A stretch of DNA of 64,000 nucleotides from the NCBI GenBank assembly GCA_000995185.1, contig LCET01000003.1, positions 6,989-70,988 of the forward strand. Direction: 5' to 3'. Shown here in pieces: positions 1 to 64,000 of the stretch. The position numbers were made by a program, and so were the translations under genes. Under the pieces are notes generated by a model, which was given only the letters and a program-made list of their open reading frames with translations, had not been told where the DNA came from and ran no database searches. The stretch is from Candidatus Woesebacteria bacterium GW2011_GWC1_42_9 (GTDB taxonomy: Bacteria > Patescibacteriota > Microgenomatia > UBA8517). Within the stretch, counting starts at the first letter, position 1. Each line of letters begins with the position of its first letter.

Positions 1-1
1 C

Positions 2-532
2 CCGATGGAAAATTTCCAAAAAATGTCTAAAGCAGAGGATCCAAAGGAGAGAGCTATCTTGAAAAGAACATTTATGAAGAATATCCGCGCGCACATTAAA
101 GCAATTAGTGGAAAATATATTTTGCCGGAAGAAGGGACGATGGATTTTGCACTCATGTATATTCCGTCCGAGTCAGTTTATTATGAGGTGGTAAATGAGC
201 CGGATTTACTGCAACTGGCTCAGGAATCACGGGTATATCCGGTTTCGCCGACCACGCTTTATGCCCATTTGCAAACGATTCTTTTATCTTTTGAGGGACA
301 AAAGATCGAAACGCGCGCCCGGCAAGTATTTACAATGCTTAGGGCGATCCAAAAGGATTATTCTAAGTTAGAAGAAAATCTCTCCACCCTTCAAAGCCAC
401 ATAGGGAGAGCATATAACAAAATGAGCGATGTCTTAGGTATTTTTAATCACCTTGGTCAAAAAATTAATTCTACTCAAAGCTTGGGTGAAGGTGAAGATG
501 AAACTCAATCAAGAACAATTAGCGGCGATTAG
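2..532 (+). CDS. rmuC: DNA recombination protein RmuC, C-terminal part (5' end outside window)
   Basis: Translation '...MDFALMYIPSESVYYEV...' matches the conserved RmuC C-terminal region. The ORF is open to the window edge. Confidence 0.6.
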   Translation, partial: PMENFQKMSKAEDPKERAILKRTFMKNIRAHIKAISGKYILPEEGTMDFALMYIPSESVYYEVVNEPDLLQLAQESRVYPVSPTTLYAHLQTILLSFEGQKIETRARQVFTMLRAIQKDYSKLEENLSTLQSHIGRAYNKMSDVLGIFNHLGQKINSTQSLGEGEDETQSRTISGD

Positions 533-3341
533 GCATAAGAAAGGTCCGCTTCTGATTATCGCCGGGGCCGGAACTGGAAAGACTACTGTTATTGCCGAGA
601 GAATCAAATTCTTAGTCACTAAAGGCGGCATCAAACCTTCGGAAATATTGGCCTTAACTTTTTCTGAAAAGGCGGCTAGGGAAATGGAGGAGCGGGTGGA
701 TGTGGCTATGCCTTTAGGGTTTACACAAATGTGGATTTCTACCTTCCATAGTTTTTGCGATCAAGTTTTAAAAGATGAGGCCCTTCATGTGGGGCTAGAT
801 CCAAAATTTAATCTTTTTTCTCAAACTGAGTCCATCCAGTTTGTCCGTGATAATTTATTTGAATTTGATCTTGATTATTATCGTCCGCTAGGGAATCCTG
901 ACAAATTTGTGAGGGAGATGCTTACTCATTTTTCGCGCCTTCAGGATGAAGATATAACACCCGCGGATTATATCCGCTGGGTGAATTCAAAATTTAAAAT
1001 TCAAAATTTAAAATTAAATGCAGAAGGAAAAGCGGAATTTACAAGATATATGGAGTTAGCTGGCGCTTATAAAAAGTATGATGAACTTAAAATAAAAAAC
1101 GGCTGTTTTGATTTTGGGGATTTGATTACGAAAACATTGCTCTTGTTTAAGAGCCGCCCAAATGTCCTGGATCGGTATCAGGAAAGGTATAAACATATTT
1201 TGGTGGATGAGTACCAGGACGTTAACTTTGCCCAGAATAAACTTGCCTTATTAATTGCGGAAGGACGTAAAAATATTACGGTTGTTGGCGATGATGACCA
1301 AAGCATCTATCGATTTAGGGGTGCAGCAATTTCAAATATCACCCAATTTAAAAAGGCCTATCCTAAGGCAAAGACGGTGGTGCTTACTAAAAATTATCGC
1401 TCAGGCCAGGAAATATTAGATGGTGCATATAAATTGATCCAAAGCAATAACCCAGATCGGTTGGAAATATCAGAGAAAATAGATAAAAAATTAATGGCAG
1501 CCACAAAAACGGTTGCCAGTATCAGATTTTTCCACGAAAGTAGTGCCAATGGTGAGGCGCTAAGTGTGGCCCGAGAAATTAGCAAATTAACTAAGAGGAG
1601 ATATGATTATTCGGATATCGCGGTTTTAGTGCGGGCAAATAATCACGCTGACGCCTTCATTACTGCTTTTGAAAAAAACAATTTGCCGCATCAATTCTTG
1701 GGACCAGGGAAACTGTTTCAACAAGAGGAGATCATAAACATTATTTCATATTTGAAAGTATTGGTTGATCAAACTGACTCTGTTTCTTTGTTTGACTTTC
1801 TTTCATCAGAGTTTTGTCATTTTTCGGTAAAAAGGCTTCAGGGATTATTAGGACGCGCAAAGCGGGAGAAACGGCCTTTTTATGAAATATTGAGGGGAAA
1901 TGATGATGAAAAAATGAAGAGAATCTTGGAAATGATCGATCGGCATATAGAGCTCTTGCCCCGGGAGAGGACAAGTAGGATCGTATTTTTATTGCTCAAG
2001 GAAACAGAAAGACTTGAAAAGTTAATGGACCCGAGCCTTTCCAAATTGGAGACTGAAGCGGCAAATATTGCTAAATTATTTAGTCGCCTGAGTGAGTATG
2101 AGGCTGTTCACAGAATGGCGAGAGTAAGTGAAGTTGTTAGCTGGATTGAATTGGCATCTGAGTTTGGAGAAAGCCCTGCCGCGGCGAATATTGACTGGAG
2201 CAATGAGAATGCTGTAAACATCCTCACGATTCACTCGGCTAAGGGTCTCGAGTTTCCGGTTGTATTTTTAGTAAATTTGGTCGCTGGACGCTTTCCTTCG
2301 ATGTATCGGCGCGAGCAAATACCAATTCCTGATGAGTTAATTAAAGAGAAACTGCCGGAAGGGGATTTTCATCTGGAGGAGGAGCGGCGGTTATTTTATG
2401 TCGGGATGACGCGCGCGCAAGAAAAATTATATTTTACAGCGGCGGATTATTACGGAGAAGGGAAACGCGCTAAAAAATTATCACCTTTTATAGTCGAAGC
2501 ACTTGGAGATCAGCCACCGTCGCTAGAAATTTTCAATAAAAATACTGTATTTCCAAAATTTGTTAAAAAGGAAAAATTACCCATTAAGCATCACCCATTA
2601 TCCATCCACATTGATTTTCTATCTTATTCTCAGATTGAGGCATTTAAAATTTGCCCGCTGCACTATAAATTGAGCTATATTTTAAAGATCCCGACCCCAA
2701 AGACCGCGGCACAAAGCTTCGGGACGAGTATACACGAGACTCTCAAAGATTTTTATATTGCACTCAAAGCGGGAGAAAAACCAGATCGGAGGTTAATTAA
2801 TCGACTTCTCTCAAAAAATTGGGACCCAGAGGGCTATAAAAATATTGCTCATAACAAAGAAGCTCTAAAAAAAGCCAAATATGTTTTAAAAAATTATCTA
2901 AGAGGCTTATTTAATCCAAAAATAAATACTTTGGCCGCGGAGCAAAAATTTATCTTTAAATTAAAGGATTTGAAAGTGGGTGGGAAAATTGACCGCATTG
3001 ATAAGCAAGGGGACACCCTTGAGGTAATTGACTACAAAACCGGGAGCAAATTGCCGAGTCAAAGGGAAGTAGATGCCAATCTCCAGCTTTCGATTTATGC
3101 TTTGGCGATTAATAAAATAAATGACTTTCCTTTCAAAAAAAATTATAAAAAATTGAAATTGTCATTAATTTACCTCGATCCCTTAACAAAAATTACAACT
3201 TCAAGGACGATTGATGAATTAAAAAGCGCCGAAAAAGAGCTATTTAATTATAAAAAGAAAATTGAGGAGTCTGATTTTATATGTTCAAATACTCCAATTT
3301 GTGCCAATTGCGAATATTCCAGCTTCTGCAATAGAGGTTGA
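495..3341 (+). CDS. UvrD/PcrA-like superfamily-1 helicase fused to a C-terminal Cas4/AddB-type PD-(D/E)XK nuclease with a 4-Cys cluster
   Basis: N-terminus 'EQLAAI...GPLLIIAGAGTGKTTVI' contains Walker A. Helicase motifs include 'VDEYQD' and 'TIHSAKGLEF'. The C-terminal part has 'CPLHY...IHETL...IDRID...EVIDYKTG...QLSIYA...CxxxxxCxxCxxxxxC'. Start chosen at the Met 14 codons into the ORF (overlaps rmuC). Confidence 0.8.
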   Translation, partial: KMKLNQEQLAAIRHKKGPLLIIAGAGTGKTTVIAERIKFLVTKGGIKPSEILALTFSEKAAREMEERVDVAMPLGFTQMWISTFHSFCDQVLKDEALHVGLDPKFNLFSQTESIQFVRDNLFEFDLDYYRPLGNPDKFVREMLTHFSRLQDEDITPADYIRWVNSKFKIQNLKLNAEGKAEFTRYMELAGAYKKYDELKIKNGCFDFGDLITKTLLLFKSRPNVLDRYQERYKHILVDEYQDVNFAQNKLALLIAEGRKNITVVGDDDQSIYRFRGAAISNITQFKKAYPKAKTVVLTKNYRSGQEILDGAYKLIQSNNPDRLEISEKIDKKLMAATKTVASIRFFHESSANGEALSVAREISKLTKRRYDYSDIAVLVRANNHADAFITAFEKNNLPHQFLGPGKLFQQEEIINIISYLKVLVDQTDSVSLFDFLSSEFCHFSVKRLQGLLGRAKREKRPFYEILRGNDDEKMKRILEMIDRHIELLPRERTSRIVFLLLKETERLEKLMDPSLSKLETEAANIAKLFSRLSEYEAVHRMARVSEVVSWIELASEFGESPAAANIDWSNENAVNILTIHSAKGLEFPVVFLVNLVAGRFPSMYRREQIPIPDELIKEKLPEGDFHLEEERRLFYVGMTRAQEKLYFTAADYYGEGKRAKKLSPFIVEALGDQPPSLEIFNKNTVFPKFVKKEKLPIKHHPLSIHIDFLSYSQIEAFKICPLHYKLSYILKIPTPKTAAQSFGTSIHETLKDFYIALKAGEKPDRRLINRLLSKNWDPEGYKNIAHNKEALKKAKYVLKNYLRGLFNPKINTLAAEQKFIFKLKDLKVGGKIDRIDKQGDTLEVIDYKTGSKLPSQREVDANLQLSIYALAINKINDFPFKKNYKKLKLSLIYLDPLTKITTSRTIDELKSAEKELFNYKKKIEESDFICSNTPICANCEYSSFCNRG

Positions 3342-3624
3342 TATTACCCCAATATTATGGTATAAATTGCATGGCGTTTATTATGCCAACACTCATTTGC
3401 GAGTGTATTTATTGGCTGCGGGGATGTCGAGACACTCGATGGATAAACATTATCCAGTTCCCCGCAGGCCAAATCTAAACTCCGGCTTGACCCCATAATG
3501 GTTCTTCGATATAAATGAATTAGCTCGAGCTAACACCTATTTGACTATAAAGAAAGGACGCTTATGAGCTTGTCAGTAGTGTCCATGTTCTGGTTTGTCT
3601 TTTAGGAGGTGATCTAGCTTGTTG

Positions 3625-3669
3625 GTTGGCGGGAATTTCCTTCCACTCTCCCGCCAACTTCCTTTTTTT
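3625..3669 (+). terminator. Rho-independent terminator (10-bp GC-rich stem, 14-nt loop, T7 run)
   Basis: gttggcggga (3625-3634) pairs with tcccgccaac (3649-3658), followed by ttcc and TTTTTTT (3663-3669). Oriented for the + strand. It overlaps the stop codon of the minus-strand gene ending at 3668. Confidence 0.6.
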
Positions 3670-4525
3670 AAAATCTCCAAGAATTCTTGACAAGCTTATA
3701 ATTTTTGATAAAATTCTTTTTAGAAAACGCTCCTGGGAACTCAACTTCATATCCCCCGAAACTTTTTTTGAAATGTGTGAACCCGAGCCATTTTTTGTTT
3801 GGAAAGCGCTTGTCATAGATCCCTTCAAAATCAAATTTTTTAGCTCCTCTTTTTTTGGCCCACAATATCCCTTCCCAGAGGATTTTGTATTGCACTAGAT
3901 TTTTCCTACTTTCTTTATTTGTGAACGCAAACCAATAATATCCAATGTCTTTCGATTTTAAAAACACCGCCCCTGCCTTATTTAGTTTTTGTGTTCTAGA
4001 ACATGATAACAAGAGGCAATTGTCTTCAAATGCTTTTTTGAGGGAAGTAAGATTATTTAGACTTGGGACATAGCGAGAAAAGGGGACTGAGGCTTTCCAA
4101 TTCTTATGAAATTTCTCAATATTATTTTCTTCTATGCACTTTATTCTATGTTCTATGTTCTTTCTTAGCGAATATTTGCAATCTTTTTTTAGTTGTTGAT
4201 ATAGTTTCTTTTGAGTTAGCGTGAGATCTAGTTGCAGGGTCTTACTTGGGGAGTAAGCAGCCGTTTGCTTGAATTTATTATCCATTAACCATAATCCATT
4301 ATTTATTGATTGTGGCTCCACGACGATCCTAAATATTTTGTATTTATTGCTTAATTTTTTAAGATCATGTTCATTTAGTACTGCGTCATAGCGTTGGATT
4401 TTTACAAAATGCCCGATGATTGGAAACTTTTTTATGAAGTAATAAACCCCACTTATTTTTTCCGCCTTCCATCCCAAAGCCCGCATATATTTGGCATATT
4501 GAGGTGTTTGCCTGATATCTGTCAT
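3668..4525 (-). CDS. FemAB-family peptidoglycan interpeptide-bridge aminoacyltransferase (paralog 2)
   Basis: 285 aa with a FemX/FemA-like C-terminal pattern '...YYWFAFTNKE...ILWEGILWAKKRGAKKFDFEGI'. Tandem with the next gene. Confidence 0.55.
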   Translation of the reverse strand: MTDIRQTPQYAKYMRALGWKAEKISGVYYFIKKFPIIGHFVKIQRYDAVLNEHDLKKLSNKYKIFRIVVEPQSINNGLWLMDNKFKQTAAYSPSKTLQLDLTLTQKKLYQQLKKDCKYSLRKNIEHRIKCIEENNIEKFHKNWKASVPFSRYVPSLNNLTSLKKAFEDNCLLLSCSRTQKLNKAGAVFLKSKDIGYYWFAFTNKESRKNLVQYKILWEGILWAKKRGAKKFDFEGIYDKRFPNKKWLGFTHFKKSFGGYEVEFPGAFSKKNFIKNYKLVKNSWRF

Positions 4526-5473
4526 TTAAAAACTCGGTTTGGTGAAGCGCGATTTTATGCGAAGGAGCCTCCATCGAAGATAATCGGCAAAGCGATATGG
4601 CCAGTAAAGTTTACTGGTGACTAAATCCCAAGTGCCGATAAATTCAACCACTTCTGGAGTGTAGCCTTCTTTGAATTTAGTAAATCCCTTGCCTTCTTCT
4701 CTGCCCCATAAATCAAAAGTCTTAAGTTTCAATTTGCGTCCAAGGCGTATCGCTTCCCACATCAGTAAGTTACTGGGCATGAGTCGAGAGTGATTTGGAT
4801 TTGAAGTGGATGCGCCGTATGGGTAGTATAAAAAGCCCTTCCAGGCGAATAAAATCCAGGCGGCAATAATTTCATTTTTATATTTGGCGACGAGCAATTT
4901 TGCAATGCCGGCCTTGTTGAGTACTCCCCACATCAAGCGATGATAGCGCTCGCTATGGGCGTAAAACCTTTGTCTTTTTACAGTTCCTCGGGTTAATCTG
5001 ATGTAGCTATCAAAGGCTGCGCCGCTATTGTCGTTTGTGACAGCCACGCCTTTTTTTTGGGCAAGTCGGATGTTATAGCGAGTTTTGCCAGAAAAACTTT
5101 TTAAGAGGCTCTCTTCGCTTTTGGTTAGATCGATCCAGAAAGTAGTTGGAGTAAAAAGAGTTTTCCCTTTGACACAACCACTTGTCTTAAGGAGTCTTTC
5201 TAAAGAAGCGCTTTTTTTCACAAACGGCTCAAGTTTGATAAAGATTAATTTTTGTTCAGCCGCTACTTTCTTGAGGTCAGTAAGTGATTTTCGTGTTGGC
5301 GCATTTCCCCGGATTAGCATCCCAACTTTTTTGTTTGTAAACGGAGGCTTATGTAGTGTTAGAAGCCCGTGAGGTGTGTAAATTACCTCATTCCCCCAGG
5401 CTTTTCTAAATTCCCCCCATTCATGCGTTTGCAAGGGGTGCGGAGCAAGTTTATTTACTTCTTCGCGGTTCAT
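4526..5473 (-). CDS. FemAB-family peptidoglycan interpeptide-bridge aminoacyltransferase (paralog 1)
   Basis: 315 aa. '...FLYYPYGASTSNPNHSRLMPSNLLMWEAIRLGRKLKLKTFDLWG' resembles the FemX 'YMYAGS...YAVQ...WA...YDLGG' core. Confidence 0.6.
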   Translation of the reverse strand: MNREEVNKLAPHPLQTHEWGEFRKAWGNEVIYTPHGLLTLHKPPFTNKKVGMLIRGNAPTRKSLTDLKKVAAEQKLIFIKLEPFVKKSASLERLLKTSGCVKGKTLFTPTTFWIDLTKSEESLLKSFSGKTRYNIRLAQKKGVAVTNDNSGAAFDSYIRLTRGTVKRQRFYAHSERYHRLMWGVLNKAGIAKLLVAKYKNEIIAAWILFAWKGFLYYPYGASTSNPNHSRLMPSNLLMWEAIRLGRKLKLKTFDLWGREEGKGFTKFKEGYTPEVVEFIGTWDLVTSKLYWPYRFADYLRWRLLRIKSRFTKPSF

Positions 5474-7296
5474 TAATCAAAATTATACTCTTTAACGGGA
5501 GTGTAGGAGAAATTATCGGAAGTGTCTAAAAGATCTTCGGGGATCTCGGATAAGAAGCGTGAAGGGGGATTCGTAATCCTTTGGCCGAAGTAGAGCCTTC
5601 TTTCGGCATAGGTGAGATATAAAACTTCTTTTGCCCGGGTGATCCCGACGTAGGCCAATCTTCTTTCTTCTTCCAATTGCTCGCGGTCAAAAAGCGATCG
5701 AGAGTGAGGGAAAAGCCCTTCCTCGAGGCCAGTGATAAATACAACAGGGAACTCGAGCCCCTTAGCCGCATGAAGGGTCATTAGGGTGACTTTATCGTGT
5801 TCACTTGTAGTCTGCTCTTTTTGGACGAGGGAAATATTTTCTAAAAATTGAAGCAAGTTAGAATGTTCCTGGGCGACGGATCGAAGCTCCTTAATGTTTT
5901 CTAGGTGGCTAAAGTTTTCCTCAGTTTCTTGGGAGTATTTATCCAAATAGTGAGTATTGCTAACTACCGCGTCTAATATCTCAAGGGAGGTTAGTTGTTC
6001 TTGGTCAAGTTTTCCTTTTATCTCTATGAATTTCTCAAAACGCCGTTTCCCAATTTTTTGGGCGCGCTTTAGGGCGACAGTGTCTTTGGGGTTAACCACA
6101 AGCCGGAGGTAGCTTAGGATGTCTTTGATCTCGGCTCGATCGTAAAAACGCGTCCCGCCAACAATTGTGTAGGGGATATCTATATGGAGCATTGCTTCTT
6201 CAATTACCCTGGATTGCGCGTTTGTGCGATAAAGTACCGCAATATCATTCCAATTAAATCCGGTGCGGGCGAGGCCCCCGATTTTTTCTGCAATATAGCG
6301 TGCTTCATCTAAACCATTTTGCGCTTGATAGAGCTTGATGTGCTCCCCATCAGTATTTTTGGTCCAAAGCTTTAAAATTGGATGAGAGGAGTTTTTTGAA
6401 ATGACGGCGTTAGCAGTTGAAAGGATTTTTTGGGTAGAGCGATAGTTTTGCTCCAGATTAATAATTTTTAGATTTTTGTAATCTCGTTTCAAGTAATCGA
6501 TATTTTTATAATCTGCCCCGCGCCAACTGTAGATTGATTGGCTTGCGTCTCCGACGGCAGTGATATTTTCATTCTTGCCGACCAAAAGTTTCGTAAGTTC
6601 ATACTGGACTTTATTGGTGTCCTGCCATTCATCCACCAGGACAAAAGTTAGCTTACTTTGCCATTTGGATAAGATTTTCGGGTTTTTAGTGAACAATAAA
6701 ACGGCTTTGATCAGCAGATCGTCAAAATCAAGCGCCCCCGCTTCTAATAAATATTTTTCGTACTCAAGATATATTTTAAATATTTTTTTCTGCCGGTCGC
6801 CTTGTGCAATTTCGCCATATTGAAGCGGAGTGATCCCTCTGCATTTTGCATCTGAAATTTGAGCGAGCACGCCTCCTGGATTATATGAATCTCGAGACAA
6901 ATTTAAATCGAGAAGGATTTCTCCGATGGCATGCTTCTGATCAGACTCATCGTAAATTATGAAATTTTGTTCAATCCCTATTGACTGTCCCTCAACCCTG
7001 AGAAGTTTTACGCAAAAACTATGAAATGTCCCAGACATCGATGGGACCACCCCGGTTAGTTTAAGAATCCGATCTTTCATCTCAGAAGCGGCCTTATTGG
7101 TAAAAGTCAAAAGCAGGACACTGTCTGGGCTTACCCCTTTTTCTTTCATCAGCCAGGCTGCCCTGTATGTCAGGACCCTCGTTTTCCCAGATCCGGCTCC
7201 GGCCAAAATTAGTAAGGGACCATCTTCGTGGACCACAGCTTGGGCTTGTTGTTCGTTTAGATTTGCGAGTAAAATGGACTTCACGGCAAGTTTCAT
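5473..7296 (-). CDS. pcrA: ATP-dependent DNA helicase, UvrD/PcrA/Rep family
   Basis: 'LNEQQAQAV...GPLLILAGAGSGKTRVLTYR' (Walker A), 'VDEWQDTN', 'LEQNYRST', 'LMTLHAAKGLEFPVVF', 'ERRLAYVGITRA'. Confidence 0.85.
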   Translation of the reverse strand: MKLAVKSILLANLNEQQAQAVVHEDGPLLILAGAGSGKTRVLTYRAAWLMKEKGVSPDSVLLLTFTNKAASEMKDRILKLTGVVPSMSGTFHSFCVKLLRVEGQSIGIEQNFIIYDESDQKHAIGEILLDLNLSRDSYNPGGVLAQISDAKCRGITPLQYGEIAQGDRQKKIFKIYLEYEKYLLEAGALDFDDLLIKAVLLFTKNPKILSKWQSKLTFVLVDEWQDTNKVQYELTKLLVGKNENITAVGDASQSIYSWRGADYKNIDYLKRDYKNLKIINLEQNYRSTQKILSTANAVISKNSSHPILKLWTKNTDGEHIKLYQAQNGLDEARYIAEKIGGLARTGFNWNDIAVLYRTNAQSRVIEEAMLHIDIPYTIVGGTRFYDRAEIKDILSYLRLVVNPKDTVALKRAQKIGKRRFEKFIEIKGKLDQEQLTSLEILDAVVSNTHYLDKYSQETEENFSHLENIKELRSVAQEHSNLLQFLENISLVQKEQTTSEHDKVTLMTLHAAKGLEFPVVFITGLEEGLFPHSRSLFDREQLEEERRLAYVGITRAKEVLYLTYAERRLYFGQRITNPPSRFLSEIPEDLLDTSDNFSYTPVKEYNFD

Positions 7297-7302
7297 TCTA
7301 AC

Positions 7303-8376
7303 ATGCTTGATTCAAAAGAATTGGGAAAGATCAAAAGAAAAATATTGTCCCGCCATTATGTTTTGGTACGGGCTGTCTTAGCCTCGGCATTAATACTTTT
7401 GTTTTTGTTGGTTATTTGGGGGATCCTTGGTTTTTTAAAAAAAACGGTCGTTGGTAAGTACACTGGCATTGCCAGATCTTTCATTGTCACTCCAAAGAAC
7501 CAAATATTTGCAATAGACGGAAAAACAAACATTCTTGTATTAGGAAAAGCCGGTGAAGGAAATATCGCTCCGGATTTGACTGATACGATAATGCTTGCGT
7601 CGGTTGACCATGAAAATGGGACTATAAAATTGGTTTCCTTGCCGAGGGATATTTGGATTGAGGACTTGAGAGCAAAGCTTAACAGTGTTTACTACTGGGG
7701 GGAAGAAAAGAAAGAAGGGGGAGGGATAGTACTGGCGAAATCTGTAGTGGAGGAGATTACTGGCATACCGGTGCACTATGCGGTGGTGGTAGATTTTTCC
7801 GGCTTTAGTGAAATTATTAATACTTTGGGTGGGATCGAGGTAAATGTTGACCGTTCGTTTACAGATGAGGATTACCCCATCCCCGGGAAGGAAGCGGATG
7901 AATGTGAGGGGGACCCAGACTTTTTATGTCGGTATGAGACGATTCATTTTGATGCTGGGACGCAAATGATGGATGGAGCAACGGCACTTAAATTTGTCCG
8001 ATCAAGAAATTCAAAGGACCCAGAAGAGGGGACAGATTTAGCGCGGTCGGTCAGACAGCAGAGAGTGCTGGCTTCGATTAAAAATAAAGCCCTAAGCTCC
8101 GAGACCCTTTTTTCGTTTAGTAAATTAAAAAGCCTTCAGGGGGAGGTGGATAATATGATCGAGACGGATCTTGATGAGCGAGGATTGGCAATTTTGGCCA
8201 GAAGAGCGCTGGAAGCAAAAGACAACTTTTTAGCTATGAGTATGCCAGAGGAGCTATTAATAAACCCACCCTTAAGCCACAAATACGATAATCTTTATGT
8301 ATTTGTCCCAAGGAGCGAAAACTGGGATGAGATTAGGTCTTGGTTTGAAGATGTTTTTGCCAACATTAATTATTAG
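7303..8376 (+). CDS. LytR-CpsA-Psr (LCP) family cell-envelope polymer transferase
   Basis: N-terminal TM, then 'TNILVLGKAGEG...DTIMLASVDHENGTIKLVSLPRD...VVVDFSGFSEIINTLGGIEV', typical of the LCP catalytic domain. Confidence 0.75.
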   Translation: MLDSKELGKIKRKILSRHYVLVRAVLASALILLFLLVIWGILGFLKKTVVGKYTGIARSFIVTPKNQIFAIDGKTNILVLGKAGEGNIAPDLTDTIMLASVDHENGTIKLVSLPRDIWIEDLRAKLNSVYYWGEEKKEGGGIVLAKSVVEEITGIPVHYAVVVDFSGFSEIINTLGGIEVNVDRSFTDEDYPIPGKEADECEGDPDFLCRYETIHFDAGTQMMDGATALKFVRSRNSKDPEEGTDLARSVRQQRVLASIKNKALSSETLFSFSKLKSLQGEVDNMIETDLDERGLAILARRALEAKDNFLAMSMPEELLINPPLSHKYDNLYVFVPRSENWDEIRSWFEDVFANINY

Positions 8377-10645
8377 GATATTACTTATAGGATTGCCCGC
8401 ATTTGAGGTTGATATGGCCGCTTGGATCGCCTGGGCGGAGAGATTAGGGGAGGGAAGCCTCGCGAATTTTTATTCTGATACAGTTTGGACGCAATACACT
8501 CCTGGATTTTTACATGCTTTGTGGATTTTTGAGAGGATTGGGATGGCGAATGAAGTCTTTATAAAACTTTTTGTTTTGTTTGGGGATATTTTCACTGCTT
8601 TCACGGTTTCATATATTGTGCGACTCACGACCAAGAAATGGGGAATGAATGCGGTAATAATATATTTACTCACTCCTCCACTCATCTTCGTTGGATCGAT
8701 CTGGGGACAAATTGACGGGTTTTTGACAATGTTAATTTTATTGGCGGTCTATTTTTTAATAGAGAAGAAAGACCTCCCCACTTCTAGCGTCTTTTGGGCC
8801 CTCTCCTTTTTAGTGAAGCCTCAGGCCTTAGCCGCCCTCCCTTTGTATTTATTAGTGATCCATAAATTTTCGCCAAAGATTGTTTTCAAGTCGGTGATTT
8901 GTAGTTTAGGAACGATATTGATAGTAAGCGCTCCTTTTTTCCCCCGCGACCCCTTATGGGGGTTCCCGAGATTAGTCCTTAAGATGAGCCAGCATTACCA
9001 CTTTGGGAGTATTTTTGCCTTTAACCTATGGGCTCTATTTGGGAAGACTTGGATCCCCGACGGCACGTATTTTATTTGGGGAATAATAATTTATCTTAGC
9101 TCGATTATAATTTTGATTGCCGCCTTTTTGAGATCAAAAAGGACTTCCTTGGAAATGTACTTATTTACAAGCCTTTGTTTTTTAAGCTTTTTTTTATTTC
9201 CCACAAGGATCCATGAGCGCTATTTGTACCCATTTTTTGCGTTCTTTTTGATTTTTATCATTATTTCCGATTTTAAGCATGGGCTTAAAATATATTTTGC
9301 TACCTCTCTTGTCTATTTAATTAATCTTTATCATCCATACGCTTACTACTCAACAAATTATTTGAGGATTGAGCCTCTCCTCTCCCTCACAGGGCACTTC
9401 ACTAAGCCAGCGGCAATATATTTTTTAGGATTGTACTTCTATCTGGTTATTTATCTGGGGAAATTTAAATTGCGGGTTCCCAAAATTGACATAAAGACAA
9501 TTCTGATATTTGCATTTCTTGCAAGGATTTTATTTTTAAATTCACCTCCGAATGAATATTTTGACGAGGTATATCATGCTTTTACTGCAAGAAGGATGCT
9601 TGCCGGAGATAGTTTAGCTTGGCACTGGAGCGGGGGTGCTCCAGAAGGGTTTGCATACGAGTGGACTCATCCCCCACTGGCCAAGCTTGGGATGGTTTCA
9701 GGAATGATTTTACTTGGGGAAAATTCTTTTGGGTGGAGATTTCCGGCGGCCCTTTTAGGGGCAGGCGCGGTTTACCTGGTTTATTTGATTGCGGAGAAAT
9801 TTTTTGGTAAGCGTGTGGCCCTATTGTCTGGAGGGGCATATGCGCTTGATGGATTAGTACTAGTCACAAGTAGGATCGGGATGAATGACGTTTATTTTTT
9901 GTTTTTTATGTTGGCTAGTTTTTATTTGTTTTTGGGCAAAAAACATTTTGTTTCGGCTCTTACCTTAGGGCTGGCGGCGGCGAGCAAATGGAGCGTATTG
10001 TGGTTTTTGCCTGTCCTTGCCCTCACCCATTTTGGACTAAAGCGAAAAATTGTTCGTGATTATGTTTGGTTTTTGATTTTGCCCCCTCTGATATATTTTG
10101 CAAGCTACACCCCCATGTTTTTTGCGGGGCTTGGACTGGCTGATTTTTGGGAGATGCAAAAGCAGATGTGGTGGTATCACACGAGACTTGTAGCGACACA
10201 CCCTTATACTTCTCCATGGTGGAGCTGGCCGATTTTACTGCGCCCGATATATCTTTATGTCGGAAACGATGGGAAGTTAGTTGAAAAGATATATGCGATG
10301 GGGAATCCGGCGATTTTTTGGGGCGGGATAATTGCCGTAATTTACTCGCTTCGAGAGGCAATCGCTTTTCGTGAGAAAAAGTTGCTAGTTATAGTCGGTA
10401 GCTATTTTATTTTCTTTGTTCCCTGGGCACTATCACCAAGAATAATGTTTTTATACCACTACCTCCCCTCAATCCCATTCATGGCAATATTAATTGGATA
10501 TGCACTTAGTAAGGATCAAAAATTGGTTTTGCCTTTTTATCTTTTTACTCTTTTACTCTTCCTATACTTTTATCCGCACTGGACTGGTGTGGCCATCCCA
10601 AAATGGCTTGATGAAACTTATTATTGGTTCCCAAGCTGGAGGTAA
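8297..10645 (+). CDS. Polytopic membrane glycosyltransferase with two GT-C-like halves; the C-terminal half is PMT/ArnT-like (GT39/GT83-type)
   Basis: More than 15 predicted TM helices. The second half carries 'NEYFDEVYHAFTARRMLAGDSLAWHW...THPPLAKL', the signature DE loop of GT39/ArnT-type enzymes. Start uncertain (overlaps the LCP 3' end; alternative Met codons at 8327 and 8351). Confidence 0.55.
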   Translation: MYLSQGAKTGMRLGLGLKMFLPTLIIRILLIGLPAFEVDMAAWIAWAERLGEGSLANFYSDTVWTQYTPGFLHALWIFERIGMANEVFIKLFVLFGDIFTAFTVSYIVRLTTKKWGMNAVIIYLLTPPLIFVGSIWGQIDGFLTMLILLAVYFLIEKKDLPTSSVFWALSFLVKPQALAALPLYLLVIHKFSPKIVFKSVICSLGTILIVSAPFFPRDPLWGFPRLVLKMSQHYHFGSIFAFNLWALFGKTWIPDGTYFIWGIIIYLSSIIILIAAFLRSKRTSLEMYLFTSLCFLSFFLFPTRIHERYLYPFFAFFLIFIIISDFKHGLKIYFATSLVYLINLYHPYAYYSTNYLRIEPLLSLTGHFTKPAAIYFLGLYFYLVIYLGKFKLRVPKIDIKTILIFAFLARILFLNSPPNEYFDEVYHAFTARRMLAGDSLAWHWSGGAPEGFAYEWTHPPLAKLGMVSGMILLGENSFGWRFPAALLGAGAVYLVYLIAEKFFGKRVALLSGGAYALDGLVLVTSRIGMNDVYFLFFMLASFYLFLGKKHFVSALTLGLAAASKWSVLWFLPVLALTHFGLKRKIVRDYVWFLILPPLIYFASYTPMFFAGLGLADFWEMQKQMWWYHTRLVATHPYTSPWWSWPILLRPIYLYVGNDGKLVEKIYAMGNPAIFWGGIIAVIYSLREAIAFREKKLLVIVGSYFIFFVPWALSPRIMFLYHYLPSIPFMAILIGYALSKDQKLVLPFYLFTLLLFLYFYPHWTGVAIPKWLDETYYWFPSWR

Positions 10646-10667
10646 CCGGTTCTGGTTGTCAGAATTT

Positions 10668-11552
10668 TTAGAGTACCAGGATTAATGCTCCGACGAAGAG
10701 AAGTATTGCGGCGCCGACTCCGACAAAGGTAGGCGTGCTTACTCCGGCATCAGGCAGGCTGGTCGATGGCGTGGCAGTTGGGGTAGCGGCCCTGGCAAGC
10801 GAGCAAGTGCAGTCGGTCTCATCATCACACTGTGGATTTCGGCAGCGATTTGAAACACAATCCATTCCGCTTGGACACTCATTGTCATTGGTGCAAGCGT
10901 CGTTGCAGACGATATCTTCATCTACTTCCGCGCAGACACAGTCGGTTTCGGCGCGGCAGTCTGGATTTCGGCAGGTATCTGAGGTACTGTCACAGACCAT
11001 CGAAGTCGGGCAGTCACTATTGTTGTCGCAAGTGTCATTACATTGAGGGTTATCCGCAGGTTGACAAGTCGTGGAATCAGGATTTTCATCAAGACGACAT
11101 CGAAGATTACCAGCATCATCGGTGTCAGAGCAAGTAAAATCAGGATCAACAGCCACACATTCGGCATTTGTCGTACAAGAGTCATTGCAACTATCAGGTA
11201 CGACCGGCGCTTGACAGTCAATCTCATCTGGGTAGGCAGTTAAGCGACAGCTATCGTCAACACCATCATCATCAGTGTCGACACAAGTGTGGTTGGCCTC
11301 AGTGCAGTCCGTGTCATCGGTACAGGGATCATTGCATCCAGCTGTCTCTGCGGTAGTGGTGAAGGTGAGATCACAAGTATTGGTGAGAGTCGGAGCCGCG
11401 GCGCCTGGGATCGATTCAGGGGCAGATGGTGCTACCCTCTGGGACCTTAGGGAATAAAGCCTTACGGCCGTGAAGATTGCTATCCCCCCAAGAACCAAGG
11501 TGGAAACTAAAATTATTACGGTTACTTTATTTCTTTTTATAAAATCTAACAT
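10668..11552 (-). CDS. Cysteine-rich modular surface protein (N-terminal signal anchor, about 5 Cys-rich repeats, C-terminal LPDAG plus hydrophobic tail)
   Basis: Repeats have the pattern C-N-D-x-C-x5-C-x6-C-x6-C-R-N-P and are D/T/N-rich. The C-terminus is '...SLPDAGVSTPTFVGVGAAILLFVGALILVL'. Locally elevated GC. Confidence 0.6.
   Translation of the reverse strand: MLDFIKRNKVTVIILVSTLVLGGIAIFTAVRLYSLRSQRVAPSAPESIPGAAAPTLTNTCDLTFTTTAETAGCNDPCTDDTDCTEANHTCVDTDDDGVDDSCRLTAYPDEIDCQAPVVPDSCNDSCTTNAECVAVDPDFTCSDTDDAGNLRCRLDENPDSTTCQPADNPQCNDTCDNNSDCPTSMVCDSTSDTCRNPDCRAETDCVCAEVDEDIVCNDACTNDNECPSGMDCVSNRCRNPQCDDETDCTCSLARAATPTATPSTSLPDAGVSTPTFVGVGAAILLFVGALILVL
10760..11420 (-). repeat. Intragenic tandem repeats encoding about 5 cysteine-rich modules of 36-45 aa
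   Basis: Repeated CxDxC...CRNPxC blocks are visible in the translation of 10668..11552. Confidence 0.5.
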
Positions 11553-11564
11553 TTAATTTAATAG

Positions 11565-13193
11565 TTAAAACCAACCAATAGTCGCGTCTGTGTGATGTAA
11601 TTCAGCTGAAATAGTAAACGTTGTCGTCCCGGCGGGGATAGTGTATTCATCGTAAAATTCTTGAGTGTTTGGCCGCTTTTGGGTGACCGCAGTTCGCACG
11701 ATGCCGTTAATTGAAAATCTCGCGCGATCTAGTGTGCCGGAGGTGGTTGTCCCATTAGCTGTAAAGCGGACAATGTCCCCCTCTCTTAGTTCGGTTAAAT
11801 CGGCAGCGGTCAGAAGGACCCAATTGTTATCAAAGGCTTTAATGTTTAGGCATTGAGCGGCTATGGTGGTGTCGATAGCCCCTGAGGGAGTAGGTGTCGC
11901 ATCCCCAGATGGGGTTGGAGTGGCTTCACCGCACACACTCTGACCATTTTGGGCAATGGCAAGATTTGACTGTTGTATTCCATCAGAATTGACTACATCA
12001 ACTTGTTGTGAACCGCAGAAGCTGCTATCAACGCACTCTTGGCCACTTGTAGAAACGAGCTGACCGCCAGTGGCTGCTGTGCATCTCCCATCCTGAAGGA
12101 AAGTACTACATTGCCACTTTTGGACAGAGAATCCATTAGTGGTATCTGCGCTACAACAGCTTCCGGCGCAAGCATTTGTCCCTGCCGCCGGCGGCTCCCT
12201 GTCGGCAACCGCTACGCACCTAGGTGGGTAGTTTGGGTTAGTCCCAGGCCTGGGACAGTCTGCAAGTGACAAAACACAAGCATTGCGACTGTAACATCTA
12301 ACTGGGTACCCAGTACCTACGCAATTAGTATCATTGTAGTTATACCATGAACAGGCTAATCCAGATCCACAGCTTTGGATTGTCCATGTTCCATTTGTCT
12401 CCATCGTCCCACAAGTTTGCCCTGAGCCGAGCAACCCCGAAGGAACAGGGGTGGGAGCTGTGGTCTGGCTTGAGCAACTTACATCAATTTGGCAACCTGC
12501 ATCTGTTATATTTCCTGTGGCTGAGTCACATTGGTATGCATGTCTTTCTCCAGAGGGACAACCATTTTGCCCGCATCCGCTGGAGTAATACTGCCCATTG
12601 GGGCAGTTATCTACGGGAGTGGTTGGGCAACTGCTAGGATTAAATGCACCACAGTTAGTTGCATAACAAGGACTTTGTCCACTACAAGTGGAAGGATCGA
12701 CTTCTACGCATTGGCAGATGTACCCAGTGTTTTGTCCTCCTTCTGTTTGACACGAAGGATAAGTGCCTCCACAGCTAGAATCCGTACCTGTGTAAGCCCC
12801 TTGTTGGAAGAGTTGTTGTTGCTGAACGAGGGCTAGCCCTGCCCCCACGGCTGCAACCAAAACCAATACCCCCAGTATCCCACCAACTACTTTTTTATTT
12901 AGTTTTCTTCCTCCGCCTCCCCCGGAAACGGTAAATGGCTCTGGTTCGCTTGTTTCTGTGGTCGGGCTCGTATCTCCAGAGACCGGAGCAGACCCGCCAA
13001 ACGGCGAGCTATCGGGCGCTGGCGCCTCTCCGGTTGATAGCGGTGGCGGCGGGACAGTTGACATATCAGTCGGAGTATTCATTGGCGGCGGCGGCGGAGG
13101 AGTAGTCATCCCTGGGGTATCACCAGCAAGACCACTTGCCGATGAGGCGGGTGCAGTTCCTTGGGTTTCGTCTGTTTTGGCAGTAGGATCCAT
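11565..13193 (-). CDS. Type II membrane-anchored cysteine-rich extracellular protein with Pro-rich N-terminal tail
   Basis: N-terminus 'PPPPPPPMNTP...', single TM 'VVGGILGVLVLVAAVGAGLALV', then about 40 Cys in a G/S/T/Q-rich ectodomain. Confidence 0.55.
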   Translation of the reverse strand: MDPTAKTDETQGTAPASSASGLAGDTPGMTTPPPPPPMNTPTDMSTVPPPPLSTGEAPAPDSSPFGGSAPVSGDTSPTTETSEPEPFTVSGGGGGRKLNKKVVGGILGVLVLVAAVGAGLALVQQQQLFQQGAYTGTDSSCGGTYPSCQTEGGQNTGYICQCVEVDPSTCSGQSPCYATNCGAFNPSSCPTTPVDNCPNGQYYSSGCGQNGCPSGERHAYQCDSATGNITDAGCQIDVSCSSQTTAPTPVPSGLLGSGQTCGTMETNGTWTIQSCGSGLACSWYNYNDTNCVGTGYPVRCYSRNACVLSLADCPRPGTNPNYPPRCVAVADREPPAAGTNACAGSCCSADTTNGFSVQKWQCSTFLQDGRCTAATGGQLVSTSGQECVDSSFCGSQQVDVVNSDGIQQSNLAIAQNGQSVCGEATPTPSGDATPTPSGAIDTTIAAQCLNIKAFDNNWVLLTAADLTELREGDIVRFTANGTTTSGTLDRARFSINGIVRTAVTQKRPNTQEFYDEYTIPAGTTTFTISAELHHTDATIGWF

Positions 13194-13196
13194 AAT

Positions 13197-14549
13197 CTAA
13201 TTTGTGGCCTTGGCCGAAACAAAAACTCCAGCCAAAATCAAGCCTAATCCCATCGTAGCCAACAAAAGTGTTGGCGTCAAGTTCCCCGCTACAGGAGTGC
13301 CCGCGCCGGTTGCGGGGAGGCTCACTCGAGGCGTCGCTGATGGGGTTGCTGTTGCTTTGGTCTTGGGGGTTGCCGAAGGTGTGGCCTTTGGTGTCGCCGA
13401 CGGGGTGGATTCAAAGGCTGGCCCACTTGCGGCGCTAACGATGAAGTTCTTGGTAATATTGTGCAATATCCCGGCCGCATCGCGCCAGGAAAGTGTAACT
13501 GTGTGCTCTCCCTCTTCTAAGTCATCAGGCGGGGTCCACTCCCAGTTGCCGTTTGCATCGACAGTGACCTTATCCGTCTGAGGATCTGACCGGACAGTGA
13601 TAGTGATGATCTCACCAACTGGGCCTTCACCAAAAAACTCAGGGGTAGTGGTGGTGATTTCTTCATCTTCTTCTATGCTTTCGATTGTTACTGTGCCGCT
13701 TGCTGTTGCATCAAGTTCTTCATCGTCCCCCGTGTCAAACCCTGACGTTGTTGCGTCAAGGTCTTCGTCTTCTGGAAGAGTAAGCTCCGCGCTGGTCAAG
13801 CCATTTTCTCCGGAAATTTCTGTGTTTTTAAAATTGTATGTTTGCCCAAGAGTGATATTTGGGGTCGGGTTTGCAGTTTGCGGGTAGGCTTGGGCGGTAG
13901 CTACCCCACGGCTTGCCGCTTGGACAAAAATCTCGATCAAGGTAGCACTTGAATTTATCGTGGCGTGCGCAGATAAGTCAGGGGTTCTGGCGGGGGAAAG
14001 GGGGATAAGCCACCCCCCAGAGTTTGAAGTGGTGGTAGAGAGAGGGGAAAAACTGCCCGAATTAATAAAGACCAGCACCCCGATAGCCGGCTCTCCAGTT
14101 GCCGTAAGGACGGTGCCGGAAAGCATTTGCGTGGTGGTAGTTTGAGACAGGATCGGGCCGGTGGCTTGCTGCCAAGGAATCCCATTGTTGTCATAATTTT
14201 CTCCATCGGAGTTTATTTTAAAGAAATTGACGGCTCCCGGATCTAGCCCGTCGATGGTAATAGAGTGAATACCCTTGGGGGTAGTATCGCTTTCATACTC
14301 AGTATTGTCTAAGCTTGATTCGCTTTCGCCCCAGACGATGTAGCCAATAGTGTCTCGATCAGTAGTCCAGTTGACTGCAAAAGAGGCGCTCGTGATATTT
14401 GTGATCCTGACGTCTTTTGGCGCTGATTCAGGGCTTGCTCCAAGTTTGAAGACTTGGGCGCGCTGGACCAAAAACACACCCACTCCTAACCCGAGCAACA
14501 AAATTATTATTCCGATAATAGTGGGGATCCCACCAACTGCTTTCTTCAT
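13197..14549 (-). CDS. Sortase-anchored (LPATG) surface protein with a fibronectin-III-like domain and acidic and PT-rich repeats
   Basis: N-terminal signal anchor. 'VRITNITSASFAVNWTT...YIVWGE' is FN3-like. 'TPSATPKATPSATPKTKATATPSATP' is a linker. C-terminus is 'LPATG' plus a hydrophobic segment plus K, a canonical sortase sorting signal. Confidence 0.7.
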   Translation of the reverse strand: MKKAVGGIPTIIGIIILLLGLGVGVFLVQRAQVFKLGASPESAPKDVRITNITSASFAVNWTTDRDTIGYIVWGESESSLDNTEYESDTTPKGIHSITIDGLDPGAVNFFKINSDGENYDNNGIPWQQATGPILSQTTTTQMLSGTVLTATGEPAIGVLVFINSGSFSPLSTTTSNSGGWLIPLSPARTPDLSAHATINSSATLIEIFVQAASRGVATAQAYPQTANPTPNITLGQTYNFKNTEISGENGLTSAELTLPEDEDLDATTSGFDTGDDEELDATASGTVTIESIEEDEEITTTTPEFFGEGPVGEIITITVRSDPQTDKVTVDANGNWEWTPPDDLEEGEHTVTLSWRDAAGILHNITKNFIVSAASGPAFESTPSATPKATPSATPKTKATATPSATPRVSLPATGAGTPVAGNLTPTLLLATMGLGLILAGVFVSAKATN

Positions 14550-14554
14550 TGATT

Positions 14555-14905
14555 TTAAATTTGTGACCCAGCCGGGCTCGCTTCACTGGCAGAGGGGGTC
14601 GCTTCCTCCGTCGCTATCGGCACTTCTTCGGCGATCTCTTCCACCGGGGGCAATTCGGCCGGTTTGATAGTCGTATCGCCGATTTCGATTTCATTTAGGT
14701 ATATTCTATTTTGTAACCCGCCAAGGACTTCCGGGTCAAGTTTAAAAGTGAATCTTTGACTTTCGTCTTTCTCAAGAATTTCCTCAGGGACGGGGAAAGG
14801 GGGCTCCTTTGTAAAAACGCGATAAGTCTCGAAGCTTATCCAAATAACGACAGTAATAGCCGATAAGATGATGAGATTGACTACAAATGGTCTTTTGCTT
14901 TTCAT
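14555..14905 (-). CDS. Small single-pass membrane protein (possible pilus-assembly accessory, PilP-like position)
   Basis: 116 aa with an N-terminal TM 'FVVNLIILSAITVVIWISF'. Sits immediately downstream of pilO with a 4-nt overlap. Confidence 0.4.
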   Translation of the reverse strand: MKSKRPFVVNLIILSAITVVIWISFETYRVFTKEPPFPVPEEILEKDESQRFTFKLDPEVLGGLQNRIYLNEIEIGDTTIKPAELPPVEEIAEEVPIATEEATPSASEASPAGSQI

Positions 14906-15543
14906 TTTATAAAGTATGGCGTGACGGCTTCGATGATCATATTTAATCCCTCTACCCTTGCGTCATCTACAATCGAAATTGTAGTAGACCTGCCCACTAA
15001 AGGACGCCTCATCAGCTCAAGATTAGTCAAAAATGAAATTAGAGATGGGTACTCTCCGGCGGCGCTCATCAGAAATTCCATGTTCTTTGCTCCGAGGACT
15101 TTTTCTTCTCCTTCTTTTTCCCCTTTACTCTCTTCAAATAGAGGAGCTTTTTCGATATCAAAATTTGTGATTTCTACTCCGCTTCTTTGGGCGAGTCCCT
15201 CAATTTGGCGTATTTCACTAGCCGGAAGGGAGGAATCTGGGACCGCCGAGTCAAGGAGGTTAATAGTAGCTTGGTTGGCGTCATAATAAGCTTTGGCTTG
15301 GGTTAAATTTGTAATTTTTAGGTCCAGCGCCTGGACCACTTTTTCTTTCTCGCTAATTTCACTTCTAAGTTCTCCAATGGTTGCCAGGGTTGGCTTGATC
15401 GCAAAAGTGCCAAAGACCATTATCGCAATAAGTGAAAGAATAAGCTCCGTAAAAACCCGGACATCTGCCCGGGCACGGTAAGTCTTTGACATTTCGTAGA
15501 TATATTTTCTGGTTAATTGGGGAGACGCAAAGGATTGGGCCAT
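14902..15543 (-). CDS. pilO: Type IV pilus assembly protein PilO-like
   Basis: 213 aa with an N-terminal TM, then coiled coil 'IGELRSEISEKEKVVQALDLKITNLTQAKAYY'. PilO-like topology, located directly after pilN. Confidence 0.6.
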   Translation of the reverse strand: MAQSFASPQLTRKYIYEMSKTYRARADVRVFTELILSLIAIMVFGTFAIKPTLATIGELRSEISEKEKVVQALDLKITNLTQAKAYYDANQATINLLDSAVPDSSLPASEIRQIEGLAQRSGVEITNFDIEKAPLFEESKGEKEGEEKVLGAKNMEFLMSAAGEYPSLISFLTNLELMRRPLVGRSTTISIVDDARVEGLNMIIEAVTPYFIK

Positions 15544-15544
15544 G

Positions 15545-16096
15545 TCAGGTTTTTATTTCTATTTTTAAACTAAATTTCACAAAAGGGGTGTCTCTTTGAG
15601 TGCCAATTTCCGTGAGAGCAATATCTGTAAATAATTCATCTTTTTTTAGGTTAACAATAAGCTGGGAGATAGACTGCTCTGAAGTAGTTTGCCCGCTTAT
15701 GTTGATGTCTTCATCTGTAACTCTTAAAGATGTGAGCTGGATATCCCCGGGGATCTTGGAAACGATCGAAGTAATTGTGGGCACTCTTTGGTTTTGGCTT
15801 GCGGTATATTCCGTGAGTACTTCTGCTTTGGCCTGAATGTTTTTAAATTCTCTCTCAAATTCGGAAAATGAAGCGATGTAGGAGGACTTTTGCTCGAGGC
15901 TATGGTCAAGGTCCGCGTTTTTGGCATCAAAACTAAAGCGCGCCAAAAAGCTTCCAACCACAACGATTTCGACACTGATCACAATCATCCTGAAAGTGGT
16001 GATAGCCCACTTTAAAACACGTCCCGCGGTCGAGACCTCAAACTCGTCTTTTGGAAGAAGATTAATAACCCTTTTAGGTTTCTCTTTGGCAGGCAT
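15545..16096 (-). CDS. pilN: Type IV pilus assembly protein PilN-like
   Basis: 'KRVINLLPKDEFE' is the conserved PilM-binding INLLP motif. It is followed by a TM and a periplasmic coiled-coil domain. Confidence 0.65.
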   Translation of the reverse strand: MPAKEKPKRVINLLPKDEFEVSTAGRVLKWAITTFRMIVISVEIVVVGSFLARFSFDAKNADLDHSLEQKSSYIASFSEFEREFKNIQAKAEVLTEYTASQNQRVPTITSIVSKIPGDIQLTSLRVTDEDINISGQTTSEQSISQLIVNLKKDELFTDIALTEIGTQRDTPFVKFSLKIEIKT

Positions 16097-16135
16097 CCTA
16101 ACCTCACTATAACACGGGGCAAACTGTGAAAGAAA

Positions 16136-16378
16136 TTATTTTTTCTTTGGGGTGAGTTTGGAGAGAGCGGACTTTATCCGGGCGGATTTATTTCTGTGGA
16201 TTATCTTTTTTTTAGCGGCGCGGTCGGCCAAAGAGATAGCCTTGATCACGTCAACTTGTTTTTTGGTTTTTTTGGCCATGCGGATAGCGATCTCTAAGTT
16301 CTTTCTGGTAAGATTATTGACAGAGGTCTTTCTTCTTGAGGACCTTAGGGCACGCTTTGCTGTGACGGTTACTGGCAT
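16136..16378 (-). CDS. rpsT: 30S ribosomal protein S20
   Basis: 'MPVTVTAKRALRSSRRKTSVN...' is basic and S20-like. Start placed at the second Met of the ORF. Confidence 0.8.
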   Translation of the reverse strand: MPVTVTAKRALRSSRRKTSVNNLTRKNLEIAIRMAKKTKKQVDVIKAISLADRAAKKKIIHRNKSARIKSALSKLTPKKK

Positions 16379-16420
16379 ATTAGTAATCATCAAGTATAAT
16401 CGAGGCCAAGTTAAATATCA

Positions 16421-18115
16421 ATGTTTAAGAACCTGATAACAAAAAGTAAATCACTCGCCGGTCCGCAATCAACGATCCTTTCTGCGGCGACTTTGATCAT
16501 GCTAATGATAATTGTCTCCAGGATCTTTGGATTTCTTAGGCTCCGCGTACTTGCTTATTATTTTGTAGATGAAAAGCTCTCGCTATTCTTTGCGAGCTTT
16601 AGGCTTCCTGATTTAATTTTTGAGGTACTTACTTTGGGAGTGCTCTCTTCGGCTTTTATTCCGGTCTTTACCAAAGCTCTCAAAAAAGACGAAAAGAGTG
16701 CATGGGATATCGCCGGGAGGGCAGTAAATATCGGGCTTTTGATTTTTGCTGTGATGTCGCTTGTTTTTGGGCTCTTAGCTGGAAGGATTTATAAGTTAAT
16801 TGCCCCGGGGTATAGCCCTGAGCAAGTGGGTGAAGTAGCCGATCTGGCAAAGATACTTTTCGCGGCGCAGGGGTTTTTTGTCGTGAGCTATATCATGACT
16901 GGAGTACTTGAGTCCCAAAGAAGGTTTTTAATTCCTGCTCTTGCTCCGATTTTTTATAATCTTGGGATAATTGTTGGGACAATTCTTTTTGCTGAAAAGC
17001 TTGATTTATTGGCCCCAGTAATTGGGGTGATCATCGGGGCGTCGGCTCATTTCATCGTGCAATTACCATTGGCTTATCGATTAGGCTTTAGGTTTGTACC
17101 TTCGCTTGTCCCCGATGAGGGCTTGAAAAAAATAGGAAGGCTTGCCGCGCCTCGAATAATTGAGCTCTCTTTCCTGCAGGGTTCAAGGATGGTGGAACTA
17201 TTCCTCGCATCGATGATTTCTTTGGGAGCATATGCCCACTACAACTTTGCCCTAAGCCTCCAAGCTTTGCCCGTAGGGCTTTTTGGGACATCAATGGCCA
17301 AAGCCGCTCTGCCTACTTTGACCAGTCAGAGTGATGACCTTGCGGTTTTTAGAAAGACTCTCCTAAAGACGCTCTATCAGCTAATATTTCTTATTTCTCC
17401 GATGACAATGATGCTTATCGTTTTAAGAGTCCCTGTGGTTAGGCTTGTTTTTGGAACAAACATTTTTGATTGGGAGGCGACTTTGGAAACAGGGTTTGTC
17501 CTTTCTGCCTTTGCCCTTGGTGTGCCCTTCCAGGCCGCGGTTGCGCTTTTAAATCGTGCGTTTTACGCCCTTCATAATACAAAAACCCCGGTTTTAATTT
17601 CGTTGTTTAGTGCCGGGATAACCGCATTTTTGGGGTATGTGCTGGTCATCGAATTTGAAATGTCCACCTGGGCGATCGCGGCGGCATTTAGTGTTGGGGT
17701 TGGGGTCCAAGCAGTGATATTATTTGCCCTCCTAAGTAAAAAACTTAACGGGGGGACATTTTTTGCTCTCCTCCCTATTGTAAAAAGTATCTTGTCCTCA
17801 CTAATTTCTGGGAGTGTGATGTTTTTTATTTTAAAGTTCTTCGATCGCTCCGTGTGGATAAAGAAGCTCTCGTTTTTGGGTGGGGTTGAAACGCAAAATA
17901 TTAATTTTGAGATATTTGTGATCGATACCCGGTATACATTTAACTTGTTAGTCCTGACCTTTGTCACTGCCTTGATTGGCGGAATTACATACTTGCTCTG
18001 CGCTTGGATGCTAAGAAGTGAAGAATTGTATGTTTTAGTTAATATTTTTCGAAAAAGAAGATTTACTCCCCCTCCAGCTAAAGAGTCTGAATTAATCACT
18101 GTTGACAGGGATTAG
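16421..18115 (+). CDS. murJ: Lipid II flippase MurJ (MviN)
   Basis: 564 aa, about 14 TM, 'SRIFGFLRLRVLAYYF...FFASFRLPDL...', the MurJ/MOP superfamily pattern. Confidence 0.85.
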   Translation: MFKNLITKSKSLAGPQSTILSAATLIMLMIIVSRIFGFLRLRVLAYYFVDEKLSLFFASFRLPDLIFEVLTLGVLSSAFIPVFTKALKKDEKSAWDIAGRAVNIGLLIFAVMSLVFGLLAGRIYKLIAPGYSPEQVGEVADLAKILFAAQGFFVVSYIMTGVLESQRRFLIPALAPIFYNLGIIVGTILFAEKLDLLAPVIGVIIGASAHFIVQLPLAYRLGFRFVPSLVPDEGLKKIGRLAAPRIIELSFLQGSRMVELFLASMISLGAYAHYNFALSLQALPVGLFGTSMAKAALPTLTSQSDDLAVFRKTLLKTLYQLIFLISPMTMMLIVLRVPVVRLVFGTNIFDWEATLETGFVLSAFALGVPFQAAVALLNRAFYALHNTKTPVLISLFSAGITAFLGYVLVIEFEMSTWAIAAAFSVGVGVQAVILFALLSKKLNGGTFFALLPIVKSILSSLISGSVMFFILKFFDRSVWIKKLSFLGGVETQNINFEIFVIDTRYTFNLLVLTFVTALIGGITYLLCAWMLRSEELYVLVNIFRKRRFTPPPAKESELITVDRD

Positions 18116-18130
18116 CACTCGTGGTATTTT
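18102..18130 (+). promoter_or_regulatory. Sigma-70-type promoter of the hrcA operon (-35 TTGACA, 17-nt spacer, -10 TATTTT), located in the 3' end of murJ
   Basis: TTGACA at 18102-18107 and TATTTT at 18125-18130. The predicted transcription start is only about 2 nt before the hrcA ATG, so the mRNA would be leaderless. Confidence 0.5.
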
Positions 18131-18138
18131 ACTGCTAA
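18112..18138 (+). promoter_or_regulatory. CIRCE operator (HrcA binding site)
   Basis: TTAGCACTC-gtggtattt-TACTGCTAA compared with the consensus TTAGCACTC-N9-GAGTGCTAA. The left half is perfect and the right half matches 7/9. It overlaps the murJ stop codon and ends 1 nt before the hrcA ATG. Confidence 0.8.
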
Positions 18139-18858
18139 ATGAATAAGCCTTTAACTGATAGACAAACACAAATAATTAAGGCGCTTATAGATGAGTATAT
18201 CGAGACCGCGGAGCCGGTTGGCTCTGCTTCCCTCGAGAAAAAATATAATCTTGGGATTAGCCCTGCGACCATTAGAAATGAAATGGTTAATCTAACAAAG
18301 CTAGGGTATCTTCGACAGCCGCACACTTCTGCCGGCCGCACTCCCACCTCCATTGCAATGAAGTTCTATATAAATCAATTAATGGATGAAAAAAAAATGA
18401 GCGTAGTAGATGAGGTGCAAGCCAAAGAAGGCGTTTGGGATGCGCGGGAAAATTTTGATAAATTAATGGACAAGGCAACTTTTGAATTAGCAGATAAGAC
18501 AAAATCGCTGGCGGTGGCCGCCACAGATGATGGGACCACTTGGACTCACGGGCACTCCTTAATTTTTGAATGCCCCTTCACTCTAGATGTCTTTCAGAAT
18601 ATTTTTTCAATCCTTGAAAGTCGCGATATGGTCAAGAAATTATTTTTTGAGCACCTGACCGGCTTGACCCCGATTGAGGTTATTTTCGGTGAAGAATTGG
18701 GCTGGGATTTTTTTGATCCTGTTGGAATTGTCGCCACGAGATTTTCCACTCAGGGGCATGAAGGAGCAATTGGAGTGATCGGGCCAATGAGATTAAATTA
18801 TCAGACAGTTATCCCGGTAGTTAGGTATTTTCGAGATCTGATCCAAGGCTTGGAATAA
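18139..18858 (+). CDS. hrcA: Heat-inducible transcription repressor HrcA
   Basis: 'LTDRQTQIIKALIDEYIETAEPVGSASL' is the HrcA N-terminal winged HTH. CIRCE lies upstream and grpE-dnaK downstream. Confidence 0.85.
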   Translation: MNKPLTDRQTQIIKALIDEYIETAEPVGSASLEKKYNLGISPATIRNEMVNLTKLGYLRQPHTSAGRTPTSIAMKFYINQLMDEKKMSVVDEVQAKEGVWDARENFDKLMDKATFELADKTKSLAVAATDDGTTWTHGHSLIFECPFTLDVFQNIFSILESRDMVKKLFFEHLTGLTPIEVIFGEELGWDFFDPVGIVATRFSTQGHEGAIGVIGPMRLNYQTVIPVVRYFRDLIQGLE

Positions 18859-18859
18859 T

Positions 18860-19303
18860 ATGGCAAAGAAAATAAAAGTAAGTAAAACAGTAAATGGTCA
18901 AGAGCAGGAGTTGCGAGGGCAATTAATGAGAGCCCTGGCAGATTATGATAACCTTAAAAAGCGCGTTGAGAAGGAAAAGAAGGACTGGGAAGAAGAATCT
19001 TTGATCAAATTTGCGGCACAGATTATGCCTATTTTGGATATGCTTGTGAACATAAATGCTCATACAAAAGATTCTGGCTTAGCGATTGCGATCAAAGAAT
19101 TTGAGAAAGCTTTGAATTCTCTGGGGATTGAGAAAATCCCAGCTGATCCTGGTAAAATGTTTGATGCCGCCTTGCACGAGGCGATTGAGGGTGAAGATAC
19201 AGAAAATGGTAAAAAAGGGGAGATATTGGAGGAGCTCCTCACGGGTTGGAAGACAAGCTCTGGTCGAGTAATTCGCCATGCTAGAGTTAAAGTAAGAAAA
19301 TAA
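18860..19303 (+). CDS. grpE: Nucleotide exchange factor GrpE
   Basis: 147 aa: 'LMRALADYDNLKKRVEKEK...FDAALHEAI...' matches the GrpE coiled-coil and beta domain. Confidence 0.85.
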   Translation: MAKKIKVSKTVNGQEQELRGQLMRALADYDNLKKRVEKEKKDWEEESLIKFAAQIMPILDMLVNINAHTKDSGLAIAIKEFEKALNSLGIEKIPADPGKMFDAALHEAIEGEDTENGKKGEILEELLTGWKTSSGRVIRHARVKVRK

Positions 19304-19306
19304 GCT

Positions 19307-21184
19307 ATGAGTAAAATAATTGGTATAGATTTAGGAACTACAAATAGTGTTGTCGCGGTGATGGAGGGTGGACAGCCCAAAGTTATCCCTGCCGCCGATA
19401 CGGGTCGGAATGTGACCCCTTCGGTTGTCGAGCCTGTTAAAAATTTAGTGGGGGATGTCGCCAAGCGCCAAATGGTTCTCAATCCGAAAAATACGGTTTA
19501 TTCTGTGAAGCGCTTAATGGGAAGAAGGATTGATGACCCGGAAACTAAAAAAAGTAAAGAACTATCATCTGTCGAAATAAAGGCAGGGAAAGACAAAGCG
19601 GCTGTGGTAGAAGTGGGCGATAAAACTTACACCCCTCAGGAAATTTCGGCAAGGATTTTGATGAAGCTTAAAAAAGACGCCGAGAGCTATTTGGGTGAAA
19701 AAGTGGAATCAGCAGTTATTACCGTTCCTGCTTATTTTGATGATGCCCAAAGGCAAGCGACCAAGCAGGCGGGGGAAATCGCTGGACTAAAGGTTGAGCG
19801 GATCATCAATGAGCCAACCGCGGCCGCCTTGGCATATGGTATGGACAAGAAAAATTCCCAAAAGATCGCTGTCTATGACCTTGGGGGAGGGACTTTTGAT
19901 ATTTCGATCCTTGAGCTTGGGGATGGAGTCTTTGAAGTAAAGTCTACCAATGGAGACACTTACCTTGGGGGAGATGATTTTGACGAGAGGATAGTCAACT
20001 GGATTACTGAGGAATTTAAGAAAGAGAACACGGTTGATTTAAAGGCTGATAAACAAGCCTTGCAAAGAGTGCGCGACGCCGCCGAAAAAGCAAAAATCGA
20101 GCTCTCGGCAACTAGTGAAGTTGAGATTAATCAGCCCTATATCACCCAGCAAAATGGCCAGCCTTTGCATCTTGCCCTTAAGCTTACGAGAGCAAAATAT
20201 GAGGGCTTAGTTGCGGACCTTATTGAAAATACCATGAAGCCGGTTAAAGATGCTTTGAAAGACGCGGGAGTGGATACGAAGGGAATAGATGAAATAATCA
20301 TGGTTGGGGGAATGACCAGGACCCCTAAAGTTATTGAGACGGTTAAAGAATTTTTTGGGAAAGAGCCTAATAAGGGCGTTAATCCGGATGAAGTTGTTGC
20401 GGTGGGGGCCGCAATCCAAGGGGGAGTACTGGGTGGCGAAGTAAAAGATATTCTCCTTTTGGATGTTACTCCGCTTACCCTATCGATAGAGACTTTGGGG
20501 AGTGTGGCGACGCCGATGATTGAGAGGAATACCACGATCCCTGCTTCAAAATCGCAGATTTTTTCAACTGCGGCTAATAACCAAACCCAGGTTGATATTC
20601 ATATCGCTCAGGGGGAGCGCCCGATGATGGCTGACAATAAAAGTCTGGGAAGGTTTATGTTGGACGGCATTCCGCCGGCGCCGCGAGGCGTTCCCCAAAT
20701 TGAGGTCATTTTTGATATTGATGCGAGTGGGATTTTGAAAGTCACAGCGAAAGACAAGGCTACCAGTAAGAGCCAAGACATTACCATTACCGGAGCGGTG
20801 GGCTTAAGCGATGAAGAAGTGGAGAAAATGAAAAAAGATGCTGAATTCCACAAGGAAGAGGATGAGAAAAAGTCCGCCCAAATTGAGACTAAAAACAAGG
20901 CAGATAGCTTGATTGCTACCACCGAAAAGACGATCAAAGATGCAGGGGAAAAGATTGATGCAAAAGCAAAAGAAAGCTTGGAAGAGAAAGTAAAGGCACT
21001 TAAAGAAGTATTAGAGTCTGCTAGTAAAGAGGAATTGGAGAAGAAAACGAATGAATTGTCTGAGGAGCTTCAAAAGGTCGGCCAGGCGATGTACCAAAAA
21101 ACAGCACCCAAAAAAACTAAAAAGTCTTCAGAAAAGGATAAAGCAGAAGAAGGGGAAGTGGTGGACGAGCAGGGACAAGGGTAG
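19307..21184 (+). CDS. dnaK: Chaperone DnaK (Hsp70)
   Basis: '[15 protein letters not shown]', '[12 protein letters not shown]', '[13 protein letters not shown]' and an EEVD-less acidic C-terminus. Confidence 0.95.
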
Positions 21185-21189
21185 TCTTC

Positions 21190-22725
21190 GTGGTAGTATT
21201 AGGAGGTTTGTTGAAAACGAAGAGGCCTTATTATCTACTTCTTGTTGTGTTTTTTTTGGCTCTAATTCTGAGATTCGTTTATTTTCCTGAGAATGTGTAC
21301 TTTGCTTCAGACCAGGCAAGAGATGCTTATTTTTCGTATGAGGTAATAAGGGGAGATTTTAGAGTTGTTGGTCCTGGGGCGACATTTGGCAGATATCTTC
21401 ATCATGGTGTTTTGTATTACTACATTATGGGGCCGGTTTATTATTTGTTTCGAGGGAATCCATATGTGCCGGCATTGATAATTAATTTATTGAGTGCGGT
21501 TGGAGTTTTCGTGGTTTTTATGGTGGGTAAAAATATATTTAATACCAAAACAGCTTTAATAGCAGCTTTTCTTTATGCTGTATCTTTTGAGCAATCCCAA
21601 TATGCCTTGTTTTTTAGCCACCCAGGGTTGGCTTTGATTTTTGTTTTGCTTTATTATTTGGGATTAACTGAGTTAATTTTTAAAGGTAATTCAAAAGGCA
21701 TTATCTTGTCGGCCTTTTGTGCGGGGGTAGCGACACAGCTGCATGTCTCTTTGTCGGTTTTGATATTTATGATACCAGTTTTTGTGCTTGTTTTTAGGTC
21801 TAAGATAATTCAATTAAAGAAAAAAGATATTTTTTTAGCTTTGATGGTTTTGATTGTAAGTTTGTCGAGCTTTTTGGTTGCTGAGGTAAAGTTTGGCCAT
21901 TTGAAATCCTTTATCGCAAGTTTGAGTGAACCTGGGAGCTCGTCATTTGGGCTTTTTATTAATAATTTTATGTTTGCAGTAAATAGATATGTTACTGACA
22001 ATTTAATTTCTTTTTCCTCCCGGCCGGCCTTTAATATTCTCTTGGTGATAGCGGTTTATTTGCTTTTAATTAAAAGAGTAAAAGAGAGGACGGTTGGGAT
22101 ATTTCTGTTGATGTGGTTTTTAGTGGCGTGTGTTGCTTACCTCGTGGGCTCTTCAACTACATATTATTATGGGATAGGTGGATCTGTTAGTTTACTTCTT
22201 GCTGTTTCGATGGTAATAAGTTTAATTTGGGAGAAAAAAGTAATAGTAGCACTAATCTTATTGGTAGTCATTATGGGCTCGAATGTGTCCAAAATTATAA
22301 CAATTAATGAGAAAGGTCCAATTGGATCGATTATGGCACCTCCTGGTCTTTTATTGTCGGATGAATTGAGGGCAATTGATTATATTTATACTCAAGCAGG
22401 TGAGGAAGAGTTTTCAATTCATGCGATAACGATTCCTTATAATGTAAAAACGACCTGGGACTATCTTTTTAATTGGTATGGGATGCAAAAATATGGTCTT
22501 GTTCCAGTTTGGGGAGGTGAAGATGCTTTGGGTAGTGAGGGAACGCTTAAAGTTGTGCGGGCTCGGTCAACCTTGCCGGCAAAACAATTTTTGATTATTG
22601 AGCCATTGGCGGGTCTTTCAGATGATGTTGTTGAAAATTTTTTTAGAGAGGAAAGTTATTTTACAAACCTAAAGACAGAGAAAGAATTTGGAGAGATAAC
22701 AGTGCAAATAAGGGAAAAGTATTGA
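21190..22725 (+). CDS. GT-C fold membrane glycosyltransferase (ArnT/PMT-like, GT39/GT83 type) embedded in the heat-shock operon
   Basis: 511 aa with about 12 TM. N-terminal periplasmic loop 'FASDQARDAYFSYEV...' followed by hydrophobic helices. Starts with GTG at 21190 (alternative TTG at 21211 after AGGAGG). Confidence 0.5.
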   Translation: MVVLGGLLKTKRPYYLLLVVFFLALILRFVYFPENVYFASDQARDAYFSYEVIRGDFRVVGPGATFGRYLHHGVLYYYIMGPVYYLFRGNPYVPALIINLLSAVGVFVVFMVGKNIFNTKTALIAAFLYAVSFEQSQYALFFSHPGLALIFVLLYYLGLTELIFKGNSKGIILSAFCAGVATQLHVSLSVLIFMIPVFVLVFRSKIIQLKKKDIFLALMVLIVSLSSFLVAEVKFGHLKSFIASLSEPGSSSFGLFINNFMFAVNRYVTDNLISFSSRPAFNILLVIAVYLLLIKRVKERTVGIFLLMWFLVACVAYLVGSSTTYYYGIGGSVSLLLAVSMVISLIWEKKVIVALILLVVIMGSNVSKIITINEKGPIGSIMAPPGLLLSDELRAIDYIYTQAGEEEFSIHAITIPYNVKTTWDYLFNWYGMQKYGLVPVWGGEDALGSEGTLKVVRARSTLPAKQFLIIEPLAGLSDDVVENFFREESYFTNLKTEKEFGEITVQIREKY

Positions 22726-22746
22726 TTTTCTGTTAGAATAATCTCC

Positions 22747-23637
22747 ATGGCTAATGGCAAAACAGATTACTACGATATTTTAGGAGTAAATAAAAGTGCG
22801 TCGCCGGGCGACGTAAAAAAGGCCTATCGAAAGCAAGCTTTGGAGTGGCATCCGGATAAGCATCGTGAGAACAAAGAGGCGGCAGAGAAGCGCTTCAAGG
22901 AAATTAATGAGGCTTACCAAATATTGTCCGACGCAAATAAACGCCAAGCATATGATACCCATGGTCATGCCGCTTTCTCCCCTGGCGGGGGAGGATTTGG
23001 TGGGGGAGGACCTTTCTCAAGTGGTGGGGGGACAGGTCCGTTTACATGGACATATACATCTGGCGGTGGTCAAAATACGAATTATGATTTTGGCGATCCA
23101 TTTGATATTTTTGAGCAGTTTTTTTCCCGCGAAGCGGGACCGTGGGGCGGAGGATCCCCTTTTCGCCGCGCTCGGCAAATGCCTCGGTATGGGATTTCGA
23201 TAGACTTTAGTGAAGCAATTTCCGGTATTGAGAAAGAGGTCAGTATTGAAGGCAAGAAGCGAAATATTAAGATACCGGCAGGAGTGGACGATGGCTCAAG
23301 GATCCAATTTGATGATTTTGTTTTATCAATTAATGTGCGACCAAGTAAGGATTTTGAACGAGATGGGGCAGATGTCTTTTCCACTATTATTCTCCCCTAT
23401 TCTTTAGCCGCTCTTGGCGGGAATATCGAGGCCAAAACCATTGATGACGAGGTAAAAATAAAAATTAGATCCGGGACACAATCTGGCTCGATGCTCCGGC
23501 TCAAGGGTCGCGGGTTCCCCCGCCTTCATGGCCGCGGCCGAGGTGATCATTATCTTAAGCTTCTAGTGGAGGTACCCCAGCGCCTCTCCCGCTCCCAAAA
23601 AAATCTCGTCAAAGAGCTTCAAGAAGAGGGGTTGTAG
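22747..23637 (+). CDS. dnaJ: DnaJ-class J-domain co-chaperone (type II, no zinc-finger domain)
   Basis: 'DYYDILGV...[14 protein letters not shown]' is a J domain with HPD. A G/F-rich region and C-terminal substrate domains follow. No CxxCxGxG repeats. Confidence 0.85.
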
Positions 23638-23638
23638 T

Positions 23639-23667
23639 TTGACTTCAGGCTCCCCTCTTTGTAAAAT
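23639..23667 (+). promoter_or_regulatory. Promoter-like element upstream of nusA (-35 TTGACT, 17 nt, -10 TAAAAT)
   Basis: Hexamers at 23639-23644 and 23662-23667, lying just after the dnaJ stop codon. Confidence 0.35.
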
Positions 23668-23690
23668 ACAACTGATAATTGATGATTTGC

Positions 23691-23718
23691 GGTGGGACTG
23701 GTGCCCACCATTTTTTTT
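23691..23718 (+). terminator. Rho-independent terminator/attenuator (stem ggtggg/cccacc plus T8)
   Basis: ggtgggactggtgcccacc followed by tttttttt. It lies between the promoter-like element and nusA. Confidence 0.65.
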
Positions 23719-23769
23719 ACGACGAAGTCGCAATGAGACGAAGTCGATATTTTTAAATAAAAAATAAAC

Positions 23770-24789
23770 ATGGCAGGAAGCGTAAAAAGAACTGAATTTA
23801 GTCAGGCCCTTAAAGCGATTACTCAGGAGAGAGGGCTTGATGCTGACGTGATTTTGGAGACAATTAAGCAGGCTTACATTGCCGCATATAAGCGCGATGC
23901 CAAAGAGCGTGGGGAAGAAGTAGAAGATTTTGAATATGACGTTGAAATGGATTCGGTGAGCGGCGAAGCAAAGATTATCGCTTGGCCAGAGGGCACTCCA
24001 GATAAAAAGCGCGACGTTACTCCTCCTGGATTTGGAAGGATTGCTGCACAAACCGCTAAACAAGTAATTCACCAAAAAATCCGAGAGGCAGAAAAGGGCG
24101 CTATCATGGATGAATTTAATGGGAGGGTGGGGACTCTTGTTTCCGGGATGATTTTAAGATTTGACGGGCCGAATGTGCGGGTTGATATCGGTAGGACCGA
24201 AGCCCTAATGCCGGCCGGCGAGCGGATCCCCAATGAAAGGCTTAACCCAAGCCAGCGTTTGACTTTTCTTTTGAAGTCTATCGAAGATACTCCAAGGGGA
24301 AAACAGATAGTCCTATCCAGATCAGATCCGCAGTTTGTGGAGAAAATATTTGCAAGAGAAGTGCCGGAGATAATGTCCGGGAGTGTTGTTATCAGGGGAA
24401 TTGCCCGTGAGGCTGGTGTTCGAACAAAATTGGCCGTACATTCAGAACAAACTGGTGTTGATCCGGTTGGTTCCTGTGTCGGACAAAAAGGGGTTCGAGT
24501 GCAAGCGGTGACGAATGAGCTTGGCGGAGAGCGCGTGGATATTATTCCCTGGGCAGACGGCGATGAAGAGTTTATTAAAGCCGCTCTTGCCCCAGTTGAG
24601 CTAAGCAGTATCAAGCTTAATAAGAAAAAGAAGACCGCCGTAGTTAGAGCTCCTGAGGATCAGCTCTCTCTGGCAATTGGAAAAGATGGACAAAACGTCC
24701 GCCTTTCTTCGCAGTTGACCGGATGGAAAATTGAAGTGGAAAGCGATGTTAAAGCTAAACCTAAAAAAGAAAAATCAAAAGCCGTTTAG
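23770..24789 (+). CDS. nusA: Transcription termination/antitermination factor NusA (no C-terminal AR repeats)
   Basis: N-terminal domain, S1 domain ('[21 protein letters not shown]') and two KH domains ('[15 protein letters not shown]', '[21 protein letters not shown]'). Confidence 0.9.
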
Positions 24790-26155
24790 TCCAAGACCAC
24801 CTATTGTGACAATTTTAGGCCATGTCGACCATGGCAAGACCACTCTCTTGGATGCGATCAGGCATTCCAATATTGCCGGGCGGGAAGCCGGAGGAATTAC
24901 CCAGAGCATCGGCGCTTCTAAAGTTAAAACCAAGGAAGGAGAAATAACTTTTATCGACACCCCGGGGCACGCGATGTTTTCTAAGATGCGATCTCGAGGA
25001 ACTCAAATGGCAGATATCGTAGTGCTTGTGGTGGCCGCTGATGACGGCGTTAAGCCCCAGACAAAAGAAGCACTTCAATATATTAAAGAAACCCATACTC
25101 CTCTTATTGTTGCCATCACCAAGACAGATCTTCCTTCGGCAAATATTGAATCAGCAATTTCTGAGCTAGAAAAAGAAGGGGTACTTTTTGAAGGGCGCGG
25201 GGGCGATACTCCCTTGGTCACCCTCTCAGTAAAGAAGAACGAGGGTGTGGAAAATTTGATCGAGATGATTCATCTTGTATCCCAGGTAAATGAAATCTCA
25301 AGCGACCCAGATGGAGATTTGGAAGCGGTAGTGATTGAAACAAATACGGACAAAAGAGGTTCAACAGTGTCTTTGGTAGTAAAAGAGGGATCTATTTCGA
25401 CCGGAGATATTATTGACGACATCAAAAAAGATAAAGTGAGGGGAATTTTTGATTATTTGGGGAAACCCATTAAGAAGGCCTTCCCAGGGGATCCGGTGCA
25501 AATTATTGGATTAAATGGTGTTCCTGCGGTTGGCTCCTCTATTACTTCAAAGGGTGTTAATTTATCTATTGATAAAACCAAAATTGGTAAAGTTTCTTCT
25601 GACCAATTAGGAATCGTTTTGAAAGCGCACACGGCTGGATCTTTGGAGGCAATTAGGGACAACATGCCTGATCAAGTGGTTGTCTTAAAGTCGAGTGTGG
25701 GCGATGTAATAAGTGGAGATGTTTTCTTCGCAAAAAGTGCACAGGCCGTAATTGTTGCTTTTGAATCGGGAGTTTCAAGCGATGTGCGTAAGCTCTCAGA
25801 AACTGAAGGAGTAAAAATTTTGTCGTCAAGGATCGTATACGAATTGATCGAAAAATTAGAGGAACTTATTGAAAAAGGAGAGGTACAAATATTGGGGAAA
25901 GCGGAGGTATTGGCAGTTTTTCCTTTTAATAATAGTCGGGTTGCGGGGTGCAAGGTGATCGAAGGGGAAATTAGAAGTAAACATACACTAGTGCTTACGA
26001 GAGGGAAAGGGGAATTGGGGACTGCTAGAATAGTTTCTATGAAGCGCGGGAAGGAAAATATTGAAGTTGCAAAAGTGGGCGAAGAATGTGGATTAATTCT
26101 TAATCCGCAGCTTGATTTTGAGGTTCACGATGTGCTAGTATCCCGCCAATCATGA
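24731..26155 (+). CDS. infB: Translation initiation factor IF-2, compact form (G domain plus domains II, C1 and C2 only)
   Basis: '[21 protein letters not shown]', 'DTPGH', 'NKTD/TKTD' G motifs, and a C-terminal beta-barrel. Start uncertain: ATG at 24731 or 24746 overlaps nusA; an alternative GTG lies at about 24806. Confidence 0.85.
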
Positions 26156-26979
26156 GCGCGTCGATAAAAACATTGGCTAGCGAAACAAACTCTGTGCTTA
26201 TACTTTTGCCAAAGAGCCCGTATTTTGATCAGGTAGCGGCAGGGTTGTCCCTGGGACTGGTGCTTGAAAAAGAAAAAGAAACTCAAGTTTTTTGTCCTAC
26301 CCCGATGACGGTTGAATTTAATCGGCTTGTGGGAGTGGATAAGGTCGCGGGTGAGCTGGGGAATAAGAATTTAAAAATAAGCTTCACTGATTATGATGCA
26401 AACAACATTGAGAGGGTTTCATATGATGTGGACGGTTCTGAATGCCGCCTGACAGTTATTCCAAAGCCCGATTTTGCTCCTCCTCAAAAAGACCAAGTAT
26501 CTCTTTCATTTTCGGGAGTTTCTTCTGATTTGGTTATTATGATTGGCGGGGCAAATGAGACCCACTTCCCTATTTTGTCATCTCCTGAGTTTTCTAAAGC
26601 AAAGCTTGTGCATATTGGAGTTCATGATTTAGCTCTCGCCTCAAAACAGGAGTTTGTTTCTTTGTCGCGGCCTGGATCATCTATCTCAGAAGTTGTTGGC
26701 AGAATCATCGCAGAAGACTACAAAGATAAATTGGACCGAGATGTCGCTTCCAATCTTTTGACGGGCCTTCATGAAGGGAGTAAAAATTTCTCGAGTCAAT
26801 ATGTTAGCTCTGATACTTTTAAGCTTGCTAGTGAGCTTATGACCGCTGGGGGAAGAAGGAATATAAAAGAGCCTTTGCCTGGACTGACCCCGCCGCATCC
26901 TGCTGAAGCCGAGATTGAAAAAGAACCGACTCCGCCTTGGAGCCGCCTAAAACCCTCAAAAGGCACTTCAATTAGTTGA
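26152..26979 (+). CDS. Hypothetical protein, possibly a degenerate DHH/DHHA1-family (NrnA-like) protein
   Basis: It occupies the position of nrnA, rbfA or truB in the nusA-infB operon. Only weak resemblance to DHH motifs ('...GGRRN' compared with GGGH), and the DHH triad is absent. Confidence 0.3.
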   Translation: MSASIKTLASETNSVLILLPKSPYFDQVAAGLSLGLVLEKEKETQVFCPTPMTVEFNRLVGVDKVAGELGNKNLKISFTDYDANNIERVSYDVDGSECRLTVIPKPDFAPPQKDQVSLSFSGVSSDLVIMIGGANETHFPILSSPEFSKAKLVHIGVHDLALASKQEFVSLSRPGSSISEVVGRIIAEDYKDKLDRDVASNLLTGLHEGSKNFSSQYVSSDTFKLASELMTAGGRRNIKEPLPGLTPPHPAEAEIEKEPTPPWSRLKPSKGTSIS

Positions 26980-27016
26980 AGTGCGCAGGGTATCTTAGGG
27001 TTTTATTTTTGTATTG

Positions 27017-27044
27017 TTGAAATTTACTAATAATGTGTTATCAT
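27017..27044 (+). promoter_or_regulatory. Candidate promoter for rpsO-pnp (-35 TTGAAA, 16 nt, extended -10 TGtTATCAT)
   Basis: Hexamers at 27017-27022 and 27039-27044. It is preceded by a hairpin (26963-26984) and a T-rich tract after the upstream gene. Confidence 0.35.
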
Positions 27045-27102
27045 TCTCTGACGAAGACAAGGTTTGTTCAATTTTAGAACCTACTTTAGTTTATCGATTA
27101 GT

Positions 27103-27369
27103 ATGTCATTAACTACAAAAGAGAAGAAAAAAATAATTAAGAAGTTTTCTCGAGAAAAAGGAGACACAGGGTCTCCTGAGGTTCAGATAGCTCTATTAAC
27201 CTCTCAAATCGAGAAACTTTCAGAACACTTGAAAGGACACAATAAAGACGTTCATTCAAGGCGCGGCCTCTTGAGCATGGTCGCAAAAAGACGTAGACTT
27301 TTAACGTATCTCCAAAAGCGAGATGAGGATCGCTTCAGAGTCCTCGTTAAGTCTTTGGAATTGAAGTAA
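27103..27369 (+). CDS. rpsO: 30S ribosomal protein S15
   Basis: '[15 protein letters not shown]...[11 protein letters not shown]...HSRRGLL...RRRLLTYL' matches S15. Confidence 0.9.
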
Positions 27370-27373
27370 ATAA

Positions 27374-30300
27374 ATGAAAGTAATTAAAAAGAGTATTAAT
27401 CTCGGAGATCGAGAATTAACCCTCACTATCGGAAAATTAGCTGAACAAGCCCAAGGGGCAGTACTCGCTCAATATGGCGAGACTGTTGTGTTGGCCACAG
27501 TTACTTCTTCTCGTCTCAAGGAAGATTTGGGGTATTTCCCTCTTACCGTAGAATATCAAGAGAGGCTGTATGCTGGTGGGAGAATAAAAGGTAGCCGGTG
27601 GGTAAAGCGGGACGGTAGACCTGCCGATGACCATATTCTTTCTGCACGTCTCATTGATAGATCCATCCGCCCTCTTTTTCCGAAAGAATATGATAATGAA
27701 GTCCAAGTTGTTGTAACTGTCCTTTCTGTGGACTTGAAGAATGACCCGGTAGCAATTGCCCCTGTTGCCGTTTCCGCCGCGCTTGCTCTCTCCCCAATTC
27801 CCTGGCTTGGACCGATAGGATCGGTAACCGTTGGGATGAGTGATGGTAAGTTTGTTGCTAACCCTCAAAATGGCGATCTTAAAAATTCAAAAATGGAATT
27901 GGTTGTTTCATCCACCGACAAAGCCATTGTGATGATTGAAGCTGGTGCAAATGAAGCCAGTGAAGAAGATATTTTGGGAGGTGTCGAGTTTGCATATAAA
28001 GAGTCCAAAAAGATAATTAAATTTATTAGTGACTTAGTCAAGGAGGCGGGGTCTAAAAAGGAAGCAATTGAGAAGGAGAAAGCTGACCCTAAGCTAGAAT
28101 CTAAAGTCAAAAAGATCGTTTCAAAGGAGTTGGAAAGCTTAGCCAAAAAAATTGCCGCTAAGGAAGCAAGCTTTGGGGATCTTGATGTGTTGAAAGCTTC
28201 CATGGTGGACCATGTGGGGGAAGAGAATTTGGAAAAAGCAGTTGAACTAATCGAGGATCTCTTTAAAGAGGAAGTTAGATCGATTATTTTGGGCGGGAGC
28301 AGGCCTGACGGTAGAAAATACGAAGAAATAAGGAAGCTCAGTTCCGAAGTGAGTGTGTTGCCAAGGACCCACGGGTCAGCGATTTTTAAGCGCGGGTCTA
28401 CACAGGCGCTTACAGTCACCACATTAGGCGCGCCGTCACTAGGGCAACTAATTGAATCGGCCGAAGGGGAGGAAGAAAAGCGCTATATTCATCACTATTC
28501 TATGCCGCCATATGCCACAGGGGAGACGGGAAGGATTGGGTCACCCGGGAGGCGGGAGATTGGGCATGGTGCACTGGCCGAGCGAGCCTTGATTCCAGTA
28601 ATTCCTGGCAATGAAGAGTTTCCATACGCGATTTATTTGGTTAGTGAGATTATGAGTTCAAACGGATCAAGTTCAATGGCGTCGGTCTGCGGCTCGACAA
28701 TGTCTTTGATGGACGCAGGTGTTCCCATCAAAAGGCCAGTTTCGGGGATTGCAATGGGACTTGTGATAGACGCGAAGAAGATCGCAATTTTGTCCGATAT
28801 TGCTGGGATTGAGGACTACTACGGCGATATGGATTTTAAAGTTGCAGGATCAGTAAATGGCATTACCGCGCTTCAGCTTGATGTTAAAACTTTGTCACTT
28901 ACCCCAGACATATTGAAAAAGGCCCTTTCTCAGGCAAAAGCAGGACGCGCTGAGATATTAAAGTCTATGCTTGCGACCATTGATAAAGCCCGGGAAAAAG
29001 TCTCGGAGCATGCACCGAAAATAAAATCAACGAAGATTGATCCAAGCAAAATTGGTGAGGTCATTGGTCCGGGGGGAAAGACTATTAAAAATATTATCGC
29101 GACTACCGGGGCTGATGTTGACGTTGAAGATGATGGAACTGTCAGTGTTTCTGGGATAGATGGCGAGAAGGTAAACGAGGCACTCGCTTGGGTAGAGAAT
29201 CTGGTAAAAGAAGTTGAACCAGGTGAAATTTATGAGGGAACAGTTAAGAGAATAGAATCTTTTGGCGCTTTTGTCGCAGTGCTTCCTGGTAAAGAAGGGC
29301 TTGTGCATGTCTCTGATATGTCTGAAGGATTTGTGGAAGATGCGAATAAGGTAGTTAAATTAGGCGACAAAGTGCAGGTTAGAGTTAAGGAGATTGATAA
29401 CCTGGGGAGGATTAATTTATCAATGATTTTGGACCCAAGCAAAGAGAAAAAAAGGCCCCCTCAGAGAGATTTCCGCAAGGGCGGTCAAAGGAGAAGTTTT
29501 AATCGTCCCAGAGTGGGAAGGTCTGGCTCTGGACCGCATTTCCCGACAAGTAGATTAGTCTCGCAAAGGAGAGAAAAAGATAAAGGCTCACTGAAAATAA
29601 AAGGCGGCTCGGTGTTTAATATCAAAAACTTGGACGTCGAGGTGCCTCTCGGCCGGCTGGTTGCGGTAACCGGCGTATCGGGCTCGGGCAAGTCGTCGTT
29701 CCTCTACGAAATTTTGCACGAAAAGACTTTTTTGCCGGAACTAGATCGGATAGGCCGTTATGTTGACTGGATAGTTGCTCTTCCTTGGGAAAAGCGGACT
29801 AAAGACATCTTAGATATTCAAAAAGCTAAAGAAACAATGGATAAAAATCATTATGGATTGCTGGCACTAAAAGATCGAGTGATTGAGTATATGTCAGTCA
29901 TGATACTTAAATCTCAAAGTCGGGAAATTGCCCGTGCGCCGATATTGTGTTTTGTGGGATTAGTGGGGACTGGCAAAACAACAATTGCGGCGTCTATCGC
30001 GGAAGCATTGGGAAGAAAATTTGCAAGGATCCCATTTGGAGGGATGGGAGATCCGTTGGACCTTCGTGGGCAATCAAAAGCACATGCAGAAGCTGAACCA
30101 GGAAAGGTCATTAAAGCCCTTCGCAGCGCCGAGAGCAAAAACCCGGTGATCCTTTTGGATGAAATTGATCGAGTGACTGACGAAGGCAGAGCTTCGATAA
30201 TGGGTGTATTAGTCGAGCTTTTAGATCCCAGGCAAAACCAAGCTTTTGTGGACCATTATATCGATTATCCTTTTGATTTGTCTGAAGCTATTTTTATCGC

Positions 30301-30640
30301 GACTGCTAACAATACGACCGGGATAGCTACAGCAGTGATGGATAGGCTTGAGCCGATCACCATGCCAAGCTATACAGACCAAGAGAAAATTGAGATTGGA
30401 CGAAAATATTTATTACCCCGGGCATTATTGGAATCAGGAATCCCCAATGGAGCAATAGTTTTCGATGATGGTGTTTGGCCGCAAATTGTTCGCCCCTTGG
30501 GGTTTGATGCCGGGATCAGGACTTTGGAAAGGACTATTAAAGGTGTAGTGAGTAAAGTTGCGAGAATGGTTGTGGAAGGAAAGACCCAAACAATTACAAT
30601 TAATGGAGAAAATGTCAAAGAATATATGCCTCAATGGTAA
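27374..30640 (+). CDS. pnp: Polynucleotide phosphorylase (PNPase) continuing in frame into a UvrA-like P-loop fragment and a protease-less Lon-like AAA+ module
   Basis: Residues 1 to about 700 form a complete PNPase: two RNase PH domains, KH ('IGEVIGPGGKTIKNI'), S1, and a basic tail. An approximately 45-aa segment follows, 'NIKNLDVEVPLGRLVAVTGVSGSGKSSF', resembling the start of the second ABC domain of UvrA. The final approximately 340 aa, 'YVDWIVALPWEKR...HYGL...ILCFVGLVGTGKTT...ILLDEIDR...LLDPRQNQAFVDHY...FIATAN', are collinear with the end of the Lon N domain and its AAA+ domain. No Lon protease domain. Confidence 0.75.
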   Translation: MKVIKKSINLGDRELTLTIGKLAEQAQGAVLAQYGETVVLATVTSSRLKEDLGYFPLTVEYQERLYAGGRIKGSRWVKRDGRPADDHILSARLIDRSIRPLFPKEYDNEVQVVVTVLSVDLKNDPVAIAPVAVSAALALSPIPWLGPIGSVTVGMSDGKFVANPQNGDLKNSKMELVVSSTDKAIVMIEAGANEASEEDILGGVEFAYKESKKIIKFISDLVKEAGSKKEAIEKEKADPKLESKVKKIVSKELESLAKKIAAKEASFGDLDVLKASMVDHVGEENLEKAVELIEDLFKEEVRSIILGGSRPDGRKYEEIRKLSSEVSVLPRTHGSAIFKRGSTQALTVTTLGAPSLGQLIESAEGEEEKRYIHHYSMPPYATGETGRIGSPGRREIGHGALAERALIPVIPGNEEFPYAIYLVSEIMSSNGSSSMASVCGSTMSLMDAGVPIKRPVSGIAMGLVIDAKKIAILSDIAGIEDYYGDMDFKVAGSVNGITALQLDVKTLSLTPDILKKALSQAKAGRAEILKSMLATIDKAREKVSEHAPKIKSTKIDPSKIGEVIGPGGKTIKNIIATTGADVDVEDDGTVSVSGIDGEKVNEALAWVENLVKEVEPGEIYEGTVKRIESFGAFVAVLPGKEGLVHVSDMSEGFVEDANKVVKLGDKVQVRVKEIDNLGRINLSMILDPSKEKKRPPQRDFRKGGQRRSFNRPRVGRSGSGPHFPTSRLVSQRREKDKGSLKIKGGSVFNIKNLDVEVPLGRLVAVTGVSGSGKSSFLYEILHEKTFLPELDRIGRYVDWIVALPWEKRTKDILDIQKAKETMDKNHYGLLALKDRVIEYMSVMILKSQSREIARAPILCFVGLVGTGKTTIAASIAEALGRKFARIPFGGMGDPLDLRGQSKAHAEAEPGKVIKALRSAESKNPVILLDEIDRVTDEGRASIMGVLVELLDPRQNQAFVDHYIDYPFDLSEAIFIATANNTTGIATAVMDRLEPITMPSYTDQEKIEIGRKYLLPRALLESGIPNGAIVFDDGVWPQIVRPLGFDAGIRTLERTIKGVVSKVARMVVEGKTQTITINGENVKEYMPQW

Positions 30641-32289
30641 ACCTTAAATTTATAGCCTTATCAGGCTCCACTGGAGTAACCGAGAACCTTTATGTTTACG
30701 AGTACGGAGATGATTTGATAATGGTGGATTGTGGGGTAGGTTTTCCGGAGCCGGAGATGTATGGGATTGATTTAGTGATCCCAGATTTTTCCTACCTGAG
30801 GAGTAATCGCAAAAAATTGAAAGCTATTTTTATCTCTCACGGTCACGAGGATCATTTAGGAGCACTTCCATTTTTGCTTCGGGAATTTAAAGTGCCTGTT
30901 TATGGTACAAAATTGACGATCGGTTTTATCAATGACAAGCTTGAGGATTATAAGGTTTTTGGAGCGAAACTCAAAGTAATTGATCCTGAAGGACCTGCTG
31001 TTCGAGCTGGCAATTTAAGTGTGACCCCCTTTAGAATTGCTCATTCGGTTCCGGATGCGGTCGGATTTGTTATTGATACGCCTGTTGGAAAAGTTTTCCA
31101 TGTCCCTGACTATAAATTTGATTGGACCCCTGTCGATGGGAAGCCCTTTGATATCGCTCGCGCTTCGATGCTTGCGGCAGAGGGGGTACTCGCATTGGCG
31201 TCTGATTCTTTAGGGTCGACCACGCCTGGATATACTGAAAGTGAAAAAACTATCGAGGGAGAAATAGAAAATATAGTTAAAAAATCTCACGGTAAGGTAT
31301 TTTTTACGACAGTTTCTTCGAATATTTCCCGGATGCAGCAGGCTATAAATGTAGCGGTAAAGTATAATCGAAAAGTTTGTTTCGCAGGCAGATCTATTGA
31401 AAGGAAAGCCGAGATCGCTAAAAGTTTAGGGTATTTAAATTACAAACAGAATTGGATAGTAAGCCTAAACAAGTTGAGACGCGCAAATAGTAAACAGATT
31501 ATGTTTATAATTTCTGGTTCATATGGGCAAATGGGAAGTACGCTTTATAAAGTTGCCTTGGGGGAACATAAGAAGTTGTCACTCAGTCCTCAAGATACGG
31601 TTATTTTCTCAGCAGACCCAGCCCCTCCAGGATCGAAACAGAATGTTGATTATGTCGTTGATCGGTTAATTGAATCCGGGGTTGATGTTCACTACTATGA
31701 CATTCAAGAAAACCTGCATGTCTCAGGCCACGGCAGTCAAAACGACATCAGGACTCTTTTTGGTTTAGTTAAGCCAAAATATTTTATTCCAATTGGGGGG
31801 ACGATTAGACATAATCGGGCATACAGTGAGATTGCGCAGGGCATGGGAGCACGTAAAAATCAAGTATTTGAACTCTCCCCCGGCGAGGTGCTGGAATTTG
31901 GGCATGATGGCTCGGCAAGAAGAGGAAAATCAGTTTCAGCGCGGGAGATTTTGATTGACGGGCTGGAAGTTGGAGGGGTTGACAGTATTGTCTTAAGAGA
32001 CCGGAAGATACTGGCTGAGGAAGGCGTGGTGATAGTAGTAATAAAGTTTGACACCGTTAAGCGGCAAGTTCTAGAAAGTTTGGAGATTATTAGTCGCGGA
32101 TTTGTTTTTGAAAAAGCGAAAAGAGAATTTTTAAGGGTTTCCGCACAAAAATTAGTGAGTTTCTTAAACAAAAAGCAGATTAGGGATAGCCATACATTAA
32201 AAGCACAAACTGTAAATTTTTTGGAAATGCATTTTGAAAGAGCGACTGGCCGCCGCCCCATGATTCTTCCCGCCGTAATCGAATTATAA
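30634..32289 (+). CDS. rnj: Ribonuclease J (beta-CASP metallo-beta-lactamase RNase)
   Basis: 'IFISHGHEDHLGALP' (HxHxDH) and beta-CASP motifs; 551 aa. It overlaps pnp by 7 nt. Confidence 0.9.
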   Translation: MVNLKFIALSGSTGVTENLYVYEYGDDLIMVDCGVGFPEPEMYGIDLVIPDFSYLRSNRKKLKAIFISHGHEDHLGALPFLLREFKVPVYGTKLTIGFINDKLEDYKVFGAKLKVIDPEGPAVRAGNLSVTPFRIAHSVPDAVGFVIDTPVGKVFHVPDYKFDWTPVDGKPFDIARASMLAAEGVLALASDSLGSTTPGYTESEKTIEGEIENIVKKSHGKVFFTTVSSNISRMQQAINVAVKYNRKVCFAGRSIERKAEIAKSLGYLNYKQNWIVSLNKLRRANSKQIMFIISGSYGQMGSTLYKVALGEHKKLSLSPQDTVIFSADPAPPGSKQNVDYVVDRLIESGVDVHYYDIQENLHVSGHGSQNDIRTLFGLVKPKYFIPIGGTIRHNRAYSEIAQGMGARKNQVFELSPGEVLEFGHDGSARRGKSVSAREILIDGLEVGGVDSIVLRDRKILAEEGVVIVVIKFDTVKRQVLESLEIISRGFVFEKAKREFLRVSAQKLVSFLNKKQIRDSHTLKAQTVNFLEMHFERATGRRPMILPAVIEL

Positions 32290-32363
32290 ACCTATAATAT
32301 TGAAACTTCTTCAGATTTCTGGTAGAATGGCCTATCTATTCGGTAGTTTTGGAGCTGAATTCA

Positions 32364-32570
32364 ATGTTTGTTGAAATTGGCAAAACTTACGAAGTGGGAA
32401 TTGCCGAAGATATTATGCGTATGCACGCTCTTGTTGAAGTACTAGGGAGAAATCCTTATTTCTCCGGAGGGTGGCGATGCAAGATCGTAAGGCATCTTTG
32501 TGGGGAGAATACCTTGGATGTTGGAAAGGAAGCTACCTTTTTCCCAGACGAGCTTAAACCCCACAATTAA
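32364..32570 (+). CDS. Small hypothetical protein
   Basis: 68-codon ORF in the rnj-ftsK gap, preceded by an extended -10-like tggTAGAAT. No recognisable similarity. Confidence 0.25.
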   Translation: MFVEIGKTYEVGIAEDIMRMHALVEVLGRNPYFSGGWRCKIVRHLCGENTLDVGKEATFFPDELKPHN

Positions 32571-32590
32571 TTTATACCCCTGGTCATGCA

Positions 32591-32613
32591 CCGCTTGGCC
32601 AGGGGCAAGTTCT
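32591..32613 (+). promoter_or_regulatory. Candidate ftsK promoter (-35 TTGGCC, 17 nt, -10 TATAAT), overlapped by a hairpin (cccctggtca/tggccagggg)
   Basis: TATAAT at 32608-32613 is 17 nt before the ftsK ATG at 32630 (near-leaderless). A 10-bp imperfect inverted repeat lies at about 32571-32599. Confidence 0.35.
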
Positions 32614-32629
32614 TCACTATAATGATTAC

Positions 32630-35269
32630 ATGGGAAGGAAGCGCAGAAAGAAGGGCTCCAGAAAGTCATCAAGAGGATTTGGGATATCCCTTAAGAGGGA
32701 AACAATTTTTTCTGTGATCCAGATTGGTTTTTTTGCTCTTTCGGGACTTGTGGTGATCTCTTTTTCGAGAAGAGGGAGTGCCTTGGTCCGCTTAAATGAT
32801 TTATTGGTTTTATACTTTGCATGGTCAAGCATTTTTCTTCCATTTATTTTTCTCTCTATCGGATTTATGATTTCAAGATTGAGATTCCCCTTGGGGCAAG
32901 CCAACGTCGTCATTGGAATGCTTTTGTTTTTTGTTTCCTTTTCTACTCTCACGCGTGCTGGGATAGTAGGGCGCACCAGTTGGGAGGGGGTAGAGGTTTT
33001 AGTCACCCCTGCCGGGGCTTTTTTGGTGCTTTTGGGGACAAGCATTGCTGGATTAATTGTTCTTTTTAATACTTCCTTTGATCGGGTTTTAATTATTACT
33101 GGGGCAATTCTTCGGCAGATACGCTACTATCTGATCGGAGATAAAAGTTTTAAGACTCCAGGATTTTCTGGAAAACGGGGTTTAAAGGTCCTTGGGGGCA
33201 ATCAATCATCTCAGGGTAACCAAAAACCGATCTCCGATAAAGGCAATACGGAAGCGAAAGAAAGCCTTGCTCCTAAACTAGTCAGTAATATGCCGGGGGA
33301 TGACAAAGTTTGGAAATATCCTTCCCTAGACTTATTGGAAGGATCTCACCAAGGAAAAGCTGATCGAGGAGATATTAAAAGTAATGCGGCAGTTATTGAG
33401 CAGACCTTGGAAAGTTTTGGGATTACCGCGAGAGTGGTTGAGGTAAACCTGGGCCCTGCGGTAACTCAATACGCTCTCGAAGTAGCCTTGGGGACAAAAT
33501 TATCAAAAATTACGGCTCTTGAGCGCGACCTTGCGCTTGCTCTAGCCGCGCCAAATGGCTCAATTAGGATTGAAGCGCCCATTCCAGGGAGAAGTTTGGT
33601 CGGGATAGAACTCCCTAACAAGACTCCAGAGTTTGTACCTTTAAAGACGATGCTTTCATCAGAAGTGATGGAAAAGACTCAGTCTAAATTGGCGGTGTCC
33701 TTGGGCCTGGATGTGGCTGGGAATCCGGTGATTGCTGATTTGGCTGACATGCCGCATATCTTAATTGCGGGACAGACTGGCTCTGGGAAGAGTGTGTGTA
33801 TAAATGCATTTCTTAATACCCTTCTTTTTAGGGCTTCTCCGTCGGAAATAAAATTGATATTAGTTGATCCTAAGCGAGTGGAGTTAACAGGATACAACGA
33901 CATTCCGCATTTGTTATCCCCTGTGATCGTTGAGCCTGAGAAGGTCGTCTCTGCCTTGAGGTGGATACTTTCTGAAATGGATCGAAGATATAAGCTTTTT
34001 GCTCAAGCAGGAGCAAGAAACATCGCCGGGTATAATGAAATGAGTGGATTTCAAGCTCTTCCCTATATCATCCTTGTTATTGACGAGTTGGCGGATGTTA
34101 TGCTTTTTTCCCCAGCCGAGGTGGAGGACTCTATCACCAGAATTGCACAAATGAGCCGAGCCACAGGAATTCATATGATTTTGGCTACACAGCGCCCTTC
34201 AGTCGATGTCATCACGGGGTTAATCAAAGCAAATATTCCCTGTAGAATTGCGTTTGCCGTTTCCTCACAAGTTGATTCGCGGGTAATCCTTGATTCACAA
34301 GGAGCAGAGAAATTGTTAGGCCGAGGGGATATGCTTTACCTATCTCCATCTCAAGCAAAGGCCATGAGAGTGCAGGGAGCGTACGTCTCGGACAAAGAAA
34401 TTAATGCACTCATTTCGTTTATGAGAAACCTGGGAATTAATCCTCAATACACAGAAGAAGTGGTTGCAATGGCAAAACCGGGAAGTATGTCCGTTCCTGG
34501 GATTAATGGAGATACGGATGATAAATTTAGGGAGGCAGTGGAGCTTGTTTGTCAGTTTGATCGGGCATCGGCAAGTTTACTACAGAGAAGGTTGTCGGTC
34601 GGATATGCTCGGGCGGCCAGGATTCTTGATCAATTAGAGTCGGCCGGAGTGGTCGGGGGGAATTATCTTAAGAAGTCTCGTCTGTCAAAAAAATTATCTT
34701 TTGAGGATATTGAACGAGAGACAAGAATTAAAAAAGAATTCATCAAGTCGATTGAATCTGAAGATTGGGTGAACCTTCCGGAATTTACAGTGGTTGTAGG
34801 ATTTGTAAAAAACTTGGCCAGTTTCCTTAAAATAAACAGAACCAGAGCGTTGGCGTTATTAAGAAGGGATTACCCTCCGAGAAAACAGGAATTAGTCATC
34901 GAGCCAATCGCAATGAAAGTGTTTAAGTGGTCTCCGCGTCTAACTTTCTTAATAGGAATTGTGTTAATTGGCCTTACAGTGGTCGGGTATCTTGGTTTCC
35001 AATACAAGGGTTTTATTTCCCCCCCATTTTTGGAAGTAAAAACTCCGTATGAAAATCAAGATGTTTACGAACCAAGTCTATTGGTTACTGGTAGAACTGA
35101 CGCCGGGGCGACAGTGAGAGTAAATAACCAACCAGCTTTAATTGATGAAAGTGGTGAGTTTGTGTCTGAAATTGAGATTTCTCCCGACACAAATTCTGTT
35201 GAAATTAAGGCAATTTCCCGCTCTGGAAAAGAAACTATGGTTCGTCGTACAATTAACCCCAAGTTTTAA
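32630..35269 (+). CDS. ftsK: DNA translocase FtsK/SpoIIIE with a C-terminal RodZ-like HTH-TM-periplasmic extension
   Basis: N-terminal TMs, a motor domain ('ILIAGQTGSGKSV', 'ILVIDELAD') and a gamma domain ('LLQRRLSVGYARAARILDQLE'). About 200 extra aa follow: 'LSFEDIERETRIKKEFIKSIESEDWVNLP...VVGFVKNLASFL', a RodZ-type HTH, then a TM helix and a beta-rich domain. Confidence 0.8.
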   Translation: MGRKRRKKGSRKSSRGFGISLKRETIFSVIQIGFFALSGLVVISFSRRGSALVRLNDLLVLYFAWSSIFLPFIFLSIGFMISRLRFPLGQANVVIGMLLFFVSFSTLTRAGIVGRTSWEGVEVLVTPAGAFLVLLGTSIAGLIVLFNTSFDRVLIITGAILRQIRYYLIGDKSFKTPGFSGKRGLKVLGGNQSSQGNQKPISDKGNTEAKESLAPKLVSNMPGDDKVWKYPSLDLLEGSHQGKADRGDIKSNAAVIEQTLESFGITARVVEVNLGPAVTQYALEVALGTKLSKITALERDLALALAAPNGSIRIEAPIPGRSLVGIELPNKTPEFVPLKTMLSSEVMEKTQSKLAVSLGLDVAGNPVIADLADMPHILIAGQTGSGKSVCINAFLNTLLFRASPSEIKLILVDPKRVELTGYNDIPHLLSPVIVEPEKVVSALRWILSEMDRRYKLFAQAGARNIAGYNEMSGFQALPYIILVIDELADVMLFSPAEVEDSITRIAQMSRATGIHMILATQRPSVDVITGLIKANIPCRIAFAVSSQVDSRVILDSQGAEKLLGRGDMLYLSPSQAKAMRVQGAYVSDKEINALISFMRNLGINPQYTEEVVAMAKPGSMSVPGINGDTDDKFREAVELVCQFDRASASLLQRRLSVGYARAARILDQLESAGVVGGNYLKKSRLSKKLSFEDIERETRIKKEFIKSIESEDWVNLPEFTVVVGFVKNLASFLKINRTRALALLRRDYPPRKQELVIEPIAMKVFKWSPRLTFLIGIVLIGLTVVGYLGFQYKGFISPPFLEVKTPYENQDVYEPSLLVTGRTDAGATVRVNNQPALIDESGEFVSEIEISPDTNSVEIKAISRSGKETMVRRTINPKF

Positions 35270-35272
35270 AAT

Positions 35273-35521
35273 ATGGAAGGAGTGCAAACATTATTGGTAG
35301 TGGTAGTTATTGCTCTTACGACATTGCTTGTGATTGTCGGAATACAGGTAATCTTAATTATCTTGGATCTGAGACGAGCTTTGCGTAGGCTAAATTCTAT
35401 TCTTGATGATGCGATTTTGGGTGGCGGGCTGATTAGTCCTGGGAAATTAACCGGCATTGTTGAAATGTTCAGGCGTAAAAAGACAATGAAGACCCATGGA
35501 TCGCAAGAGAATACTGTATAA
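35273..35521 (+). CDS. Small membrane protein (hypothetical)
   Basis: 82 aa with an N-terminal TM 'LLVVVVIALTTLLVIVGIQVILIIL'. Tightly packed between ftsK and alaS. Confidence 0.35.
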   Translation: MEGVQTLLVVVVIALTTLLVIVGIQVILIILDLRRALRRLNSILDDAILGGGLISPGKLTGIVEMFRRKKTMKTHGSQENTV

Positions 35522-35528
35522 TTTGGGC

Positions 35529-37262
35529 ATGACGACAGCTGAGATTCGGGCGAAATATTTGAAGTTTTTTATTGGGAAGCCGCGAAATCACAAAGAAATA
35601 TCCCCTGCTCCTCTCGTACCAGAGAACGATCCCACGACCCTTTTTACCTCTTCAGGGATGCAGCAATTGGTTCCCTATTTGACTGGGGAGAATCATCCAG
35701 AAGGCAAGCGCTTAGTTGATGTTCAACCCTCGATCAGATTGCAGGATATTGATGAAGTCGGTGATAATCGCCACACCACTTTTTTTGAAATGCTTGGCAA
35801 TTGGAGCTTGGGAGACTATTTCAAGGCGGAACAATTGCCTTGGGTCTGGGAATTTTTTACAAAAGAGCTTGGTTTAGATGGAAATCGTCTTTATGTGTCT
35901 TGTTTTGAGGGAAACAAAGAAGTGCCTCGCGACACAGAGTCTGCCAAAATTTGGAAGAAAATTAGAGTGCCTGAGGATCATATTTTCTTTTATGGAGTGA
36001 AGGAGAATTGGTGGAGCCGGTCTGGCCCGCCGAACAAAATGCCAGTCGGAGAAATTGGCGGCCCTGATTCTGAGATCTTTTACGAATTTACTCAAGTAAA
36101 ACATGATCCAAAATTTGGGGAAAAGTGTCACCCAAATTGTGAATGCGGGAGGTTTTTGGAAATTGGAAATTCTGTCTTTATACAATATCAAAAGACAAAA
36201 GAAGGACTAAAAGAACTTTCCCAAAAAAATGTTGATTTTGGCGGAGGGCTCGAGCGGATTGCTGCAGCAATGAATGATGATCCGGACGTTTTTAAGATAG
36301 ATGCTTTCGTTTTATTAATAAAAAAAATTTCAAGCGTGACAGGGAAGGCTTACAAGAGAAATGAAACATCAATGCGAATTATTGCAGACCACATGCGTGC
36401 GGCAAACATGATAATTCGCGAGGGAGTTGAGCCAAGTAATAAACAACAAGGGTATGTACTGCGAAGATTAATCAGGCGATCTGCGCTTAAGGTACGTGAC
36501 TTAAAGGGGAAACTTGTAGGTGGCGACTTAAGTTTAAACTTTGAAAGTGATATTGCAAAAGTTATTGAAGATGAGGTTGGCAGGTTTTCTATCTCGCTTG
36601 AGAAAGGGATGAAGCAAATTGAAAAAATTGATTCTGTAGATAGTAAAAAAGCTTTTGATTTATATCAAACTTATGGTTTTCCTTTCGAAGTAACGCAGGA
36701 AATTTTTGCGGATAAAGGACAAAAAATTGATAAAGATAAATTTCAGAAAGAGCTTGAGATGCATCAAGAGAAATCAAGGAGTGCTTCGGCGGGGAAGTTT
36801 AAAGGAGGGCTTGCAGATTCTTCGGAGGCGACTAAAAAGCTTCACACTGTCACACATTTATTGCATGCGGCACTAAGAAGCATATTGGGCGACCATGTGT
36901 CCCAAAAAGGATCTAATATAACTTCCGACCGCTTGCGATTTGATTTTTCTCATAAAGAGAAATTAAATGAAGATGAGATCAAGAAGGTTGAAGTCTTGAT
37001 AAATAAAGAGATCGACAAGGATCTTGAGGTCACAAGTGAGACGATGACCCTAGATGAAGCAAAAGATGCTGGTGCTTTGGCGTTTTTTGGACATAAATAT
37101 GACGAGTTGGTGAAAGTTTATTCGATTGGCAAGTTCTCAAAAGAAGTTTGTGGCGGTCCTCATGTTAAAAGGCTTTCTGAGATCAAAGGACATGTTAGAA
37201 TTAATAAGGAAGAGTCTGTGTCCTCCGGAGTAAGGAGGATTTATGCTGTTATTGAAAAATAG
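35529..37262 (+). CDS. alaS: Alanine--tRNA ligase, truncated form (catalytic plus editing domains, no C-Ala domain)
   Basis: 'FTSSGMQQL', 'HTTFFEMLGNWSLGDYFK' in the catalytic core. The editing-site residues include 'HTVTHLLHAAL' and 'CGGPH'. Ends at 577 aa. Confidence 0.85.
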   Translation: MTTAEIRAKYLKFFIGKPRNHKEISPAPLVPENDPTTLFTSSGMQQLVPYLTGENHPEGKRLVDVQPSIRLQDIDEVGDNRHTTFFEMLGNWSLGDYFKAEQLPWVWEFFTKELGLDGNRLYVSCFEGNKEVPRDTESAKIWKKIRVPEDHIFFYGVKENWWSRSGPPNKMPVGEIGGPDSEIFYEFTQVKHDPKFGEKCHPNCECGRFLEIGNSVFIQYQKTKEGLKELSQKNVDFGGGLERIAAAMNDDPDVFKIDAFVLLIKKISSVTGKAYKRNETSMRIIADHMRAANMIIREGVEPSNKQQGYVLRRLIRRSALKVRDLKGKLVGGDLSLNFESDIAKVIEDEVGRFSISLEKGMKQIEKIDSVDSKKAFDLYQTYGFPFEVTQEIFADKGQKIDKDKFQKELEMHQEKSRSASAGKFKGGLADSSEATKKLHTVTHLLHAALRSILGDHVSQKGSNITSDRLRFDFSHKEKLNEDEIKKVEVLINKEIDKDLEVTSETMTLDEAKDAGALAFFGHKYDELVKVYSIGKFSKEVCGGPHVKRLSEIKGHVRINKEESVSSGVRRIYAVIEK

Positions 37263-37268
37263 CTGTCC

Positions 37269-39356
37269 ATGAGCAAACAAACTGAGTTTTATTGGTCTTT
37301 GATTATCGAGCCGGGGTGGATCCAAGCCGCGGTGTGGACGATTAATGAGGAAAAACTAGCCCATATTGTTTCAGTGAGCCCTTCTATTAAATGGGAGGAA
37401 GAGGCTGATTTAGTGCAAGTTGTGGATTCTGCTTTGTCTGCGGCAATCCATAAATTTCCTGAAGGAGCCCCTGAGCCGCAAAAGACGGTGTTTGGCGTTT
37501 CTTCTTCGTGGGTAGCAGACGGCAGTATTAAAAAGGAACATTTAGACCAGATTAAAGACGTTTGCTCAAAGCTTTCTCTTAAGCCAAGCGGTTTCGTCGT
37601 CCTTTCGGAAGCTTTGGCTCATGCGGCAAAGATGGAGGAGGGAGCTCCATTAACCGGGGTAGTAGTAGGACTGGGAGAAAATACTGTCGATATTGCAGTA
37701 TATAAAATTGGAAACCTAATTGGATCTGTAAACGTGGGTAGAAGCATTTCAATTTTTGATGATATTATGGAAGGACTGGCAAGGTTTAAGGGTAGTGACG
37801 CATTACCCTCAAGATTTTTATTGTACAACGGGAATGAAGCTGAGCTTGAAGATGCCAAGCAGATATTGATTTCTTCAGATTGGGTAAATAATCCGAAAGT
37901 AGAGGGGGTAAGATTTCTTCATACGCCGCAGGTGGAAGTAGTGGGGAGTGAAAGAAAAGCGGTCGCAGTGAGCTTGGCCGGGGCGAGTGAGATAGGAAAT
38001 GTCGAGGGAGTACTAATGCGAGATGGTGTGAAAGACAGTGAACTGTCTTCGGATACCAATGTGGAAGCTGAGAAGATGGGTTTTGTTCTCAATCAAGATG
38101 TTTCTAAAGAAGTGGACAAAATTCCTCAAAGTTCATTGGATCTTCCAGGCAGAAGCATGAAGAGGGTCATTTTAAAAAAACTGCCAGCTTGGCCAAGGAT
38201 AAGTTTTATAGAGTTGGGGTCGATCAGAAAAAAGAAAATTGTTGTTGGCGCAGCGTTGGTTTTGTTGTTAGCGATATTTATCTCCTCTGCAATTTTCTTG
38301 CCAAAAGCTAAAGTTGTCATCTATGTTTCTCCGAAGACTTTGGAAGAGACTGAATATATTACACTAAGCGAGAGCCTATCAAGCCCCGATTATGAGGAGA
38401 GAATTCTGCCAGGTGAAACAATTGAAGTGGAAGTTAGCGGGAGTAAAACAAATAAGGCAACGGGGGCGATAACAATAGGAGACAAAGCAGAAGGAACAGT
38501 TGAAATTAGGAACGGGACATCAGTTTCAGTAAAACTTTCCGCTGGGACAATTCTTTTAGGGAAGGATGATTTGAAGTTTGAGACCTTGGAAAGTGCTTCT
38601 GTCTCAGCCGCATCTTCCCCTTCAAGTCCAGGAACTCAGAAAGTAACTGCGAAAGCGGTTGGAATAGGTGCGGAATATAACTTGAGCGAAGAAAGCGGGT
38701 TTAGTGTTGGTAATTATCCAAAAAGCGAAGTGGACGCTATCGCTAAAGTGGCATTTAGCGGAGGGTCTAGCCGTGACATTGTCGCCGTATCTCAAGATGA
38801 TTTGGATAAGCTGGAGGATGACTTGACTAAGGAGCTTCTTGAAGATGGGAAAAGTAAGTTATCCGGTAATGTCAGCGAAGGGATGATGCTTGTGAATGGC
38901 GTGCTTGAGACGGATGTAATTAGCCGAGAATTTAGTCAAAAAGAGGAAGATGAAGCAGAGAATGTTACTTTGGATTTAAAAATCAATGTTAAAGGCGTCA
39001 CCGTCAACGAAGAGTTGATAAGGAAATTTGCTTTTGATTTAATGGGTCCAGGCATCCCGTCTGGATTTGCTTTGCGCCCGGAGCAAATAACGATTGATTT
39101 CTCGCTAGATGAGGAAGTAGACCGAGGCGAGTGGATATATGAAACGGTGTTTAAAGCAAATCTTTTGCCGGAAACGGATACTGAAGAAATTGCTAAAAAA
39201 ATAGCTGGAAAAAAACCTCAAACTGCTCAAGATTATTTAAAAACAATCCCAGGATATGTAAGAAGCGAGGTGGAATTAAATTTCAACATACCGATCTTGG
39301 GTAATCTGCCCTACCTCACTCAAAATATTAGCATCGAGGTAGAAGCAGAGAAATGA
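37269..39356 (+). CDS. Membrane protein with an N-terminal actin-fold (ASKHA; FtsA/PilM-like) cytoplasmic domain, one TM, and a large extracellular domain
   Basis: Phosphate-1-like 'YWSLIIEPGWIQAAV' and phosphate-2-like 'TGVVVGLGENTVDIAVYKIG' motifs. TM is 'IVVGAALVLLLAIFISSAIFL'. No LPXTG. It overlaps the downstream sortase gene by 4 nt. Confidence 0.4.
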   Translation: MSKQTEFYWSLIIEPGWIQAAVWTINEEKLAHIVSVSPSIKWEEEADLVQVVDSALSAAIHKFPEGAPEPQKTVFGVSSSWVADGSIKKEHLDQIKDVCSKLSLKPSGFVVLSEALAHAAKMEEGAPLTGVVVGLGENTVDIAVYKIGNLIGSVNVGRSISIFDDIMEGLARFKGSDALPSRFLLYNGNEAELEDAKQILISSDWVNNPKVEGVRFLHTPQVEVVGSERKAVAVSLAGASEIGNVEGVLMRDGVKDSELSSDTNVEAEKMGFVLNQDVSKEVDKIPQSSLDLPGRSMKRVILKKLPAWPRISFIELGSIRKKKIVVGAALVLLLAIFISSAIFLPKAKVVIYVSPKTLEETEYITLSESLSSPDYEERILPGETIEVEVSGSKTNKATGAITIGDKAEGTVEIRNGTSVSVKLSAGTILLGKDDLKFETLESASVSAASSPSSPGTQKVTAKAVGIGAEYNLSEESGFSVGNYPKSEVDAIAKVAFSGGSSRDIVAVSQDDLDKLEDDLTKELLEDGKSKLSGNVSEGMMLVNGVLETDVISREFSQKEEDEAENVTLDLKINVKGVTVNEELIRKFAFDLMGPGIPSGFALRPEQITIDFSLDEEVDRGEWIYETVFKANLLPETDTEEIAKKIAGKKPQTAQDYLKTIPGYVRSEVELNFNIPILGNLPYLTQNISIEVEAEK

Positions 39357-39991
39357 GAACTGGGTTCTATCAAAGAATTATCGGAGGGGCAGGCATAGCC
39401 TTGGGAATACTTGTCTTGGGATATATTTTATTACCCATAATCACTTATGAATTAGAGGCGTCAAGGTTTACCTCTTATTTGTCGCCTGTTCCCAAAAAAG
39501 AAATCGATTTTACGAGGCTAAGTAATTGGTTTAGTGAAGACGTTGTTACCGAAACAGTGTCCCCTCTCTTGGTGGATCATTACACAATCAGCATTCCCTC
39601 CCTTGGGATTAAAGATGCCTCGGTTGCAATAGGGGGGGAAGATTTATCTAAATCCTTAATTCAATATCCAGGCACGGCCTTGCCAGGGAAACCTGGGAAT
39701 TCAGTGATCTTTGGTCACTCTATCCTTCCCCAATTTTATAACCCAGATGATTATATGACGATTTTTTCCACTCTGCCCACAATGGAAATTGGAGACGAAA
39801 TACAAGTTTTCTATGACGGGGCAAAGTATTACTATAAAGTTGAAGATATGTTTGAAGTTTCCCCAAACGACATTCAGGTATTAGAGCAGAATTTAAGTGA
39901 TTCTTTTGTGACGTTAGTGACATGTACTCCGCCAGGACATCCCTTAAGACCCAAGAGACTGATTGTTCGCGCGCGCGTTGTCTCAATATAA
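39353..39991 (+). CDS. Sortase (class A/E-like transpeptidase)
   Basis: N-terminal TM anchor, catalytic His 'VIFGHS', Cys motif 'LVTCTP', downstream Arg 'RLIVRARV'. Confidence 0.8.
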   Translation: MRTGFYQRIIGGAGIALGILVLGYILLPIITYELEASRFTSYLSPVPKKEIDFTRLSNWFSEDVVTETVSPLLVDHYTISIPSLGIKDASVAIGGEDLSKSLIQYPGTALPGKPGNSVIFGHSILPQFYNPDDYMTIFSTLPTMEIGDEIQVFYDGAKYYYKVEDMFEVSPNDIQVLEQNLSDSFVTLVTCTPPGHPLRPKRLIVRARVVSI

Positions 39992-39993
39992 AA

Positions 39994-40365
39994 ATGAAGA
40001 TATTAGGCATTGACTATGGAAGAAAGAAAATTGGAGTGGCCATCGCGGAAGGGTCCTTGGCAAGTCCACTAAAGGTCTTAAAATCTCCTTTTGGTGAAGA
40101 AATCGCAGAAATTATAAGAGCTGAAAATATTGAAAAGGTGATTGTCGGGATTAGTGAGGGGGAAATGGCCAATGAGGCCCGAGAGTTTGGTGAGGAATTA
40201 TTACGAAAATCAGGCGTTCCTGTTGAATATGAAGATGAGACTCTTTCGACCCATGAAGCCCAAAGACTATCGCAGGAGGCTCACATAAAACGCTCAAAAA
40301 GAAAGGCGATGGAAGACGCCTACTCCGCCACTTTAATCCTTCAGAAATATTTAGATAGAAGTTAG
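39994..40365 (+). CDS. ruvX: Putative pre-16S rRNA nuclease / Holliday-junction resolvase-like YqgF (RuvX)
   Basis: 'MKILGIDYGRKKIGVAIAEG' is the RNase H-fold YqgF N-terminus. The alaS...ruvX-mltG neighbourhood is conserved. Confidence 0.8.
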   Translation: MKILGIDYGRKKIGVAIAEGSLASPLKVLKSPFGEEIAEIIRAENIEKVIVGISEGEMANEAREFGEELLRKSGVPVEYEDETLSTHEAQRLSQEAHIKRSKRKAMEDAYSATLILQKYLDRS

Positions 40366-40417
40366 TCCGATAATTTTATACAATAAGGGCTAACGAAGGT
40401 CTGATAGGAGGTGTTCC

Positions 40418-40660
40418 GTGACAACTGTTGTTTTAGTCGCGTACTTTGGGTCCCATGATCATCAGTTCGAAGGGAAGCTTGATCTAGCGAAACGAGTTGC
40501 TTCTGTTAACTCTGTTTTAGAGCTGGAAAAAGCGATGAATGAAAGGGAAGATACGGAATATCTTGGATTTTTTGGTGAGGATGGTGATTGTAAGATGTTC
40601 GGCTATCTTACAGCAGTTAATTTGCTTGATCCGACTGGTGACGAGCGTTCTCGTCTTTAA
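40418..40660 (+). CDS. Hypothetical small protein
   Basis: 80-aa ORF starting with GTG, 7 nt after a GGAGG Shine-Dalgarno. Followed by a 12-bp-stem hairpin. Confidence 0.35.
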   Translation: MTTVVLVAYFGSHDHQFEGKLDLAKRVASVNSVLELEKAMNEREDTEYLGFFGEDGDCKMFGYLTAVNLLDPTGDERSRL

Positions 40661-40676
40661 GATTTAGATAATTAAG

Positions 40677-40711
40677 TTTGGGCAGGAGGAAAATAACAAC
40701 TCCTGCCCAAA
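40677..40711 (+). terminator. Perfect 12-bp inverted repeat hairpin (tttgggcaggag...ctcctgcccaaa); terminator or operator
   Basis: 11-nt loop. The downstream U-tract is weak (ggatttacttcattgactttt). Confidence 0.4.
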
Positions 40712-40723
40712 GGATTTACTTCA

Positions 40724-40747
40724 TTGACTTTTAAAGTTTGGTATACT
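40724..40747 (+). promoter_or_regulatory. Promoter-like element (TTGACT, then extended -10 TGgTATACT) upstream of the zinc-ribbon ORF
   Basis: -35 at 40724-40729 and TGgTATACT at 40739-40747. The spacer is short, so function may rely on the extended -10. Confidence 0.3.
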
Positions 40748-40757
40748 AATAGTTAGT

Positions 40758-40955
40758 ATGTTCAAAAATGTGGTTGCTCCAATTCAAGCTTGGCTGATGA
40801 GCCAGGGGAGGTGTGTCGGTTGCGGGAAAGATTTATCGGAAGGGAAGAGCGTCAAGCATAAGTATGGTAAAAAGATAATTTGCAGTTGCGGGCGCATCTT
40901 TATTTACAATACGAAGAATAAGAATTATCGCCGCGCCCTCATAGAAGAAGTATAG
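40758..40955 (+). CDS. Small zinc-ribbon protein (CxxC...CxC)
   Basis: 'GRCVGCGKDL...KIICSCGRIF'; 65 aa. Confidence 0.4.
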   Translation: MFKNVVAPIQAWLMSQGRCVGCGKDLSEGKSVKHKYGKKIICSCGRIFIYNTKNKNYRRALIEEV

Positions 40956-41971
40956 TGTTGAGAAAAGTTGGTTTCGCAACAATTAGCCTCCTAATTATAA
41001 GTTTTGTTTTTGTGGTGGCAGGGCTTACTTTTTGGAAATCAGTTTCCAAAGCTCCTGGAAACGACAAAACGATTCAGAGATTTTTAATTACAAAAGGGTC
41101 TTCTGCTGAAAAAATTGCGAATGATCTAAAAGATCAGAATCTTATTAAAAGTCCTTTGGCTTTTAAGTTTTATACCCAGATTACTGGGATTTCTGATCAA
41201 ATTCCTCCCGGAGAATTTAAAATATCGGGTAATTTAAGTTTGAAAGAGGTTGTCGAAATGTTACTTAAAGGTCCGGTGGAAGTGTGGGTGACTGTGCCGG
41301 AAGGATTGCGCCGCGAAGAAATTGTCGAGCGCTATATTGAAGGTTTGGGTTTAGGAGGAACGGTAGCAGACGGATTTAGAGCAGATTTTTTGATGCAGAC
41401 CCGAGAACTTGAGGGTTATTTATACCCTGATACTTATTTATTTCCTTTGGATATAACGGCGGACAAAGTTGTTACAAAGATGAGATCTACTTTTGATCAA
41501 AAGTTTACTGAAAAAATGAGAACTGACTTAGTGAGCAAAGGGAGAAGTATTGATCAGGTCGTAATATTGGCTTCCCTTTTAGAAAGGGAAACTTTGACAA
41601 GCGAGGAAAGACCTGTTGTATCTGGGATATTATTTAATCGGCTTGAGAATGATTGGCCGCTTCAAGTTGATGCCTCGGTCCAGTATGCAATAGCCAGTGA
41701 AAATTGTAGATTACAAAATGTGGATTGTGATTGGTGGCCAAAAAATTTGACTAAAGATGATTTGGCTATTAATTCTCCGTTTAATACATATAAATTTTCC
41801 GGGATCCCTCCGAGTCCGATTTCAAGCCCTGGCATTATTTCTCTCACGGCAGTAGTTTATCCAGAAGACACGGACTATATGTACTATATTCACGATACCG
41901 ATGGAGTTATCCATTATGCAGAGACGCTTTCAGAGCACAATCAAAACGTTTCGAGATATCTAAAGAAATAG
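40955..41971 (+). CDS. mltG: Endolytic murein transglycosylase MltG (YceG family)
   Basis: N-terminal TM and YceG-like core 'YLYPDTYLFP...', 'LASLLERET', 'PLQVDASVQY', 'NTYKFSGIPPSPISSPG'. Confidence 0.85.
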   Translation: MLRKVGFATISLLIISFVFVVAGLTFWKSVSKAPGNDKTIQRFLITKGSSAEKIANDLKDQNLIKSPLAFKFYTQITGISDQIPPGEFKISGNLSLKEVVEMLLKGPVEVWVTVPEGLRREEIVERYIEGLGLGGTVADGFRADFLMQTRELEGYLYPDTYLFPLDITADKVVTKMRSTFDQKFTEKMRTDLVSKGRSIDQVVILASLLERETLTSEERPVVSGILFNRLENDWPLQVDASVQYAIASENCRLQNVDCDWWPKNLTKDDLAINSPFNTYKFSGIPPSPISSPGIISLTAVVYPEDTDYMYYIHDTDGVIHYAETLSEHNQNVSRYLKK

Positions 41972-41973
41972 AC

Positions 41974-42001
41974 TTGACAACGTTCGTTTATGGCTTATAA
42001 T
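41974..42001 (+). promoter_or_regulatory. Strong sigma-70-type promoter for rpoBC (-35 TTGACA, 16 nt, -10 TATAAT)
   Basis: Consensus hexamers at 41974-41979 and 41996-42001. Confidence 0.6.
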
Positions 42002-42029
42002 TTGCCGTAGGCGTACTGAATGTAGGCTC

Positions 42030-42058
42030 GTCCCGCTTTCCATAGCGGGAGTTTTGTG
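42030..42058 (+). promoter_or_regulatory. Leader hairpin plus U-tract (attenuator-like) in the rpoB 5' UTR
   Basis: tcccgct-ttccat-agcggga followed by gttttgtgt, lying between the promoter and the rpoB start. Confidence 0.4.
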
Positions 42059-45000
42059 TACTTCCGAGATGGCCCAAACAAAAAGACGTAATTTTGGAAA
42101 AATAGAAAAGAAACTGCCGGAGCTGGATCTATCTCTTGTCCAAAGAGAGTCGTGGCAGTGGTTTTTAACGGAGGGAATTGCTGAAGAAATATCCCAAATT
42201 ACCCCGATAGACGATTTTACAGGAAAGAATTGGCAGTTGATCTTAGGAGAGCATGTGCTTGAAAAACCAAAGATTACTCCGGGAAGAGCTATTGAAAAAG
42301 GGCTTACTTTTGCGGCTCCATTTAAAATTAAGACCACTTTAATAAATAAAAGAACAGGAAAGAGCATTGAACAAGAAGTCTTTTTTGGCAACCTTCCTCA
42401 AATGACTTCCGTTGGAACCTTCATCATTAATGGAATAGAGCGCGTAGTAATTAATCAGTTGGTTCGTTCTCCTGGAATTTATTTCTCAGGGGAGACGGAT
42501 CGTTCTAGTGGAAGGATGCTGCATCAGGCAGAAATAAGGCCTCTTCATGGATCATGGCTTGAATTTGAGGTAAGTAAAAATGATGTTATTTCAGCAAGAA
42601 TTGATAAAAGGAGAAAAATGCCGGCGACTATTTTGCTTCGTGCAATGGGTCTTGAGTTTGATAAAGATATTAAAGATGCCTTTTCTAAGGTGGATAGTGA
42701 TCCTGATCACTCCTACATCTTAAAGACAATTGAGAAAGATCAAACAAAAAATCGAGATGAGGCACTGCTGGAAATTTATAGGAAAATGCGACCGGGGGAG
42801 CCGGCAGTTTTGGAAAATGCGCAGAATCTTTTTGATACTTTGTTCCTAAACTTTAGGCGTTATAATCTTGGAAAAGTAGGGCGCTATAAAATTAATAAAA
42901 GACTGGGGATTAGCGTTCCGAACGATAAGCAGAATTGGGTATTAACCAAGGAAGATGTTGTTGCAACGGTAGCTTACCTTATTGGTCTCCAGAATGAGGA
43001 AGGAAGGACTGATGATATTGATCATCTTTCAAATAGGCGTTTGAGGAGAGTGGGGGAGCTAGTCGCAACGCATGCTTTTAGGGCAGGGCTTTTGAGACTA
43101 GAAAGATCGGTAAAGGAAAAAATGAGCCTTATTTCCCCCGACGATATCCCACAGCCGCAGTCATTAATTAACGCTAGGCCCTTGATCGTAGCAATAAATG
43201 AATTTTTCCGATCAAATCAACTCTCCACAATATTAGATAACACTAACCCATTGTCAGAAATAGATAATTTGAGAAGGGTATCTGTCCTTGGCCCGGGTGG
43301 GATCAACCGAGAGAGGGCATCGTTTTCTATTCGTGACATTAACTCATCCCAATATGGAAGGATAGATCCCGTTCGGTCTCCGGAGGGACCAAATATTGGA
43401 TTAGTGACATATCTGGCGCTTTATGCACAGGTAAATGAATATGGATTTCTTGAGGCTCCTTACCGGGTCGTCAGGAAGGAAAAAGTGGGGGGTATTGAGA
43501 GGGCCAGAGTTACAGACGAAATGGTATATCTTGCCGCCGATGACGAAGAAGAGCAGTACATCACCCATAGCGGGATAAATATTGGCAAGACGGGATTAAT
43601 CGAAGATGAACGCGTTCCTTATCGTTATAAAGGTGCTTTTTTGGAAGGCTCTTCTAATCTGATTACATTAATAGATCTCACTCCGCGACAGGTTTTCGGT
43701 GCGAGTGCTGCTTTAATTCCATTTTTGTCACATGACGAGGGAAATCGTGCCCTGATGGGCTCAAATATGCAGTGCCAAGCAGTGCCTCTGGTGCATCCCG
43801 CTTCTCCGATAGTTGGTACTGGCATGGAGGGCGTGATAGCTGAAGCAATGGGCGGGGTGATTCGGAGTGGACACAGAGGAAAAGTGACCTATGTGGATGC
43901 TCAAAGGATAGAGGTCTCGCTCGATAAAAAAGTGGAGGCAATAGACGACCCTAATATGGAATTATCTGATAATCATAAAACAATTATTTATCATTTGTCC
44001 AAATTTAAAAAGACCGCCGCTTCGACTTCTTATAATCAAAAGGCGCGGGTGCAGGTTGGTCAGAAAGTTAACAAGGGTGATCTTCTTGCTGATGGACCAA
44101 GTTCAGATCAAGGAGAGTTGGCTTTGGGCCAAAACCTTGTGATTGCTTATACAAATTACGAAGGATATGGTTTTGAGGATGCGATACTAATTTCTGACCG
44201 TTTGGTAAAAGATGATCTTCTAAAATCGATCCATATTAAGGAATATCAAGCAGATTTGGTGGAAACCAAGCTTGGGCCGGAGGAGCTGACCCGAGATATT
44301 CCAAATGTTGCCGAGACGGAGCTTGCCAACCTAGCAGAGGATGGTATTGTCGTCATAGGTGCAGAAGTGAGTCCGAATGATATTTTGGTCGGGAAAATAG
44401 CCCCTAAAGGAGAAACAGAACTTACTAGTGAAGAAAGGCTTCTTCGGGCAATTTTTGGAGAGAAGGCGCGAGAGGTACGGGATACTTCGCTTCGTGTTCC
44501 TCATGGCGAAGGAGGAATTGTGGTTGATGTGCAAATTCTTGACAAAGAAAAAGGAGATGAGCTTGGCCCGGGAGTAATTAAAAGCATTATTGTTAAAGTG
44601 GCTCAGACGAGGAAGGTAAGCGTAGGAGACAAATTGGCTGGGCGCCATGGAAATAAGGGTGTGATTGCAAAAATCATGTCAACTTCCGATATGCCATATC
44701 TTGAGGATGGCACACCGGTTGATATTATCATTTCCCCTCTTTCTGTCTTAGCGAGGATGAATTTGGGCCAACTTTTGGAAAGCTACCTTGGCTGGGCACT
44801 CTATAACAAGGGAGAAAAGGGACAAATTCCAGTTTTTGACCAGATCAGCGAAGAAGTGATTATCAAGGAGCTTCAAAGCGTTGGGATGAGCGAGACTGGG
44901 AAAACGAGACTTTATGATGGACGGACCAGTGAACCGCTTAAGGAAGATACGGTTGTAGGAATTGGCTACATCATGAAATTAAGACACATGATTGAAGATA

Positions 45001-48000
45001 AAACCCACGCGAGATCGACTGGTCCTTATTCGCTTGTTACCCAGCAACCTCTTGGTGGGAAGGCCCAGATGGGGGGTCAGCGCCTTGGAGAGATGGAGGT
45101 CTGGGCACTAGAAGCGCATCGGGCGGCCTATACTTTGCAGGAAATGCTGACCTTGAAATCCGACGACATTGTCGGACGAGCACAAGCATTTGGGGCGATA
45201 GTGAAAGGTGAGCCTATCCCCGAGGCCAAAGTCCCGGAGAGTTTTAAGGTTCTTATTCGTGAGCTTAATTCGCTAGGGTTAGCAATAAATGTCGAGGGGA
45301 TTTTAAAAGAAGAGACTGAAGAAAAGATTGAAAATTCCACGGATCCACTGGTTAGCATGAGAGGCCTAAAGGAAATTAATGGTCTACAAATAAAATTAGC
45401 ATCTCCTGAGGAAATACGCGCCTGGTCAAGGGGTGAGATCCTCAAGCCCGAGACAATAAATTATAGAACCCTTAAGCCGGAAAAAGACGGCCTTTTTGAC
45501 GAAAGGATTTTTGGTCCGATCAAAGACTGGGAATGCTATTGCGGTAAGTATCGAAGGATCCGTTATAAGGGAGTGGTTTGCGATAAATGCGGAGTGGAAG
45601 TGGCCGAGTCGAGGGTCCGACGAGAGAGAATGGGGCACATTAGCTTGGCAGCCCCGGTTGCTCATGTTTGGTACTTTAAGGGAGCACCTTCAAAAATTTC
45701 TGTCCTTTTAGACCTTCCTCCAAGAGCGGTGGAGCAGGTAGTGTATTTTGCTCGCTATATGGTGATGAGCGTTGACGACAAGGGCCGAAAAGAAGCCTTA
45801 AAGTCGCTTAAGAGTGTTTGTGAAGAAAAACTTTTGGAGGTAAAAGAGATTTATCAGGAAAAGAAGAAAATTGTTAAAGAAGATGCGGTTGTTAGAAAAG
45901 AAAAAACTCGCGGTCGAATAAAAGATAAAGAGCAACAGGCGCTTGCCATAAGTGAAATTGATTTAGACGAAAGGAAAAAAATACAGACCTTGGCAGAGGA
46001 AGAAAGATCTACCCAGGAAAAGACTAAGGAGTTATTTAATCGGCTTGAAGATTTGGTAAAAGGGGTATTCCAGTTTGGGTTTCTTACTGAAGATGAGTAC
46101 GACAAGCTTGATTTCTATGGAGTGTCTGGGTTTGTTGATGTAAAGATGGGAGCTGAGGCGATAATGGAAGCGTTGAATAATATTGATCTCAATAAGCTTG
46201 CCAAAAATATCCGTGAAGAGATTAAGATTTTAAAGAAGGGCAAGAATAGCCAGAGATATGTAAAGCTAACCAAGAGGTTGAAAATTGTGGATGGGATGAG
46301 GCTTGCCAAAGTTGATCCTGTTTGGATGATAATTAAGGTACTCCCGGTTCTTCCCCCTGATTTAAGGCCGATGGTTCAGTTATCTGGAGGAAGATTTGCA
46401 ACAAGCGACTTAAATGATCTTTATCGCAGGGTTATCAATCGAAATAATCGCTTAAAGCATTTGATCAATTTGGGTGCTCCGGAGATTATTTTGAGGAATG
46501 AGAAGAGGATGCTTCAAGAGTCGGTGGATTCTTTGATTGATGCTTCTCAAAGAAAGGCAACCAGGAGAGGCAGAGGGAGGCAACCATTAAGATCTCTTTC
46601 AGATATGCTTAAAGGAAAACAGGGAAGATTCCGACAAAATTTGCTTGGGAAGCGGGTGGATTATTCTGGAAGGTCAGTAATAGTAGTGGGACCTGAATTA
46701 AAGCTAACTCAGTGCGGGCTTCCAAAAGAAATGGCATTGGAGATGTTTAAGCCTTTTGTTCTTCGAGAAATGATCGTGAGAGGAATAGCTCCGAATGTGA
46801 AGTCGGCAAAGAATATGCTTGAAAAACGTCCGGCTGGGGTCTTTGATATTTTGGAAGAGATTACTAAAAATCACCCCGTTTTGCTAAATCGCGCGCCAAC
46901 ATTACATAAGCTGGGCATTCAAGCCTTCTTCCCTGTATTGATTGAAGGAAATGCAATAAGGATTCACCCCGCGGTGTGTAAGGGCTTTAATGCTGACTTT
47001 GATGGAGATCAGATGGCGGTCCACGTTCCCCTGTCAGAGAAAGCCAAAAAGGAGGCAGTGGAATTGATGATGTCTGACAAAAATCTTTTGAGGCCTGCAG
47101 ATGGATCTCCAATGTCGGCTCCTGCTTCCAAAGAAATTGCCCTTGGTGTTTATTATCTGACAAGTGTGGACACAAGAATAAAGCCAAACAGTGCCGTTTT
47201 TTCTAATCCAGAAGAAGCAATCTTTGTGTATCAAATAGGGAAGATTGAATTAAGACAAATGATAACTGTGCGGGTCGGCACAGGCCTCTTGGAGACCACG
47301 GTAGGAAGATTGATCTTCAACGAGGTATTGCCGGATGCTTTGGGTTATGTTAACGAGAATATAAGTTCTGGGGTGATTACAAATCTGGTTACGAGAGCCT
47401 TCAATGAGATCGAACACGAGAGGGTAATTAAGATGATTGATAAGATTAAGGATCTGGGGTTTGTTGGGGGGACTTTGTCGGGCTTGTCATTTGGAATATC
47501 TGATGCGGCGATATTGCCTGAAAAGTCAAAAATTATAGCAAAGGCAAACAAAAGGGCCACAGAAATAGAGGAGAATTTTTCTCAAGGGTTAATTACCGCC
47601 AATGAAAAGAAAAGACTAGTAGAATCAGTGTGGATTGAGACCACTGAAGAGATCGCCGATAAAACTTGGGAGATAGTTGACCCTAATAGTTCAGTGAGAC
47701 TTGTAATTGACGCCAAAGTTGGACGTACTTCTAGAGAGCAAATAAAGCAATTGGCTGGGATGAGAGGTCTTGTAGTCGATCCTCTCGGAGAAATTGTGGA
47801 GTTACCTATAAAGTCAAATTTCAGAGAGGGGCTTTCCGTGTTTGAATATGTTAATTCTTCGAGAGGGTCAAGAAAGGGATTATCTGACACTGCTCTTAAA
47901 ACGGCAGATGCTGGGTATTTGACACGAAGGCTCGTAGATGTTGCTCACGATTTGATAATTAGGAATGAAGATTGTGACACCAAAGAGGCTTTACCAATAT

Positions 48001-48140
48001 TTAGAAGTACCAGACCGAAGGCGTTTGAAAGCCGCATTATGGGTAGGTTCGCAGGAGAAGATGTTAAAGATGATATTCGGGTGATTGTAGCTAAAAATGA
48101 GCTTATTTGGATCTCTCTGATAAGGAGCCAGTCGAAATAG
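42054..48140 (+). CDS. rpoB-rpoC: In-frame fusion of RNA polymerase beta (RpoB) and the N-terminal 900 or so aa of beta' (RpoC)
   Basis: RpoB ('[14 protein letters not shown]...' to '...LAINVEGIL') runs through a 30-aa linker directly into RpoC ('[41 protein letters not shown]...[21 protein letters not shown]...[14 protein letters not shown]'). The likely start is the ATG at about 42069. Confidence 0.85.
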
Positions 48141-48925
48141 GTACTCCCGTGGGGGTAGTTGCCGCGCAATCTATCGGCGAGCCAGGGACTCAGCTGACCA
48201 TGCGTACGAAGCACACGGGAGGGGTTATAGGGATAGATGTTACCCAAGGATTGCCTCGTGTTGAAGAATTATTGGAGGCAAGATTGCCAAAATCTTTGTC
48301 TCCAATTTCAGAGCTTCCAGGGAAAGTAAAGATCAGCGAGCAAGAAGGAGGATGGAATGTGACTGTCACTAATTCTTCTGCTAAGCCTAAAGAGACGCGG
48401 GAATATATAATCCCAAAGACTAGTAAACTTGTGGTTGAAGCAGGTCAGTTGATTGAAGCGGGAACCCAGCTTTCTTCAGGATTTTTGGATCTTCAAGAAA
48501 TTCTCCTGATAAGAGGGCTTAGGGCGGCGCAGGAATATTTGGTTGAAGGTTTGCAGTCGGTATATGAATCACAAGGGATACCAATAAACGATCGCCATTT
48601 TGAAGTTATAGTGAGGAAGATGAGCGATGAAGTAAAAGTTGTGACATCTGGCGACACCTCTCTCTTGCCCGGGGAACAACTTAGCCGAGCGAGATTTGAG
48701 GAAGAAAACGAATCAGTATTAGCACAAGGAGGAGAACCTGCTAGTGCAAGACAAGTTATCCTAGGGATTACCAAAAGGGCTTTGTTTACGGAATCCTGGC
48801 TCTCGGCAGCAAGCTTCCAGCAAACAACGGATGTTCTGGCTAAATCCGCACTCATTGGTAGAAAAGATAAGCTTATCGGCTTGAAAGAAAATGTGATTAT
48901 CGGGAGGCTTATTCCTGTAGAATAG
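48107..48925 (+). CDS. rpoC: RNA polymerase beta' C-terminal segment (trigger loop to C-terminus) in the -1 frame relative to the upstream rpoBC ORF
   Basis: '[24 protein letters not shown]...[21 protein letters not shown]...[14 protein letters not shown]'. It overlaps the upstream ORF by 34 nt. Adding one T to the TTT run at 48106-48108 would merge the two frames. Confidence 0.8.
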
Positions 48926-48932
48926 ACATATT

Positions 48933-49388
48933 ATGCCAACAGCATCTCAATTAGTCAGAAAACCAAGAAAAAGGATTAGGAAAAAGACGAAGACAGCGGC
49001 TTTGAAGCGCTGGTTTAATGCTAAAGATAGGAAGTTTAAATCCCTTAATGCACCATTTAAGCGCGGGGTAGTTCTTTCAGTGAGAACTATGACGCCAAGA
49101 AAGCCAAATTCAGCTTTAAGAAAAGTGGCGAGAGTTAGGCTCTCGAATAAACAAGAGGTGACAGCATATATCCCGGGAGAGGGGCATGAGTTGGCTGAGC
49201 ATTCGATTGTCATGGTGAGGTCAGGGAGAGTAAAAGATTTAGCTGGGGTGCGTTACCAGGTTGTCCGAGGCAAATATGACACAAAAGGAGTCGTCGGCCG
49301 GAAAACTTCCCGTTCAAGATATGGAGCGAAAAAATCAGGAATGCAAGAAGTTGTTTCGGGAGGATCTTCCGAGGAAAAAGCAGAATAA
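48933..49388 (+). CDS. rpsL: 30S ribosomal protein S12 (with a 25-aa or so C-terminal extension)
   Basis: '[12 protein letters not shown]...[14 protein letters not shown]...' matches S12. Confidence 0.95.
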
Positions 49389-49397
49389 ATTAATTAT

Positions 49398-49877
49398 ATG
49401 CCAAGAAGAGGACCAGCTAAAAAAAGAAAAGTCACCCCAGATGTGATTTATGGGAGTGAATTGGTGTCAAGACTTATCAATCGCATGATGAAGGATGGCA
49501 AAAAGAGTATCGCGGAAAAGCAGGTTTATGGAGCCCTCGGGATTATTGAAAAAAAGACTAAGTCTAAACCGGTTGAAGTTTTTGATAGTGCCATTGAAAA
49601 AATTAAACCTCTGATGGAGGTGCGTCCGAGAAGAGTTGGAGGGGCAGCCTACCAGGTCCCTATACCAGTACGAGGGGACAGAAAAGTTTCTTTGGCAATT
49701 AGGTGGCTAATTTTTGCCGCGCGGGCAAGATCAAGTAGCGACTATCATACATTTTCTGAAAAATTGGCGGCAGAAATTATCGACGCTTCAAATGAGGAAG
49801 GCGGGGCTGTTAAGAAAAAACAAGAAATGGAACGCATGGCTGAAGCCAACCGAGCCTTCGCTCATTTTCGATGGTAA
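49398..49877 (+). CDS. rpsG: 30S ribosomal protein S7
   Basis: 'MPRRGPAKKRKV...' matches S7. Confidence 0.95.
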   Translation: MPRRGPAKKRKVTPDVIYGSELVSRLINRMMKDGKKSIAEKQVYGALGIIEKKTKSKPVEVFDSAIEKIKPLMEVRPRRVGGAAYQVPIPVRGDRKVSLAIRWLIFAARARSSSDYHTFSEKLAAEIIDASNEEGGAVKKKQEMERMAEANRAFAHFRW

Positions 49878-49942
49878 TCGAAAGAAATCCCGTGATACGA
49901 AGTATTTTACGGGACTTCAGGTGGTAAATTATTTGTTTATAT

Positions 49943-52108
49943 ATGGCGGCACAAGCGATTAAAAGAAAGAGTGCAATGGTCTCGGCGGTTACTGAAAACC
50001 GCACTGTTCCCTATGAAAAAATCCGAAATATTGGGATTATTGCTCATATTGATGCGGGAAAGACTACAACCACCGAGAGGATTTTATTTGAAACGGGGAA
50101 AACCTATAAACATGGATCAGTGGATGAAGGGACAACTGCAACAGACTGGATGGAACAGGAGCGGGAGCGTGGAATAACTATCGTCTCCGCGGCAATTACC
50201 ACATTTTGGGACCTTAAAAGAGATTCATTTGTAGGGGATGGACACTATCGTATTAATATAATAGACACTCCGGGTCACATTGATTTTACAGCTGAAGTTG
50301 AGCGGTCGCTTCGAGTTTTGGACGGAGCAGTGATGGTTTTTGACGGAAGGACTGGGGTAGAAAGTCAATCAGAAACGGTTTGGCGACAGGCTAATACTTA
50401 TAATGTCCCAAGAATCTGCATCCTCAATAAATTAAATTTGGTAGGTGCAGATTTTGAAGGGAGTCTTAAGTCTATAAATGAACGATTGGGCGCAAATTCA
50501 TCCCCGATACAAATTCCTATTGGAATTGAGCATGGCCTACGCGGTGTGGTTGATCTTATTAAGATGAAGGCGTTCACTTATGAAAAAATAGAAGATAATA
50601 AGTTAAAAGAAGAAGAAATCCCGAGCGACCTGGCCGACATGGCCAAAAAATACCGCACTCAATTAATTGAAAAAGTGGCCGAGTTTGATGACGAAGTGCT
50701 TGGGAAATATTTAGATGGCAAAGAGTTATCTGAGCAGGAAATTAAAAGGGCGATCCGTTTAGGGGTGATTCAAGGTAAGTTTTTCCCGATACTTGGAGGA
50801 GACAACCGTATGGCTACAGTGCGGCTTCTTTTGGATGCGGTGGTTGAGTATCTTCCCTCTCCAATTGATTTACCGCCTGTTTCTGGACAGAGCCCAAAGA
50901 CTGGGAAAAAGGAAATCCGCGAGAGAAAAAAAGAAGATAAATTTTCCGGGCTTGCCTTCAAAGTGGTGACTGATCCTCATGTCGGACGCCTAGTTTATGT
51001 GCGGATATATTCAGGAAAAATTAAGGCCGGTGATACCGTTTACAACGTTACGAAACAAAGGTCAGAGCGGATTGGAAAGCTAGTACTAATGCACGCTGAT
51101 CAAAGGGAACTAATAGATGAAGCTTATGCCGGAGAAATTGTCGCCGTTGTTGGAATTAAGGAGACCACAACAGGTGATACTTTAAGTGACCCCGCGAATC
51201 TTATTCTTCTCGAGTCAATCAGTTTTCCTGAGCCAGTTATCTCTTTGGCGATAGAGCCGGCGACCAAAGCGGACCAGGAGAAAATGGGCATGGCTCTCAA
51301 TAAACTCTCAGACGAAGATCCTACCTTTAAGATTCGAAGTAATCCAGAAACTGGCCAGACAATAATCTCTGGAATGGGAGAACTTCAGCTTGAGGTGTTA
51401 GTTGATAGAATGCGCCGTGAATTTGGAGTGGAAGCGGCAACCGGCGCCCCCCAAGTAGCTTACAAAGAGACTATTAAAAAAATCGCCGAAGGCGAGGGAA
51501 AATATATTCGGCAAACTGGGGGCAGGGGGCAATATGGGCATTGTTTCTTGCGGATTGAGCCGAAGGGTCGCGGAGAGGGTTTTGAATTTATTAATAAAAT
51601 CAGAGGTGGCTCAATCCCTTCTGAGTATGTTCCAGCCATTGAGAAGGGGGTAAAAGAAAAATTGGAAAGTGGGATTTTGGCAGGCTATCCGATGACTGAT
51701 ATTAATGTCGCAGTCTATGATGGCACTTACCACGATGTTGATTCAAGTGAAATTGCATTTAAAATTGCTGGGTCCCTGGCTCTTCAAGATGCTGCTAAGA
51801 GAGCTGAAATGATTCTTCTTGAGCCAATAATGAAAATTGAAGTAACCACTCCGGATGAATTTATGGGTGATATTATTGGCGATCTTTCTTCAAAAAGAGC
51901 ACAGATTCAAGGGACCGAAAACAAGGCCAATTTTACAATTATTACTGGAGTCGCACCGTTGGCCGAGCTTTCGGGATATGCTACAAGCCTAAGGTCTATT
52001 TCTCAAGGGAGAGCGAGTTTTTATATGGAGCCATCGCATTATGAAGAAATTCCGGCAAATATTGCCGAAAAGCTGATTGCTAAAAGGAGCGAGGTGCCGG
52101 CGAGGTAA
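49943..52108 (+). CDS. fusA: Elongation factor G
   Basis: 'IRNIGIIAHIDAGKTTTTERILF', 'DTPGHIDF', and domains II-V. Confidence 0.95.
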   Translation: MAAQAIKRKSAMVSAVTENRTVPYEKIRNIGIIAHIDAGKTTTTERILFETGKTYKHGSVDEGTTATDWMEQERERGITIVSAAITTFWDLKRDSFVGDGHYRINIIDTPGHIDFTAEVERSLRVLDGAVMVFDGRTGVESQSETVWRQANTYNVPRICILNKLNLVGADFEGSLKSINERLGANSSPIQIPIGIEHGLRGVVDLIKMKAFTYEKIEDNKLKEEEIPSDLADMAKKYRTQLIEKVAEFDDEVLGKYLDGKELSEQEIKRAIRLGVIQGKFFPILGGDNRMATVRLLLDAVVEYLPSPIDLPPVSGQSPKTGKKEIRERKKEDKFSGLAFKVVTDPHVGRLVYVRIYSGKIKAGDTVYNVTKQRSERIGKLVLMHADQRELIDEAYAGEIVAVVGIKETTTGDTLSDPANLILLESISFPEPVISLAIEPATKADQEKMGMALNKLSDEDPTFKIRSNPETGQTIISGMGELQLEVLVDRMRREFGVEAATGAPQVAYKETIKKIAEGEGKYIRQTGGRGQYGHCFLRIEPKGRGEGFEFINKIRGGSIPSEYVPAIEKGVKEKLESGILAGYPMTDINVAVYDGTYHDVDSSEIAFKIAGSLALQDAAKRAEMILLEPIMKIEVTTPDEFMGDIIGDLSSKRAQIQGTENKANFTIITGVAPLAELSGYATSLRSISQGRASFYMEPSHYEEIPANIAEKLIAKRSEVPAR

Positions 52109-52111
52109 CTA

Positions 52112-52140
52112 TTGACATAGTAAACTTTCCTTGTGATAAT
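52112..52140 (+). promoter_or_regulatory. Promoter for tuf (-35 TTGACA, 17 nt, extended -10 TGtGATAAT)
   Basis: Hexamers at 52112-52117 and 52135-52140. Confidence 0.55.
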
Positions 52141-52149
52141 ACTAGCGTT

Positions 52150-52175
52150 ACCCCGTTAGTACGGGGTTTGCTTTG
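52150..52175 (+). terminator. Hairpin (accccgt-tagt-acggggt) plus U-rich tract; fusA terminator or tuf leader attenuator
   Basis: 7-bp stem with a 4-nt loop, followed by ttgctttgg. Confidence 0.4.
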
Positions 52176-52221
52176 GCTAGTAAAAGCGAGTTAAAATTGA
52201 TTGAGTTTAAAAAAATAAATC

Positions 52222-53421
52222 ATGGCAGCAGAATCAAAAAAGAAATTTGAAAGGAAGAAGCCACACGTTAATATTGGTACCATTGGTCATGTTGACCACG
52301 GGAAGACTACATTAACTTCGGCTATTTCTACGGTGCTTGCGAAGCACGGTATTAGCGAAGAGGGAGCGATGAGCTTCGATCAAATCGATAATGCCCCAGA
52401 AGAGAAAGAAAGAGGAGTAACTATTAATATTTCCCATATCGAATATGAGACTAAAAAGCGTCATTATGCTCATATTGATGCCCCAGGCCACCAAGATTAC
52501 ATTAAAAACATGATTACCGGCGCCGCTCAGATGGACGGGGCAATTTTGGTTGTCAGTGCAGAAGATGGACAAATGCCCCAAACTAGGGAGCACGTCATTT
52601 TAGCCCGACAGGTGAACGTCCCCGCTATTGTTGTCTTTTTGAATAAATGCGATAAAGTAGATGATCCGGAAATCCTTGATTTGGTAGAGGAGGATTTGCG
52701 TGCGCTTCTTACTCAGTACGAGTACCCCGGTAAAGAGATCCCTATTGTCCGAGGCTCCGCGTTGAAAGCCCTTGAGGGTGATGCAGAGGCGGAGAAATCG
52801 ATCCTTGAGCTTATGGATAAAGTAGATGAGTATATCCCTGAGCCAAAAAGGGACGAAGATAAGCCGTTTTTGATGCCAGTTGAGGACGTTTTTTCAATCA
52901 AAGGTCGTGGAACAGTGGTAACCGGAAGGGTTAGCCGAGGAAAACTTAAAGTGAATGAAGAGATTGAGATCGTTGGAATTAAAGCCACTAAAAAGACGGT
53001 GGTTACGGGGCTCGAGATGTTTAGGAAGTCACTTGATGAGACTCTCGCAGGCGACAACGTGGGAGTTCTTCTAAGGGGAGTTGAAAAAGGGGATGTTGAG
53101 CGGGGGCAAGTTTTGGCCAAATCCGGTACTGTTACTCCCCACACGGAATTTGAGTCAGAAGTATATATTCTTTCAAAAGATGAACATGGTAGGCATACTC
53201 CATTTTTCTCGGGTTACAAACCACAGTTCTTTATTGGGACAGCTGATATTACAGGTGAAGTGACTTTGCCCAAAGGCATTGAGATGGTGATGCCTGGGGA
53301 TAATGCCAAAATGAATGTTAAATTGATTGTTCCGATTGCCCTGGAAGAAGGGATGCGTTTTGCTATTCGTGAGGGTGGTAAAACCGTCGGAGCAGGAGTA
53401 ATCAGCAAGATTACCAAGTAA
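52222..53421 (+). CDS. tuf: Elongation factor Tu
   Basis: '[20 protein letters not shown]', 'DAPGHQDY', 'NKCD'. Confidence 0.97.
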
Positions 53422-53442
53422 GCACTTTATTATTTTATTAAA

Positions 53443-53751
53443 ATGCCAGCAGGTAGACTAAGAGTCAAGCTGAAAAGCTATGACCATAGAGTTATAGATG
53501 AAGCTGCCGCAAAGATCCTCGACACAGCCATGGCTACAGGGGCGAAAATTGTTGGTCCAATTCCACTTCCTACTAAACGTACCATTATTCCGGTTCAAAA
53601 ATCCCCTTTTGTCAATAAAGATGCGAGGGAACATTTCGAGATTTTGGTGCACAAGCGCTTGATTGATATTATTGACCCAAGCGATAGGACTGTTGACAGC
53701 CTCAGTAATCTCGACCTTCCCGCCGGTGTCTCCATTGAGGTAAAGATGTAG
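53443..53751 (+). CDS. rpsJ: 30S ribosomal protein S10
   Basis: 'RLRVKLKSYDHRVIDEAAAKI...' matches S10. Confidence 0.95.
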   Translation: MPAGRLRVKLKSYDHRVIDEAAAKILDTAMATGAKIVGPIPLPTKRTIIPVQKSPFVNKDAREHFEILVHKRLIDIIDPSDRTVDSLSNLDLPAGVSIEVKM

Positions 53752-53854
53752 CCGAGATCCCTTGCTCCGAGCTCGGCAATTTGCTATACTTTGCGCTAAC
53801 GTGGAGGTGATGATTACCTAGCTTCGAGCTTAAGACGAAGAAGATTTTGGGGTT

Positions 53855-53874
53855 GCGCCTTCGGGCGTTTTTTT
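53855..53874 (+). terminator. Canonical intrinsic terminator/attenuator hairpin (GCGCC-UUCG-GGCGU plus U7), 8 nt upstream of rplC
   Basis: gcgcc ttcg ggcgt followed by tttttt at 53868-53874. It lies between rpsJ and rplC. Confidence 0.6.
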
Positions 53875-53881
53875 GTGAAAG

Positions 53882-54532
53882 ATGTTAAATACCATTCTTG
53901 GCACTAAGATTAAGATGGACCAAGCCTTTGAGGAGGATAGGCGCATTTCTACTACTCTAATTAAGGCCGGGCCTTGCGTGGTGACACAAGTTAAGACCCT
54001 TAAAAATGATGGATATTGGGGAGTGCAGGTTGGCTTTGGAGAGAAACGAACCACAAAGCTTACAAAACCAGAAAAAGGTCATTTGAAGGGGCTTAAGATT
54101 ACTAAGAAGGCCCCTCGTTTTTTGCGGGAAATTCGTTTTAATTCGGAGCCAAAAAAAAATGACGGCGGGGAGGTTAAAGTGGGAGACGTTATCGATCTCT
54201 CCCAAATTTTTACCAAAGGTGATTTAGTTCGAGTCACCGGAGTGAGCAAAGGAAAGGGATTTGCTGGAGTGGTAAAACGCTGGAGATTTTCAGGTGGGCC
54301 GAAGACCCACGGCCAGGGCACCAAATATCGCGGACCAGGATCAATCGGCCAAGGTACCACACCAGGTAGGGTATATAAGGGCAAAAAAATGGCAGGGAGA
54401 ATGGGCGGGGAAAGAGTAACTGTAAAAAATTTGAAGGTGTTGGGGGTTGATCTTGAGAGAAATGAGTTAAAGGTTTCCGGTCCTGTTCCGGGAATTCCAA
54501 ATGGATTATTGGTTATTGAAAAAATAAAATGA
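53882..54532 (+). CDS. rplC: 50S ribosomal protein L3
   Basis: '...GVSKGKGFAGVVKRWRFSGGPKTHGQ...' matches L3. Confidence 0.95.
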   Translation: MLNTILGTKIKMDQAFEEDRRISTTLIKAGPCVVTQVKTLKNDGYWGVQVGFGEKRTTKLTKPEKGHLKGLKITKKAPRFLREIRFNSEPKKNDGGEVKVGDVIDLSQIFTKGDLVRVTGVSKGKGFAGVVKRWRFSGGPKTHGQGTKYRGPGSIGQGTTPGRVYKGKKMAGRMGGERVTVKNLKVLGVDLERNELKVSGPVPGIPNGLLVIEKIK

Positions 54533-55161
54533 AGATAAACATCTACTCCACCAGTTCAAATGCGAAGTCAGTATTTACACTTCCGAAATACTTCAGTGAG
54601 CCGATAAATCTAAAACTTTTGGCGCAGGTCCTGCATGTTTATCGTGCACATCAACATATAGGTTTTTCGAAGACCAAGACACGTGGAGAAGTTTCGTTAA
54701 CCACGGCAAAATGGTATCGACAAAAAGGTACAGGTAGGGCAAGACATGGAGCAAAAAGTGCACCGTTATTTGTCGGGGGAGGGATAGCGCATGGACCCAA
54801 GGGGCTAAAGCGAAAATTAACTATCCCTGCGAAGATGAGAATAAAGGCACGCAATGTGGCTTTATCTCTTAAGGCTAAAAATAAAAAAATTACTGGGGCA
54901 GTTAAGATTGGAGATGTTAAAAAGACCAAGGATGCGGCCAAGTTTATTGAAAAGATAATCAAAGGAGAAAAACTAGATCGAAAAAAAGTTAAATTTACGC
55001 TTGTCCTTTCTAGTAAGAATGTCAAAACTGGCAGAAATTTTAGAAACATCCCTAAAGTGAATGTTGTCAGGTTTGAAGATTTAAATGCCTTTTTGGTTTA
55101 TTTCGGCGGACAAATTATTTTTGATAAAGAAGTTTTCATTGTAAAGAAAATTAAAAAATGA
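54529..55161 (+). CDS. rplD: 50S ribosomal protein L4
   Basis: '...KGTGRARHGAKSAPLFVGGGIAHGPK...' matches L4. Confidence 0.93.
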   Translation: MKINIYSTSSNAKSVFTLPKYFSEPINLKLLAQVLHVYRAHQHIGFSKTKTRGEVSLTTAKWYRQKGTGRARHGAKSAPLFVGGGIAHGPKGLKRKLTIPAKMRIKARNVALSLKAKNKKITGAVKIGDVKKTKDAAKFIEKIIKGEKLDRKKVKFTLVLSSKNVKTGRNFRNIPKVNVVRFEDLNAFLVYFGGQIIFDKEVFIVKKIKK

Positions 55162-55439
55162 GAATAAAACCAATATTAACTGAAAAAAGTCTCAAGGATG
55201 CAGCCAATGGCCGTTATTCTTTTTGGGTTCCAACATCTTTAACTAAAAAACAAATTGGGGTGATTGTATCAAGTTTATTTGACGTGACGACCAAGAAGAT
55301 TGAGACGGTCAACTATATTTCTCGGGTAAAGCGTACTCATAGGAAAAAGAAAACAATTAGAGCACGAAAAAAGGCTATCGTTACTGTTGGAGAAAAGGAG
55401 TCAATAAGTTTGTTTGGCGAGGATAAAAAGAAAAAATGA
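55158..55439 (+). CDS. rplW: 50S ribosomal protein L23
   Basis: 'MRIKPILTEKSLKDAANGRYSFWV' matches L23. Confidence 0.9.
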   Translation: MRIKPILTEKSLKDAANGRYSFWVPTSLTKKQIGVIVSSLFDVTTKKIETVNYISRVKRTHRKKKTIRARKKAIVTVGEKESISLFGEDKKKK

Positions 55440-56188
55440 CTGTAAAATTAAAATCAATATTACCGAAAAAATCGGGGAGATCGTGGGGTAGCGTTGTTGT
55501 CCGTCACCAGGGGGGAAGGCATAAAAGATTTTTGAGAAAGATCGATTTTTTGCGGGATAAACGTGATATTTGGGGTGTTGTTGAGGCGATTGAATATGAT
55601 CCAAATCGTAATGCCCGTATCGCAAAAATATTATATGAAGACGGAGAAAGGAGATATATCTTGTGCCCTGATGGTGTGAGTGTCTCACAGAGAGTAATTG
55701 CCTCTGAAGAGGCGCCACTAAACGCGGGGAATGCACTCCCGCTTTCCAAGATCCCTGCTGGGTCCGCGATACATAATATCGAAATTCGGCCAGGAAGGGG
55801 TGCGCAATTAGTTAAAAGCGCGGGGAGTGTTGCCCAGTTACAAGGTAAAGAAGATGAATATGTTCAAATTAAATTACCTTCAGGTGAGCTTAGAAGAATT
55901 AAATCCGAGTGTTATGTCACTTTGGGCCAGGTTAGTAATCCAGAGTTTAGGGCGAGAAGACTTGGAAAAGCTGGAATAGCAAGACGAATGGGGAGGCGAC
56001 CGACAGTTCGCGGAGTTGCGATGCACCCGGGGGCTCATCCTCATGGGGGTGGAGAAGGTAGAAGCGGAGTTGGATTAAAATACCCAAAGACATATACTGG
56101 GAGGCCTGCAGTGGGCAGAACAAGAAAAAAAGGGAAATATTCAGATAAAGCTATAATTACCAGGAGGAAGCCTGGAAAGCATAGTTAA
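55436..56188 (+). CDS. rplB: 50S ribosomal protein L2
   Basis: '...HQGGRHKR...', 'MHPGAHPHGGGEGRS' match L2. Confidence 0.95.
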   Translation: MTVKLKSILPKKSGRSWGSVVVRHQGGRHKRFLRKIDFLRDKRDIWGVVEAIEYDPNRNARIAKILYEDGERRYILCPDGVSVSQRVIASEEAPLNAGNALPLSKIPAGSAIHNIEIRPGRGAQLVKSAGSVAQLQGKEDEYVQIKLPSGELRRIKSECYVTLGQVSNPEFRARRLGKAGIARRMGRRPTVRGVAMHPGAHPHGGGEGRSGVGLKYPKTYTGRPAVGRTRKKGKYSDKAIITRRKPGKHS

Positions 56189-56191
56189 CAA

Positions 56192-56473
56192 ATGGCAAGA
56201 AGTAGTAGAAAAGGACCGTATGTTGATGAGCGCCTGATAAAAAAGGTGCGTTCTGGCGTGGGAGGCAAAAACAGCCCCATAAAGACGTGGTCGCGCGGGT
56301 GTGCAATTGCTCCTGAGTTTGTTGGGAAGTATTTCAAAGTACACAATGGCCGAATTTTTATAGATGTCTTTGTGACTGAGGATATGGTAGGGCACAAGCT
56401 TGGAGAGTTTGCACCAACAAGGACTTTTAGGGGGCATGGGCAAGTAGTAAAGAGAATAGTTGAAAAAACCTAG
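56192..56473 (+). CDS. rpsS: 30S ribosomal protein S19
   Basis: '[15 protein letters not shown]...[33 protein letters not shown]' matches S19. Confidence 0.95.
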
Positions 56474-56846
56474 TATGAAAGCAAACTCAGAACAGAAGTA
56501 TGTTAGAATAACACCTCGAAAGCTGAGGCTGGTTGTGGATTCTATTAGAAAACTTACACCAGAGCAAGCAATAGAAGTATTGCCGTTAATTAATAAGAGG
56601 GCAGCTGAGCCCCTCCTTAAGGCGGTCAAGTCGGCCGTGTCTAATGCAAAGAATAAAGGCATTGACTCGGCAGACCTGCGTTTTGTGGAAATTCAGATCA
56701 ATGAGGGCCCGAGAATTAAGCGGGGAAGGCCTGTGTCTCGAGGGCGATGGCACCCTGTTCTCAAGAGAATGAGCCATATAAAAGTTATCGTTGAAGCAAA
56801 GAAAGAAAAAGAAAAACAAAAGCGTAAAAATGGGACAAAAAATTAA
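56460..56846 (+). CDS. rplV: 50S ribosomal protein L22
   Basis: '...[19 protein letters not shown]...' matches L22. The start may instead be the ATG at 56475. Confidence 0.9.
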
Positions 56847-57483
56847 TCCAATTGGTTTTAGAGTAGGTAAATTTATTCCTTGGAAATCAAGGTGGTTTGT
56901 GGATGACAGATCCTACAAAGATATGCTGATTGAGGATATCAAAATCAGAAAGTTTTTGATGGAAAAATTGAAGGTTTCCGGGATAACTAGTGTAGAAATT
57001 GAGCGGCTTCCCAAAAGCATGGTCATTACAATGACTGTTTCCAGACCTGGAGTAGTCATTGGGCGGGGCGGGTCTGGGATTGAGGAAATAAAAAATGACA
57101 TCCTTAGGATTATTAAGAAGGTTCGAGGGAGTGCTCCTAAGACGCTTAAAATTGACTTACAAGTGCACGAGGTAAAAAATCCTGAGTTATCTGCTCAACT
57201 AGTTGCTAATAGAATAATCGGAGAACTTGAGCGCAGAATGCCTCATCGACGAGTTGTGGCCCGTACAATGGATCGCGTGATGCAGTCAGGAGCAAGCGGC
57301 ATAAAGATTGTACTAAGCGGGCGGATTGGGGGAGCTGAAATTTCTAGAGTTGAAAAATATAATCAAGGGTCTGTCCCAACACAGACCTTAAGGAGTGATA
57401 TAGATTATGCCCAAATGCCTGCACTTCTTAAAAGAGGATATGTCGGAGTGAAAGTTTGGATTCATAGACCTAGTGGAAACTGA
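56830..57483 (+). CDS. rpsC: 30S ribosomal protein S3
   Basis: '[13 protein letters not shown]...' matches S3 (KH plus C-terminal domain). Start placed at the internal Met of the ORF. Confidence 0.93.
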
Positions 57484-57890
57484 TGTTGCAGCCTAAAAAA
57501 AGTAAATACAGAAAAAGTTTTCGGGGAAGAAGGAGAGGGATGTCGATGAGAGGATCTTCTCTGGAGTTTGGAGAGTACGGGTTAAAATCTCTTGGCAGAG
57601 CTTGGCTTTCTGCCGCTCAGATTGAAGCGGCCAGAAGAGCGATTTCAAATAGCCTGAAGAGAAAAGGGAAAGTATGGATCCGTGTTTTTCCGGATAAGCC
57701 GGTAACTGCAAGACCCGCCGGACAAAGAATGGGTGGAGGAAAGGGAGATGTTGATCGCTATGTCGCGGTTGTTAAACCTGGCAAAATCATTTTCGAAGTC
57801 GCCGGGATTAGTGAGGACGCGGCCCGGGAAGCTTTTAGGCGGGCATCAGATAAATTACCATTTAAGACGAGATATATAACTAAAGAATAA
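57483..57890 (+). CDS. rplP: 50S ribosomal protein L16
   Basis: '[19 protein letters not shown]...' matches L16. Confidence 0.95.
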
Positions 57891-57892
57891 CC

Positions 57893-58096
57893 ATGAAAAA
57901 AAGAGATTTGGCGGAATTAAGGAAAAAAGATCAAAAGGAGCTGGGGGGTTTGGTAATCGCTAAAAATAAGGAAAGAGATATGTTTTTGGCGAAGATGTCG
58001 GTTGGCAAAGAAAGCAACACAAAGCAAGCAAAAGCCATTAAACGAGATATTGCTCAGATTATGACTATTTTGAGAGAGCAGCAAAAAAAGAAATGA
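57893..58096 (+). CDS. rpmC: 50S ribosomal protein L29
   Basis: 67 aa, 'LAELRKKDQKEL...', matches L29. Confidence 0.85.
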   Translation: MKKRDLAELRKKDQKELGGLVIAKNKERDMFLAKMSVGKESNTKQAKAIKRDIAQIMTILREQQKKK

Positions 58097-58332
58097 AAAT
58101 ATTTACAGGAACAGTAGTAGCAAAAAAGATGGATAAAACCGCAACAGTAGTGGTTGAGCGGTTTTTTGCCCATCCGGTTTATGAAAAACGAATTAGAAAA
58201 TCGAGGAAATATCATGTACACGATGAGGTTGGTTCAAAGCTGGGAGATATGGTGAGGTTTGTGACAACAAGACCAGTTAGTAAACTTAAAAAGTGGAAAA
58301 TAATTGAAATTTTAAAGAAAGAGAAGAAATAA
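58093..58332 (+). CDS. rpsQ: 30S ribosomal protein S17
   Basis: 'FTGTVVAKKMDKTATVVVER...' matches S17. Confidence 0.9.
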   Translation: MKIFTGTVVAKKMDKTATVVVERFFAHPVYEKRIRKSRKYHVHDEVGSKLGDMVRFVTTRPVSKLKKWKIIEILKKEKK

Positions 58333-58333
58333 A

Positions 58334-58699
58334 ATGGTACAGCTTAGAAGCAGATTAAATTTGGCGGATAATTCCGGAGCGAAACAATTAATGGTAATTG
58401 GTATTTCTGTAAAAATAGGGAAGAAAGCAACTCTTGGGCAGGTAGTGCAGTGTTCTGTTAAAGGTGCTGACCCAAACGGGACAGTGTCAAACAAGGAAAA
58501 GGTCAAAGCCGTAATTGTGCGTACAAAGAAAGAAGTCAGAAGGAAGGATGGCACTTATATCCGTTTTGACGACAATGCTGCCGTGATTATAGATAAACAG
58601 GGATTGCCATTAGGGACGAGGGTTTTGGGTCCGATTGCGAGAGAAGTTAAAGACGCAGGCTATACAAAGATCGCATCGCTTGCAAAGGAAGTTGTATAA
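58334..58699 (+). CDS. rplN: 50S ribosomal protein L14
   Basis: 'MVQLRSRLNLADNSGAKQLMVIG...' matches L14. Confidence 0.95.
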   Translation: MVQLRSRLNLADNSGAKQLMVIGISVKIGKKATLGQVVQCSVKGADPNGTVSNKEKVKAVIVRTKKEVRRKDGTYIRFDDNAAVIIDKQGLPLGTRVLGPIAREVKDAGYTKIASLAKEVV

Positions 58700-58702
58700 C
58701 AA

Positions 58703-59029
58703 ATGCTTAAATTTAAAGTTGGAGACAAAGTTAAAATAATTTCAGGGAAAGATAAAGGAAGGGATGGAGTAATTGAGAAAATTTTTCCCAAGAAAGGTAC
58801 TGCTCTGGTGCCTGGGGTAAATATGTATAAAAAACATATCAAAAAGGCTTTAGCCAAGGATAATAAGGGAGGGATTTATGAAATTCCAAGGCCGATAGAT
58901 GTCTCTAAATTAGTTATTATAGATCCGAAAACCAAAAAACCTACCCGGGTGGGTTTTAAAATTCAGGGAGGGAAAAAGCTTAGGTTTGCAAAAAAAGGCG
59001 GACATTTGCTAGACATTAAGGAAAAATGA
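58703..59029 (+). CDS. rplX: 50S ribosomal protein L24
   Basis: 'MLKFKVGDKVKIISGKDKGRDGVI' is a KOW motif, matching L24. Confidence 0.9.
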   Translation: MLKFKVGDKVKIISGKDKGRDGVIEKIFPKKGTALVPGVNMYKKHIKKALAKDNKGGIYEIPRPIDVSKLVIIDPKTKKPTRVGFKIQGGKKLRFAKKGGHLLDIKEK

Positions 59030-59583
59030 AGAAAAAGAATTTATTAAAAGATAAATATGAAAAGGAAGTGGTTAAGGGCATGATGAGTGAGTTTGGGACA
59101 AAAAACCGGCTTTCGGTGCCAAAAATTAACAAAGTTGTTGTTAACATGGGCATTAAAGATTTACATAAAGACAAGCAATTAAAAGAACAGTTGCAATTAG
59201 ATTTAGCCACCATAACTGGGCAGAAGCCAAAGGTCCAGCCGGCGAAGAAATCAATCGCTGGCTTTGGGATTAGGCAAGGAATGCCAGTTGGCTTGACAGT
59301 TACTTTGAGAGGGGAGCGAATGTATAGCTTTTTAGCGAAAGTAATTACGGCTGTACTTCCGCGATTAAGAGATTTTCGAGGTGTGCCAAGAAAAAGTTTC
59401 GATAAGGCTGGGAATTATACAATTGGTTTTTCTGAACATACTGTTTTTCCAGAATTAGATATTGCCAAGGTGGGTAAACCGCACGGTCTGGAGATGACAA
59501 TAGTTATTAATTCTGGTGATCCGAAAAAATCGTTTAAAATGCTTGAATTATTAGGTATGCCTTTTAGTAAGGAGGAGATTTAA
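59026..59583 (+). CDS. rplE: 50S ribosomal protein L5
   Basis: '...[17 protein letters not shown]...' matches L5. Confidence 0.93.
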
Positions 59584-59599
59584 AATCGGAAAAAGTAAA

Positions 59600-59785
59600 A
59601 TGGCGAAAAAGTCAAAAATAGTTAGAGAAACAAAAAAATTAAAGTATAAGACCAGATATCGAAATAGGTGTCGGATTTGTGGACGTCCAAGAGGATATAT
59701 GAGAAAATTCGGACTTTGTAGGCTCTGTTTTAGAGAATATGCACACAAAGGTGAAATTCCTGGTGTTAAAAAATCAAGTTGGTAA
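59600..59785 (+). CDS. rpsZ: 30S ribosomal protein S14 type Z (zinc-binding)
   Basis: 61 aa, '[23 protein letters not shown]'. Confidence 0.93.
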
Positions 59786-60165
59786 ATATGATAAATTATC
59801 CGATCGGTGATTCATTAATTAGAATAAAAAATGCCGCGCTCGTTGGGAATCGAGAGGTGTCGCTTGAAGTGTCAAATTTTATTCATAAAACCGTCCTTGC
59901 CCTTAAAAGGGCGGGTTATTTGTCGAATGTGGTTAAGAATAAAGATGGTTTGCTGGTTGAGATTGCTTATCACAAAAAGAGCCCACTCTTGACAGATCTA
60001 AAAATATGGTCAAAGCCTGGCCAGAGAAAATATCTTGATGTTAAAGCCTTGTCCGGAAAGAAAGGTATATCTGTCTTTATCCTTTCAACCCCTTTGGGGA
60101 TTCTTAGTTCAAAGGAGGCTCTGAAGAAAAAAGTTGGCGGAGAAGTAATAGCGGAAATTTGGTGA
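59779..60165 (+). CDS. rpsH: 30S ribosomal protein S8
   Basis: '...[17 protein letters not shown]...' matches S8. Confidence 0.93.
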
Positions 60166-60166
60166 T

Positions 60167-60712
60167 ATGGCAAGATACGGTAGATTACCAGTCGAATTAT
60201 TAGAAGGCGTCAGTTTCGAACAAGCTAACGGAAAGGTTCAGATAAAAGGACCTAAAGGCACGCTTTTCAAAGAAATTCCCCATATGCTTGAGATTAAAGA
60301 GGAGGATGGGAAATTATTGGTCGTGGAGAAAAAAGAAACTAGGCAGGCAAAAGTCTTAAAGGGAACAATAAGATCTCACCTGCAAAATATGGTGAAAGGA
60401 GTAAGTGGGGGCTGGACCAAGGCGCTTGAGATTGAAGGCCCTGGATATCGAGCAGAAGTGAAAGACGATGATCTAGTGCTGTCAGTTGGGTTTTCTCATC
60501 CGGTTATCATAAAAGCTCCTCAGGATACCAAGTTTAAGGTTGAGAAGAATTTGATTACCATTGAAGGTATTGATAAAGAGGTGGTTGGTCAAGTTGCGGC
60601 AAGGATCCGCGATGTTCGGAAGCCGAATCCATATAAAGGAAGCGGGATTAGATATCAAGGTGAAGTGATAAGAAGAAAGCCTGGAAAGCAAGCCATTGGT
60701 GCATCTGAATAA
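60167..60712 (+). CDS. rplF: 50S ribosomal protein L6
   Basis: Two L6 repeats, '...[17 protein letters not shown]'. Confidence 0.93.
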
Positions 60713-60713
60713 A

Positions 60714-61022
60714 ATGTTAACAAAATTAAGATCAGTTCGAAAAAGACGAATAAGAGGAAAGATTAAAGGCACAAAAAATGTGCCTAGACTGTCTGTTTTT
60801 CGGTCGAACAAAAAGATTTATGCCCAGCTTATAGATGATAAGAAAAGTGTTACGCTGAGTTCAGCTTTTGGAGATGATCCAAAAAGTGTTGGAGAGGAAA
60901 TTGCAAAGAAAGCTTCTGGTAAAAAAATTCAAAAGGCGGTATTTGATAGAAGTGGGTATCAGTATCATGGTAAGGTGAAATTATTGGCCGATTCGGCAAG
61001 GAAAGCCGGCTTAAAAATATAA
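60714..61022 (+). CDS. rplR: 50S ribosomal protein L18
   Basis: '...[18 protein letters not shown]...' matches L18. Start placed at the Met immediately after the L6 stop codon. Confidence 0.9.
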
Positions 61023-61024
61023 TA

Positions 61025-61507
61025 ATGAGTGGATTTAATCAAAATATAGATAGTGAAAATAAGGAAATTGTGGTGGAGATCAAAAGGGTCTCCAAGAAGA
61101 CTAAGGGTGGAAATCAGATGAGGTTTACCGCGCTCGTGGTGGTAGGAGACGGGAATGGCAAGGTGGGTGCGGATCTTTCAAAGGGAGATGATGTGCGATC
61201 AGCGATCCAAAAGGCAATTGCTAAAGCAAAAAGCAAAATGGCCGAGGTTCCTTTATCTGGAAGGACTATCCCCTTTGAAATTAGAGCAAAGTACAATGCC
61301 GCTCGGGTCCTACTGAAGCCAGCGCCAGAAGGATCTGGGATCATTGCCGGTGGGCCAATGAGAGTAGTGTTGGAAGCCGCTGGAGTTCGCGATGTAGTTG
61401 GAAAGATCATGGGTACAAGAAGTAAAGTGACAAACGTCTATGCGACAATAAAAGCTCTTGAACTTATTAAAGATATTCAAAGAAAACAGAAAATAAAAAA
61501 TGGATAA
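61025..61507 (+). CDS. rpsE: 30S ribosomal protein S5
   Basis: '...RVSKKTKGGNQMRFTALVVVGDGNGKVG...' matches S5. Confidence 0.95.
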   Translation: MSGFNQNIDSENKEIVVEIKRVSKKTKGGNQMRFTALVVVGDGNGKVGADLSKGDDVRSAIQKAIAKAKSKMAEVPLSGRTIPFEIRAKYNAARVLLKPAPEGSGIIAGGPMRVVLEAAGVRDVVGKIMGTRSKVTNVYATIKALELIKDIQRKQKIKNG

Positions 61508-61937
61508 ACTCCCTAAAGTAAAAGAAAGAAGTAGTAAAAGAGTGGGACGGGGCTATGGAAGCGGTAAAGGCGGGCATACGTCAGGTAGGGGGCAAAAAGG
61601 ACAAAAGACCAGAAAAAAAATCCCCTTACTTTTTGAAGGGATAAAAGTAAAAAAGTCTCTTATAAAAAGATTGCCCCTTCAAAGAGGCAAAGGGAAATTA
61701 AAGCCGCAAAAAAAATCTATCGCTATGAAGATAGAGAGGCTAAATGTATTTAAGGCAGGTGAAAATATTACTCTGGAAAAATTAGTTAAATCTGGGATGG
61801 TAAGCCGGAAGAGAGCATTATTGGGAGTGAAGATAGTGGATGGGGGCAAATTAGCAAAAAAGTTGACTATCGAGCTGCCTGTAACCTCGGCTGCCGCTCG
61901 TAAGATTAAGAAAGCCGGAGGTACAATAGTTAAATGA
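61500..61937 (+). CDS. rplO: 50S ribosomal protein L15 (it directly follows S5; no L30 gene lies between them)
   Basis: '...RVGRGYGSGKGGHTSGRGQKGQK...' matches L15. Confidence 0.93.
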   Translation: MDKLPKVKERSSKRVGRGYGSGKGGHTSGRGQKGQKTRKKIPLLFEGIKVKKSLIKRLPLQRGKGKLKPQKKSIAMKIERLNVFKAGENITLEKLVKSGMVSRKRALLGVKIVDGGKLAKKLTIELPVTSAAARKIKKAGGTIVK

Positions 61938-63220
61938 TTGCTGAAATATTTGCATTTTTCTCAAGAAGTATAAACTCTCCAGACATTCGAAAGAAAATTG
62001 TAATCACAGGGCTTATTTTGGCGGCATACCGCTTCATTGGTCATATTCCAGCTGCTGGGCTCGACCGAAGCTCACTGCAGGCGCTTTTTGCGGGGAGTGC
62101 ACTTTTATCCCTCTTGGATGTGTTTTCTGGGGGAACCCTTGCCAATTTTTCAATTATGGCCCTAGGACTTGCCCCGTATATCAATGCCTCGATTATTATG
62201 CAGCTTTTTACTTTTGCCATTCCGCGGTTTGAAGAGTTGTCAAAAGAGGGTGAATATGGGCAAGAGAAGATAAATCAGTACACCAGGTTTTTGACGATTC
62301 CTTTGTCGCTTTTTCAGGGATTTGGAATTTATGTTTTATTAAACAATCAAAATATTATCCCAAGTCTCACGCCTTTTGGGGTGATGGCCTTGGCGATTAC
62401 CATGATGGCGGGGACAATGCTTGCTATTTGGCTTGGAGAATTAATTACTGAATATGGAGTTGGGAACGGGATTTCATTTTTAATTTTTGCGGGGATAATT
62501 GCACGCATGCCAGTCGTGATTGGTCGTTCTGCGGCCACAGTTCAATCAGAGAATGTGATGAGCATAATGGTATTTTTAATCGTTGCGATAGTAATCATTG
62601 GATTAATTGTTTTTGTAAATGAGGGCACAAGGCAAATACCAATTAGGCATGCTAGAGCGCGCGGGAGGGTTCAGGAAGGAAGCTCTGCTTCGTATCTTCC
62701 GTTGAGGGTAAATCAGGCCGGCGTCATTCCGATAATTTTTGCAGTTTCATTGGTTTTGATGCCTTCATTAGTGGGGCAGTTTTTGGCAGGTGTTGGTAAC
62801 CCAAAGGTTGCAAACATTGCCGTAAGAATTACGGAGCTTTTTAATCCGCAATCGGTGGTCTATAACGTATTTTACTTTTTCTTAGTTTTTGGTTTTACGT
62901 ATTTTTATACGGCGATAGTGTTTAATCCGGAAAAGATCGCTGAAAATTTACAAAAAGGCGGTAGTTTTATTCCAGGAATTCGCCCAGGGAGCCAGACTGT
63001 TTCATACCTTTCTTTTGTTTTGTCTAGAATAACGATGATAGGAGCGTTGTTTTTGGGTCTCATTGCAATACTCCCCTCTTTGATGTCCGGGATAATCGGA
63101 GTTTCCAATTTAGTGATTGGCGGCACGGGAATATTAATTGTGGTCTCGGTCGTACTTGAACTGACACGCGACATAGAAGCACAGCTTGTGATGAGAAAGT
63201 ATGAAGGGATATTAAGATGA
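61934..63220 (+). CDS. secY: Protein translocase subunit SecY
   Basis: 428 aa and 10 TM, with SecY motifs including 'GIMPY'-type and 'GTRQIPI...'. Confidence 0.95.
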   Translation: MIAEIFAFFSRSINSPDIRKKIVITGLILAAYRFIGHIPAAGLDRSSLQALFAGSALLSLLDVFSGGTLANFSIMALGLAPYINASIIMQLFTFAIPRFEELSKEGEYGQEKINQYTRFLTIPLSLFQGFGIYVLLNNQNIIPSLTPFGVMALAITMMAGTMLAIWLGELITEYGVGNGISFLIFAGIIARMPVVIGRSAATVQSENVMSIMVFLIVAIVIIGLIVFVNEGTRQIPIRHARARGRVQEGSSASYLPLRVNQAGVIPIIFAVSLVLMPSLVGQFLAGVGNPKVANIAVRITELFNPQSVVYNVFYFFLVFGFTYFYTAIVFNPEKIAENLQKGGSFIPGIRPGSQTVSYLSFVLSRITMIGALFLGLIAILPSLMSGIIGVSNLVIGGTGILIVVSVVLELTRDIEAQLVMRKYEGILR

Positions 63221-63861
63221 ATATAATTATTCTGGGGCCTCCAGGTTCAGGAAAAGGTACTCAAGCGGAGAAATTGGCCAAAAAGTTCAGTCTTTTTTAT
63301 TTTTCGTCAGGCACGTTAACTCGTGAATTATCAAAAAATGATCCGCGGATTAGAGCGATTATGGAAAAAGGGGGGCTTATCCCAAGCAAAGAAATGAGTG
63401 AGTATGTTTTATCTTATCTTGGTAAAAACTCACCTCAGGCTGACAATATCATTTTTGATGGGTACCCGCGCTTGGTGGATCAATACGATCTACTTAAGAA
63501 GTGGGTAGAGGGAAAAGGGAAAAAGATTGATTTGGCTATATTTTTGGAGGTTAGCGAGGCTCAAGTGATAAAGCGGATTTCATCAAGAAGAATGTGTGCA
63601 CAGTGTGGAGAGATTTATAACCTTGCAACGAATCTACCTTCAGGTGAAGTTTGCGATAAATGCGGAGGTAAATTAATCAGAAGAAAGGATGATTCTCCCG
63701 AGAGCGTGAAAGAGCGGCTCTTCTTGTATAAGAGCAGTATAGAAAAAGTAATCAAGAAATTAGATGAGGATGATCTGCTTCAAAGAGTAGATGGGGATAG
63801 AGAAATTAATGAGATCCAAAAAGATTTAGTAAAATTACTGGAATCATATGAAAGGAATTAG
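63217..63861 (+). CDS. adk: Adenylate kinase (zinc-lid type)
   Basis: 'IIILGPPGSGKGTQA' and a lid with 'CAQCGEIY...CDKCGGKLIRR'. Confidence 0.95.
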   Translation: MNIIILGPPGSGKGTQAEKLAKKFSLFYFSSGTLTRELSKNDPRIRAIMEKGGLIPSKEMSEYVLSYLGKNSPQADNIIFDGYPRLVDQYDLLKKWVEGKGKKIDLAIFLEVSEAQVIKRISSRRMCAQCGEIYNLATNLPSGEVCDKCGGKLIRRKDDSPESVKERLFLYKSSIEKVIKKLDEDDLLQRVDGDREINEIQKDLVKLLESYERN

Positions 63862-64000
63862 TTTAAAAACAGATCAAGAAATTGCAGTGATGAGGGAAGG
63901 GGGCAAGAAGCTTTCGGTGATTAAAAAAAAGCTTAAAGGAGAAGTTAAGCCTGGGGTTAGCTCTTTGGAGATAGAAAATCTTGCTACTAAACTTATTAAG
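63848..64000 (+). CDS. map: Methionine aminopeptidase type I, N-terminal part (3' end outside window)
   Basis: 'MKGISLKTDQEIAVMREGGKKLS...' matches the MetAP N-terminus. It overlaps adk by 14 nt. Confidence 0.8.
   Translation, partial: MKGISLKTDQEIAVMREGGKKLSVIKKKLKGEVKPGVSSLEIENLATKLIK

Follow-up and report, generated by a model that had tools for sequence, protein, structure and literature searches.

Within the 64-kb stretch of Woesebacteria DNA that was analyzed as a whole (the window), the genes pilN and pilO head a tightly packed unit, pilN-pilO-g4-g5-g6-g7 (Table 1), whose status as a six-gene operon is well supported. We tentatively propose, at slightly less than an even chance, that this operon has its own promoter and encodes two type IV pilus (T4P) alignment proteins together with four envelope proteins that form the wall-attached part of the machine. 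For the Woesebacteria, which are ultra-small CPR bacteria of groundwater, the operon suggests that a pilus or attachment apparatus has an envelope component not yet described.

Table 1. Features of the pilN-pilO locus and its surroundings (positions in the window).
Feature	Position	Strand	Description
Sortase gene	39353..39991	plus	Only sortase in the window, 23 kb away; PF04203, 1.2e-23
Promoter-like site of rpsT	16393-16421		Sigma-70-like, 10/12 matches
rpsT (S20)	16136-16393	minus	PF01649 and TIGR00029 above cut-off; co-directional upstream neighbor
Promoter-like bipartite motif	16106..16131	minus	TTTCAC-N11-TGTTATAGT, between rpsT and pilN; the -10 is of the extended type
Whole locus, pilN to g7	10668-16096	minus	Six-gene packed unit
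pilN	15545..16096	minus	Bitopic T4P alignment protein, 183 aa; PF05137
pilO	14902..15543	minus	Bitopic T4P alignment protein, 213 aa; starts 1 nt past pilN stop
g4	14555..14905	minus	Small single-pass protein, 116 aa; ATG overlaps pilO stop (ATGA)
g5	13197..14549	minus	Conserved surface protein, 450 aa, without Cys
g5 C-terminal signal	13200..13319	minus	LPATG 411-415; TPVAG 418-422; NLTPT; hydrophobic helix; SAKATN
g6	11565..13193	minus	Type II membrane protein, 542 aa, 31 Cys
g6 TM	12816-12902		Residues 98-126
g6 Cys-rich cassette	11931-12773		Residues 141-421, 30 Cys; hypervariable
g6 C-terminal beta-sandwich	11568-11861		Residues 445-542; conserved
g6 Cys448	11850-11852		Invariant; opens the beta-sandwich
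g7	10668..11552	minus	294 aa, 29 Cys, LPDAG C-terminal signal
g7 Cys60	11373-11375		Invariant
g7 Cys modules	10803-11336		Residues 73-250; four modules, 6+6+8+8 Cys
g7 C-terminal signal	10671-10757		LPDAG (residues 266-270), then exactly 24 hydrophobic residues
LCP (LytR_cpsA_psr) protein and GT87+PMT-type glycosyltransferase	7303..10645	plus	Conserved convergent neighbors; Pfam

An earlier reading of the DNA (the sequence-only reading) had described seven minus-strand genes, rpsT and the six above, with gaps of no more than 14 nt. All seven open reading frames are present, and from pilN through g7 all five junctions respect the limit (1, -4, 5, 3 and 12 nt in order, from the ORF coordinates), but the junction between rpsT and pilN does not. 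The packing of pilN and pilO with genes that code for surface proteins of the sortase type and of the disulfide-rich type, which that reading had emphasized, is retained in relatives, with median gaps of 1 nt for PilN-PilO (54 loci), -4 for PilO-g4, -4 for g4-g5, 4 for g5-g6 and 3 for g6-g7, and the translational-coupling overlaps (ATGA start/stop) that are common at PilO/g4 and g4/g5 are kept in about half of the loci. The search of sister genomes that it had suggested recovers the order PilN-PilO-g4-g5-g6-g7 in ca. 127 non-identical Woesebacteria/Microgenomates loci (57 GTDB-species and 80 metagenome loci, from two independent collection scans), all from a single clade at 34-53% identity, the commonest pattern being (S20-)PilN-PilO-g4-g5-g6-g7, with or without S20. 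This recurrence far exceeds chance; rather than varying between strains as unrelated neighbors would, the genes keep their packing across the CPR class, and the stretch from pilO to the surface-protein genes contains no promoter or terminator signal above chance, internal signals being the other kind of separation that the sequence-only reading had considered. Every product of the six genes is a single-pass envelope protein with one N-proximal transmembrane segment (TM).

The upstream gene was correctly identified as that for S20, but its inclusion in the operon does not stand: a spacer of 39 nt (median 67 nt in relatives) containing a conserved, pilN-specific promoter-like element separates the two, and rpsT is outside the tight unit. 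The element, with the consensus form TTTCAC-N11-TGnTATAnT, has a -10 box that ends 9 nt ahead of the pilN ATG, and occurs once in the 64-kb window (0.01 expected). Among the related loci, an extended -10 is found no more than 150 nt upstream of pilN in 49 of 55 and the full motif in 21 of 55, and across 1.94 Mb of loci the motif occurs 24 times, in 22 cases just upstream of pilN. The start of S20 is placed by the gene callers at ATG 16390, and rpsT has a promoter-like site of its own.

Judged by their profiles, PilN and PilO do belong to their families, as had been claimed, the latter with support at the level of the family. PilN scores 46.0 bits against PF05137 (cut-off 22.8, E=5.3e-12), a domain carried by 22 of its 24 homologues, and has a short cytoplasmic N-terminus followed by a single TM (residues 29-56); the N-terminus holds the INLLP motif, within VINLLP at residues 10-15, of which N12, L13 and P15 are invariant in the 24 homologues. 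On the model of the Thermus PilM-PilN peptide structure, we take this motif to be the PilM-binding site of PilN. The window PilO (TM at residues 26-57) on its own falls below the cut-off of PF04350 (14.1 versus 22 bits, E=0.054), whereas 41 of 49 orthologues match this model (best 6.1e-13) and the orthologue profile matches the PilO structures 3jc8 (Myxococcus, 2.3e-8), 5uvr and 2rjz.

The observation that no pilM precedes pilN extends to the whole window, to 10 kb past each of its ends and to all related loci, and the layout, in which pilN and pilO stand apart from pilM, is indeed not that of a standard T4P operon. No pilB, pilC, pilT or pilin genes were seen in the window, the 10 kb beyond or the related loci either, and a regular-expression scan of all window ORFs for class III signal peptides (G/FTLxE) found none, the N-termini of g4-g7 included. 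The link to a working T4P machine therefore rests on the homology of PilN and PilO. The CPR is reportedly enriched in T4P parts, in an MdbA-like oxidoreductase with VKOR and in sortase, the last found in nearly all Microgenomates (PMC6744442).

The small TM protein previously noted after pilO, g4, carries a conserved juxtamembrane motif, VPxEILxPLxPTLDxxxLxxIxxR, and then a low-complexity tail (alignment A4). Its ATGA overlap with pilO is present in 24 of 53 loci (median gap -4); it has no match in Pfam or NCBIfam, and its profile finds nothing among PDB sequences. The g5 protein, conserved along its full length in 42 species, consists of an N-terminal TM, three Pfam domains (FN3, residues 42-113; CarboxypepD_reg-like, 143-212; Big_13/SiiE-like Ig, 293-362) and, after a linker rich in Thr/Pro, a signal of the sorting type at the C-terminus, and in the PDB its family profile matches FN3 and the SiiE BIg structure 2yn3 (1.5e-7). 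Further FN3/CarboxypepD_reg surface proteins are encoded elsewhere in the genome. The most conserved stretch of g5, A-[QK]-[IVA]-[FY]-[PT]-[QNA]-[ST]-[AG]-[KNH]-P, reads AQAYPQTANP in the window and is without Lys; the pilin motif with its invariant Lys (YPKN) is not found in g5. The view of this FN3 protein as a variable adhesin is not upheld, as illustrated by divergence figures of 0.62 for g5 compared with 0.59 and 0.62 for PilN and PilO; evolving at the rate of these two proteins, g5 looks like a structural partner.

Compared with these proteins, g6 and g7 diverge much faster (0.36 and 0.44, respectively), and in both of them conserved ends flank a hypervariable, Cys-rich middle; these middles are the only variable parts. 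The description of g6 as a type II membrane Cys-rich protein is confirmed by its 31 Cys and its TM, which follows a Pro-rich cytoplasmic N-terminus. Its C-terminal domain (pLDDT of the g6 AF2 model, 87.7) yields generic beta-sandwich matches and no significant match in a fold search of the PDB, and belongs to a family of 1333 clusters in which it is C-terminal in every case. The modular character assigned to g7 is likewise evident in its four Cys modules, which are preceded by a conserved N-terminus comprising the TM and a RLYxLRxxxVAPxxP motif; across 35 species, none of the residues C60, L266, P267 and G270 varies. In two near-identical strains, the sole difference is the replacement of a ca. 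130-aa Cys cassette in g6. The number of Cys residues is odd in 81 of 90 g6 and 73 of 80 g7 sequences (ca. 90%), and in 124 of 133 of an independent representative set, while the minimal forms of both proteins contain exactly one Cys, at the invariant position. The odd counts and the single invariant Cys in each protein suggest that g6 and g7 may be joined by an intermolecular disulfide. The two genes are duplicated as a pair in L020, L042 and L086.

Both g5 and g7 had been read as ending in sortase-type signals, and for each of them this holds in part. The C-terminus of g5 (...LPATGAGTPVAG-NLTPT-hydrophobic-SAKATN) does contain LPATG, a hydrophobic tail and a single K (SAKATN in the window, WK.. 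in relatives), but the conservation of LPATG, which lies 35 aa from the end, is limited to a sub-clade. The signal that aligns across the family is PxxG-xLTPT plus ca. 28 aa, represented here by TPVAG, which lies 7 residues downstream, 28 residues from the C-terminus, with G422 invariant and P419 near-invariant. In g7 the pentapeptide reads LPDAG, with A instead of T at position 4, and its family form is an invariant LPxxG+24, but the canonical basic tail is absent: no basic residue occurs there in any species, the protein ending in ..ALILVL in the window and ..LLLAL in relatives. Neither protein matches the NCBIfam LPXTG-anchor model TIGR01167 at E<=1, and among the window ORFs a PxxG with a hydrophobic C-terminal tail is found in these two only. 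The window sortase exceeds the cut-off of TIGR01076 (52.6 versus 39.35 bits) and contains TLVTC and FGHS motifs; it reaches the cut-off of none of the class A-F models (class C, 56.5 versus 160), and no class C pilus-specific sortase adjoins the operon. It is the candidate for processing the signals of g5 and g7.

In the arrangement that we propose, pilN-pilO-g4-g5-g6-g7 would be transcribed from the conserved promoter in the rpsT-pilN spacer, and the lineage-specific, single-pass products of g4-g7 would most likely constitute an extracytoplasmic, wall-attached part of the T4P machine or of a pilus-associated surface assembly. PilN would use its INLLP motif to dock a PilM whose gene lies elsewhere, and g4 and g5, made in step with PilO, would bind the ectodomains or TM helices of PilN and PilO, coupling the module physically to the pilus. 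Cleavage of g5 and g7 at PxxG by sortase and their linkage to peptidoglycan would tie the complex to the wall, while a disulfide between Cys448 of g6 and Cys60 of g7 would join these two proteins, and the pair would expose on the surface of the cell a disulfide-knot cassette that changes rapidly. This cassette might bind a partner cell or a substrate, giving the module a role in host attachment, or might serve in phage evasion. The Thr/Pro-rich linkers are perhaps glycosylated by the neighboring LCP and PMT-type enzymes, candidate modifiers whose PMT-like gene comes after g7 in most loci.

A rather unlikely but serious alternative, near to the original idea of the sequence-only reading, is that g4-g7 are independent adhesins or surface proteins, anchored to the wall and physically separate from PilN and PilO, their shared transcription making pili and adhesins appear together. 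The common operon and promoter would be expected in this case also, and the Ig and FN3 domains of g5 are of a generic adhesin type, while the genome encodes other surface proteins with FN3/CarboxypepD_reg; exposed regions that serve in binding or as antigens typically carry hypervariable cassettes such as those of g6 and g7. In addition, some lineages have lost g5 or the g6/g7 pair separately, g5 being absent or truncated in L048, L049, L052, L055, L021, L045 and L054, and g6 and g7 being absent from L060; these losses also weigh against the arrangement that we propose. Against the alternative stand the un-adhesin-like rate of g5, of which no relative was found apart from PilN-PilO-g4 in the 80 metagenome loci, and the ATGA overlaps at pilO/g4 and g4/g5 in about half of the loci; the overlaps and the rate fit stoichiometric partners better than separate adhesins.

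It is improbable that the association merely reflects a frozen gene order in this region of Woesebacteria genomes, with pilN/pilO and g4-g7 functionally unlinked. The surrounding ca. 30 kb is also syntenic in the lineage (IF-2, NusA, DnaJ/K, GrpE, HrcA, MurJ ... PMT, LCP, UvrD, FemAB), with the unrelated hrcA-grpE-dnaK, murJ, rpsT, uvrD and femAB in the same order in the same genomes, so that conserved order alone says little about function. However, these neighbors have normal spacers or lie on the opposite strand, whereas the six genes lie 0-5 nt apart or overlap by 4 nt, share one conserved promoter without internal signals and encode single-pass envelope proteins in six cases of six; in L060 the flanks are rearranged, yet PilN-PilO-small TM-g5 remain together. 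Very improbable is the co-option of orphan PilN and PilO, no longer in the service of a pilus, as a scaffold for an envelope or surface-display assembly (for example, positioning sortase substrates or wall growth with the MurJ, LCP, PMT-type and FemAB-type enzymes), which would suit the lack of an adjacent pilM in any locus, the wholly envelope-biogenesis neighborhood (MurJ, LCP, PMT/GT87, FemAB) and the contrast with TM7x, where pilM/pilN/pilO lie beside pilB/pilC/pilT (PMC11623550), but which is opposed by the invariance of the PilM-binding INLLP, arguing that PilM remains the partner of PilN, by the match of the PilO ectodomain to T4P PilO profiles and by the reported spread of T4P parts in the CPR (PMC6744442).

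The proposed wall-attached assembly invites comparison with the pilMNOPQ operons of T4aP systems (Pseudomonas, Myxococcus, Thermus), which share the back-to-back genes for bitopic PilN and PilO, the INLLP of PilN and the tight coupling of genes, and in which a small anchored protein follows pilO (g4 in the pilP position) and then a larger envelope protein of multiple beta-domains (g5 in the pilQ position). In contrast to those operons, pilM is missing upstream and two extra Cys-rich proteins (g6 and g7) follow; g4 is without the PilP beta-sandwich and g5 is no secretin, PilP and Secretin profiles of Pfam/NCBIfam giving no match to g4-g7 at E<=1. The organism is also a monoderm, in which anchoring would be to peptidoglycan through the sortase-type signals. 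Monoderm T4P systems (Clostridium, Streptococcus sanguinis and loci 1 and 2 of the Saccharibacteria TM7x, also a CPR organism) similarly use PilN/PilO alignment proteins without an outer membrane, but in their loci pilM, pilN and pilO lie with pilB, pilC, pilT, pilD and pilins (PMC11623550), whereas here the only companions of pilN and pilO are four envelope proteins that are not pilins, and rpsT and murJ lie alongside.

The signals of g5 and g7 resemble those of Gram-positive LPXTG substrates of a housekeeping sortase in the C-terminal pentapeptide ending in G, the hydrophobic helix and the preceding Thr/Pro-rich, wall-spanning linkers, and a sortase is encoded in the genome. They differ in their motifs, [LIVT]Px[TSA]G-xLTPT in the g5 family and LPx[AS]G-xxxPT with exactly 24 aa ending in LLLAL and no basic tail in the g7 family, as well as in the absence of a TIGR01167 match and of a class A-F model fitting the sortase. 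In Actinomyces and Corynebacterium, surface assembly with disulfide formation by MdbA/VKOR and LCP-dependent glycosylation of sortase substrates are described in work cited in passages of PMC6744442 and PMC11623550. Exported disulfide-bonded proteins, sortase anchoring and nearby LCP and glycosyltransferase genes are common features, whereas the present locus has no pilin motif, and no adjacent class C sortase, encodes neither MdbA nor VKOR within the window, and is linked to glycosylation by neighborhood only. Finally, the CPR Peribacteria encode large Cys-rich extracellular proteins (ca. 1,650 aa) that have been proposed to act in attachment (PMC4736985); these are much larger than g6 and g7 and have been described neither with pilN/pilO nor with a conserved C-terminal beta-sandwich and an odd-Cys rule, but they are, like g6 and g7, high in Cys, exported and variable between strains.

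Seven ORFs, all on the minus strand, were called between 10668 and 16393 of the window, namely rpsT (encoding S20), pilN, pilO and the four envelope-protein genes 3' of that pair, here g4 to g7. A sequence-only reading had made these a seven-gene, rpsT-led operon with gaps of 14 nt or less, which is correct for the six genes from pilN to g7 and not for rpsT; its 39-nt spacer to pilN contains a motif specific to pilN, and rpsT has a sigma-70-like site of its own in the divergent spacer with murJ. These two features place the start of the transcription unit most likely at pilN. Read-through from rpsT is possible, since no terminator is seen, and is not needed.

Features of the window (gaps, in nt, are to the preceding gene; medians are for the GTDB loci; mean global identity is over 216 pairs of related species)
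Feature	Position	Strand	Description	Gap, window	Median gap	Mean identity
rpsT (S20)	16136-16393	-	PF01649, TIGR00029			
pilN	15545-16096	-	PF05137, 46 bits against a cut-off of 22.8	39	67 (range 7-1355)	0.59
pilO (PilO-like)	14902-15543	-	PF04350, weak (E=0.054)	1	1	0.62
g4	14555-14905	-	116 aa, single-pass	-4 (ATGA)	-4 (ATGA overlap 24/53)	0.51
g5	13197-14549	-	450 aa; fn3, CarboxypepD_reg, Big_13 domains; 0 Cys	5	-4 (ATGA overlap 22/47)	0.62
g6	11565-13193	-	542 aa; 31 Cys; no Pfam or NCBIfam match	3	4	0.36
g7	10668-11552	-	294 aa; 29 Cys; no Pfam or NCBIfam match	12	3	0.44
Bipartite motif	16106-16131		upstream of pilN			
Region of -10-like box, rpsT	16390-16398	-				
Region of -10-like box, pilN	16097-16111	-				
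Glycosyltransferase and LCP genes	7303-10645	+	fused GT87 + PMT/PMT_4TMC (782 aa); LCP protein			
PNPase-AAA+ ORF	27374-30640	+	1088 aa			
FtsK/SpoIIIE	32630-35269	+	additional C-terminal HTH_25 and Glucodextran_B-like domains			
Membrane-protein ORF and sortase	37269-39991	+	695-aa ORF, no Pfam match; 4-nt overlap with sortase gene			
Sortase	39353-39991	+	passes the general sortase model, no class A-F model			
RNA polymerase ORFs	42054-48925	+	2028-aa ORF, Rpb2_1-7 and Rpb1_1-3 + start of Rpb1_5			
Remainder of Rpb1_5	48107-48925		separate ORF, 34-nt overlap, another frame			

When the loci are aligned upstream of pilN, a bipartite motif emerges, (C)TTCTTTCAC-N11-(A)TGnTATAnT, whose window copy, TTTCACAGTTTGCCCCGTGTTATAGT, is the only one in 64 kb (0.01 expected). 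An extended -10 element lies within 150 nt upstream of pilN in 49 of 55 loci and the full motif in 21 of 55, with 22 of the 24 occurrences of the latter in 1.94 Mb of locus DNA lying immediately upstream of pilN. Internal promoters and terminators that might separate pilNO from the surface-protein genes were also looked for, and matches inside the unit are at chance level in consensus scans. The -10-like boxes found 2-9 nt from the start codons of both rpsT and pilN suggest very short or absent 5' leaders in the window organism; the pilN box of relatives mostly lies 10-36 nt away from the start.

An identical copy of PilN occurs on groundwater metagenome contigs of up to 0.7 Mb, and its relatives belong to Woesebacteria, Chisholmbacteria and other Microgenomates, all CPR (Patescibacteria). 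A PilN alignment, run against one genome from each GTDB species, yielded 57 loci (PilN identity 34-43%), in which ORFs were called and compared with the window proteins by phmmer; the great majority read HrcA<-MurJ<- / S20->PilN->PilO->g4->g5->g6->g7 / <-PMT. A second, independent scan of metagenome contigs with a g5 alignment gave 80 loci, with PilN-PilO-g4 before g5 and g6-g7 after it wherever flanking DNA exists. Taken together, the two scans hold 127 non-identical loci, dominated by the orders S-N-O-4-5-6-7 and N-O-4-5-6-7 (S20, PilN, PilO, g4 to g7), the remaining patterns being mostly interrupted by contig ends; across these loci the surface-protein genes are not variable neighbours. Both scans returned one clade only, of Woesebacteria, Chisholmbacteria and relatives (34-53% identity).

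Because synteny across the clade extends over some 30 kb around the locus, order alone is weak evidence, and frozen synteny is a competing account of it. What sets the six genes apart is the conserved overlaps, the common strand and the common promoter, and the junctions from pilN to g7 look translationally coupled. The divergent locus L060 has rearranged flanks, with S20 inverted and murJ running co-directionally, yet PilN, PilO, a small TM protein and g5 are still together there, without g6 or g7. Elsewhere g5 is missing or truncated (L048, L049, L052, L055, L021, L045, L054), and g6 and g7 are gained, lost or duplicated as a pair (L020, L042, L086). The observation itself is solid, and so is the conservation of the operon. 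A single species has two paralogous ORFs of ~200-230 aa, without a Pfam match, between S20 and pilN (L059:8642-9945); at the N-terminus they look like class III (pilin-like) signals that lack Glu at +5 (MPNRKGFTPIIILVV...).

In the window, one flank encodes MurJ, HrcA-GrpE-DnaK-DnaJ, NusA and IF-2, and the other a GT87+PMT-type glycosyltransferase, an LCP protein, UvrD and FemAB-type enzymes. The glycosyltransferase and LCP genes are convergent to g7 in most related loci as well. Thr/Pro-rich linkers are present in all four of g4 to g7, and PMT enzymes O-mannosylate linkers of this kind in Actinobacteria. Many relatives carry a two-TM ORF of ~95 aa directly 3' of g7 (for example L036:14606-14893, and in L023, L029, L047, L050, L056, L105 and L113); the window has none, the convergent PMT-type gene lying within 22 nt of g7.

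The PilN product carries an INLLP motif, of which N12, L13 and P15 are invariant in 24 homologues and which we take to be the PilM-binding peptide known from the Thermus PilM-PilN structure; a PilM encoded elsewhere is therefore expected. As already noted from the sequence, no pilM precedes pilN, and pilM, pilB, pilC, pilT and pilin-like genes are absent from the window and from 10 kb past either end. A 333-aa ORF 5' of pilN in L049 was considered as pilM and rejected, being winged-helix-type, as judged by eye, and not an actin-like ATPase. For PilO, PF04350 is matched by 41 of 49 orthologues (best 6e-13), and the orthologue profile finds the structures 3jc8 (2.3e-8), 5uvr and 2rjz. By these matches the window PilN and PilO are members of their families, the sole defining feature they lack being a pilM neighbour. 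In Saccharibacteria TM7x, pilM, pilN and pilO stand together with pilB, pilC and pilT (PMC11623550). That the PilN/PilO pair has been co-opted for wall or surface assembly is an alternative to a role in a type IV pilus (T4P).

The hydropathy scan gives one N-proximal TM helix in every product from PilN to g7, and a second, at the extreme C-terminus, in g5 and g7. In g4 the helix is followed by a conserved juxtamembrane segment, VPxEILxPLxPTLDxxxLxxIxxR, and a low-complexity tail; Pfam, NCBIfam and PDB sequences gave no match to it. The g5 protein is conserved over its whole length (42 species), and the profile built from its family hits FN3 domains and a bacterial Ig domain of the SiiE type; a single-sequence structure model was unusable (pLDDT 35.8). 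With a mean identity close to that of PilN and PilO, g5 behaves like a structural partner of the two and not like a fast-evolving adhesin, which bears on the alternative that the surface proteins are co-regulated but separate adhesins. Other envelope proteins encoded in this genome have domain sets like that of g5, as illustrated by a 1135-aa protein with fn3, LysM and CarboxypepD_reg domains ~5 kb past the 3' end of the window (L146:15270-18677); beyond the 5' end there is a 682-aa Pur_ac_phosph_N-like protein (L147:18637-20685).

The LPATG and hydrophobic tail first noticed at the end of g5 are present, and the family-wide signal is a different one, lying seven residues further on: P-x-x-G-x-L-T-P-T, a hydrophobic helix and WK..., with G422, 28 residues from the end, invariant (TPVAG in the window). 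The LPATG is kept in a sub-clade only (as LPATG, LPSTE, RPATD or QPSTA), and either LPATG or TPVAG could be the sortase cleavage site. The window contains a single sortase. The ORF it overlaps may encode a sortase-associated membrane protein; its N-terminal ~320 aa are cytoplasmic and are followed by one TM helix and a large extracellular portion, and it lacks a sorting signal.

In g6 and g7, conservation is confined to the ends. The g6 protein opens with a Pro-rich cytoplasmic segment and a TM helix and closes with a domain of ~95 aa that starts at an invariant Cys448; g7 has a strongly conserved TM helix and RLYQLRQxPVAPNVP segment, an invariant Cys60 within C-x-LTFT, and a C-terminal L-P-x-x-G, also invariant, then xxxPT, with exactly 24 residues after the G, ending LLLAL without a basic tail. 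The g6 C-terminal domain is predicted as a beta-sandwich (pLDDT 87.7); its profile finds nothing among PDB sequences, and Foldseek with the model gave no significant PDB relative (best E=0.024, TM about 0.5) and generic beta-sandwiches only (Wzt carbohydrate-binding domain, CbhA FN3-like, RhoGDI), so that a known fold was not assigned. A single-sequence search returned 2 proteins and an alignment search 20, low-complexity words saturating the index, while the profile returned 1333 clusters at 50% identity among 1.84 billion representatives, always with the domain at the extreme C-terminus. The 1333 clusters mark the domain as a sizeable unannotated family.

Between the ends lie variable stacks of disulfide-rich modules, with 30 Cys in g6 and four modules of 6+6+8+8 Cys in g7 in the window, and a DUF11/CARDB beta-sandwich in place of the g7 middle in 4 of 35 species. 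Assignment of the modules to a named Pfam family failed, with sporadic single-species matches only (Dumpy DPY, DUF7107, Stig1, toxin knots). A pair of strains with 96-99% identity in their other genes has g6 proteins with identical ends in which ~130 residues of the middle are swapped for different, internally duplicated Cys modules. Tandem DNA repeats are absent from the Cys modules in a repeat scan, and one of 24 nt (2.1 copies) lies in the g5 Thr/Pro linker. The GC content of g5-g7 is 51% versus a background of 42%; the excess is at codon position 2 and reflects Thr/Pro/Ala/Gly/Cys-rich proteins, and with GC3 near background nothing speaks for a foreign origin, which was considered and rejected. 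Chimeric extra genes occur in the cluster (L016:15002-15790, L038:15056-15724, L094, L102), some joining a g6-type N-terminus (Pro-rich, TM and Cys modules) to a g7-type IPxSG+24 tail and others encoding Cys-free proteins with a VPQSG+24 tail, so the '+24' tail is a reusable module within the locus.

The cysteines also show a parity pattern. Counts range from 1 to 53 and are mostly odd, in 81/90 g6 and 73/80 g7 proteins (61/66 and 71/75 where the termini are complete, with binomial p values near 1e-13 and 1e-17, although the sequences are related), as they are in 124 of 133 full-length members of an independent representative set. Minimal versions of g6 and g7 retain a single Cys, at the invariant position; g5 contains no Cys. 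Read most simply, the disulfides of the modules are internal to them, and one Cys per protein is left without a partner. An intermolecular Cys448 (g6)-Cys60 (g7) disulfide would be the most economical explanation, since g6 and g7 always move, and are duplicated, as a pair; a free thiol or homodimer formation is conceivable instead. The g6-g7 disulfide reading agrees with a report that MdbA-like oxidoreductase, VKOR and sortase are enriched in CPR (PMC6744442).

From these observations a mechanism can be proposed. One mRNA, driven by the pilN promoter, would encode six single-pass envelope proteins, a step that the comparative evidence supports well; PilN and PilO would form their usual heterodimer with PilM bound via INLLP, as follows from family membership. 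The g4 and g5 proteins, translated in step with PilO, may associate with it; an unclassified sortase may cut g5 and g7 at the PxxG motifs for wall linkage; membrane-anchored g6 would be disulfide-linked to wall-anchored g7, exposing the variable knot array; and the Thr/Pro linkers are perhaps glycosylated by the adjacent PMT-type and LCP enzymes. Taken furthest, the data would describe an unrecognised T4P envelope module of Woesebacteria-type CPR bacteria, a monoderm functional counterpart of PilP/PilQ in which PilN/PilO, translationally coupled to g4 and the sortase-anchored multi-Ig g5, fasten the machine to the wall. In it, a disulfide-linked g6-g7 heterodimer, held at the wall by a new type of signal, LPx[AS]G+24, would display an array of disulfide knots whose cassettes are swapped and which sets the partner cell or surface bound by the epibiont. 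In this fullest form the proposal is tentative, and we regard it as rather unlikely to hold.

Three further ORFs in the window were noted. The 2028-aa ORF fuses beta in frame to part of beta'; rpoB and rpoC are here either fused, with rpoC split or frameshifted, or wrongly assembled. The 1088-aa ORF combines a full PNPase (2x RNase_PH, KH, S1; residues 1-684) with a C-terminal AAA+ ATPase/Lon-type lid (858-1072), a combination that would be unusual should the ORF be one gene. The third is the FtsK/SpoIIIE gene with its additional C-terminal domains.

CPR bacteria are thought to live attached to other cells, and to our knowledge the T4P is the only attachment machinery experimentally shown in them, in Saccharibacteria only. 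The locus offers a class-wide candidate for how a T4P machine is held in, or crosses, the wall and surface layer of monoderm cells. Its elements are four envelope proteins, so far uncharacterised, that are co-produced with PilN and PilO; two of them are probably wall anchors, with sorting signals that are not canonical, a disulfide is predicted to join one protein to another, and the hypervariable cassette at the surface differs even between strains that are nearly identical. Three families without annotation are defined as well, among them the g6 C-terminal domain (>1,300 clusters at 50% identity), together with a conserved promoter motif from a group in which little is known of transcription signals.

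Full-text literature searches gave no description of the pilN-pilO-g4-g5-g6-g7 gene set; a general remark notes enrichment of T4P parts and sortase in CPR (PMC6744442), and large, strain-variable, Cys-rich exported proteins are reported from Peribacteria (PMC4736985). Judged by gene content, the locus is not a sortase-dependent pilus locus, since it lacks both a neighbouring class C sortase and a pilin motif with a Lys, and its sorting signals depart from canonical LPXTG signals in two defining features. The closest likeness is to the pilMNOPQ alignment operon, in which a small anchored protein and a multi-domain envelope protein likewise follow pilO; in contrast to that operon, pilM would lie elsewhere, g4 and g5 are not PilP or PilQ by Pfam, and anchoring would use sortase-type signals.

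Follow-up and report, generated by a model that had tools for sequence, protein, structure and literature searches.

Chimeric contigs and scaffold misassemblies are described from metagenomes, where a short segment of a co-occurring organism is joined at a chance similarity and lesions of about read size lie at break-points. In living cells, a short foreign patch can take the place of resident DNA where one of its ends shares microhomology; both short-patch double and homology-facilitated illegitimate recombination, in natural transformation, are extremely rare events. An open reading frame (ORF) in the window, a 64,000-nt stretch of Candidatus Woesebacteria bacterium GW2011_GWC1_42_9, had been interpreted in a sequence-only reading either as a genuine RNA-degradosome/AAA+ fusion or as an assembly artefact. 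A real fusion would tie a 3'-5' exoribonuclease to an AAA+ motor in a new architecture. The described proteins to which its parts compare are PNPase (TIGR03591), UvrA (TIGR00630), and LonA (TIGR00763; B. subtilis LonA, PDB 3m6a).

Three protein parts in one reading frame

Positions 27374 to 30640 (+ strand) form a single uninterrupted ORF of 1088 aa. The PNPase part matched NCBIfam NF008805 over aa 6 to 684 (890 bits) and scored 888 bits with TIGR03591, against a cut-off of 525; two RNase PH domains, KH, and S1 were all found by Pfam, and a basic tail is present as well. A UvrA piece at aa 729 to 784 corresponded to UvrA profile positions 604 to 659 (E of 6e-13 for the whole protein and 9e-14 for the C-terminal part alone); with TIGR00630, for which the cut-off is 730, it scored 47 to 50 bits over positions 603 to 656. 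The Lon module, aa 789 to 1073, matched TIGR00763 positions 291 to 571 (E of 5e-89) as well as Pfam AAA and Lon_lid. No S16 protease domain was found in this module by the Pfam and NCBIfam profiles (no match to Lon_C). All three matches are far above chance level, and they confirm the earlier assignment of the parts as PNPase, a UvrA Walker A piece, and a protease-less Lon AAA+ module.

Stripped of the artefact, the PNPase part is an ordinary member of its family with the full architecture; the gene proper has 741 codons and a stop of its own. The sequence-only reading had placed the end of PNPase at about codon 700. The organism's true PNPase has 741 aa, which moves the start of the foreign part to codon 739 (nt 29589), and the basic tail as far as ...RREKDKG belongs to pnp itself (the reference tail reads ...RREKDKGFRR, followed by the stop). 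The foreign part, 45 codons long (~52 aa with the shared RREKDKG), comes from a real uvrA gene, where it lies at the start of ABC domain II with its Walker A motif, but spans only ~55 of ~940 profile positions. It lacks the signature motif, Walker B, the Zn modules, and the first ABC domain and so cannot work as UvrA or as an ATPase.

The locus in independent assemblies

Several public assemblies of this Woesebacterium, made independently, agree with window positions 668 to 62108 at ~100% identity; the exceptions are three lesions measuring 110 to 156 nt. Positions 18152 to 40179 match contigs from six independent assemblies or samples at 100%, save at 29589 to 29724 and between 34657 and 34658, and positions 668 to 21552 and 40055 to 62108 are ~100% identical to public contigs, save between 48106 and 48107. 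Three such lesions set against at most one single-nucleotide polymorphism (SNP) across ~61 kb make a pattern unlike natural divergence.

In these assemblies the real gene order is rpsO, pnp (741 aa plus stop), a 23-nt spacer, a separate gene for a 345-aa Lon-like AAA+ protein, and rnj. Authentic pnp occupies 27374 to 29588 (+) of the window, with codons 1 to 738 of 741, at 100% identity to contigs L004, L005, L006, L010, and L011; its last three codons (FRR) and stop are missing. Authentic sequence of the stand-alone Lon-type AAA+ gene resumes at 29725 and runs to 30640 (+), comprising codons 42 to 345 plus the stop (100% identical to L004-L010), without the conserved N-terminal 41 codons. The complete reference gene lies at 6970 to 8007 of L004 and encodes 345 aa, in keeping with a family whose proteins measure 345 to 350 aa. 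The RNase J gene is intact at 30634 to 32289 (+; NCBIfam RNase J, 540 bits). The two genes overlap by 7 nt, between the start of rnj and the stop of the AAA+ gene, and exact copies of the RNase J protein occur on 19 public contigs.

The pnp stop, the 23-nt spacer, and an AAA+ start of its own are present in every public contig spanning the boundary (L004/L010, L005, and L006); L011 stops 75 nt beyond the first junction and agrees with the reference version up to there. The junctions of the window at pnp and the AAA+ gene were not found in any public assembly covering the site. In all five relatives, whose AAA+ proteins are 70 to 83% identical, a pnp stop is followed by a spacer of 22 to 73 nt and a separate AAA+ gene with the conserved N terminus. 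The sequence-only reading had named homologous genomes in which pnp ends on its own, with lon elsewhere, as a sign of misassembly; a terminated pnp followed by a separate Lon-like AAA+ gene is the arrangement both in independent assemblies and in all five relatives. The proposed genuine fusion does not stand against these separate genes, which in the same-organism assemblies lie between flanks 100% identical to those in the window. An exact look-up returned no record of the 1088-aa protein. This is not counted as evidence, because the homology index also missed the organism's own 345-aa AAA+ protein (best match, 83% identical); proteins of this Woesebacterium species seem to be absent from that index.

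A foreign uvrA patch and two further lesions

The foreign patch of 136 nt at 29589 to 29724 (+) corresponds to codons ~587 to 631 of a Parcubacteria-type uvrA, including Walker A of ABC domain II. It stands in for 156 nt of true sequence, namely, the end and stop of pnp, the 23-nt spacer with its ribosome-binding site, and the GTG start and first 41 codons of the AAA+ gene. The patch is identical at 135 of 136 positions to donor contigs L019 and L025-L029 (base 29590 is unlike all five donor contigs) and is absent from all Woesebacterium contigs covering the locus. The donor uvrA sits in a normal uvrB-uvrA-uvrC operon on a contig with a GC content of 54%, versus 43% for the window. Donor and recipient occur together in one assembly, ERZ27254728 (L026 and L005), and in one BioProject, PRJNA268031. 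Judged from this base-level match, what reads as a UvrA piece is an actual stretch of uvrA from a different organism. A scan of the GTDB species representatives found neither the patch nor the shared pnp tail among them. A donor inside the window was also considered and rejected: the window holds no intact uvrA or lon, and no 16-mer of the patch recurs there.

At the first junction, a base-by-base comparison of reference, window, and donor showed that the pnp tail and donor uvrA resemble each other by chance over 24 nt (23/24), at 29565 to 29588 (+). The shared stretch, AAAGGAGAGAAAAAGA[T/C]AAAGGCT, encodes RREKDKG in both genes, and the longest exact run in common with the known donor contigs there is 16 nt. 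The second junction, between 29724 and 29725, is blunt and without microhomology. Both junctions are in frame.

The other two lesions are blunt losses. Comparison with L004 showed that 110 nt (L004 12025-12134) are missing between 34657 and 34658 (+). As a result, ftsK (704 aa) runs on in frame into the HTH_25 gene that follows it (207 aa), and an 879-aa ORF arises at 32630 to 35269. Comparison with L013 showed that 112 nt (L013 8053-8164) are missing between 48106 and 48107 (+), within the fused rpoBC gene. This loss shifts the frame of rpoBC and deletes a beta-prime segment with a conserved Cys motif, while rpoBC is intact in L013 (2322 aa). Since the third lesion breaks an essential gene, the window as written is not a faithful copy of a living genome. 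The rpoB-rpoC fusion itself is genuine.

The positions of the lesions coincide with contig ends elsewhere. In three other assemblies, L007, L008, and L009 are whole contigs that begin at reference positions 7007 to 7017 and stop at 12025 to 12051, and L011 ends at 7010. These ends fall inside the lesion intervals 6936-7091 and/or 12025-12134, and the lesions therefore lie at assembly break-points. Lesions of this class were also seen, relative to clean re-assemblies, in an original Rifle "ANAN16" scaffold from a sister organism.

We conclude, with a probability of about 0.92, that the 1088-aa ORF is an in silico chimera made in assembling or scaffolding a groundwater metagenome and not a real fusion. 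The artefact that the sequence-only reading had offered as its alternative is borne out by the independent assemblies and by the donor uvrA match. Nothing points to the existence of a PNPase-UvrA-Lon protein in any cell. A contig ending in the pnp tail would have been wrongly run on for 136 nt into the co-occurring uvrA, passing through the 24-nt similarity, and the extended end would then have been set directly against the following contig, beginning at AAA+ codon 42, without any gap marker in between. The reading frame would have been kept across the join by chance, and two more joins of the same kind would account for the loss of 110 nt and 112 nt. A path through a de Bruijn graph was rejected as the sole mechanism: the second junction and both deletions share no k-mer with their partners, and a scaffold join with a dropped gap must be assumed for them. 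Counting against the chimera are also the 16-nt exact run at the first junction, which is short for common assembler k values, and the one patch base unlike all five donor contigs.

Like described metagenome chimeras, the locus combines a short co-occurring foreign segment with lesions of about read size that are missing from independent assemblies, one of them ruining an essential gene. It is unlike them in that the frame is kept at both patch ends, mimicking a domain fusion, and in that no N marks a gap. Both patch junctions and the ftsK join are in frame, as a selected fusion would be. We do not take this as a sign of selection, however, because each junction has about a one-third chance of being in frame, the third lesion shifts the frame, and only an in-frame case would have been noticeable (ascertainment bias).

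The in-frame junctions could also be explained by a real but rare strain variant, in which uvrA of a neighboring Parcubacterium was integrated by microhomology-mediated short-patch illegitimate recombination, producing a true PNPase-AAA+ fusion protein. The donor is present in the same community, the first junction has its 24-nt (23/24) microhomology, and a later mutation could account for the one patch base at odds with all donor contigs. Nevertheless, such a variant is very improbable. Microhomology is lacking at the second junction, the absence of SNPs elsewhere relative to the common strain argues against an independently evolving lineage, the junctions occur in no public assembly covering the site, and the fusion lacks the 41 N-terminal residues that are conserved in the AAA+ family. 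Recombination also leaves unexplained the two further blunt lesions of ~110 nt, one crippling rpoBC, and the match of the lesions to contig ends of other assemblies.

A slightly less probable account still places the change after assembly and not in the assembler itself, as the result of automated error correction or gap-filling, of stripping out runs of N, or of deliberate editing. No homology is found at three of the four junctions, which are blunt, and a Rifle-type sister scaffold has N10 placeholders at comparable lesions where the window contains no N. This account is a variant of the artefact explanation more than a true rival, and the microhomology at the first junction together with the co-occurring donor suggests a read- or graph-driven error over arbitrary editing. 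A genuine conserved PNPase-AAA+ multidomain family, for which the uninterrupted ORF in the window is the sole support, is already refuted, as the best 120 homologues of the C-terminal part are all stand-alone proteins of 338 to 352 aa and the genes are separate in all five relatives and in all same-organism contigs covering the site.

With the 1088-aa ORF read as an assembly chimera, the window, and presumably its source genome too, contains at least three scaffold-join errors that make or break ORFs. For this reason no long "fusion" ORF there (pnp-AAA+ or ftsK-HTH) deserves trust, and it would be wrong to take the broken rpoBC for a pseudogene.

The stand-alone Lon-type AAA+ gene

The biological interest that remains lies in the genuine rpoB-rpoC fusion and in a conserved gene that stands by itself between pnp and rnj and encodes a Lon AAA+ module alone. 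Six Woesebacteria/Microgenomates loci were inspected, one from this organism and five from relatives, and in each of them the latter gene comes directly after pnp. Among solved structures, the best match of the authentic AAA+ protein was LonA 3m6a (E of 5e-75), and the protein was also aligned to 6v11. Like LonA, it covers the pre-AAA+ helical region through the AAA+ lid and has Walker A (GTGKT), Walker B (LLDEID), the sensor-1 region (ATANN), and Lon_lid. Unlike LonA, it has neither an N-terminal LON/PUA-like substrate-binding domain (the match starts at profile position 291) nor an S16 Ser-Lys protease domain (it ends at position 571 of 795). In six of six family members inspected, the pore-loop-1 motif of LonA, RRTY(V/I)G, gives way to S(K/R)xH(A/L/P)E, with His where LonA has Tyr. 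At 300 to 304 bits against a cut-off of 608, the protein is not a TIGR00763 equivalog. No relevant description of a protease-less Lon AAA+ protein from Patescibacteria turned up in a literature search.

Given its position, it is conceivable, though rather unlikely, that the stand-alone AAA+ protein serves as an accessory ATPase of an RNA decay machinery of PNPase and RNase J, acting through separate subunits. Such a role would amount to the functional coupling proposed in the sequence-only reading, without a gene fusion.

Composition of the 1088-aa open reading frame and its public counterpart

The 1088-aa open reading frame (ORF), very probably a PNPase-UvrA-Lon chimera, runs uninterrupted through the window (27374..30640, + strand). 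The sequence-only reading had described a PNPase followed by a UvrA stretch and a protease-less Lon AAA+ module, and profile searches agreed with this make-up for the window sequence as given. A complete PNPase (RNase PH twice, KH, and S1; aa 6-684; NCBIfam, 888-890 bits) precedes a piece matching UvrA profile positions 604-659 (aa 729-784; E about 1e-13) and a part matching LonA profile positions 291-571 (aa 789-1073; E 5e-89; Pfam AAA and Lon_lid). No S16 protease domain was found in the ORF by profile searches.

Public contigs of the same Woesebacterium were compared with the window. The window's neighboring proteins (RNase J, the 275-aa protein upstream of rpsO, EF-G, and a 294-aa protein) have exact matches in many public assemblies. 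By BLASTN, 18152-40179 was 100% identical, with two exceptions, to contigs from ENA (ERZ27254732, ERZ27254728, ERZ27254729, and ERZ909590 [SRR1658465]), Logan (SRR5855237), and JGI (3300025012). Contigs L015 and L016 were 100% identical to 668-21552, and L013 matched 40055-62108 bar one SNP and one exception. The SNP (44224; window A, L013 C) is the only one in the ~61 kb compared. The differences are lesion (a), at 29589-29724, where 136 nt stand in place of 156 nt of public sequence; lesion (b), at 34657|34658, where 110 nt are missing; and lesion (c), at 48106|48107, where 112 nt are missing.

In the public contigs, pnp encodes 741 aa (C terminus, ...RREKDKGFRR*) and is followed, after a 23-nt spacer, by a separate GTG-initiated 345-aa gene (N terminus, VEETDPIAPLIAKVRSAQIPEGLSQKTLERLNQLTALRQSPTFLPELDR...). 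Lesion (a) takes away the end of pnp (its last 3 codons and stop), the whole spacer, and codons 1-41 of the second gene. The patch is 20 nt shorter than what it replaces, which brings the pnp and AAA+ frames into register.

Origin of the patch and proposed mechanism of the join

When JGI metagenome contigs were scanned for the patch by exact pattern, one match was obtained, L019, in which 158/160 nt of window 29565-29724 are identical within a uvrA ORF (845 aa as called on public contigs; P0121/P0122). This donor uvrA lies in a normal uvrB-x-uvrA-uvrC operon, on a contig of 54% GC versus 43% for the window, and its nearest named relatives (82-89% identity) are from Kaiserbacteria, Adlerbacteria, and Paceibacterota. 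The donor thus differs in Patescibacterial class from the window's AAA+ relatives, which belong to Woesebacteria/Microgenomates. Donor and Woesebacterium occur in a single assembly, ERZ27254728 (contigs L026 and L005), and also share BioProject PRJNA268031. The donor uvrA is present on five contigs that do not differ from one another across the patch. All five have G at window position 29590, where the patch has A; this single difference is synonymous and may reflect either strain variation in the donor or a read error where a chimeric end had low coverage.

The donor UvrA sequence at junction 1 (29588|29589) is ...PDERREKDKGSLKIKGG..., and the pnp tail is ...SQRREKDKGFRR*. Immediately before this junction, the pnp tail and donor uvrA DNA are identical at 23/24 nt, although exact matching to the known donor contigs there extends over at most 16 nt. 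DNA comparison found no similarity between the sequences joined at junction 2 (29724|29725), and likewise none at the joins of deletions (b) and (c). No N is present at any of the window's joins.

Three separate assemblies each yielded a complete contig (L007, L008, and L009) running from 7007/7017 to 12025/12051 in the numbering of public contig L004, and L011 ends at 7010. These ends fall within the interval of lesion (a) (6936-7091) and on the left margin of that of lesion (b) (12025-12134), so independent assemblers break exactly where the window is wrong. This coincidence is expected if the window's source scaffold was made by joining contigs there.

All three assemblies gave the same ~5.0-kb contig (AAA-rnj-68aa-ftsK), with breaks at about 29640-29650 and 34657 in the window. 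The shared breaks suggest strain heterogeneity or a graph branch flanking this segment in the natural population.

The sequence-only reading had weighed a genuine fusion against an artefact. The patch is foreign, its junctions are missing from independent assemblies, and relatives keep separate genes. These features, together with co-occurrence of the donor, the coincident contig ends, and the other lesions, indicate an assembly or scaffolding chimera (probability, about 0.92). A real recombinant strain carrying the fusion is very improbable. We infer that a contig end may have been falsely extended through the 24-nt similarity and that the extended contig would then have been joined to the next without a gap. 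Such a mechanism leaves unexplained the 16-nt limit on exact matching, the N-less joins, and the difference at 29590.

Lesions in ftsK and rpoBC and in a sister scaffold

Lesion (b) creates an artefactual in-frame FtsK-HTH_25-Glucodextran_B fusion of 879 aa (32630-35269) from ftsK (704 aa) and the next gene (HTH_25; 207 aa). Every public contig covering the site retains the lost 110 nt, which hold the C-terminal 28 codons of FtsK with their stop, the intervening spacer, and codons 1-4 of the downstream gene.

The rpoB-rpoC gene fusion is genuine: one ORF encodes both the Rpb2 domains (up to aa 1080) and the Rpb1 domains (aa 1106 onward), not only in the window (within 42054-48925) but also in L013, an independent 298-kb contig whose gene is intact (2322 aa; 2015..8983). 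Relative to L013, lesion (c) is a blunt loss that causes a frameshift and a 37-residue deletion, takes out the conserved beta-prime Cys motif, and leaves fragments of 2028 and 272 aa (42054..48140 and 48107..48925). Since a frameshifted RNA polymerase is incompatible with a faithful genome copy, the window demonstrably carries nonbiological lesions, and the broken rpoBC is to be regarded as an assembly lesion rather than a pseudogene. Contig L014 (JGI) lacks 40 nt at a different site, ~26 nt upstream of lesion (c); the rpoBC region is therefore assembly-fragile.

In a sister Woesebacterium, the original Rifle scaffold (L022; ANAN16-1_SAMN03203000 scaffold_344) has N10 gaps, blunt 30-40-nt losses, and an inserted block, which break pnp, ftsK, and a 275-aa gene relative to two clean assemblies (L020/L021). 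These defects are of the same class as the window's. Gene-level anomalies in this data lineage merit routine comparison with reassemblies.

The stand-alone Lon-type AAA+ gene

In reality, an ordinary pnp precedes a separate Lon-type AAA+ gene (L004 6970..8007; in part, window 29725-30640), which belongs to a stand-alone 345-350-aa family also found on L001, L002, L020, and L023. The C-terminal part of the ORF has thousands of homologues, the best 120 of which are all stand-alone (338-352 aa). A check of relatives for fused or separate genes, proposed with the original observation, found them separate: in 5/5 (L001, L002, L003, L020/L021, and L023; 70-83% identity), pnp has a stop codon and a separate AAA+ gene follows after 22-73 nt. 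All five conserve the pnp tail motif GPHFP(T/A)SR and the AAA+ N-terminal helix region that is missing from the window, and in four of them pnp ends in F(G/R)R*, as in this organism.

The AAA+ gene lies directly downstream of pnp in 6/6 inspected loci, one from this organism and five from relatives (Woesebacteria/Microgenomates). A 7-nt overlap with the following gene occurs in this organism, where that gene is rnj, and in its closest relative (L002/L003). Synteny extends over the entire block nusA-infB-x-rpsO-pnp-AAA-(udg)-rnj-ftsK, and adjacency by itself therefore does little to support a functional link. No description of this protease-less Lon-type AAA+ family turned up in a literature search. 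Compared with LonA (B. subtilis; 3m6a), the protein aligns from the helical region before the ATPase through the lid (E 5e-75) but has neither the LON N domain nor the S16 protease domain, and its score against the LonA profile is 300 bits, below the cutoff of 608. Its pore loop reads S(K/R)xH(A/L/P)E in 6/6 family members inspected, in contrast with RRTY(V/I)G in LonA, a Tyr-to-His change.

Follow-up and report, generated by a model that had tools for sequence, protein, structure and literature searches.

A 136-nt fragment of a foreign uvrA gene, probably a technical chimera, fuses pnp to a Lon-like AAA+ gene in a single Woesebacteria contig

The GC-rich stretch noticed earlier between the polynucleotide phosphorylase (PNPase) and Lon-like segments of the Woesebacteria window (i.e. 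the whole 64-kb stretch of DNA analysed here) is a 136-nt piece of another bacterium's uvrA gene, which stands in place of 156 native nt carried by all other public copies of the strain. The patch is probably a technical chimera of read length, resulting from a local assembly or gap-closure error, and not a feature of a living genome, while the 1088-aa 'PNPase-UvrA-Lon' product (KKS77998.1) is most likely not a real protein. The locus comprises the following features:

27374–29588, plus strand: native pnp (polynucleotide phosphorylase), codons 1–738, with two RNase_PH domains, KH and S1 according to Pfam, 100% identical to P0001 (KKQ95941/KKS97423).
29565–29588, plus strand: left junction anchor, AAAGGAGAGAAAAAGA[T/C]AAAGGCT, 24 nt, encoding RREKDKG, defined by the donor and native alignments.
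29589–29724, plus strand: foreign uvrA fragment, codons 739–784 (46 residues), including the Walker A motif of the second ATP-binding domain, defined by the replacement relative to the native sequence and by the donor match.
29631–29710, plus strand: GC/GC3 island, the GC-rich core of the patch (65% GC, GC3 0.81–0.85).
29725–30640, plus strand: what is left of the Lon-like AAA+ gene, beginning with base 3 of codon 41 and running through the stop, with AAA and Lon_lid according to Pfam and 100% identity to contig L001.

The original prediction described an island of about 60% GC with a preference for G/C-ending codons, and both properties were borne out by the measurements. The GC content of 65% at 29631–29710 compares with the mean of 42.7% for the window (SD 7.2%, 80-nt windows), and values of at least 65% are reached in just 0.4% of all 80-nt windows and in 3 of the 800 non-overlapping ones. 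GC3 of the patch is 0.81–0.85 (27 codons) against 0.41 for the fused ORF as a whole, and the remaining ORFs of the window show the mean of 0.40, the SD of 0.10 and the maximum of 0.70 (n=15,604 windows of 27 codons), which gives the patch a z-score of 4.4. A log-likelihood ratio that sets the synonymous codon usage of the donor against that of the host has its peak at nt 29627 and amounts to +26 bits when summed over the 46 patch codons. The 80-nt limits originally assigned to the island turned out to be too narrow, as the foreign segment spans 29589–29724 (136 nt), and composition alone misses its opening 41 nt because they are AT-rich (37% GC); the sequence quoted for the island starts at 29630, one position before the start given for it (29631).

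In the native arrangement, pnp (741 codons, encoding a 741-aa protein with the C-terminus ...EKDKGFRR*) is separated by a 23-nt spacer from the Lon-like AAA+ gene (345 aa; L001 8250–9287, i.e. P0241, KKQ95940/KKS97422), which is a gene of its own, and next comes rnj, which overlaps the AAA+ stop codon by 7 nt. The junction of PNPase and Lon domains assumed earlier is therefore not native: there are two separate genes that were fused by the patch. The domain labels themselves were right, since the upstream part is PNPase, the patch contains a UvrA-type Walker A motif (GVSGSGKSS), and the downstream part is a Lon AAA+ module. The 156 replaced nt run from the last 3 codons and the stop of pnp across the 23-nt spacer into the AAA+ gene, of which they include the first ~41 (40 2/3) codons. 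The DNA outside the patch is 100% identical to contigs L001–L004 up to position 29588 and to L001 (from 8372 onward) after the patch, and the window in general is 100.000% identical to the native-type contigs over 1565–62108, three small sites excepted. The sister metagenome-assembled genomes (MAGs) GW2011_GWB1_43_14 and GW2011_GWA1_39_11b (707-kb contigs) have pnp unfused next to the AAA+ gene of 345 aa, and the native arrangement is present also in the JGI, ENA and Logan assemblies (8–15 contigs in total, from four sources), while the 1088-aa fused ORF is on record from a single NCBI contig of 111,984 nt. The reverse possibility, namely that the native version is the artefact, was rejected, since this version is seen in many assemblies from different pipelines, and in it the pnp stop is intact, a spacer is present, and the N-terminus of the AAA+ protein can be aligned to the pre-AAA helix of Lon.

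Searches for further copies of the patch gave a consistent picture. An exact 72-mer from the patch matched the donor uvrA alone across 241 M JGI metagenome contigs, a collection in which native-type contigs of the Woesebacteria strain are present. Neither this 72-mer nor a 60-mer from the native pnp matched the GTDB representative genomes, among which the species of this strain has no representative. No protein cluster representatives bridging both patch junctions were found, the 174-aa junction peptide, used as a query, returned only partial Lon-like or UvrA-like matches (at most 53% of the query), and the assembly and protein collections searched contain no second occurrence of the patch allele in the Woesebacteria context. 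As the patch is absent from genomes that are 100% identical in its flanks, it is not ancestral. An ancestral and functional three-domain protein (PNPase, UvrA-like P-loop and Lon ATPase), in which the patch would have been kept by selection for the P-loop, is refuted by these sister genomes and retains a practically negligible probability: it is favoured by the uninterrupted ORF and by nothing else, while the genomes of the identical strain possess two genes, set apart by stop codon, spacer and start codon, the best 120 PNPase homologues are all unfused and do not exceed 800 aa, and the patch shares 99% DNA identity with a gene from a CPR lineage that differs at class level. Moreover, the 46-aa patch, which in the 1088-aa ORF yields a sub-threshold Pfam match to ABC_tran (residues 751–783), corresponds just to the Walker A strand-loop-helix of an ABC ATPase, with no Walker B, signature motif or zinc modules.

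The patch is identical at 135 of its 136 nt to uvrA in six contigs (L005, L011–L015) of a Paceibacteria-like CPR bacterium with ~54% GC, whose closest named relatives are Kaiserbacteria and Adlerbacteria (82–84% protein identity). This match, together with the absence of the patch from the sister genomes, bears out the proposal of a different source with higher GC. The donor uvrA is located in a uvrB-uvrA-uvrC operon, and the GC3 of the patch is ordinary for this gene (donor mean 0.68; the island window ranks 203 of 819). The sole difference between patch and donor is a synonymous A instead of G at 29590, with A present in none of the six donor contigs. Donor and recipient occur together in ERZ27254728 (donor L012, recipient L002) and in SRR1658462 (donor L014, recipient L009), a run of groundwater-filtrate reads from PRJNA268031. 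A source in the genome's own uvrA was ruled out, as the window contains no uvrA and the donor match decides the source. The 962-aa ORF at 453–3341 of the window encodes a UvrD/PD-(D/E)XK helicase and not UvrA.

The two ends of the patch differ in character. The left anchor is common to the native pnp and the donor uvrA, with 23 of 24 nt identical and in the same reading frame, and its exact 16-mer is the single longest exact word that the donor locus (14 kb) has in common with the 64-kb window in its reconstructed native form, which points to a similarity-driven join. A random or deliberate splice of unrelated sequence was therefore rejected, the more so as the sequence is that of the deposited GenBank contig. 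At the right junction, between CACGAAAA and GACTTTTTT, the alignments reveal no overlap or microhomology of donor and recipient, and the join is collinear with the native locus. Both junctions are in frame, and the ORF is open through 1088 codons.

Comparison with the native strain identified two other differences on the contig:

34657–34658, no strand: 110 nt missing, as a result of which FtsK (704 aa) continues in frame into the XRE/HTH_25 gene (207 aa) that lies downstream.
48106–48107, no strand: 112 nt missing inside the fused rpoBC gene, with a frameshift.

The first of these deletions results in a fusion ORF at 32630–35269 (879 aa), whose product, KKS78001.1, is known from this contig alone. 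The second interrupts rpoBC, which encodes 2322 aa in the sister genomes and is represented in the window by ORFs of 2023 aa and 272 aa, and removes the conserved motif RSPLTC..GVCTKCYG of the beta' subunit. A search for direct repeats or microhomology at these deletions revealed at most 3 nt (GGG) at 34657/34658 and none at 48106/48107. Two further defects of ~110 nt, one of which puts a frameshift into an essential gene, would speak for a contig prone to errors. However, the rpoBC deletion may recur independently in a Logan contig from another run, SRR29904083, whose gene calls, the level at which the two were compared, are spaced identically; if it does, the defect is in real molecules and the argument from an error-prone contig becomes weaker.

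Among the causes named in the original prediction without a choice between them (recent insertion, recombination or chimeric assembly), insertion does not hold, because 136 nt replace 156 nt, while the chimeric, local assembly error is favoured. In a low-coverage sample, the assembler or an automated re-assembly of gaps and errors would have faced a hole of ~110–160 nt at this locus; the left contig would have been extended into a donor read via the common word, and the next contig would then have been abutted where the donor read ended. The 136–143 nt specific to the donor would be compatible with one read of 150 nt, which is the read length of a sister project (PMC4736985), and the private A at 29590 suggests a consensus built from one or very few reads, in which such a base is expected. 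The long ORF would require only modest luck, given that both genes read the RREKDKG word in one and the same frame and that a right join made at random preserves the frame in one case out of three; nevertheless, in-frame junctions are also expected of a biological fusion that survived, which counts against the technical origin. Read support for the patch is presumably absent. According to the description of the Brown et al. 2015 pipeline in PMC5079060, zero-coverage regions of these genomes are re-assembled automatically with Velvet, and in IDBA-UD assemblies local errors without any read support are called prominent, with 13 of them in one 1.13-Mb CPR genome (PMC7111523). The precise software step behind the chimera is a guess, because a pure de Bruijn path needs a common k-mer at both ends, whereas here there is none on the right and 16 nt of exact identity on the left.

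The main alternative to the assembly error is a genuine and very recent short-patch illegitimate recombination with uvrA DNA of the co-resident CPR bacterium, free or taken up, which we consider possible but unlikely. The foreign DNA would have annealed at the 24-nt near-identical word, with its other end joined illegitimately ~150 nt downstream, a course of events to which we assign a low probability, and the outcome, rather doubtful as well, would be that in one sample a part of the population carries PNPase fused in frame to the AAA+ protein. The co-occurrence of donor and recipient in the same samples, the similarity anchor at the left end (23/24 nt), the collinear replacement by a segment of similar length (136 vs 156 nt) and the ORF open over 1088 codons all agree with this scenario, as does the rpoBC rearrangement of the same contig, which may recur in an independent run. 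However, the patch occurs in one contig only and is missing from every independent re-assembly as well as from the two sister MAGs, which represent the identical strain, the right junction exhibits no microhomology, and the fusion deprives the AAA+ gene of its ribosome-binding region and of 41 N-terminal codons. There are zero SNPs relative to the native strain across ~60 kb, yet three rearrangements of 110–156 nt, one of them disrupting rpoC, a combination that fits a read-scale technical error better than mutation. With zero differences from the native contigs outside the three sites, a biological event would have to be extremely recent. We see a minor chance that it was a recombination days to weeks old, caught in situ among several illegitimate rearrangements of ~110–150 nt segregating in the population; if true, it would directly demonstrate that CPR lineages separated at class level exchange short patches of DNA in an aquifer.

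A technical origin could also lie upstream of the assembly, in a chimeric molecule that arose by template switching or ligation during library preparation and was then assembled correctly where coverage was low. Such a molecule would explain the private base at 29590 and the recovery of a junction by a second assembler from similar data, as with the rpoBC deletion, and template switching prefers short common words such as that at the left junction. Two switches would be needed, however, the second of them back to the same locus ~150 nt downstream and without homology, which is improbable for PCR chimeras, and we regard this explanation as very improbable, well behind recombination. The local assembly or gap-closure error is the explanation we prefer.

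The significance of these results is chiefly one of database hygiene. KKS77998.1, annotated as a 1088-aa 'polyribonucleotide nucleotidyltransferase', most likely represents a nonexistent protein, and the same applies to the 879-aa FtsK (KKS78001.1) and to the split RpoBC (KKS78009.1/KKS78010.1). Such entries could seed false 'Rosetta-stone' inferences of domain fusion, tying together PNPase, UvrA and Lon. The case also demonstrates that a GC3 scan can locate a chimera between genomes inside a MAG down to the length of one read, and that the comparison of sister assemblies decides the origin of such a patch.

With respect to known proteins, the patch is a literal fragment of uvrA holding the Walker A motif of the C-terminal ATP-binding domain, but only 46 of the ~845 residues of UvrA are present, and the ABC signature, Walker B, the zinc modules and the UvrB-binding domain are not among them; the ORF in the window is not a UvrA, and the presence of a functional UvrA domain is refuted. 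Along its full length, the native 345-aa product can be aligned to solved LonA structures in the region of their AAA+ module and lid (E = 5e-75 to 3m6a, residues 4–342), with recognisable Walker A, Walker B and sensor motifs. It differs from LonA in that the S16 protease domain with its Ser-Lys dyad and the N-terminal domain are missing, the ORF stops after the lid, and His-Ala stands where B. subtilis Lon has the Tyr-Val of its pore loop; 'Lon protease', the name given in GenBank, overstates what the gene encodes.

Among known phenomena, genomic islands recognised by deviating GC content and codon usage resemble the patch in the compositional anomaly, the absence from sister genomes and the identifiable foreign donor, but they extend over kilobases, whereas the patch has 136 nt, lacks any complete gene, mobility gene, tRNA or repeat, and stands in place of native sequence, with two genes interrupted by it. 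Illegitimate recombination shares with it the heterologous replacement of similar length, the short imperfect anchor at one end and the clustered differences. The anchors described for the homology-facilitated type are as a rule much longer, and the short-patch type exhibits microhomology at both ends and shorter patches, while the right end of the patch described here has no microhomology. Both homology-facilitated and short-patch double illegitimate recombination have reportedly been described in naturally transformable bacteria, by de Vries and Wackernagel in 2002 and by Harms and colleagues in 2016. Local assembly errors and chimeras in MAGs differ in that their class is defined by absent read support, while the case presented here is known from assembled contigs alone, and its right junction has no common k-mer. 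In other respects the patch resembles the errors of this class (Chen et al. 2020, Genome Res, PMC7111523): it is likewise a short, read-scale consensus unlike every other assembly of the same population, acts at the level of genes, leaves a wrong protein in the databases, has a co-occurring organism as its source, and comes from a pipeline of the IDBA-UD era with Velvet re-assembly.

The compositional island lies in a long ORF flanked by infB, rpsO, rnj and ftsK, with top homologues in Candidatus Woesebacteria, a CPR/Patescibacteria lineage. Its 1088-aa product (GenBank KKS77998.1) is recorded from a single contig (111,984 nt), and its top protein match is a native 741-aa PNPase (100% identity, 68% of the ORF covered). 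Public contigs with this PNPase carry two genes at the locus, pnp and a separate AAA/Lon_lid gene:

27374-30640, + strand: 1088-codon ORF holding the uvrA-derived patch
ORF residues 1-684: complete polynucleotide phosphorylase (Pfam RNase_PH x2, KH, S1)
ORF residues 751-783: ABC_tran/P-loop (Pfam, sub-threshold)
ORF residues 858-1072: Lon-type AAA+ module with Lon_lid (Pfam)
Native pnp: 741 aa, C-terminus ...EKDKGFRR followed by the stop
Native AAA/Lon_lid gene: 345 aa, separate, after a 23-nt spacer downstream of pnp

Against native-type contigs of the same strain, blastn shows 100.000% identity as far as window position 29588 and then from 29725 onward; the 136 window nt between these points stand where the native contigs have 156, which sets the true bounds of the foreign segment at 29589-29724. 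Through this exchange pnp loses its final three codons and its stop, the spacer disappears, and the AAA+ gene lacks its GTG start together with its first 40 2/3 codons; a single open frame runs across both genes. The genes are unfused on the 707-kb contigs of the sister metagenome-assembled genomes (MAGs) GW2011_GWB1_43_14 and GW2011_GWA1_39_11b (pnp, KKQ95941/KKS97423; 'Lon protease', KKQ95940/KKS97422), as well as in re-assemblies from JGI, ENA and Logan. The sister genomes, together with a fragment size of 46 residues, refute both an ancestral protein of three domains and a functional UvrA domain.

A search with an exact 72-mer of the patch gave no match among GTDB representative genomes and matched one JGI metagenome contig, L005 (Ga0209542_10009051), within a bona fide uvrA, where it spans the Walker A motif of the second ATP-binding domain. 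L005 agrees with window 29565-29724 at 158 of 160 positions, and five more donor contigs (L011-L015), in which the gene belongs to a uvrB-uvrA-uvrC operon, are identical to L005 across the patch stretch. The nearest named UvrA proteins (82–85% identity) come from Kaiserbacteria, Adlerbacteria and Paceibacterota, which makes the donor another CPR bacterium, of a class-level lineage different from that of the recipient. The foreign, higher-GC source proposed in the original prediction is proved by this donor uvrA (contig L005, 54% GC).

The island itself is real: at 29631-29710 the GC content is 65%, against a window mean of 42.7%, a level reached by 0.4% of all 80-nt windows. GC3 in 27-codon windows tops out at 0.85 at nt 29627 (mean of the 1088-codon ORF, 0.41), while 15,604 such windows from the other ORFs have a mean of 0.40, SD of 0.10 and maximum of 0.70, giving the island z = 4.4. 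The log-likelihood ratio of donor versus host codons peaks exactly on the patch and totals +26 bits. In the donor uvrA (GC3 0.68) the patch is unremarkable, ranking 203rd among 819 windows by GC3; the island is simply normal donor composition. The original prediction was one base off in its coordinates and, at 'about 60%', slightly underestimated the GC content; it also delimited the GC-rich core alone, because the first 41 nt of the patch are just 37% GC.

The left junction falls on AAAGGAGAGAAAAAGA[T/C]AAAGGCT, common to native pnp and donor uvrA and read in the identical frame as RREKDKG in both. A 16-mer of it is the longest exact word that the native 64-kb window, as reconstructed, has in common with the donor locus (14 kb), and therefore the join is similarity-driven, not random. 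At the right junction, CACGAAAA/GACTTTTTT, no homology between donor and recipient was found. The patch has one private base, A at 29590 (synonymous TCA) versus G in 6/6 donor contigs. Donor and recipient contigs occur together in ERZ27254728 (L012 and L002) and in SRR1658462 (L014 and L009), the latter belonging to PRJNA268031, the groundwater-filtrate reads underlying the PRJNA273161 CPR genomes. Genuine illegitimate recombination over a short patch, very recent and between two CPR bacteria living together, would agree with a similarity anchor at one end and a collinear, in-frame replacement; nonetheless it is unlikely, given that the other end lacks microhomology and that the patch has no second sighting in a Woesebacteria context among JGI contigs (exact 72-mer), product records or junction-peptide matches. 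The donor-specific stretch measures 136-143 nt, and reads of the sister Rifle project, at 150 nt, are slightly longer (PMC4736985).

Between 1565 and 62108 the window is 100% identical to native-type contigs, apart from the patch and two other sites:

34657/34658 (ORF 32630-35269): loss of 110 nt that every other copy of the strain has
48106/48107 (ORFs 42069-48140 and 48107-48925): loss of 112 nt within fused rpoBC, equal to 8053-8164 of the native contig L006

The first loss joins FtsK (704 aa) in frame to a downstream XRE/HTH_25 gene (207 aa), yielding an 879-aa fusion (KKS78001.1) recorded from this contig only. The second shifts the reading frame and takes out the conserved beta' motif RSPLTC..GVCTKCYG; the 2023-aa product is confined to this contig, and 7 other contigs, those of both sister MAGs among them, carry intact rpoBC (2322 aa). 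Zero SNPs in 60 kb alongside three rearrangements of 110-156 nt make an odd spectrum for mutation, but are what read-scale errors of local assembly or gap closure should look like. This reading is backed by the pipeline papers: the pipeline behind these genomes finds zero-coverage regions and automatically re-assembles them with Velvet from reads within 1 kb (PMC5079060), and local errors without any supporting read are described as a prominent feature of IDBA-UD assemblies, 13 of them in one 1.13-Mb CPR genome (PMC7111523). Among the causes originally proposed (recent insertion, recombination or chimeric assembly), the last is best supported. The patch is probably a technical in-silico chimera, a chimeric molecule at the library level being very improbable, and most likely not a real biological feature. 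The value of the finding lies in flagging several GenBank proteins that probably do not exist.

A 1165-nt Logan contig from another run, SRR29904083, is also on record with the 272-aa product that starts just past the junction of the rpoBC deletion. Its upstream ORF stops 33 nt past the 272-aa start, as in the window and unlike in the JGI contig L007, which has a different deletion, of 40 nt, at this site (L007 3890/3891). Judging from the spacing of the gene calls, the Logan contig could share the 48106/48107 junction; if it does, the deletion exists in sequenced molecules and the argument from an error-prone contig is weaker. In all, this essential gene shows three alleles at the site. Over the 3.9 kb on the upstream side of the rpoC site (L007 36-3890, window 44226-48080), L007 and the window disagree at 14 positions, and over the 7 kb downstream (L007 3989-10959, window 48107-55077) at 0; L007 is a strain mosaic or strain-level chimera with its boundary at the same site.

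Elsewhere, window 10001-14500, identical in sister contigs, has a GC content of 0.47-0.53 versus about 0.42, and contains three ORFs with no Pfam match or faint fn3/Big_13 matches:

10668-11552, minus strand
11565-13193, minus strand
13197-14549, minus strand

GC3 in these ORFs shows no rise (0.41-0.51), which places the shift in codon positions 1-2, i.e. in amino-acid composition. From 18000 to 64000 the + strand carries almost every gene, with a steadily positive GC skew (0.15-0.30); this fits a long leading-strand stretch of one replichore.

The native AAA+ gene (L001 8250-9287; its remainder is window 29725-30640) encodes a stand-alone 345-aa Lon-type module between pnp and rnj, the latter overlapping its stop codon. 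This neighbor of two RNases, named 'Lon protease' in GenBank, has neither a protease domain nor an N-domain, and His-Ala aligns with the pore-loop Tyr-Val of B. subtilis Lon. Native L006 (2015-8983; window 42069-48925 with the missing 112 nt restored) joins rpoB and rpoC in a single uninterrupted ORF of 2322 aa with Rpb2 and Rpb1 Pfam domains (UniRef 'Multifunctional fusion protein'). This beta-beta' fusion is natural, like those known from Helicobacter and Wolbachia.

What the first reader, a model, noticed from the sequence alone, without database searches (positions are those of the whole stretch)
45280..45420. rpoB and rpoC are fused into one 2028-codon ORF
The RpoB C-terminus (…[11 protein letters not shown]) continues through a linker of about 30 aa ([30 protein letters not shown]) straight into the RpoC N-terminus ([10 protein letters not shown]…[22 protein letters not shown]). 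No stop codon, Shine-Dalgarno or start codon lies between them. Natural beta-beta' fusions are known only in a few lineages (Helicobacter, Wolinella, Wolbachia), so a fusion in this lineage would be an independent event.
Basis: partly seen in the sequence, partly recalled or inferred. Interest (0 to 1): 0.6.

Follow-up and report, generated by a model that had tools for sequence, protein, structure and literature searches.

The report
Natural rpoB–rpoC fusion, truncated in this assembly
The two largest RNA polymerase subunits really are encoded as one gene in this Woesebacteria (CPR) lineage, as in Helicobacter and Wolbachia but arising independently, and the 2028-codon ORF is cut short by a 112-base deletion peculiar to this assembly; the intact gene has 2322 codons.

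Summary
The junction is exactly as described. One frame runs from the RpoB C-terminus (…LGLAINVEG) into the RpoC N-terminus with no stop codon. The fusion is not an error. The same organism's gene is an uninterrupted 2322-aa protein (P0126) on 12 contigs, with ENA, JGI and Logan assemblies among them. A further 66 clusters (90% identity) of 2304–2387-aa fused proteins keep the frame, although linker length varies from about 3 to 55 aa.

Unfused Woesebacteria with the same gene order have rpoB and rpoC 1 or 11 nt apart. A single-base deletion in the stop codon could therefore create the fusion. The true linker is about 13 aa ([13 protein letters not shown]), not 30. The next residues, TDPL…, match the MEPL… start of separate RpoC.

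The protein falls far below the cut-offs of both NCBIfam fused families (Helicobacter type and Wolbachia type), so it is a separate event.

The 2028-codon ORF is not the whole gene. A 112-nt deletion at 48106|48107 removes 37 codons, including three Zn-site cysteines, and shifts the frame. The last 272 codons form the next ORF (48107–48925). I could not tell whether this deletion is an assembly artefact or a real allele.

Verdict: new member of a known kind, moderate interest.

The parts
41974..42001 (+). Promoter-like site TTGACA-16 nt-TATAAT (12 of 12 consensus positions), upstream of the fused gene
   Evidence: This is a consensus match only. No comparable site lies on the + strand near the junction.
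42031..42050 (+). Leader stem-loop TCCCGCTTTCCATAGCGGGA followed by a T-rich run, between the promoter-like site and ATG 42069
   Evidence: terminator-like scan. Function not tested.
42069..45299 (+). Beta (RpoB) moiety of the fused gene, from the annotated ATG start to ...LGLAINVEG
   Evidence: Pfam Rpb2 domains 1, 2, 3, 45, 6 and 7. NCBIfam NF001616 rpoB covers aa 5-1076 at 1374 bits, cut-off 896. In the PDB, beta-chain homology ends at query aa 290-308.
45300..45338 (+). Linker [13 protein letters not shown] (13 aa, acidic/lysine-rich), which corresponds to the acidic C-terminal tail of separate RpoB in unfused relatives
   Evidence: Junction alignment of 67 fused clusters. Unfused tails are 28-61 aa. 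Linker length in the clade ranges about 3-55 aa, median 20, with 21% E and 13% K.
45339..48106 (+). Beta' (RpoC) moiety, N-terminal about 920 aa. TDPL... aligns with MEPL... at the start of separate RpoC. It contains the Zn-I motif CYCGKY...CDKCG and the catalytic NADFDGD motif.
   Evidence: NCBIfam TIGR02386 rpoC covers aa 1106-2320 of the intact protein at 1506 bits, cut-off 963.5.
48106..48107 (+). Breakpoint of a 112-nt deletion relative to the same organism's other assemblies. It removes codons for [37 protein letters not shown] plus 1 nt.
   Evidence: Nucleotide alignment of the window with L083, L084 and L085. Over the whole gene the only differences are one SNP (44224) and this gap.
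48107..48140 (+). Out-of-frame tail ([10 protein letters not shown], then stop) that ends the 2028-codon ORF
48107..48925 (+). Last 272 codons of beta' (trigger loop [13 protein letters not shown] to the C-terminus ...GRLIPVE), read as a separate ORF because of the deletion. GenBank KKS78010.1.
   Evidence: Pfam Rpb1_5 positions 67-261. Apart from the initiator residue written for its TTG start codon (Leu2051 in P0126), it is identical to P0126 aa 2051-2322.

Best explanation
This is a genuine, vertically inherited rpoB-rpoC gene fusion in a clade of Candidatus Woesebacteria (Microgenomates, CPR). One promoter and one start codon are inferred to give a single polypeptide of about 260 kDa. In it, the beta C-terminus is tethered to the beta' N-terminus by a short, flexible, acidic linker derived from the old RpoB tail.

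Shown:
- The open frame across the junction.
- Its conservation in relatives and in independent assemblies.
- The linker's homology to the RpoB tail and to the RpoC start of unfused relatives.

Inferred:
- The fusion arose by loss of the rpoB stop codon together with a small frame adjustment, from an ancestor whose two genes were 1-11 nt apart.
- The tether fixes 1:1 stoichiometry and pre-assembles the two subunits, and is otherwise near neutral, as in Helicobacter and in engineered fusions.

The window copy also carries a 112-nt frame-breaking deletion. The same organism's other assemblies lack it, so the real product is 2322 aa, not 2028.
For: - Exact ORF and domain order.
- The same-species intact protein P0126 is 2322 aa (KKQ95928.1, KKS97410.1; UniRef name 'Multifunctional fusion protein'). 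It lies on 12 contigs that include ENA, JGI and Logan assemblies. These match the window at nucleotide level apart from one SNP and the 112-nt gap.
- 66 further 90%-identity clusters are 2304-2387 aa at 46-78% identity and 98-100% coverage. All are in frame across a linker of variable length.
- Synteny is the same in fused relatives (sortase-ruvX-yceG-rpoBC-rpsL-rpsG-fusA in L082, L083) and in unfused ones (L087, L088), as far as each locus extends.
- In unfused loci the rpoB stop and rpoC ATG are 1 nt apart (L087, with rpoC in the +1 frame) or 11 nt apart (L088). RpoC there starts MEPLSDLRTLADFKSL.IRLASPE, matching [24 protein letters not shown] in the window.
- No promoter-like site, SD sequence or conserved Met lies at the junction.
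- Engineered M. tuberculosis rpoBC fusions are routinely used to make RNA polymerase for biochemical and structural work.
Against: - There is no protein-level evidence that a single polypeptide is made or stays uncleaved.
- The NJ tree of the RpoB part never recovered the 63 core fused clusters as one clade (0 of 100 bootstraps). Five unfused clusters grouped with or inside them, so the number of fusion and fission events is unresolved.
- The window's own copy is broken. A 1165-nt Logan contig from run SRR29904083 shows the same ORF geometry, so the deletion may be a real allele rather than an assembly error.
Confidence: 0.9

Rival explanations
1. The fusion is an artefact: a single-base sequencing or assembly error removed the rpoB stop codon and joined the frames in this contig.
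For: The same contig does carry a frame-breaking 112-nt deletion 2.8 kb downstream that the organism's other assemblies lack. Close unfused relatives have the two genes only 1-11 nt apart.
Against: The identical junction occurs in 12 other contigs of the same organism, with ENA, JGI and Logan assemblies among them. It also occurs in 66 further protein clusters, whose linkers vary in length but always stay in frame.
Confidence: 0.01
2. The gene is fused, but the cell still makes separate beta and beta'. This would happen by internal translation initiation near the junction (for example ATG 45357) or by proteolytic cleavage in the linker.
For: An in-frame ATG lies 6 codons into the RpoC part. 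The linker is short, charged, probably disordered and therefore accessible to proteases.
Against: No SD-like sequence lies upstream of that ATG, and the Met is not conserved: most relatives have Leu there. The residue at the position of the old initiator Met is variable and is not Met in the fused junctions shown. No promoter-like site lies at the junction. From memory rather than read here: Zakharova et al. 1998 (JBC 273:19371, cited) reported the Helicobacter fusion as a single polypeptide.
Confidence: 0.05
3. The 112-nt deletion is a real, functional allele. The polymerase would then consist of a beta-beta'N fusion (2023 aa) plus a separate 272-aa beta'C fragment. It would be split at the place where archaea split A'/A'', and it would lack three cysteines of the second beta' zinc site.
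For: - A Logan contig from another run (SRR29904083) shows the same 34-nt overlap of a truncated upstream gene with the identical 272-aa ORF.
- A JGI assembly of the same organism (L086) has a different, 40-nt, frame-breaking deletion whose right end lies 72 nt upstream of the window deletion's right end.
- The archaeal A'' profile TIGR02389 aligns its positions 39-92 to P0126 aa 2057-2110, which puts the archaeal split inside the deleted stretch.
Against: - 12 contigs of the same organism and all 66 related fused clusters are intact and keep C-x6-C-x2-C-Y-G.
- ORF2 starts at TTG with no obvious SD sequence.
- A search with ORF2 found mostly contig-edge fragments with arbitrary start points, not a conserved stand-alone protein.
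- The DNA of the Logan contig could not be read, and the origin of that run is unknown.
Confidence: 0.07

Closest known systems
Helicobacteraceae RpoBC (Helicobacter, Wolinella): NCBIfam NF007172 / PRK09603, about 2890 aa
   Same: A single ORF encodes beta followed by beta', joined through a short non-conserved linker between the beta C-terminus and the beta' N-terminus. Sister lineages keep adjacent or overlapping separate genes. The Helicobacter muridarum locus L071 served as a positive control and was scored as fused.
   Different: Different phylum. The Woesebacteria protein is about 570 aa shorter and scores 2080 bits against a cut-off of 5372. Its linker derives from a Woesebacteria-specific acidic RpoB tail. 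It is an independent origin.
Wolbachia-type RpoBC: NCBIfam NF011417 / PRK14844, about 2839 aa
   Same: A natural beta-beta' fusion in a small-genome bacterium.
   Different: 1928 bits against a cut-off of 4632. The lineage is alphaproteobacterial and unrelated to CPR.
Engineered rpoB-rpoC fusions, such as the M. tuberculosis expression plasmid pMP61. From memory, also the tethered E. coli beta-beta' of Severinov et al. 1997.
   Same: Covalent tethering of the beta C-terminus to the beta' N-terminus gives usable polymerase and prevents subunit mixing.
   Different: These use artificial linkers and are not maintained by natural selection.
Other natural fusions visible only in sequence databases: Paceibacterota (L008, P0135), the P0064-66 group, P0067, and alphaproteobacteria-like and deeply divergent clusters
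   Same: All have a single ORF spanning GEMEVWAL ... ETINYRT-type motifs with short linkers.
   Different: These are separate lineages at 42-62% identity with different linker sequences. P0064-66 and L008 lack the DPLxxL motif. I found no paper describing any of them.

Membership tests
Bacterial RNA polymerase beta subunit (RpoB; NF001616 / TIGR02013) | Full-length match above the curated cut-off, with all Rpb2 domains in order | tested here: met
   NF001616 scores 1374 bits (cut-off 896) over aa 5-1076 of P0126. Pfam Rpb2_1, 2, 3, 45, 6 and 7 are all found in the window ORF.
Bacterial RNA polymerase beta' subunit (RpoC; TIGR02386) | Full-length match above the cut-off, with the Zn-I motif, NADFDGD, the trigger loop and the Zn-II cysteines | tested here: met
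   For the intact allele P0126, TIGR02386 scores 1506 bits (cut-off 963.5) over aa 1106-2320, and the motifs are visible. In the window allele the match is split over two ORFs and three Zn-II cysteines are deleted.
Helicobacter-type fused beta/beta' (NF007172, equivalog) | Whole-protein score of at least 5372 bits | tested here: not met
   2080.5 bits.
Wolbachia-type fused beta/beta' (NF011417, equivalog) | Whole-protein score of at least 4632 bits | tested here: not met
   1927.9 bits.
Natural tethered beta-beta' polymerase (the kind, not a sequence family) | No stop, SD sequence or start between the last beta domain and the first beta' domain, in one frame | tested here: met
Natural tethered beta-beta' polymerase (the kind, not a sequence family) | The fusion is reproduced in independent assemblies and conserved in related species | tested here: met
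   12 same-species contigs and 66 further clusters with in-frame, variable-length linkers.
Natural tethered beta-beta' polymerase (the kind, not a sequence family) | A single polypeptide of about 260 kDa is present in the enzyme | not testable with these tools
   This needs proteomics or purification.
Natural tethered beta-beta' polymerase (the kind, not a sequence family) | The linker is long enough to span the gap between the beta C-terminus and the beta' N-terminus in the assembled enzyme | tested here: inconclusive
   Homology to solved chains ends at about ORF aa 1079-1097 for beta and restarts at aa 1106-1109, matching beta' residues 5-10. The AlphaFold model of the 280-aa junction had mean pLDDT 43.6 and was unusable. 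No coordinates were available to measure a distance.
Archaeal-type split of the largest subunit (A'/A'') | The C-terminal part is a separate gene with its own start, and this arrangement is conserved across relatives | tested here: not met
   Only this allele, and possibly one Logan contig, shows the split. All relatives and 12 same-species contigs are continuous. The ORF2 search gave contig-edge fragments.

The most novel reading that the evidence does not exclude
The 112-nt deletion is a real allele circulating in the aquifer population. Some Woesebacteria cells would then run an RNA polymerase whose beta and beta' are fused, while beta' is re-split at the archaeal A'/A''-equivalent site and has lost the cysteine triad of its second zinc site. 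More broadly, the boundaries of the large polymerase subunits would be unusually labile in CPR bacteria, with repeated fusions and possibly fissions in at least four CPR groups.
Probability: 0.07. Interest if true: 0.65.

Novelty: new member of a known kind. Interest (0 to 1): 0.35.

Why it matters
Fusion of rpoB and rpoC has been treated as a rare genomic change that marks Helicobacteraceae, and separately Wolbachia. Three things follow from finding it here.

- **A clade marker.** It is fixed in a large Woesebacteria clade, which gives a simple marker for subdividing this uncultivated group.
- **It is easy to evolve.** Other fused forms occur in Paceibacterota and several other lineages. The event is therefore recurrent, as expected when one base deletion can join genes 1 nt apart.
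- **Practical consequences.** Pipelines that use RpoB and RpoC as separate single-copy markers will mis-score these genomes, or will name the 2300-aa protein only 'beta'' or only 'beta'. Here they also produced two mis-annotated CDSs (KKS78009.1 and KKS78010.1) from a broken copy.

It does not change our understanding of how RNA polymerase works.

Tried and rejected
- **Genome-contig scan with a junction alignment.** I reused these loci as a named reference set and as a rough background. Of 74 loci with the motif, 2 were fused: the Helicobacter control and one Paceibacterota.
- **Metagenome-contig scans.** I searched for the deletion junction and, as a positive control, the intact junction. 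Both gave 0 hits, so that collection does not hold these contigs and the negative result says nothing.
- **AlphaFold2 on the 280-aa junction segment with 18 sequences.** Mean pLDDT was 43.6, so it was not used and no fold search was run.
- **PDB sequence search for a solved fused chain.** None appeared among the best 60 matches.
- **The listing of cluster members for taxon names of fused clusters.** Almost no names were returned.
- **Search with ORF2 for a conserved stand-alone beta'C protein.** The many proteins of 264-300 aa are mostly contig-edge fragments with gene-caller starts at assorted GTG, TTG or ATG codons. The length pile-up is about what a full-coverage requirement on contigs of about 1 kb would give. 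I rejected this as evidence for a natural split.
- **Programmed -1 frameshifting across 48107-48140.** Considered and rejected: there is no slippery heptamer, frame B has a TGA at 48098-48100, and the product would still lack 37 residues.
- **Literature searches for a CPR, Patescibacteria or Woesebacteria rpoBC fusion.** Nothing relevant was found. Lane & Darst 2010 and Zakharova 1999 are not held in the library.

Full report
**Observation.** The window holds an ORF at 42054..48140 on the + strand, 2028 aa from a TTG start. GenBank annotates it from ATG 42069 as a 2023-aa protein, KKS78009.1, of a Candidatus Woesebacteria bacterium GW2011_GWC1 genome bin. Read codon by codon, 45270-45420 gives ...[53 protein letters not shown] with no stop. 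Pfam places the RpoB domains Rpb2_1, 2, 3, 45, 6 and 7 at aa 70-1080. The RpoC domains Rpb1_1, 2 and 3, and the first 57 positions of Rpb1_5, follow from aa 1106.

**Is the fusion real?** A search of 5.8 billion proteins with the whole ORF returned the exact protein plus 66 further 90%-identity clusters. These are 2304-2387 aa long, at 46-78% identity and 98-100% coverage, and come from NCBI, JGI, ENA and Logan assemblies. Aligned, they all run in one frame from ...ELNSLGLxIxxEG through a linker into [30 protein letters not shown]. The linker is poorly conserved, rich in Glu and Lys, and about 3-55 aa long (median 20).

The 90% cluster of the window protein contains a second member, P0126. It is 2322 aa (KKQ95928.1, KKS97410.1; UniRef name 'Multifunctional fusion protein'). 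P0126 is found on 12 contigs, and the three retrieved come from ENA, JGI and Logan assemblies. At nucleotide level the window gene matches these contigs except for one SNP (44224) and one gap. A lost stop codon in a single assembly is therefore excluded.

**Origin and anatomy.** Separate RpoB proteins of other Woesebacteria are 1113-1154 aa at 73-76% identity. They carry an acidic tail of 28-61 aa after the same ELNSLGL anchor. Two such loci have the window's gene order (ruvX-yceG-rpoB-rpoC-rpsL-rpsG, with sortase also upstream in L087).
- In L087 the rpoB TAA is followed by one base and then the rpoC ATG, which lies in the +1 frame.
- In L088 the spacer is 11 nt.

Deleting one base inside that stop codon would remove the stop and join the frames in a single step. 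This mechanism is my inference. Separate RpoC begins MEPLSDLRTLADFKSLLIRLASPEDIRQWS, which aligns with [30 protein letters not shown] in the window.

Solved structures agree with these limits. Homology to beta chains ends at about ORF aa 1079-1097. Homology to beta' chains restarts at aa 1106-1109, matching beta' residues 5-10.

Nothing suggests separate expression of beta'. No promoter-like site or SD sequence lies at the junction. The one in-frame ATG there is not conserved. A perfect-consensus promoter-like site sits only upstream of the whole gene.

**How it most likely works.** By analogy, the product is a single beta-beta' polypeptide. The flexible tether enforces 1:1 stoichiometry and pre-positions the two subunits for assembly, and otherwise leaves the enzyme unchanged. 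The supporting facts are these.
- Every indel in the linker across 67 clusters preserves the frame, which argues that the joined state is maintained.
- Fused rpoBC constructs are routinely used to produce M. tuberculosis polymerase.
- A functional synthetic fusion is on record.

Protein-level proof is lacking. An AlphaFold model of the 280-aa junction segment was too poor to use, with mean pLDDT 43.6.

**Independence from the known fusions.** Papers in the library name only Helicobacter/Wolinella and Wolbachia, and call the event rare. Searches combining CPR, Patescibacteria or Woesebacteria with the fusion found nothing.

NCBIfam has two curated fused families. P0126 scores 2080 bits against a cut-off of 5372 for the Helicobacter type, and 1928 against 4632 for the Wolbachia type. 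It passes the ordinary rpoB and rpoC models over aa 5-1076 and aa 1106-2320. With unfused Woesebacteria as nearest relatives, this is a separate event.

It is not the only undescribed one. A scan of 1.84 billion representative proteins with a junction-centred query found about 20 other 50%-identity clusters longer than 2000 aa that span both subunits. By comparison with named loci these are Paceibacterota-like, alphaproteobacteria-like, or deeply divergent. P0135, for example, is 72% identical to the fused locus L008. In an arbitrary set of 74 bacterial loci, only the Helicobacter control and L008 were fused.

**How many events within the group?** I built a neighbour-joining tree of the RpoB part with 100 bootstraps.
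- The 48 main unfused clusters form a clade in 100% of replicates.
- The 63 core fused clusters group with five other unfused clusters (P0068, 69, 73, 82, 99) in 78%.
- The fused set alone was never monophyletic.

Signature columns support 'fused plus the five' against the 48 (6 columns). No column supports nesting of the five inside the fused set, and none supports all unfused clusters grouping together. A single fusion with the five as sister is compatible with the data. Fission or repeated fusion is not excluded. The more distant fused groups (P0064-66, P0067, Paceibacterota) have different junction sequences and probably fused separately.

**The ORF is not the whole gene.** The 2028-codon ORF ends in [10 protein letters not shown] followed by a stop. 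The next ORF, 48107..48925, lies in another frame and encodes 272 aa (KKS78010.1). It carries the rest of Rpb1_5, including the trigger loop [13 protein letters not shown] and the C-terminus.

All related fused proteins are about 300 aa longer. Between ...AKNELI and DLSDKEP... they contain about 37 residues ending in VRSPLTCxxxxGxCxxCYG. Alignment with the same organism's contigs shows that the window lacks exactly 112 nt between 48106 and 48107. The deletion removes three of the four cysteines that, from my memory of E. coli beta' (C814, C888, C895, C898), form the second zinc site. It also shifts the frame.

**Artefact or real allele?** I could not decide.
- For an artefact: 12 intact contigs, and the essential nature of the segment.
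- For a real allele: a 1165-nt Logan contig from run SRR29904083 has the same 34-nt overlap of a truncated gene with the identical 272-aa ORF. Its DNA could not be retrieved.
- A JGI assembly of the same organism (L086) has a different 40-nt frame-breaking deletion just upstream.

The archaeal A'/A'' split maps inside the deleted stretch, which makes a functional split conceivable. However, a search with ORF2 found no conserved stand-alone homologue, only contig-edge fragments. Two cases I inspected were an in-frame TAA at the CYG tyrosine codon in an unfused relative's locus (L090) and a contig end 14 nt upstream of the ORF2-equivalent gene (L089). Both were selected by the way I searched. 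The two metagenome pattern scans were uninformative because the positive control also failed.

**Verdict.**
- the linker is 13 aa, not 30;
- the ORF is a truncated copy of a 2322-codon gene;
- fusions are more widespread in sequence data than the literature says.

It is a new member of a known kind. It is useful as a clade marker and as a caution for annotation. It is of moderate interest, not surprising to a specialist.

Noticed in passing
window 48106|48107 (ORFs 42054..48140 and 48107..48925): A 112-nt deletion relative to 12 other contigs of the same organism breaks the fused gene into 2023-aa and 272-aa CDSs (KKS78009.1, KKS78010.1). It removes the C-x6-C-x2-C part of the beta' zinc site. 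A Logan contig from SRR29904083 shows the same ORF geometry.
   Followed up: yes
L086 about 3880-3990 (JGI 3300025012, Ga0209727_1003112); L090 7960-8001; L089 1-15: Other breaks lie close to the same spot of beta'. L086 (same organism) has a different 40-nt deletion. L090 (an unfused relative) has an in-frame TAA replacing the Tyr codon of CYG. L089 has a contig end 14 nt before the ORF2-equivalent start. The last two were found by a search biased towards such breaks.
   Followed up: partly
window 41974-42050: A perfect-consensus sigma-70-type promoter-like site (TTGACA-16 nt-TATAAT) is followed by a GC-rich stem-loop with a T-rich tail in the leader, just upstream of the fused gene's ATG. 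It might be an attenuator-like element.
   Followed up: no
window about 45800-46220 (ORF aa about 1250-1390): The beta' domain 1 carries a charged, coiled-coil-like insertion: the Pfam Rpb1_1 match spans 425 residues for a 312-position profile. phmmer aligned this region contiguously with mycobacterial beta' residues 8-279. With two other beta' chains (7l7b_D, 8i23_D) the alignment stopped at residues 146-161. This suggests an insert at the same site as the actinobacterial lineage-specific insert.
   Followed up: no
L008 (Candidatus Paceibacterota SMAG_U14927, DATJQA010000074.1), ORF of 2284 aa; also P0135, P0064-P0067: Further CPR lineages have rpoB-rpoC fused with different, very short linkers, for example ...LNIEPIYENETDHRDNFKALKISVASPDD. 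About 20 more 50%-identity clusters of fused proteins come from alphaproteobacteria-like and unplaced lineages.
   Followed up: partly
P0068, P0069, P0073, P0082, P0099 (locus L088 for P0068): Five clusters with separate rpoB group with, or inside, the fused Woesebacteria clade in NJ bootstraps (78%). Their RpoB tails share a GP(E)AMEEI-like motif with the main unfused clade. This hints at either a sister position or a secondary fission.
   Followed up: partly
window 44224: Apart from the deletion, this is the only nucleotide difference from the other assemblies across the 6.9-kb gene (A here, C elsewhere). It gives Lys instead of Thr in ...DDLL(K/T)SIHIKEY....
   Followed up: no
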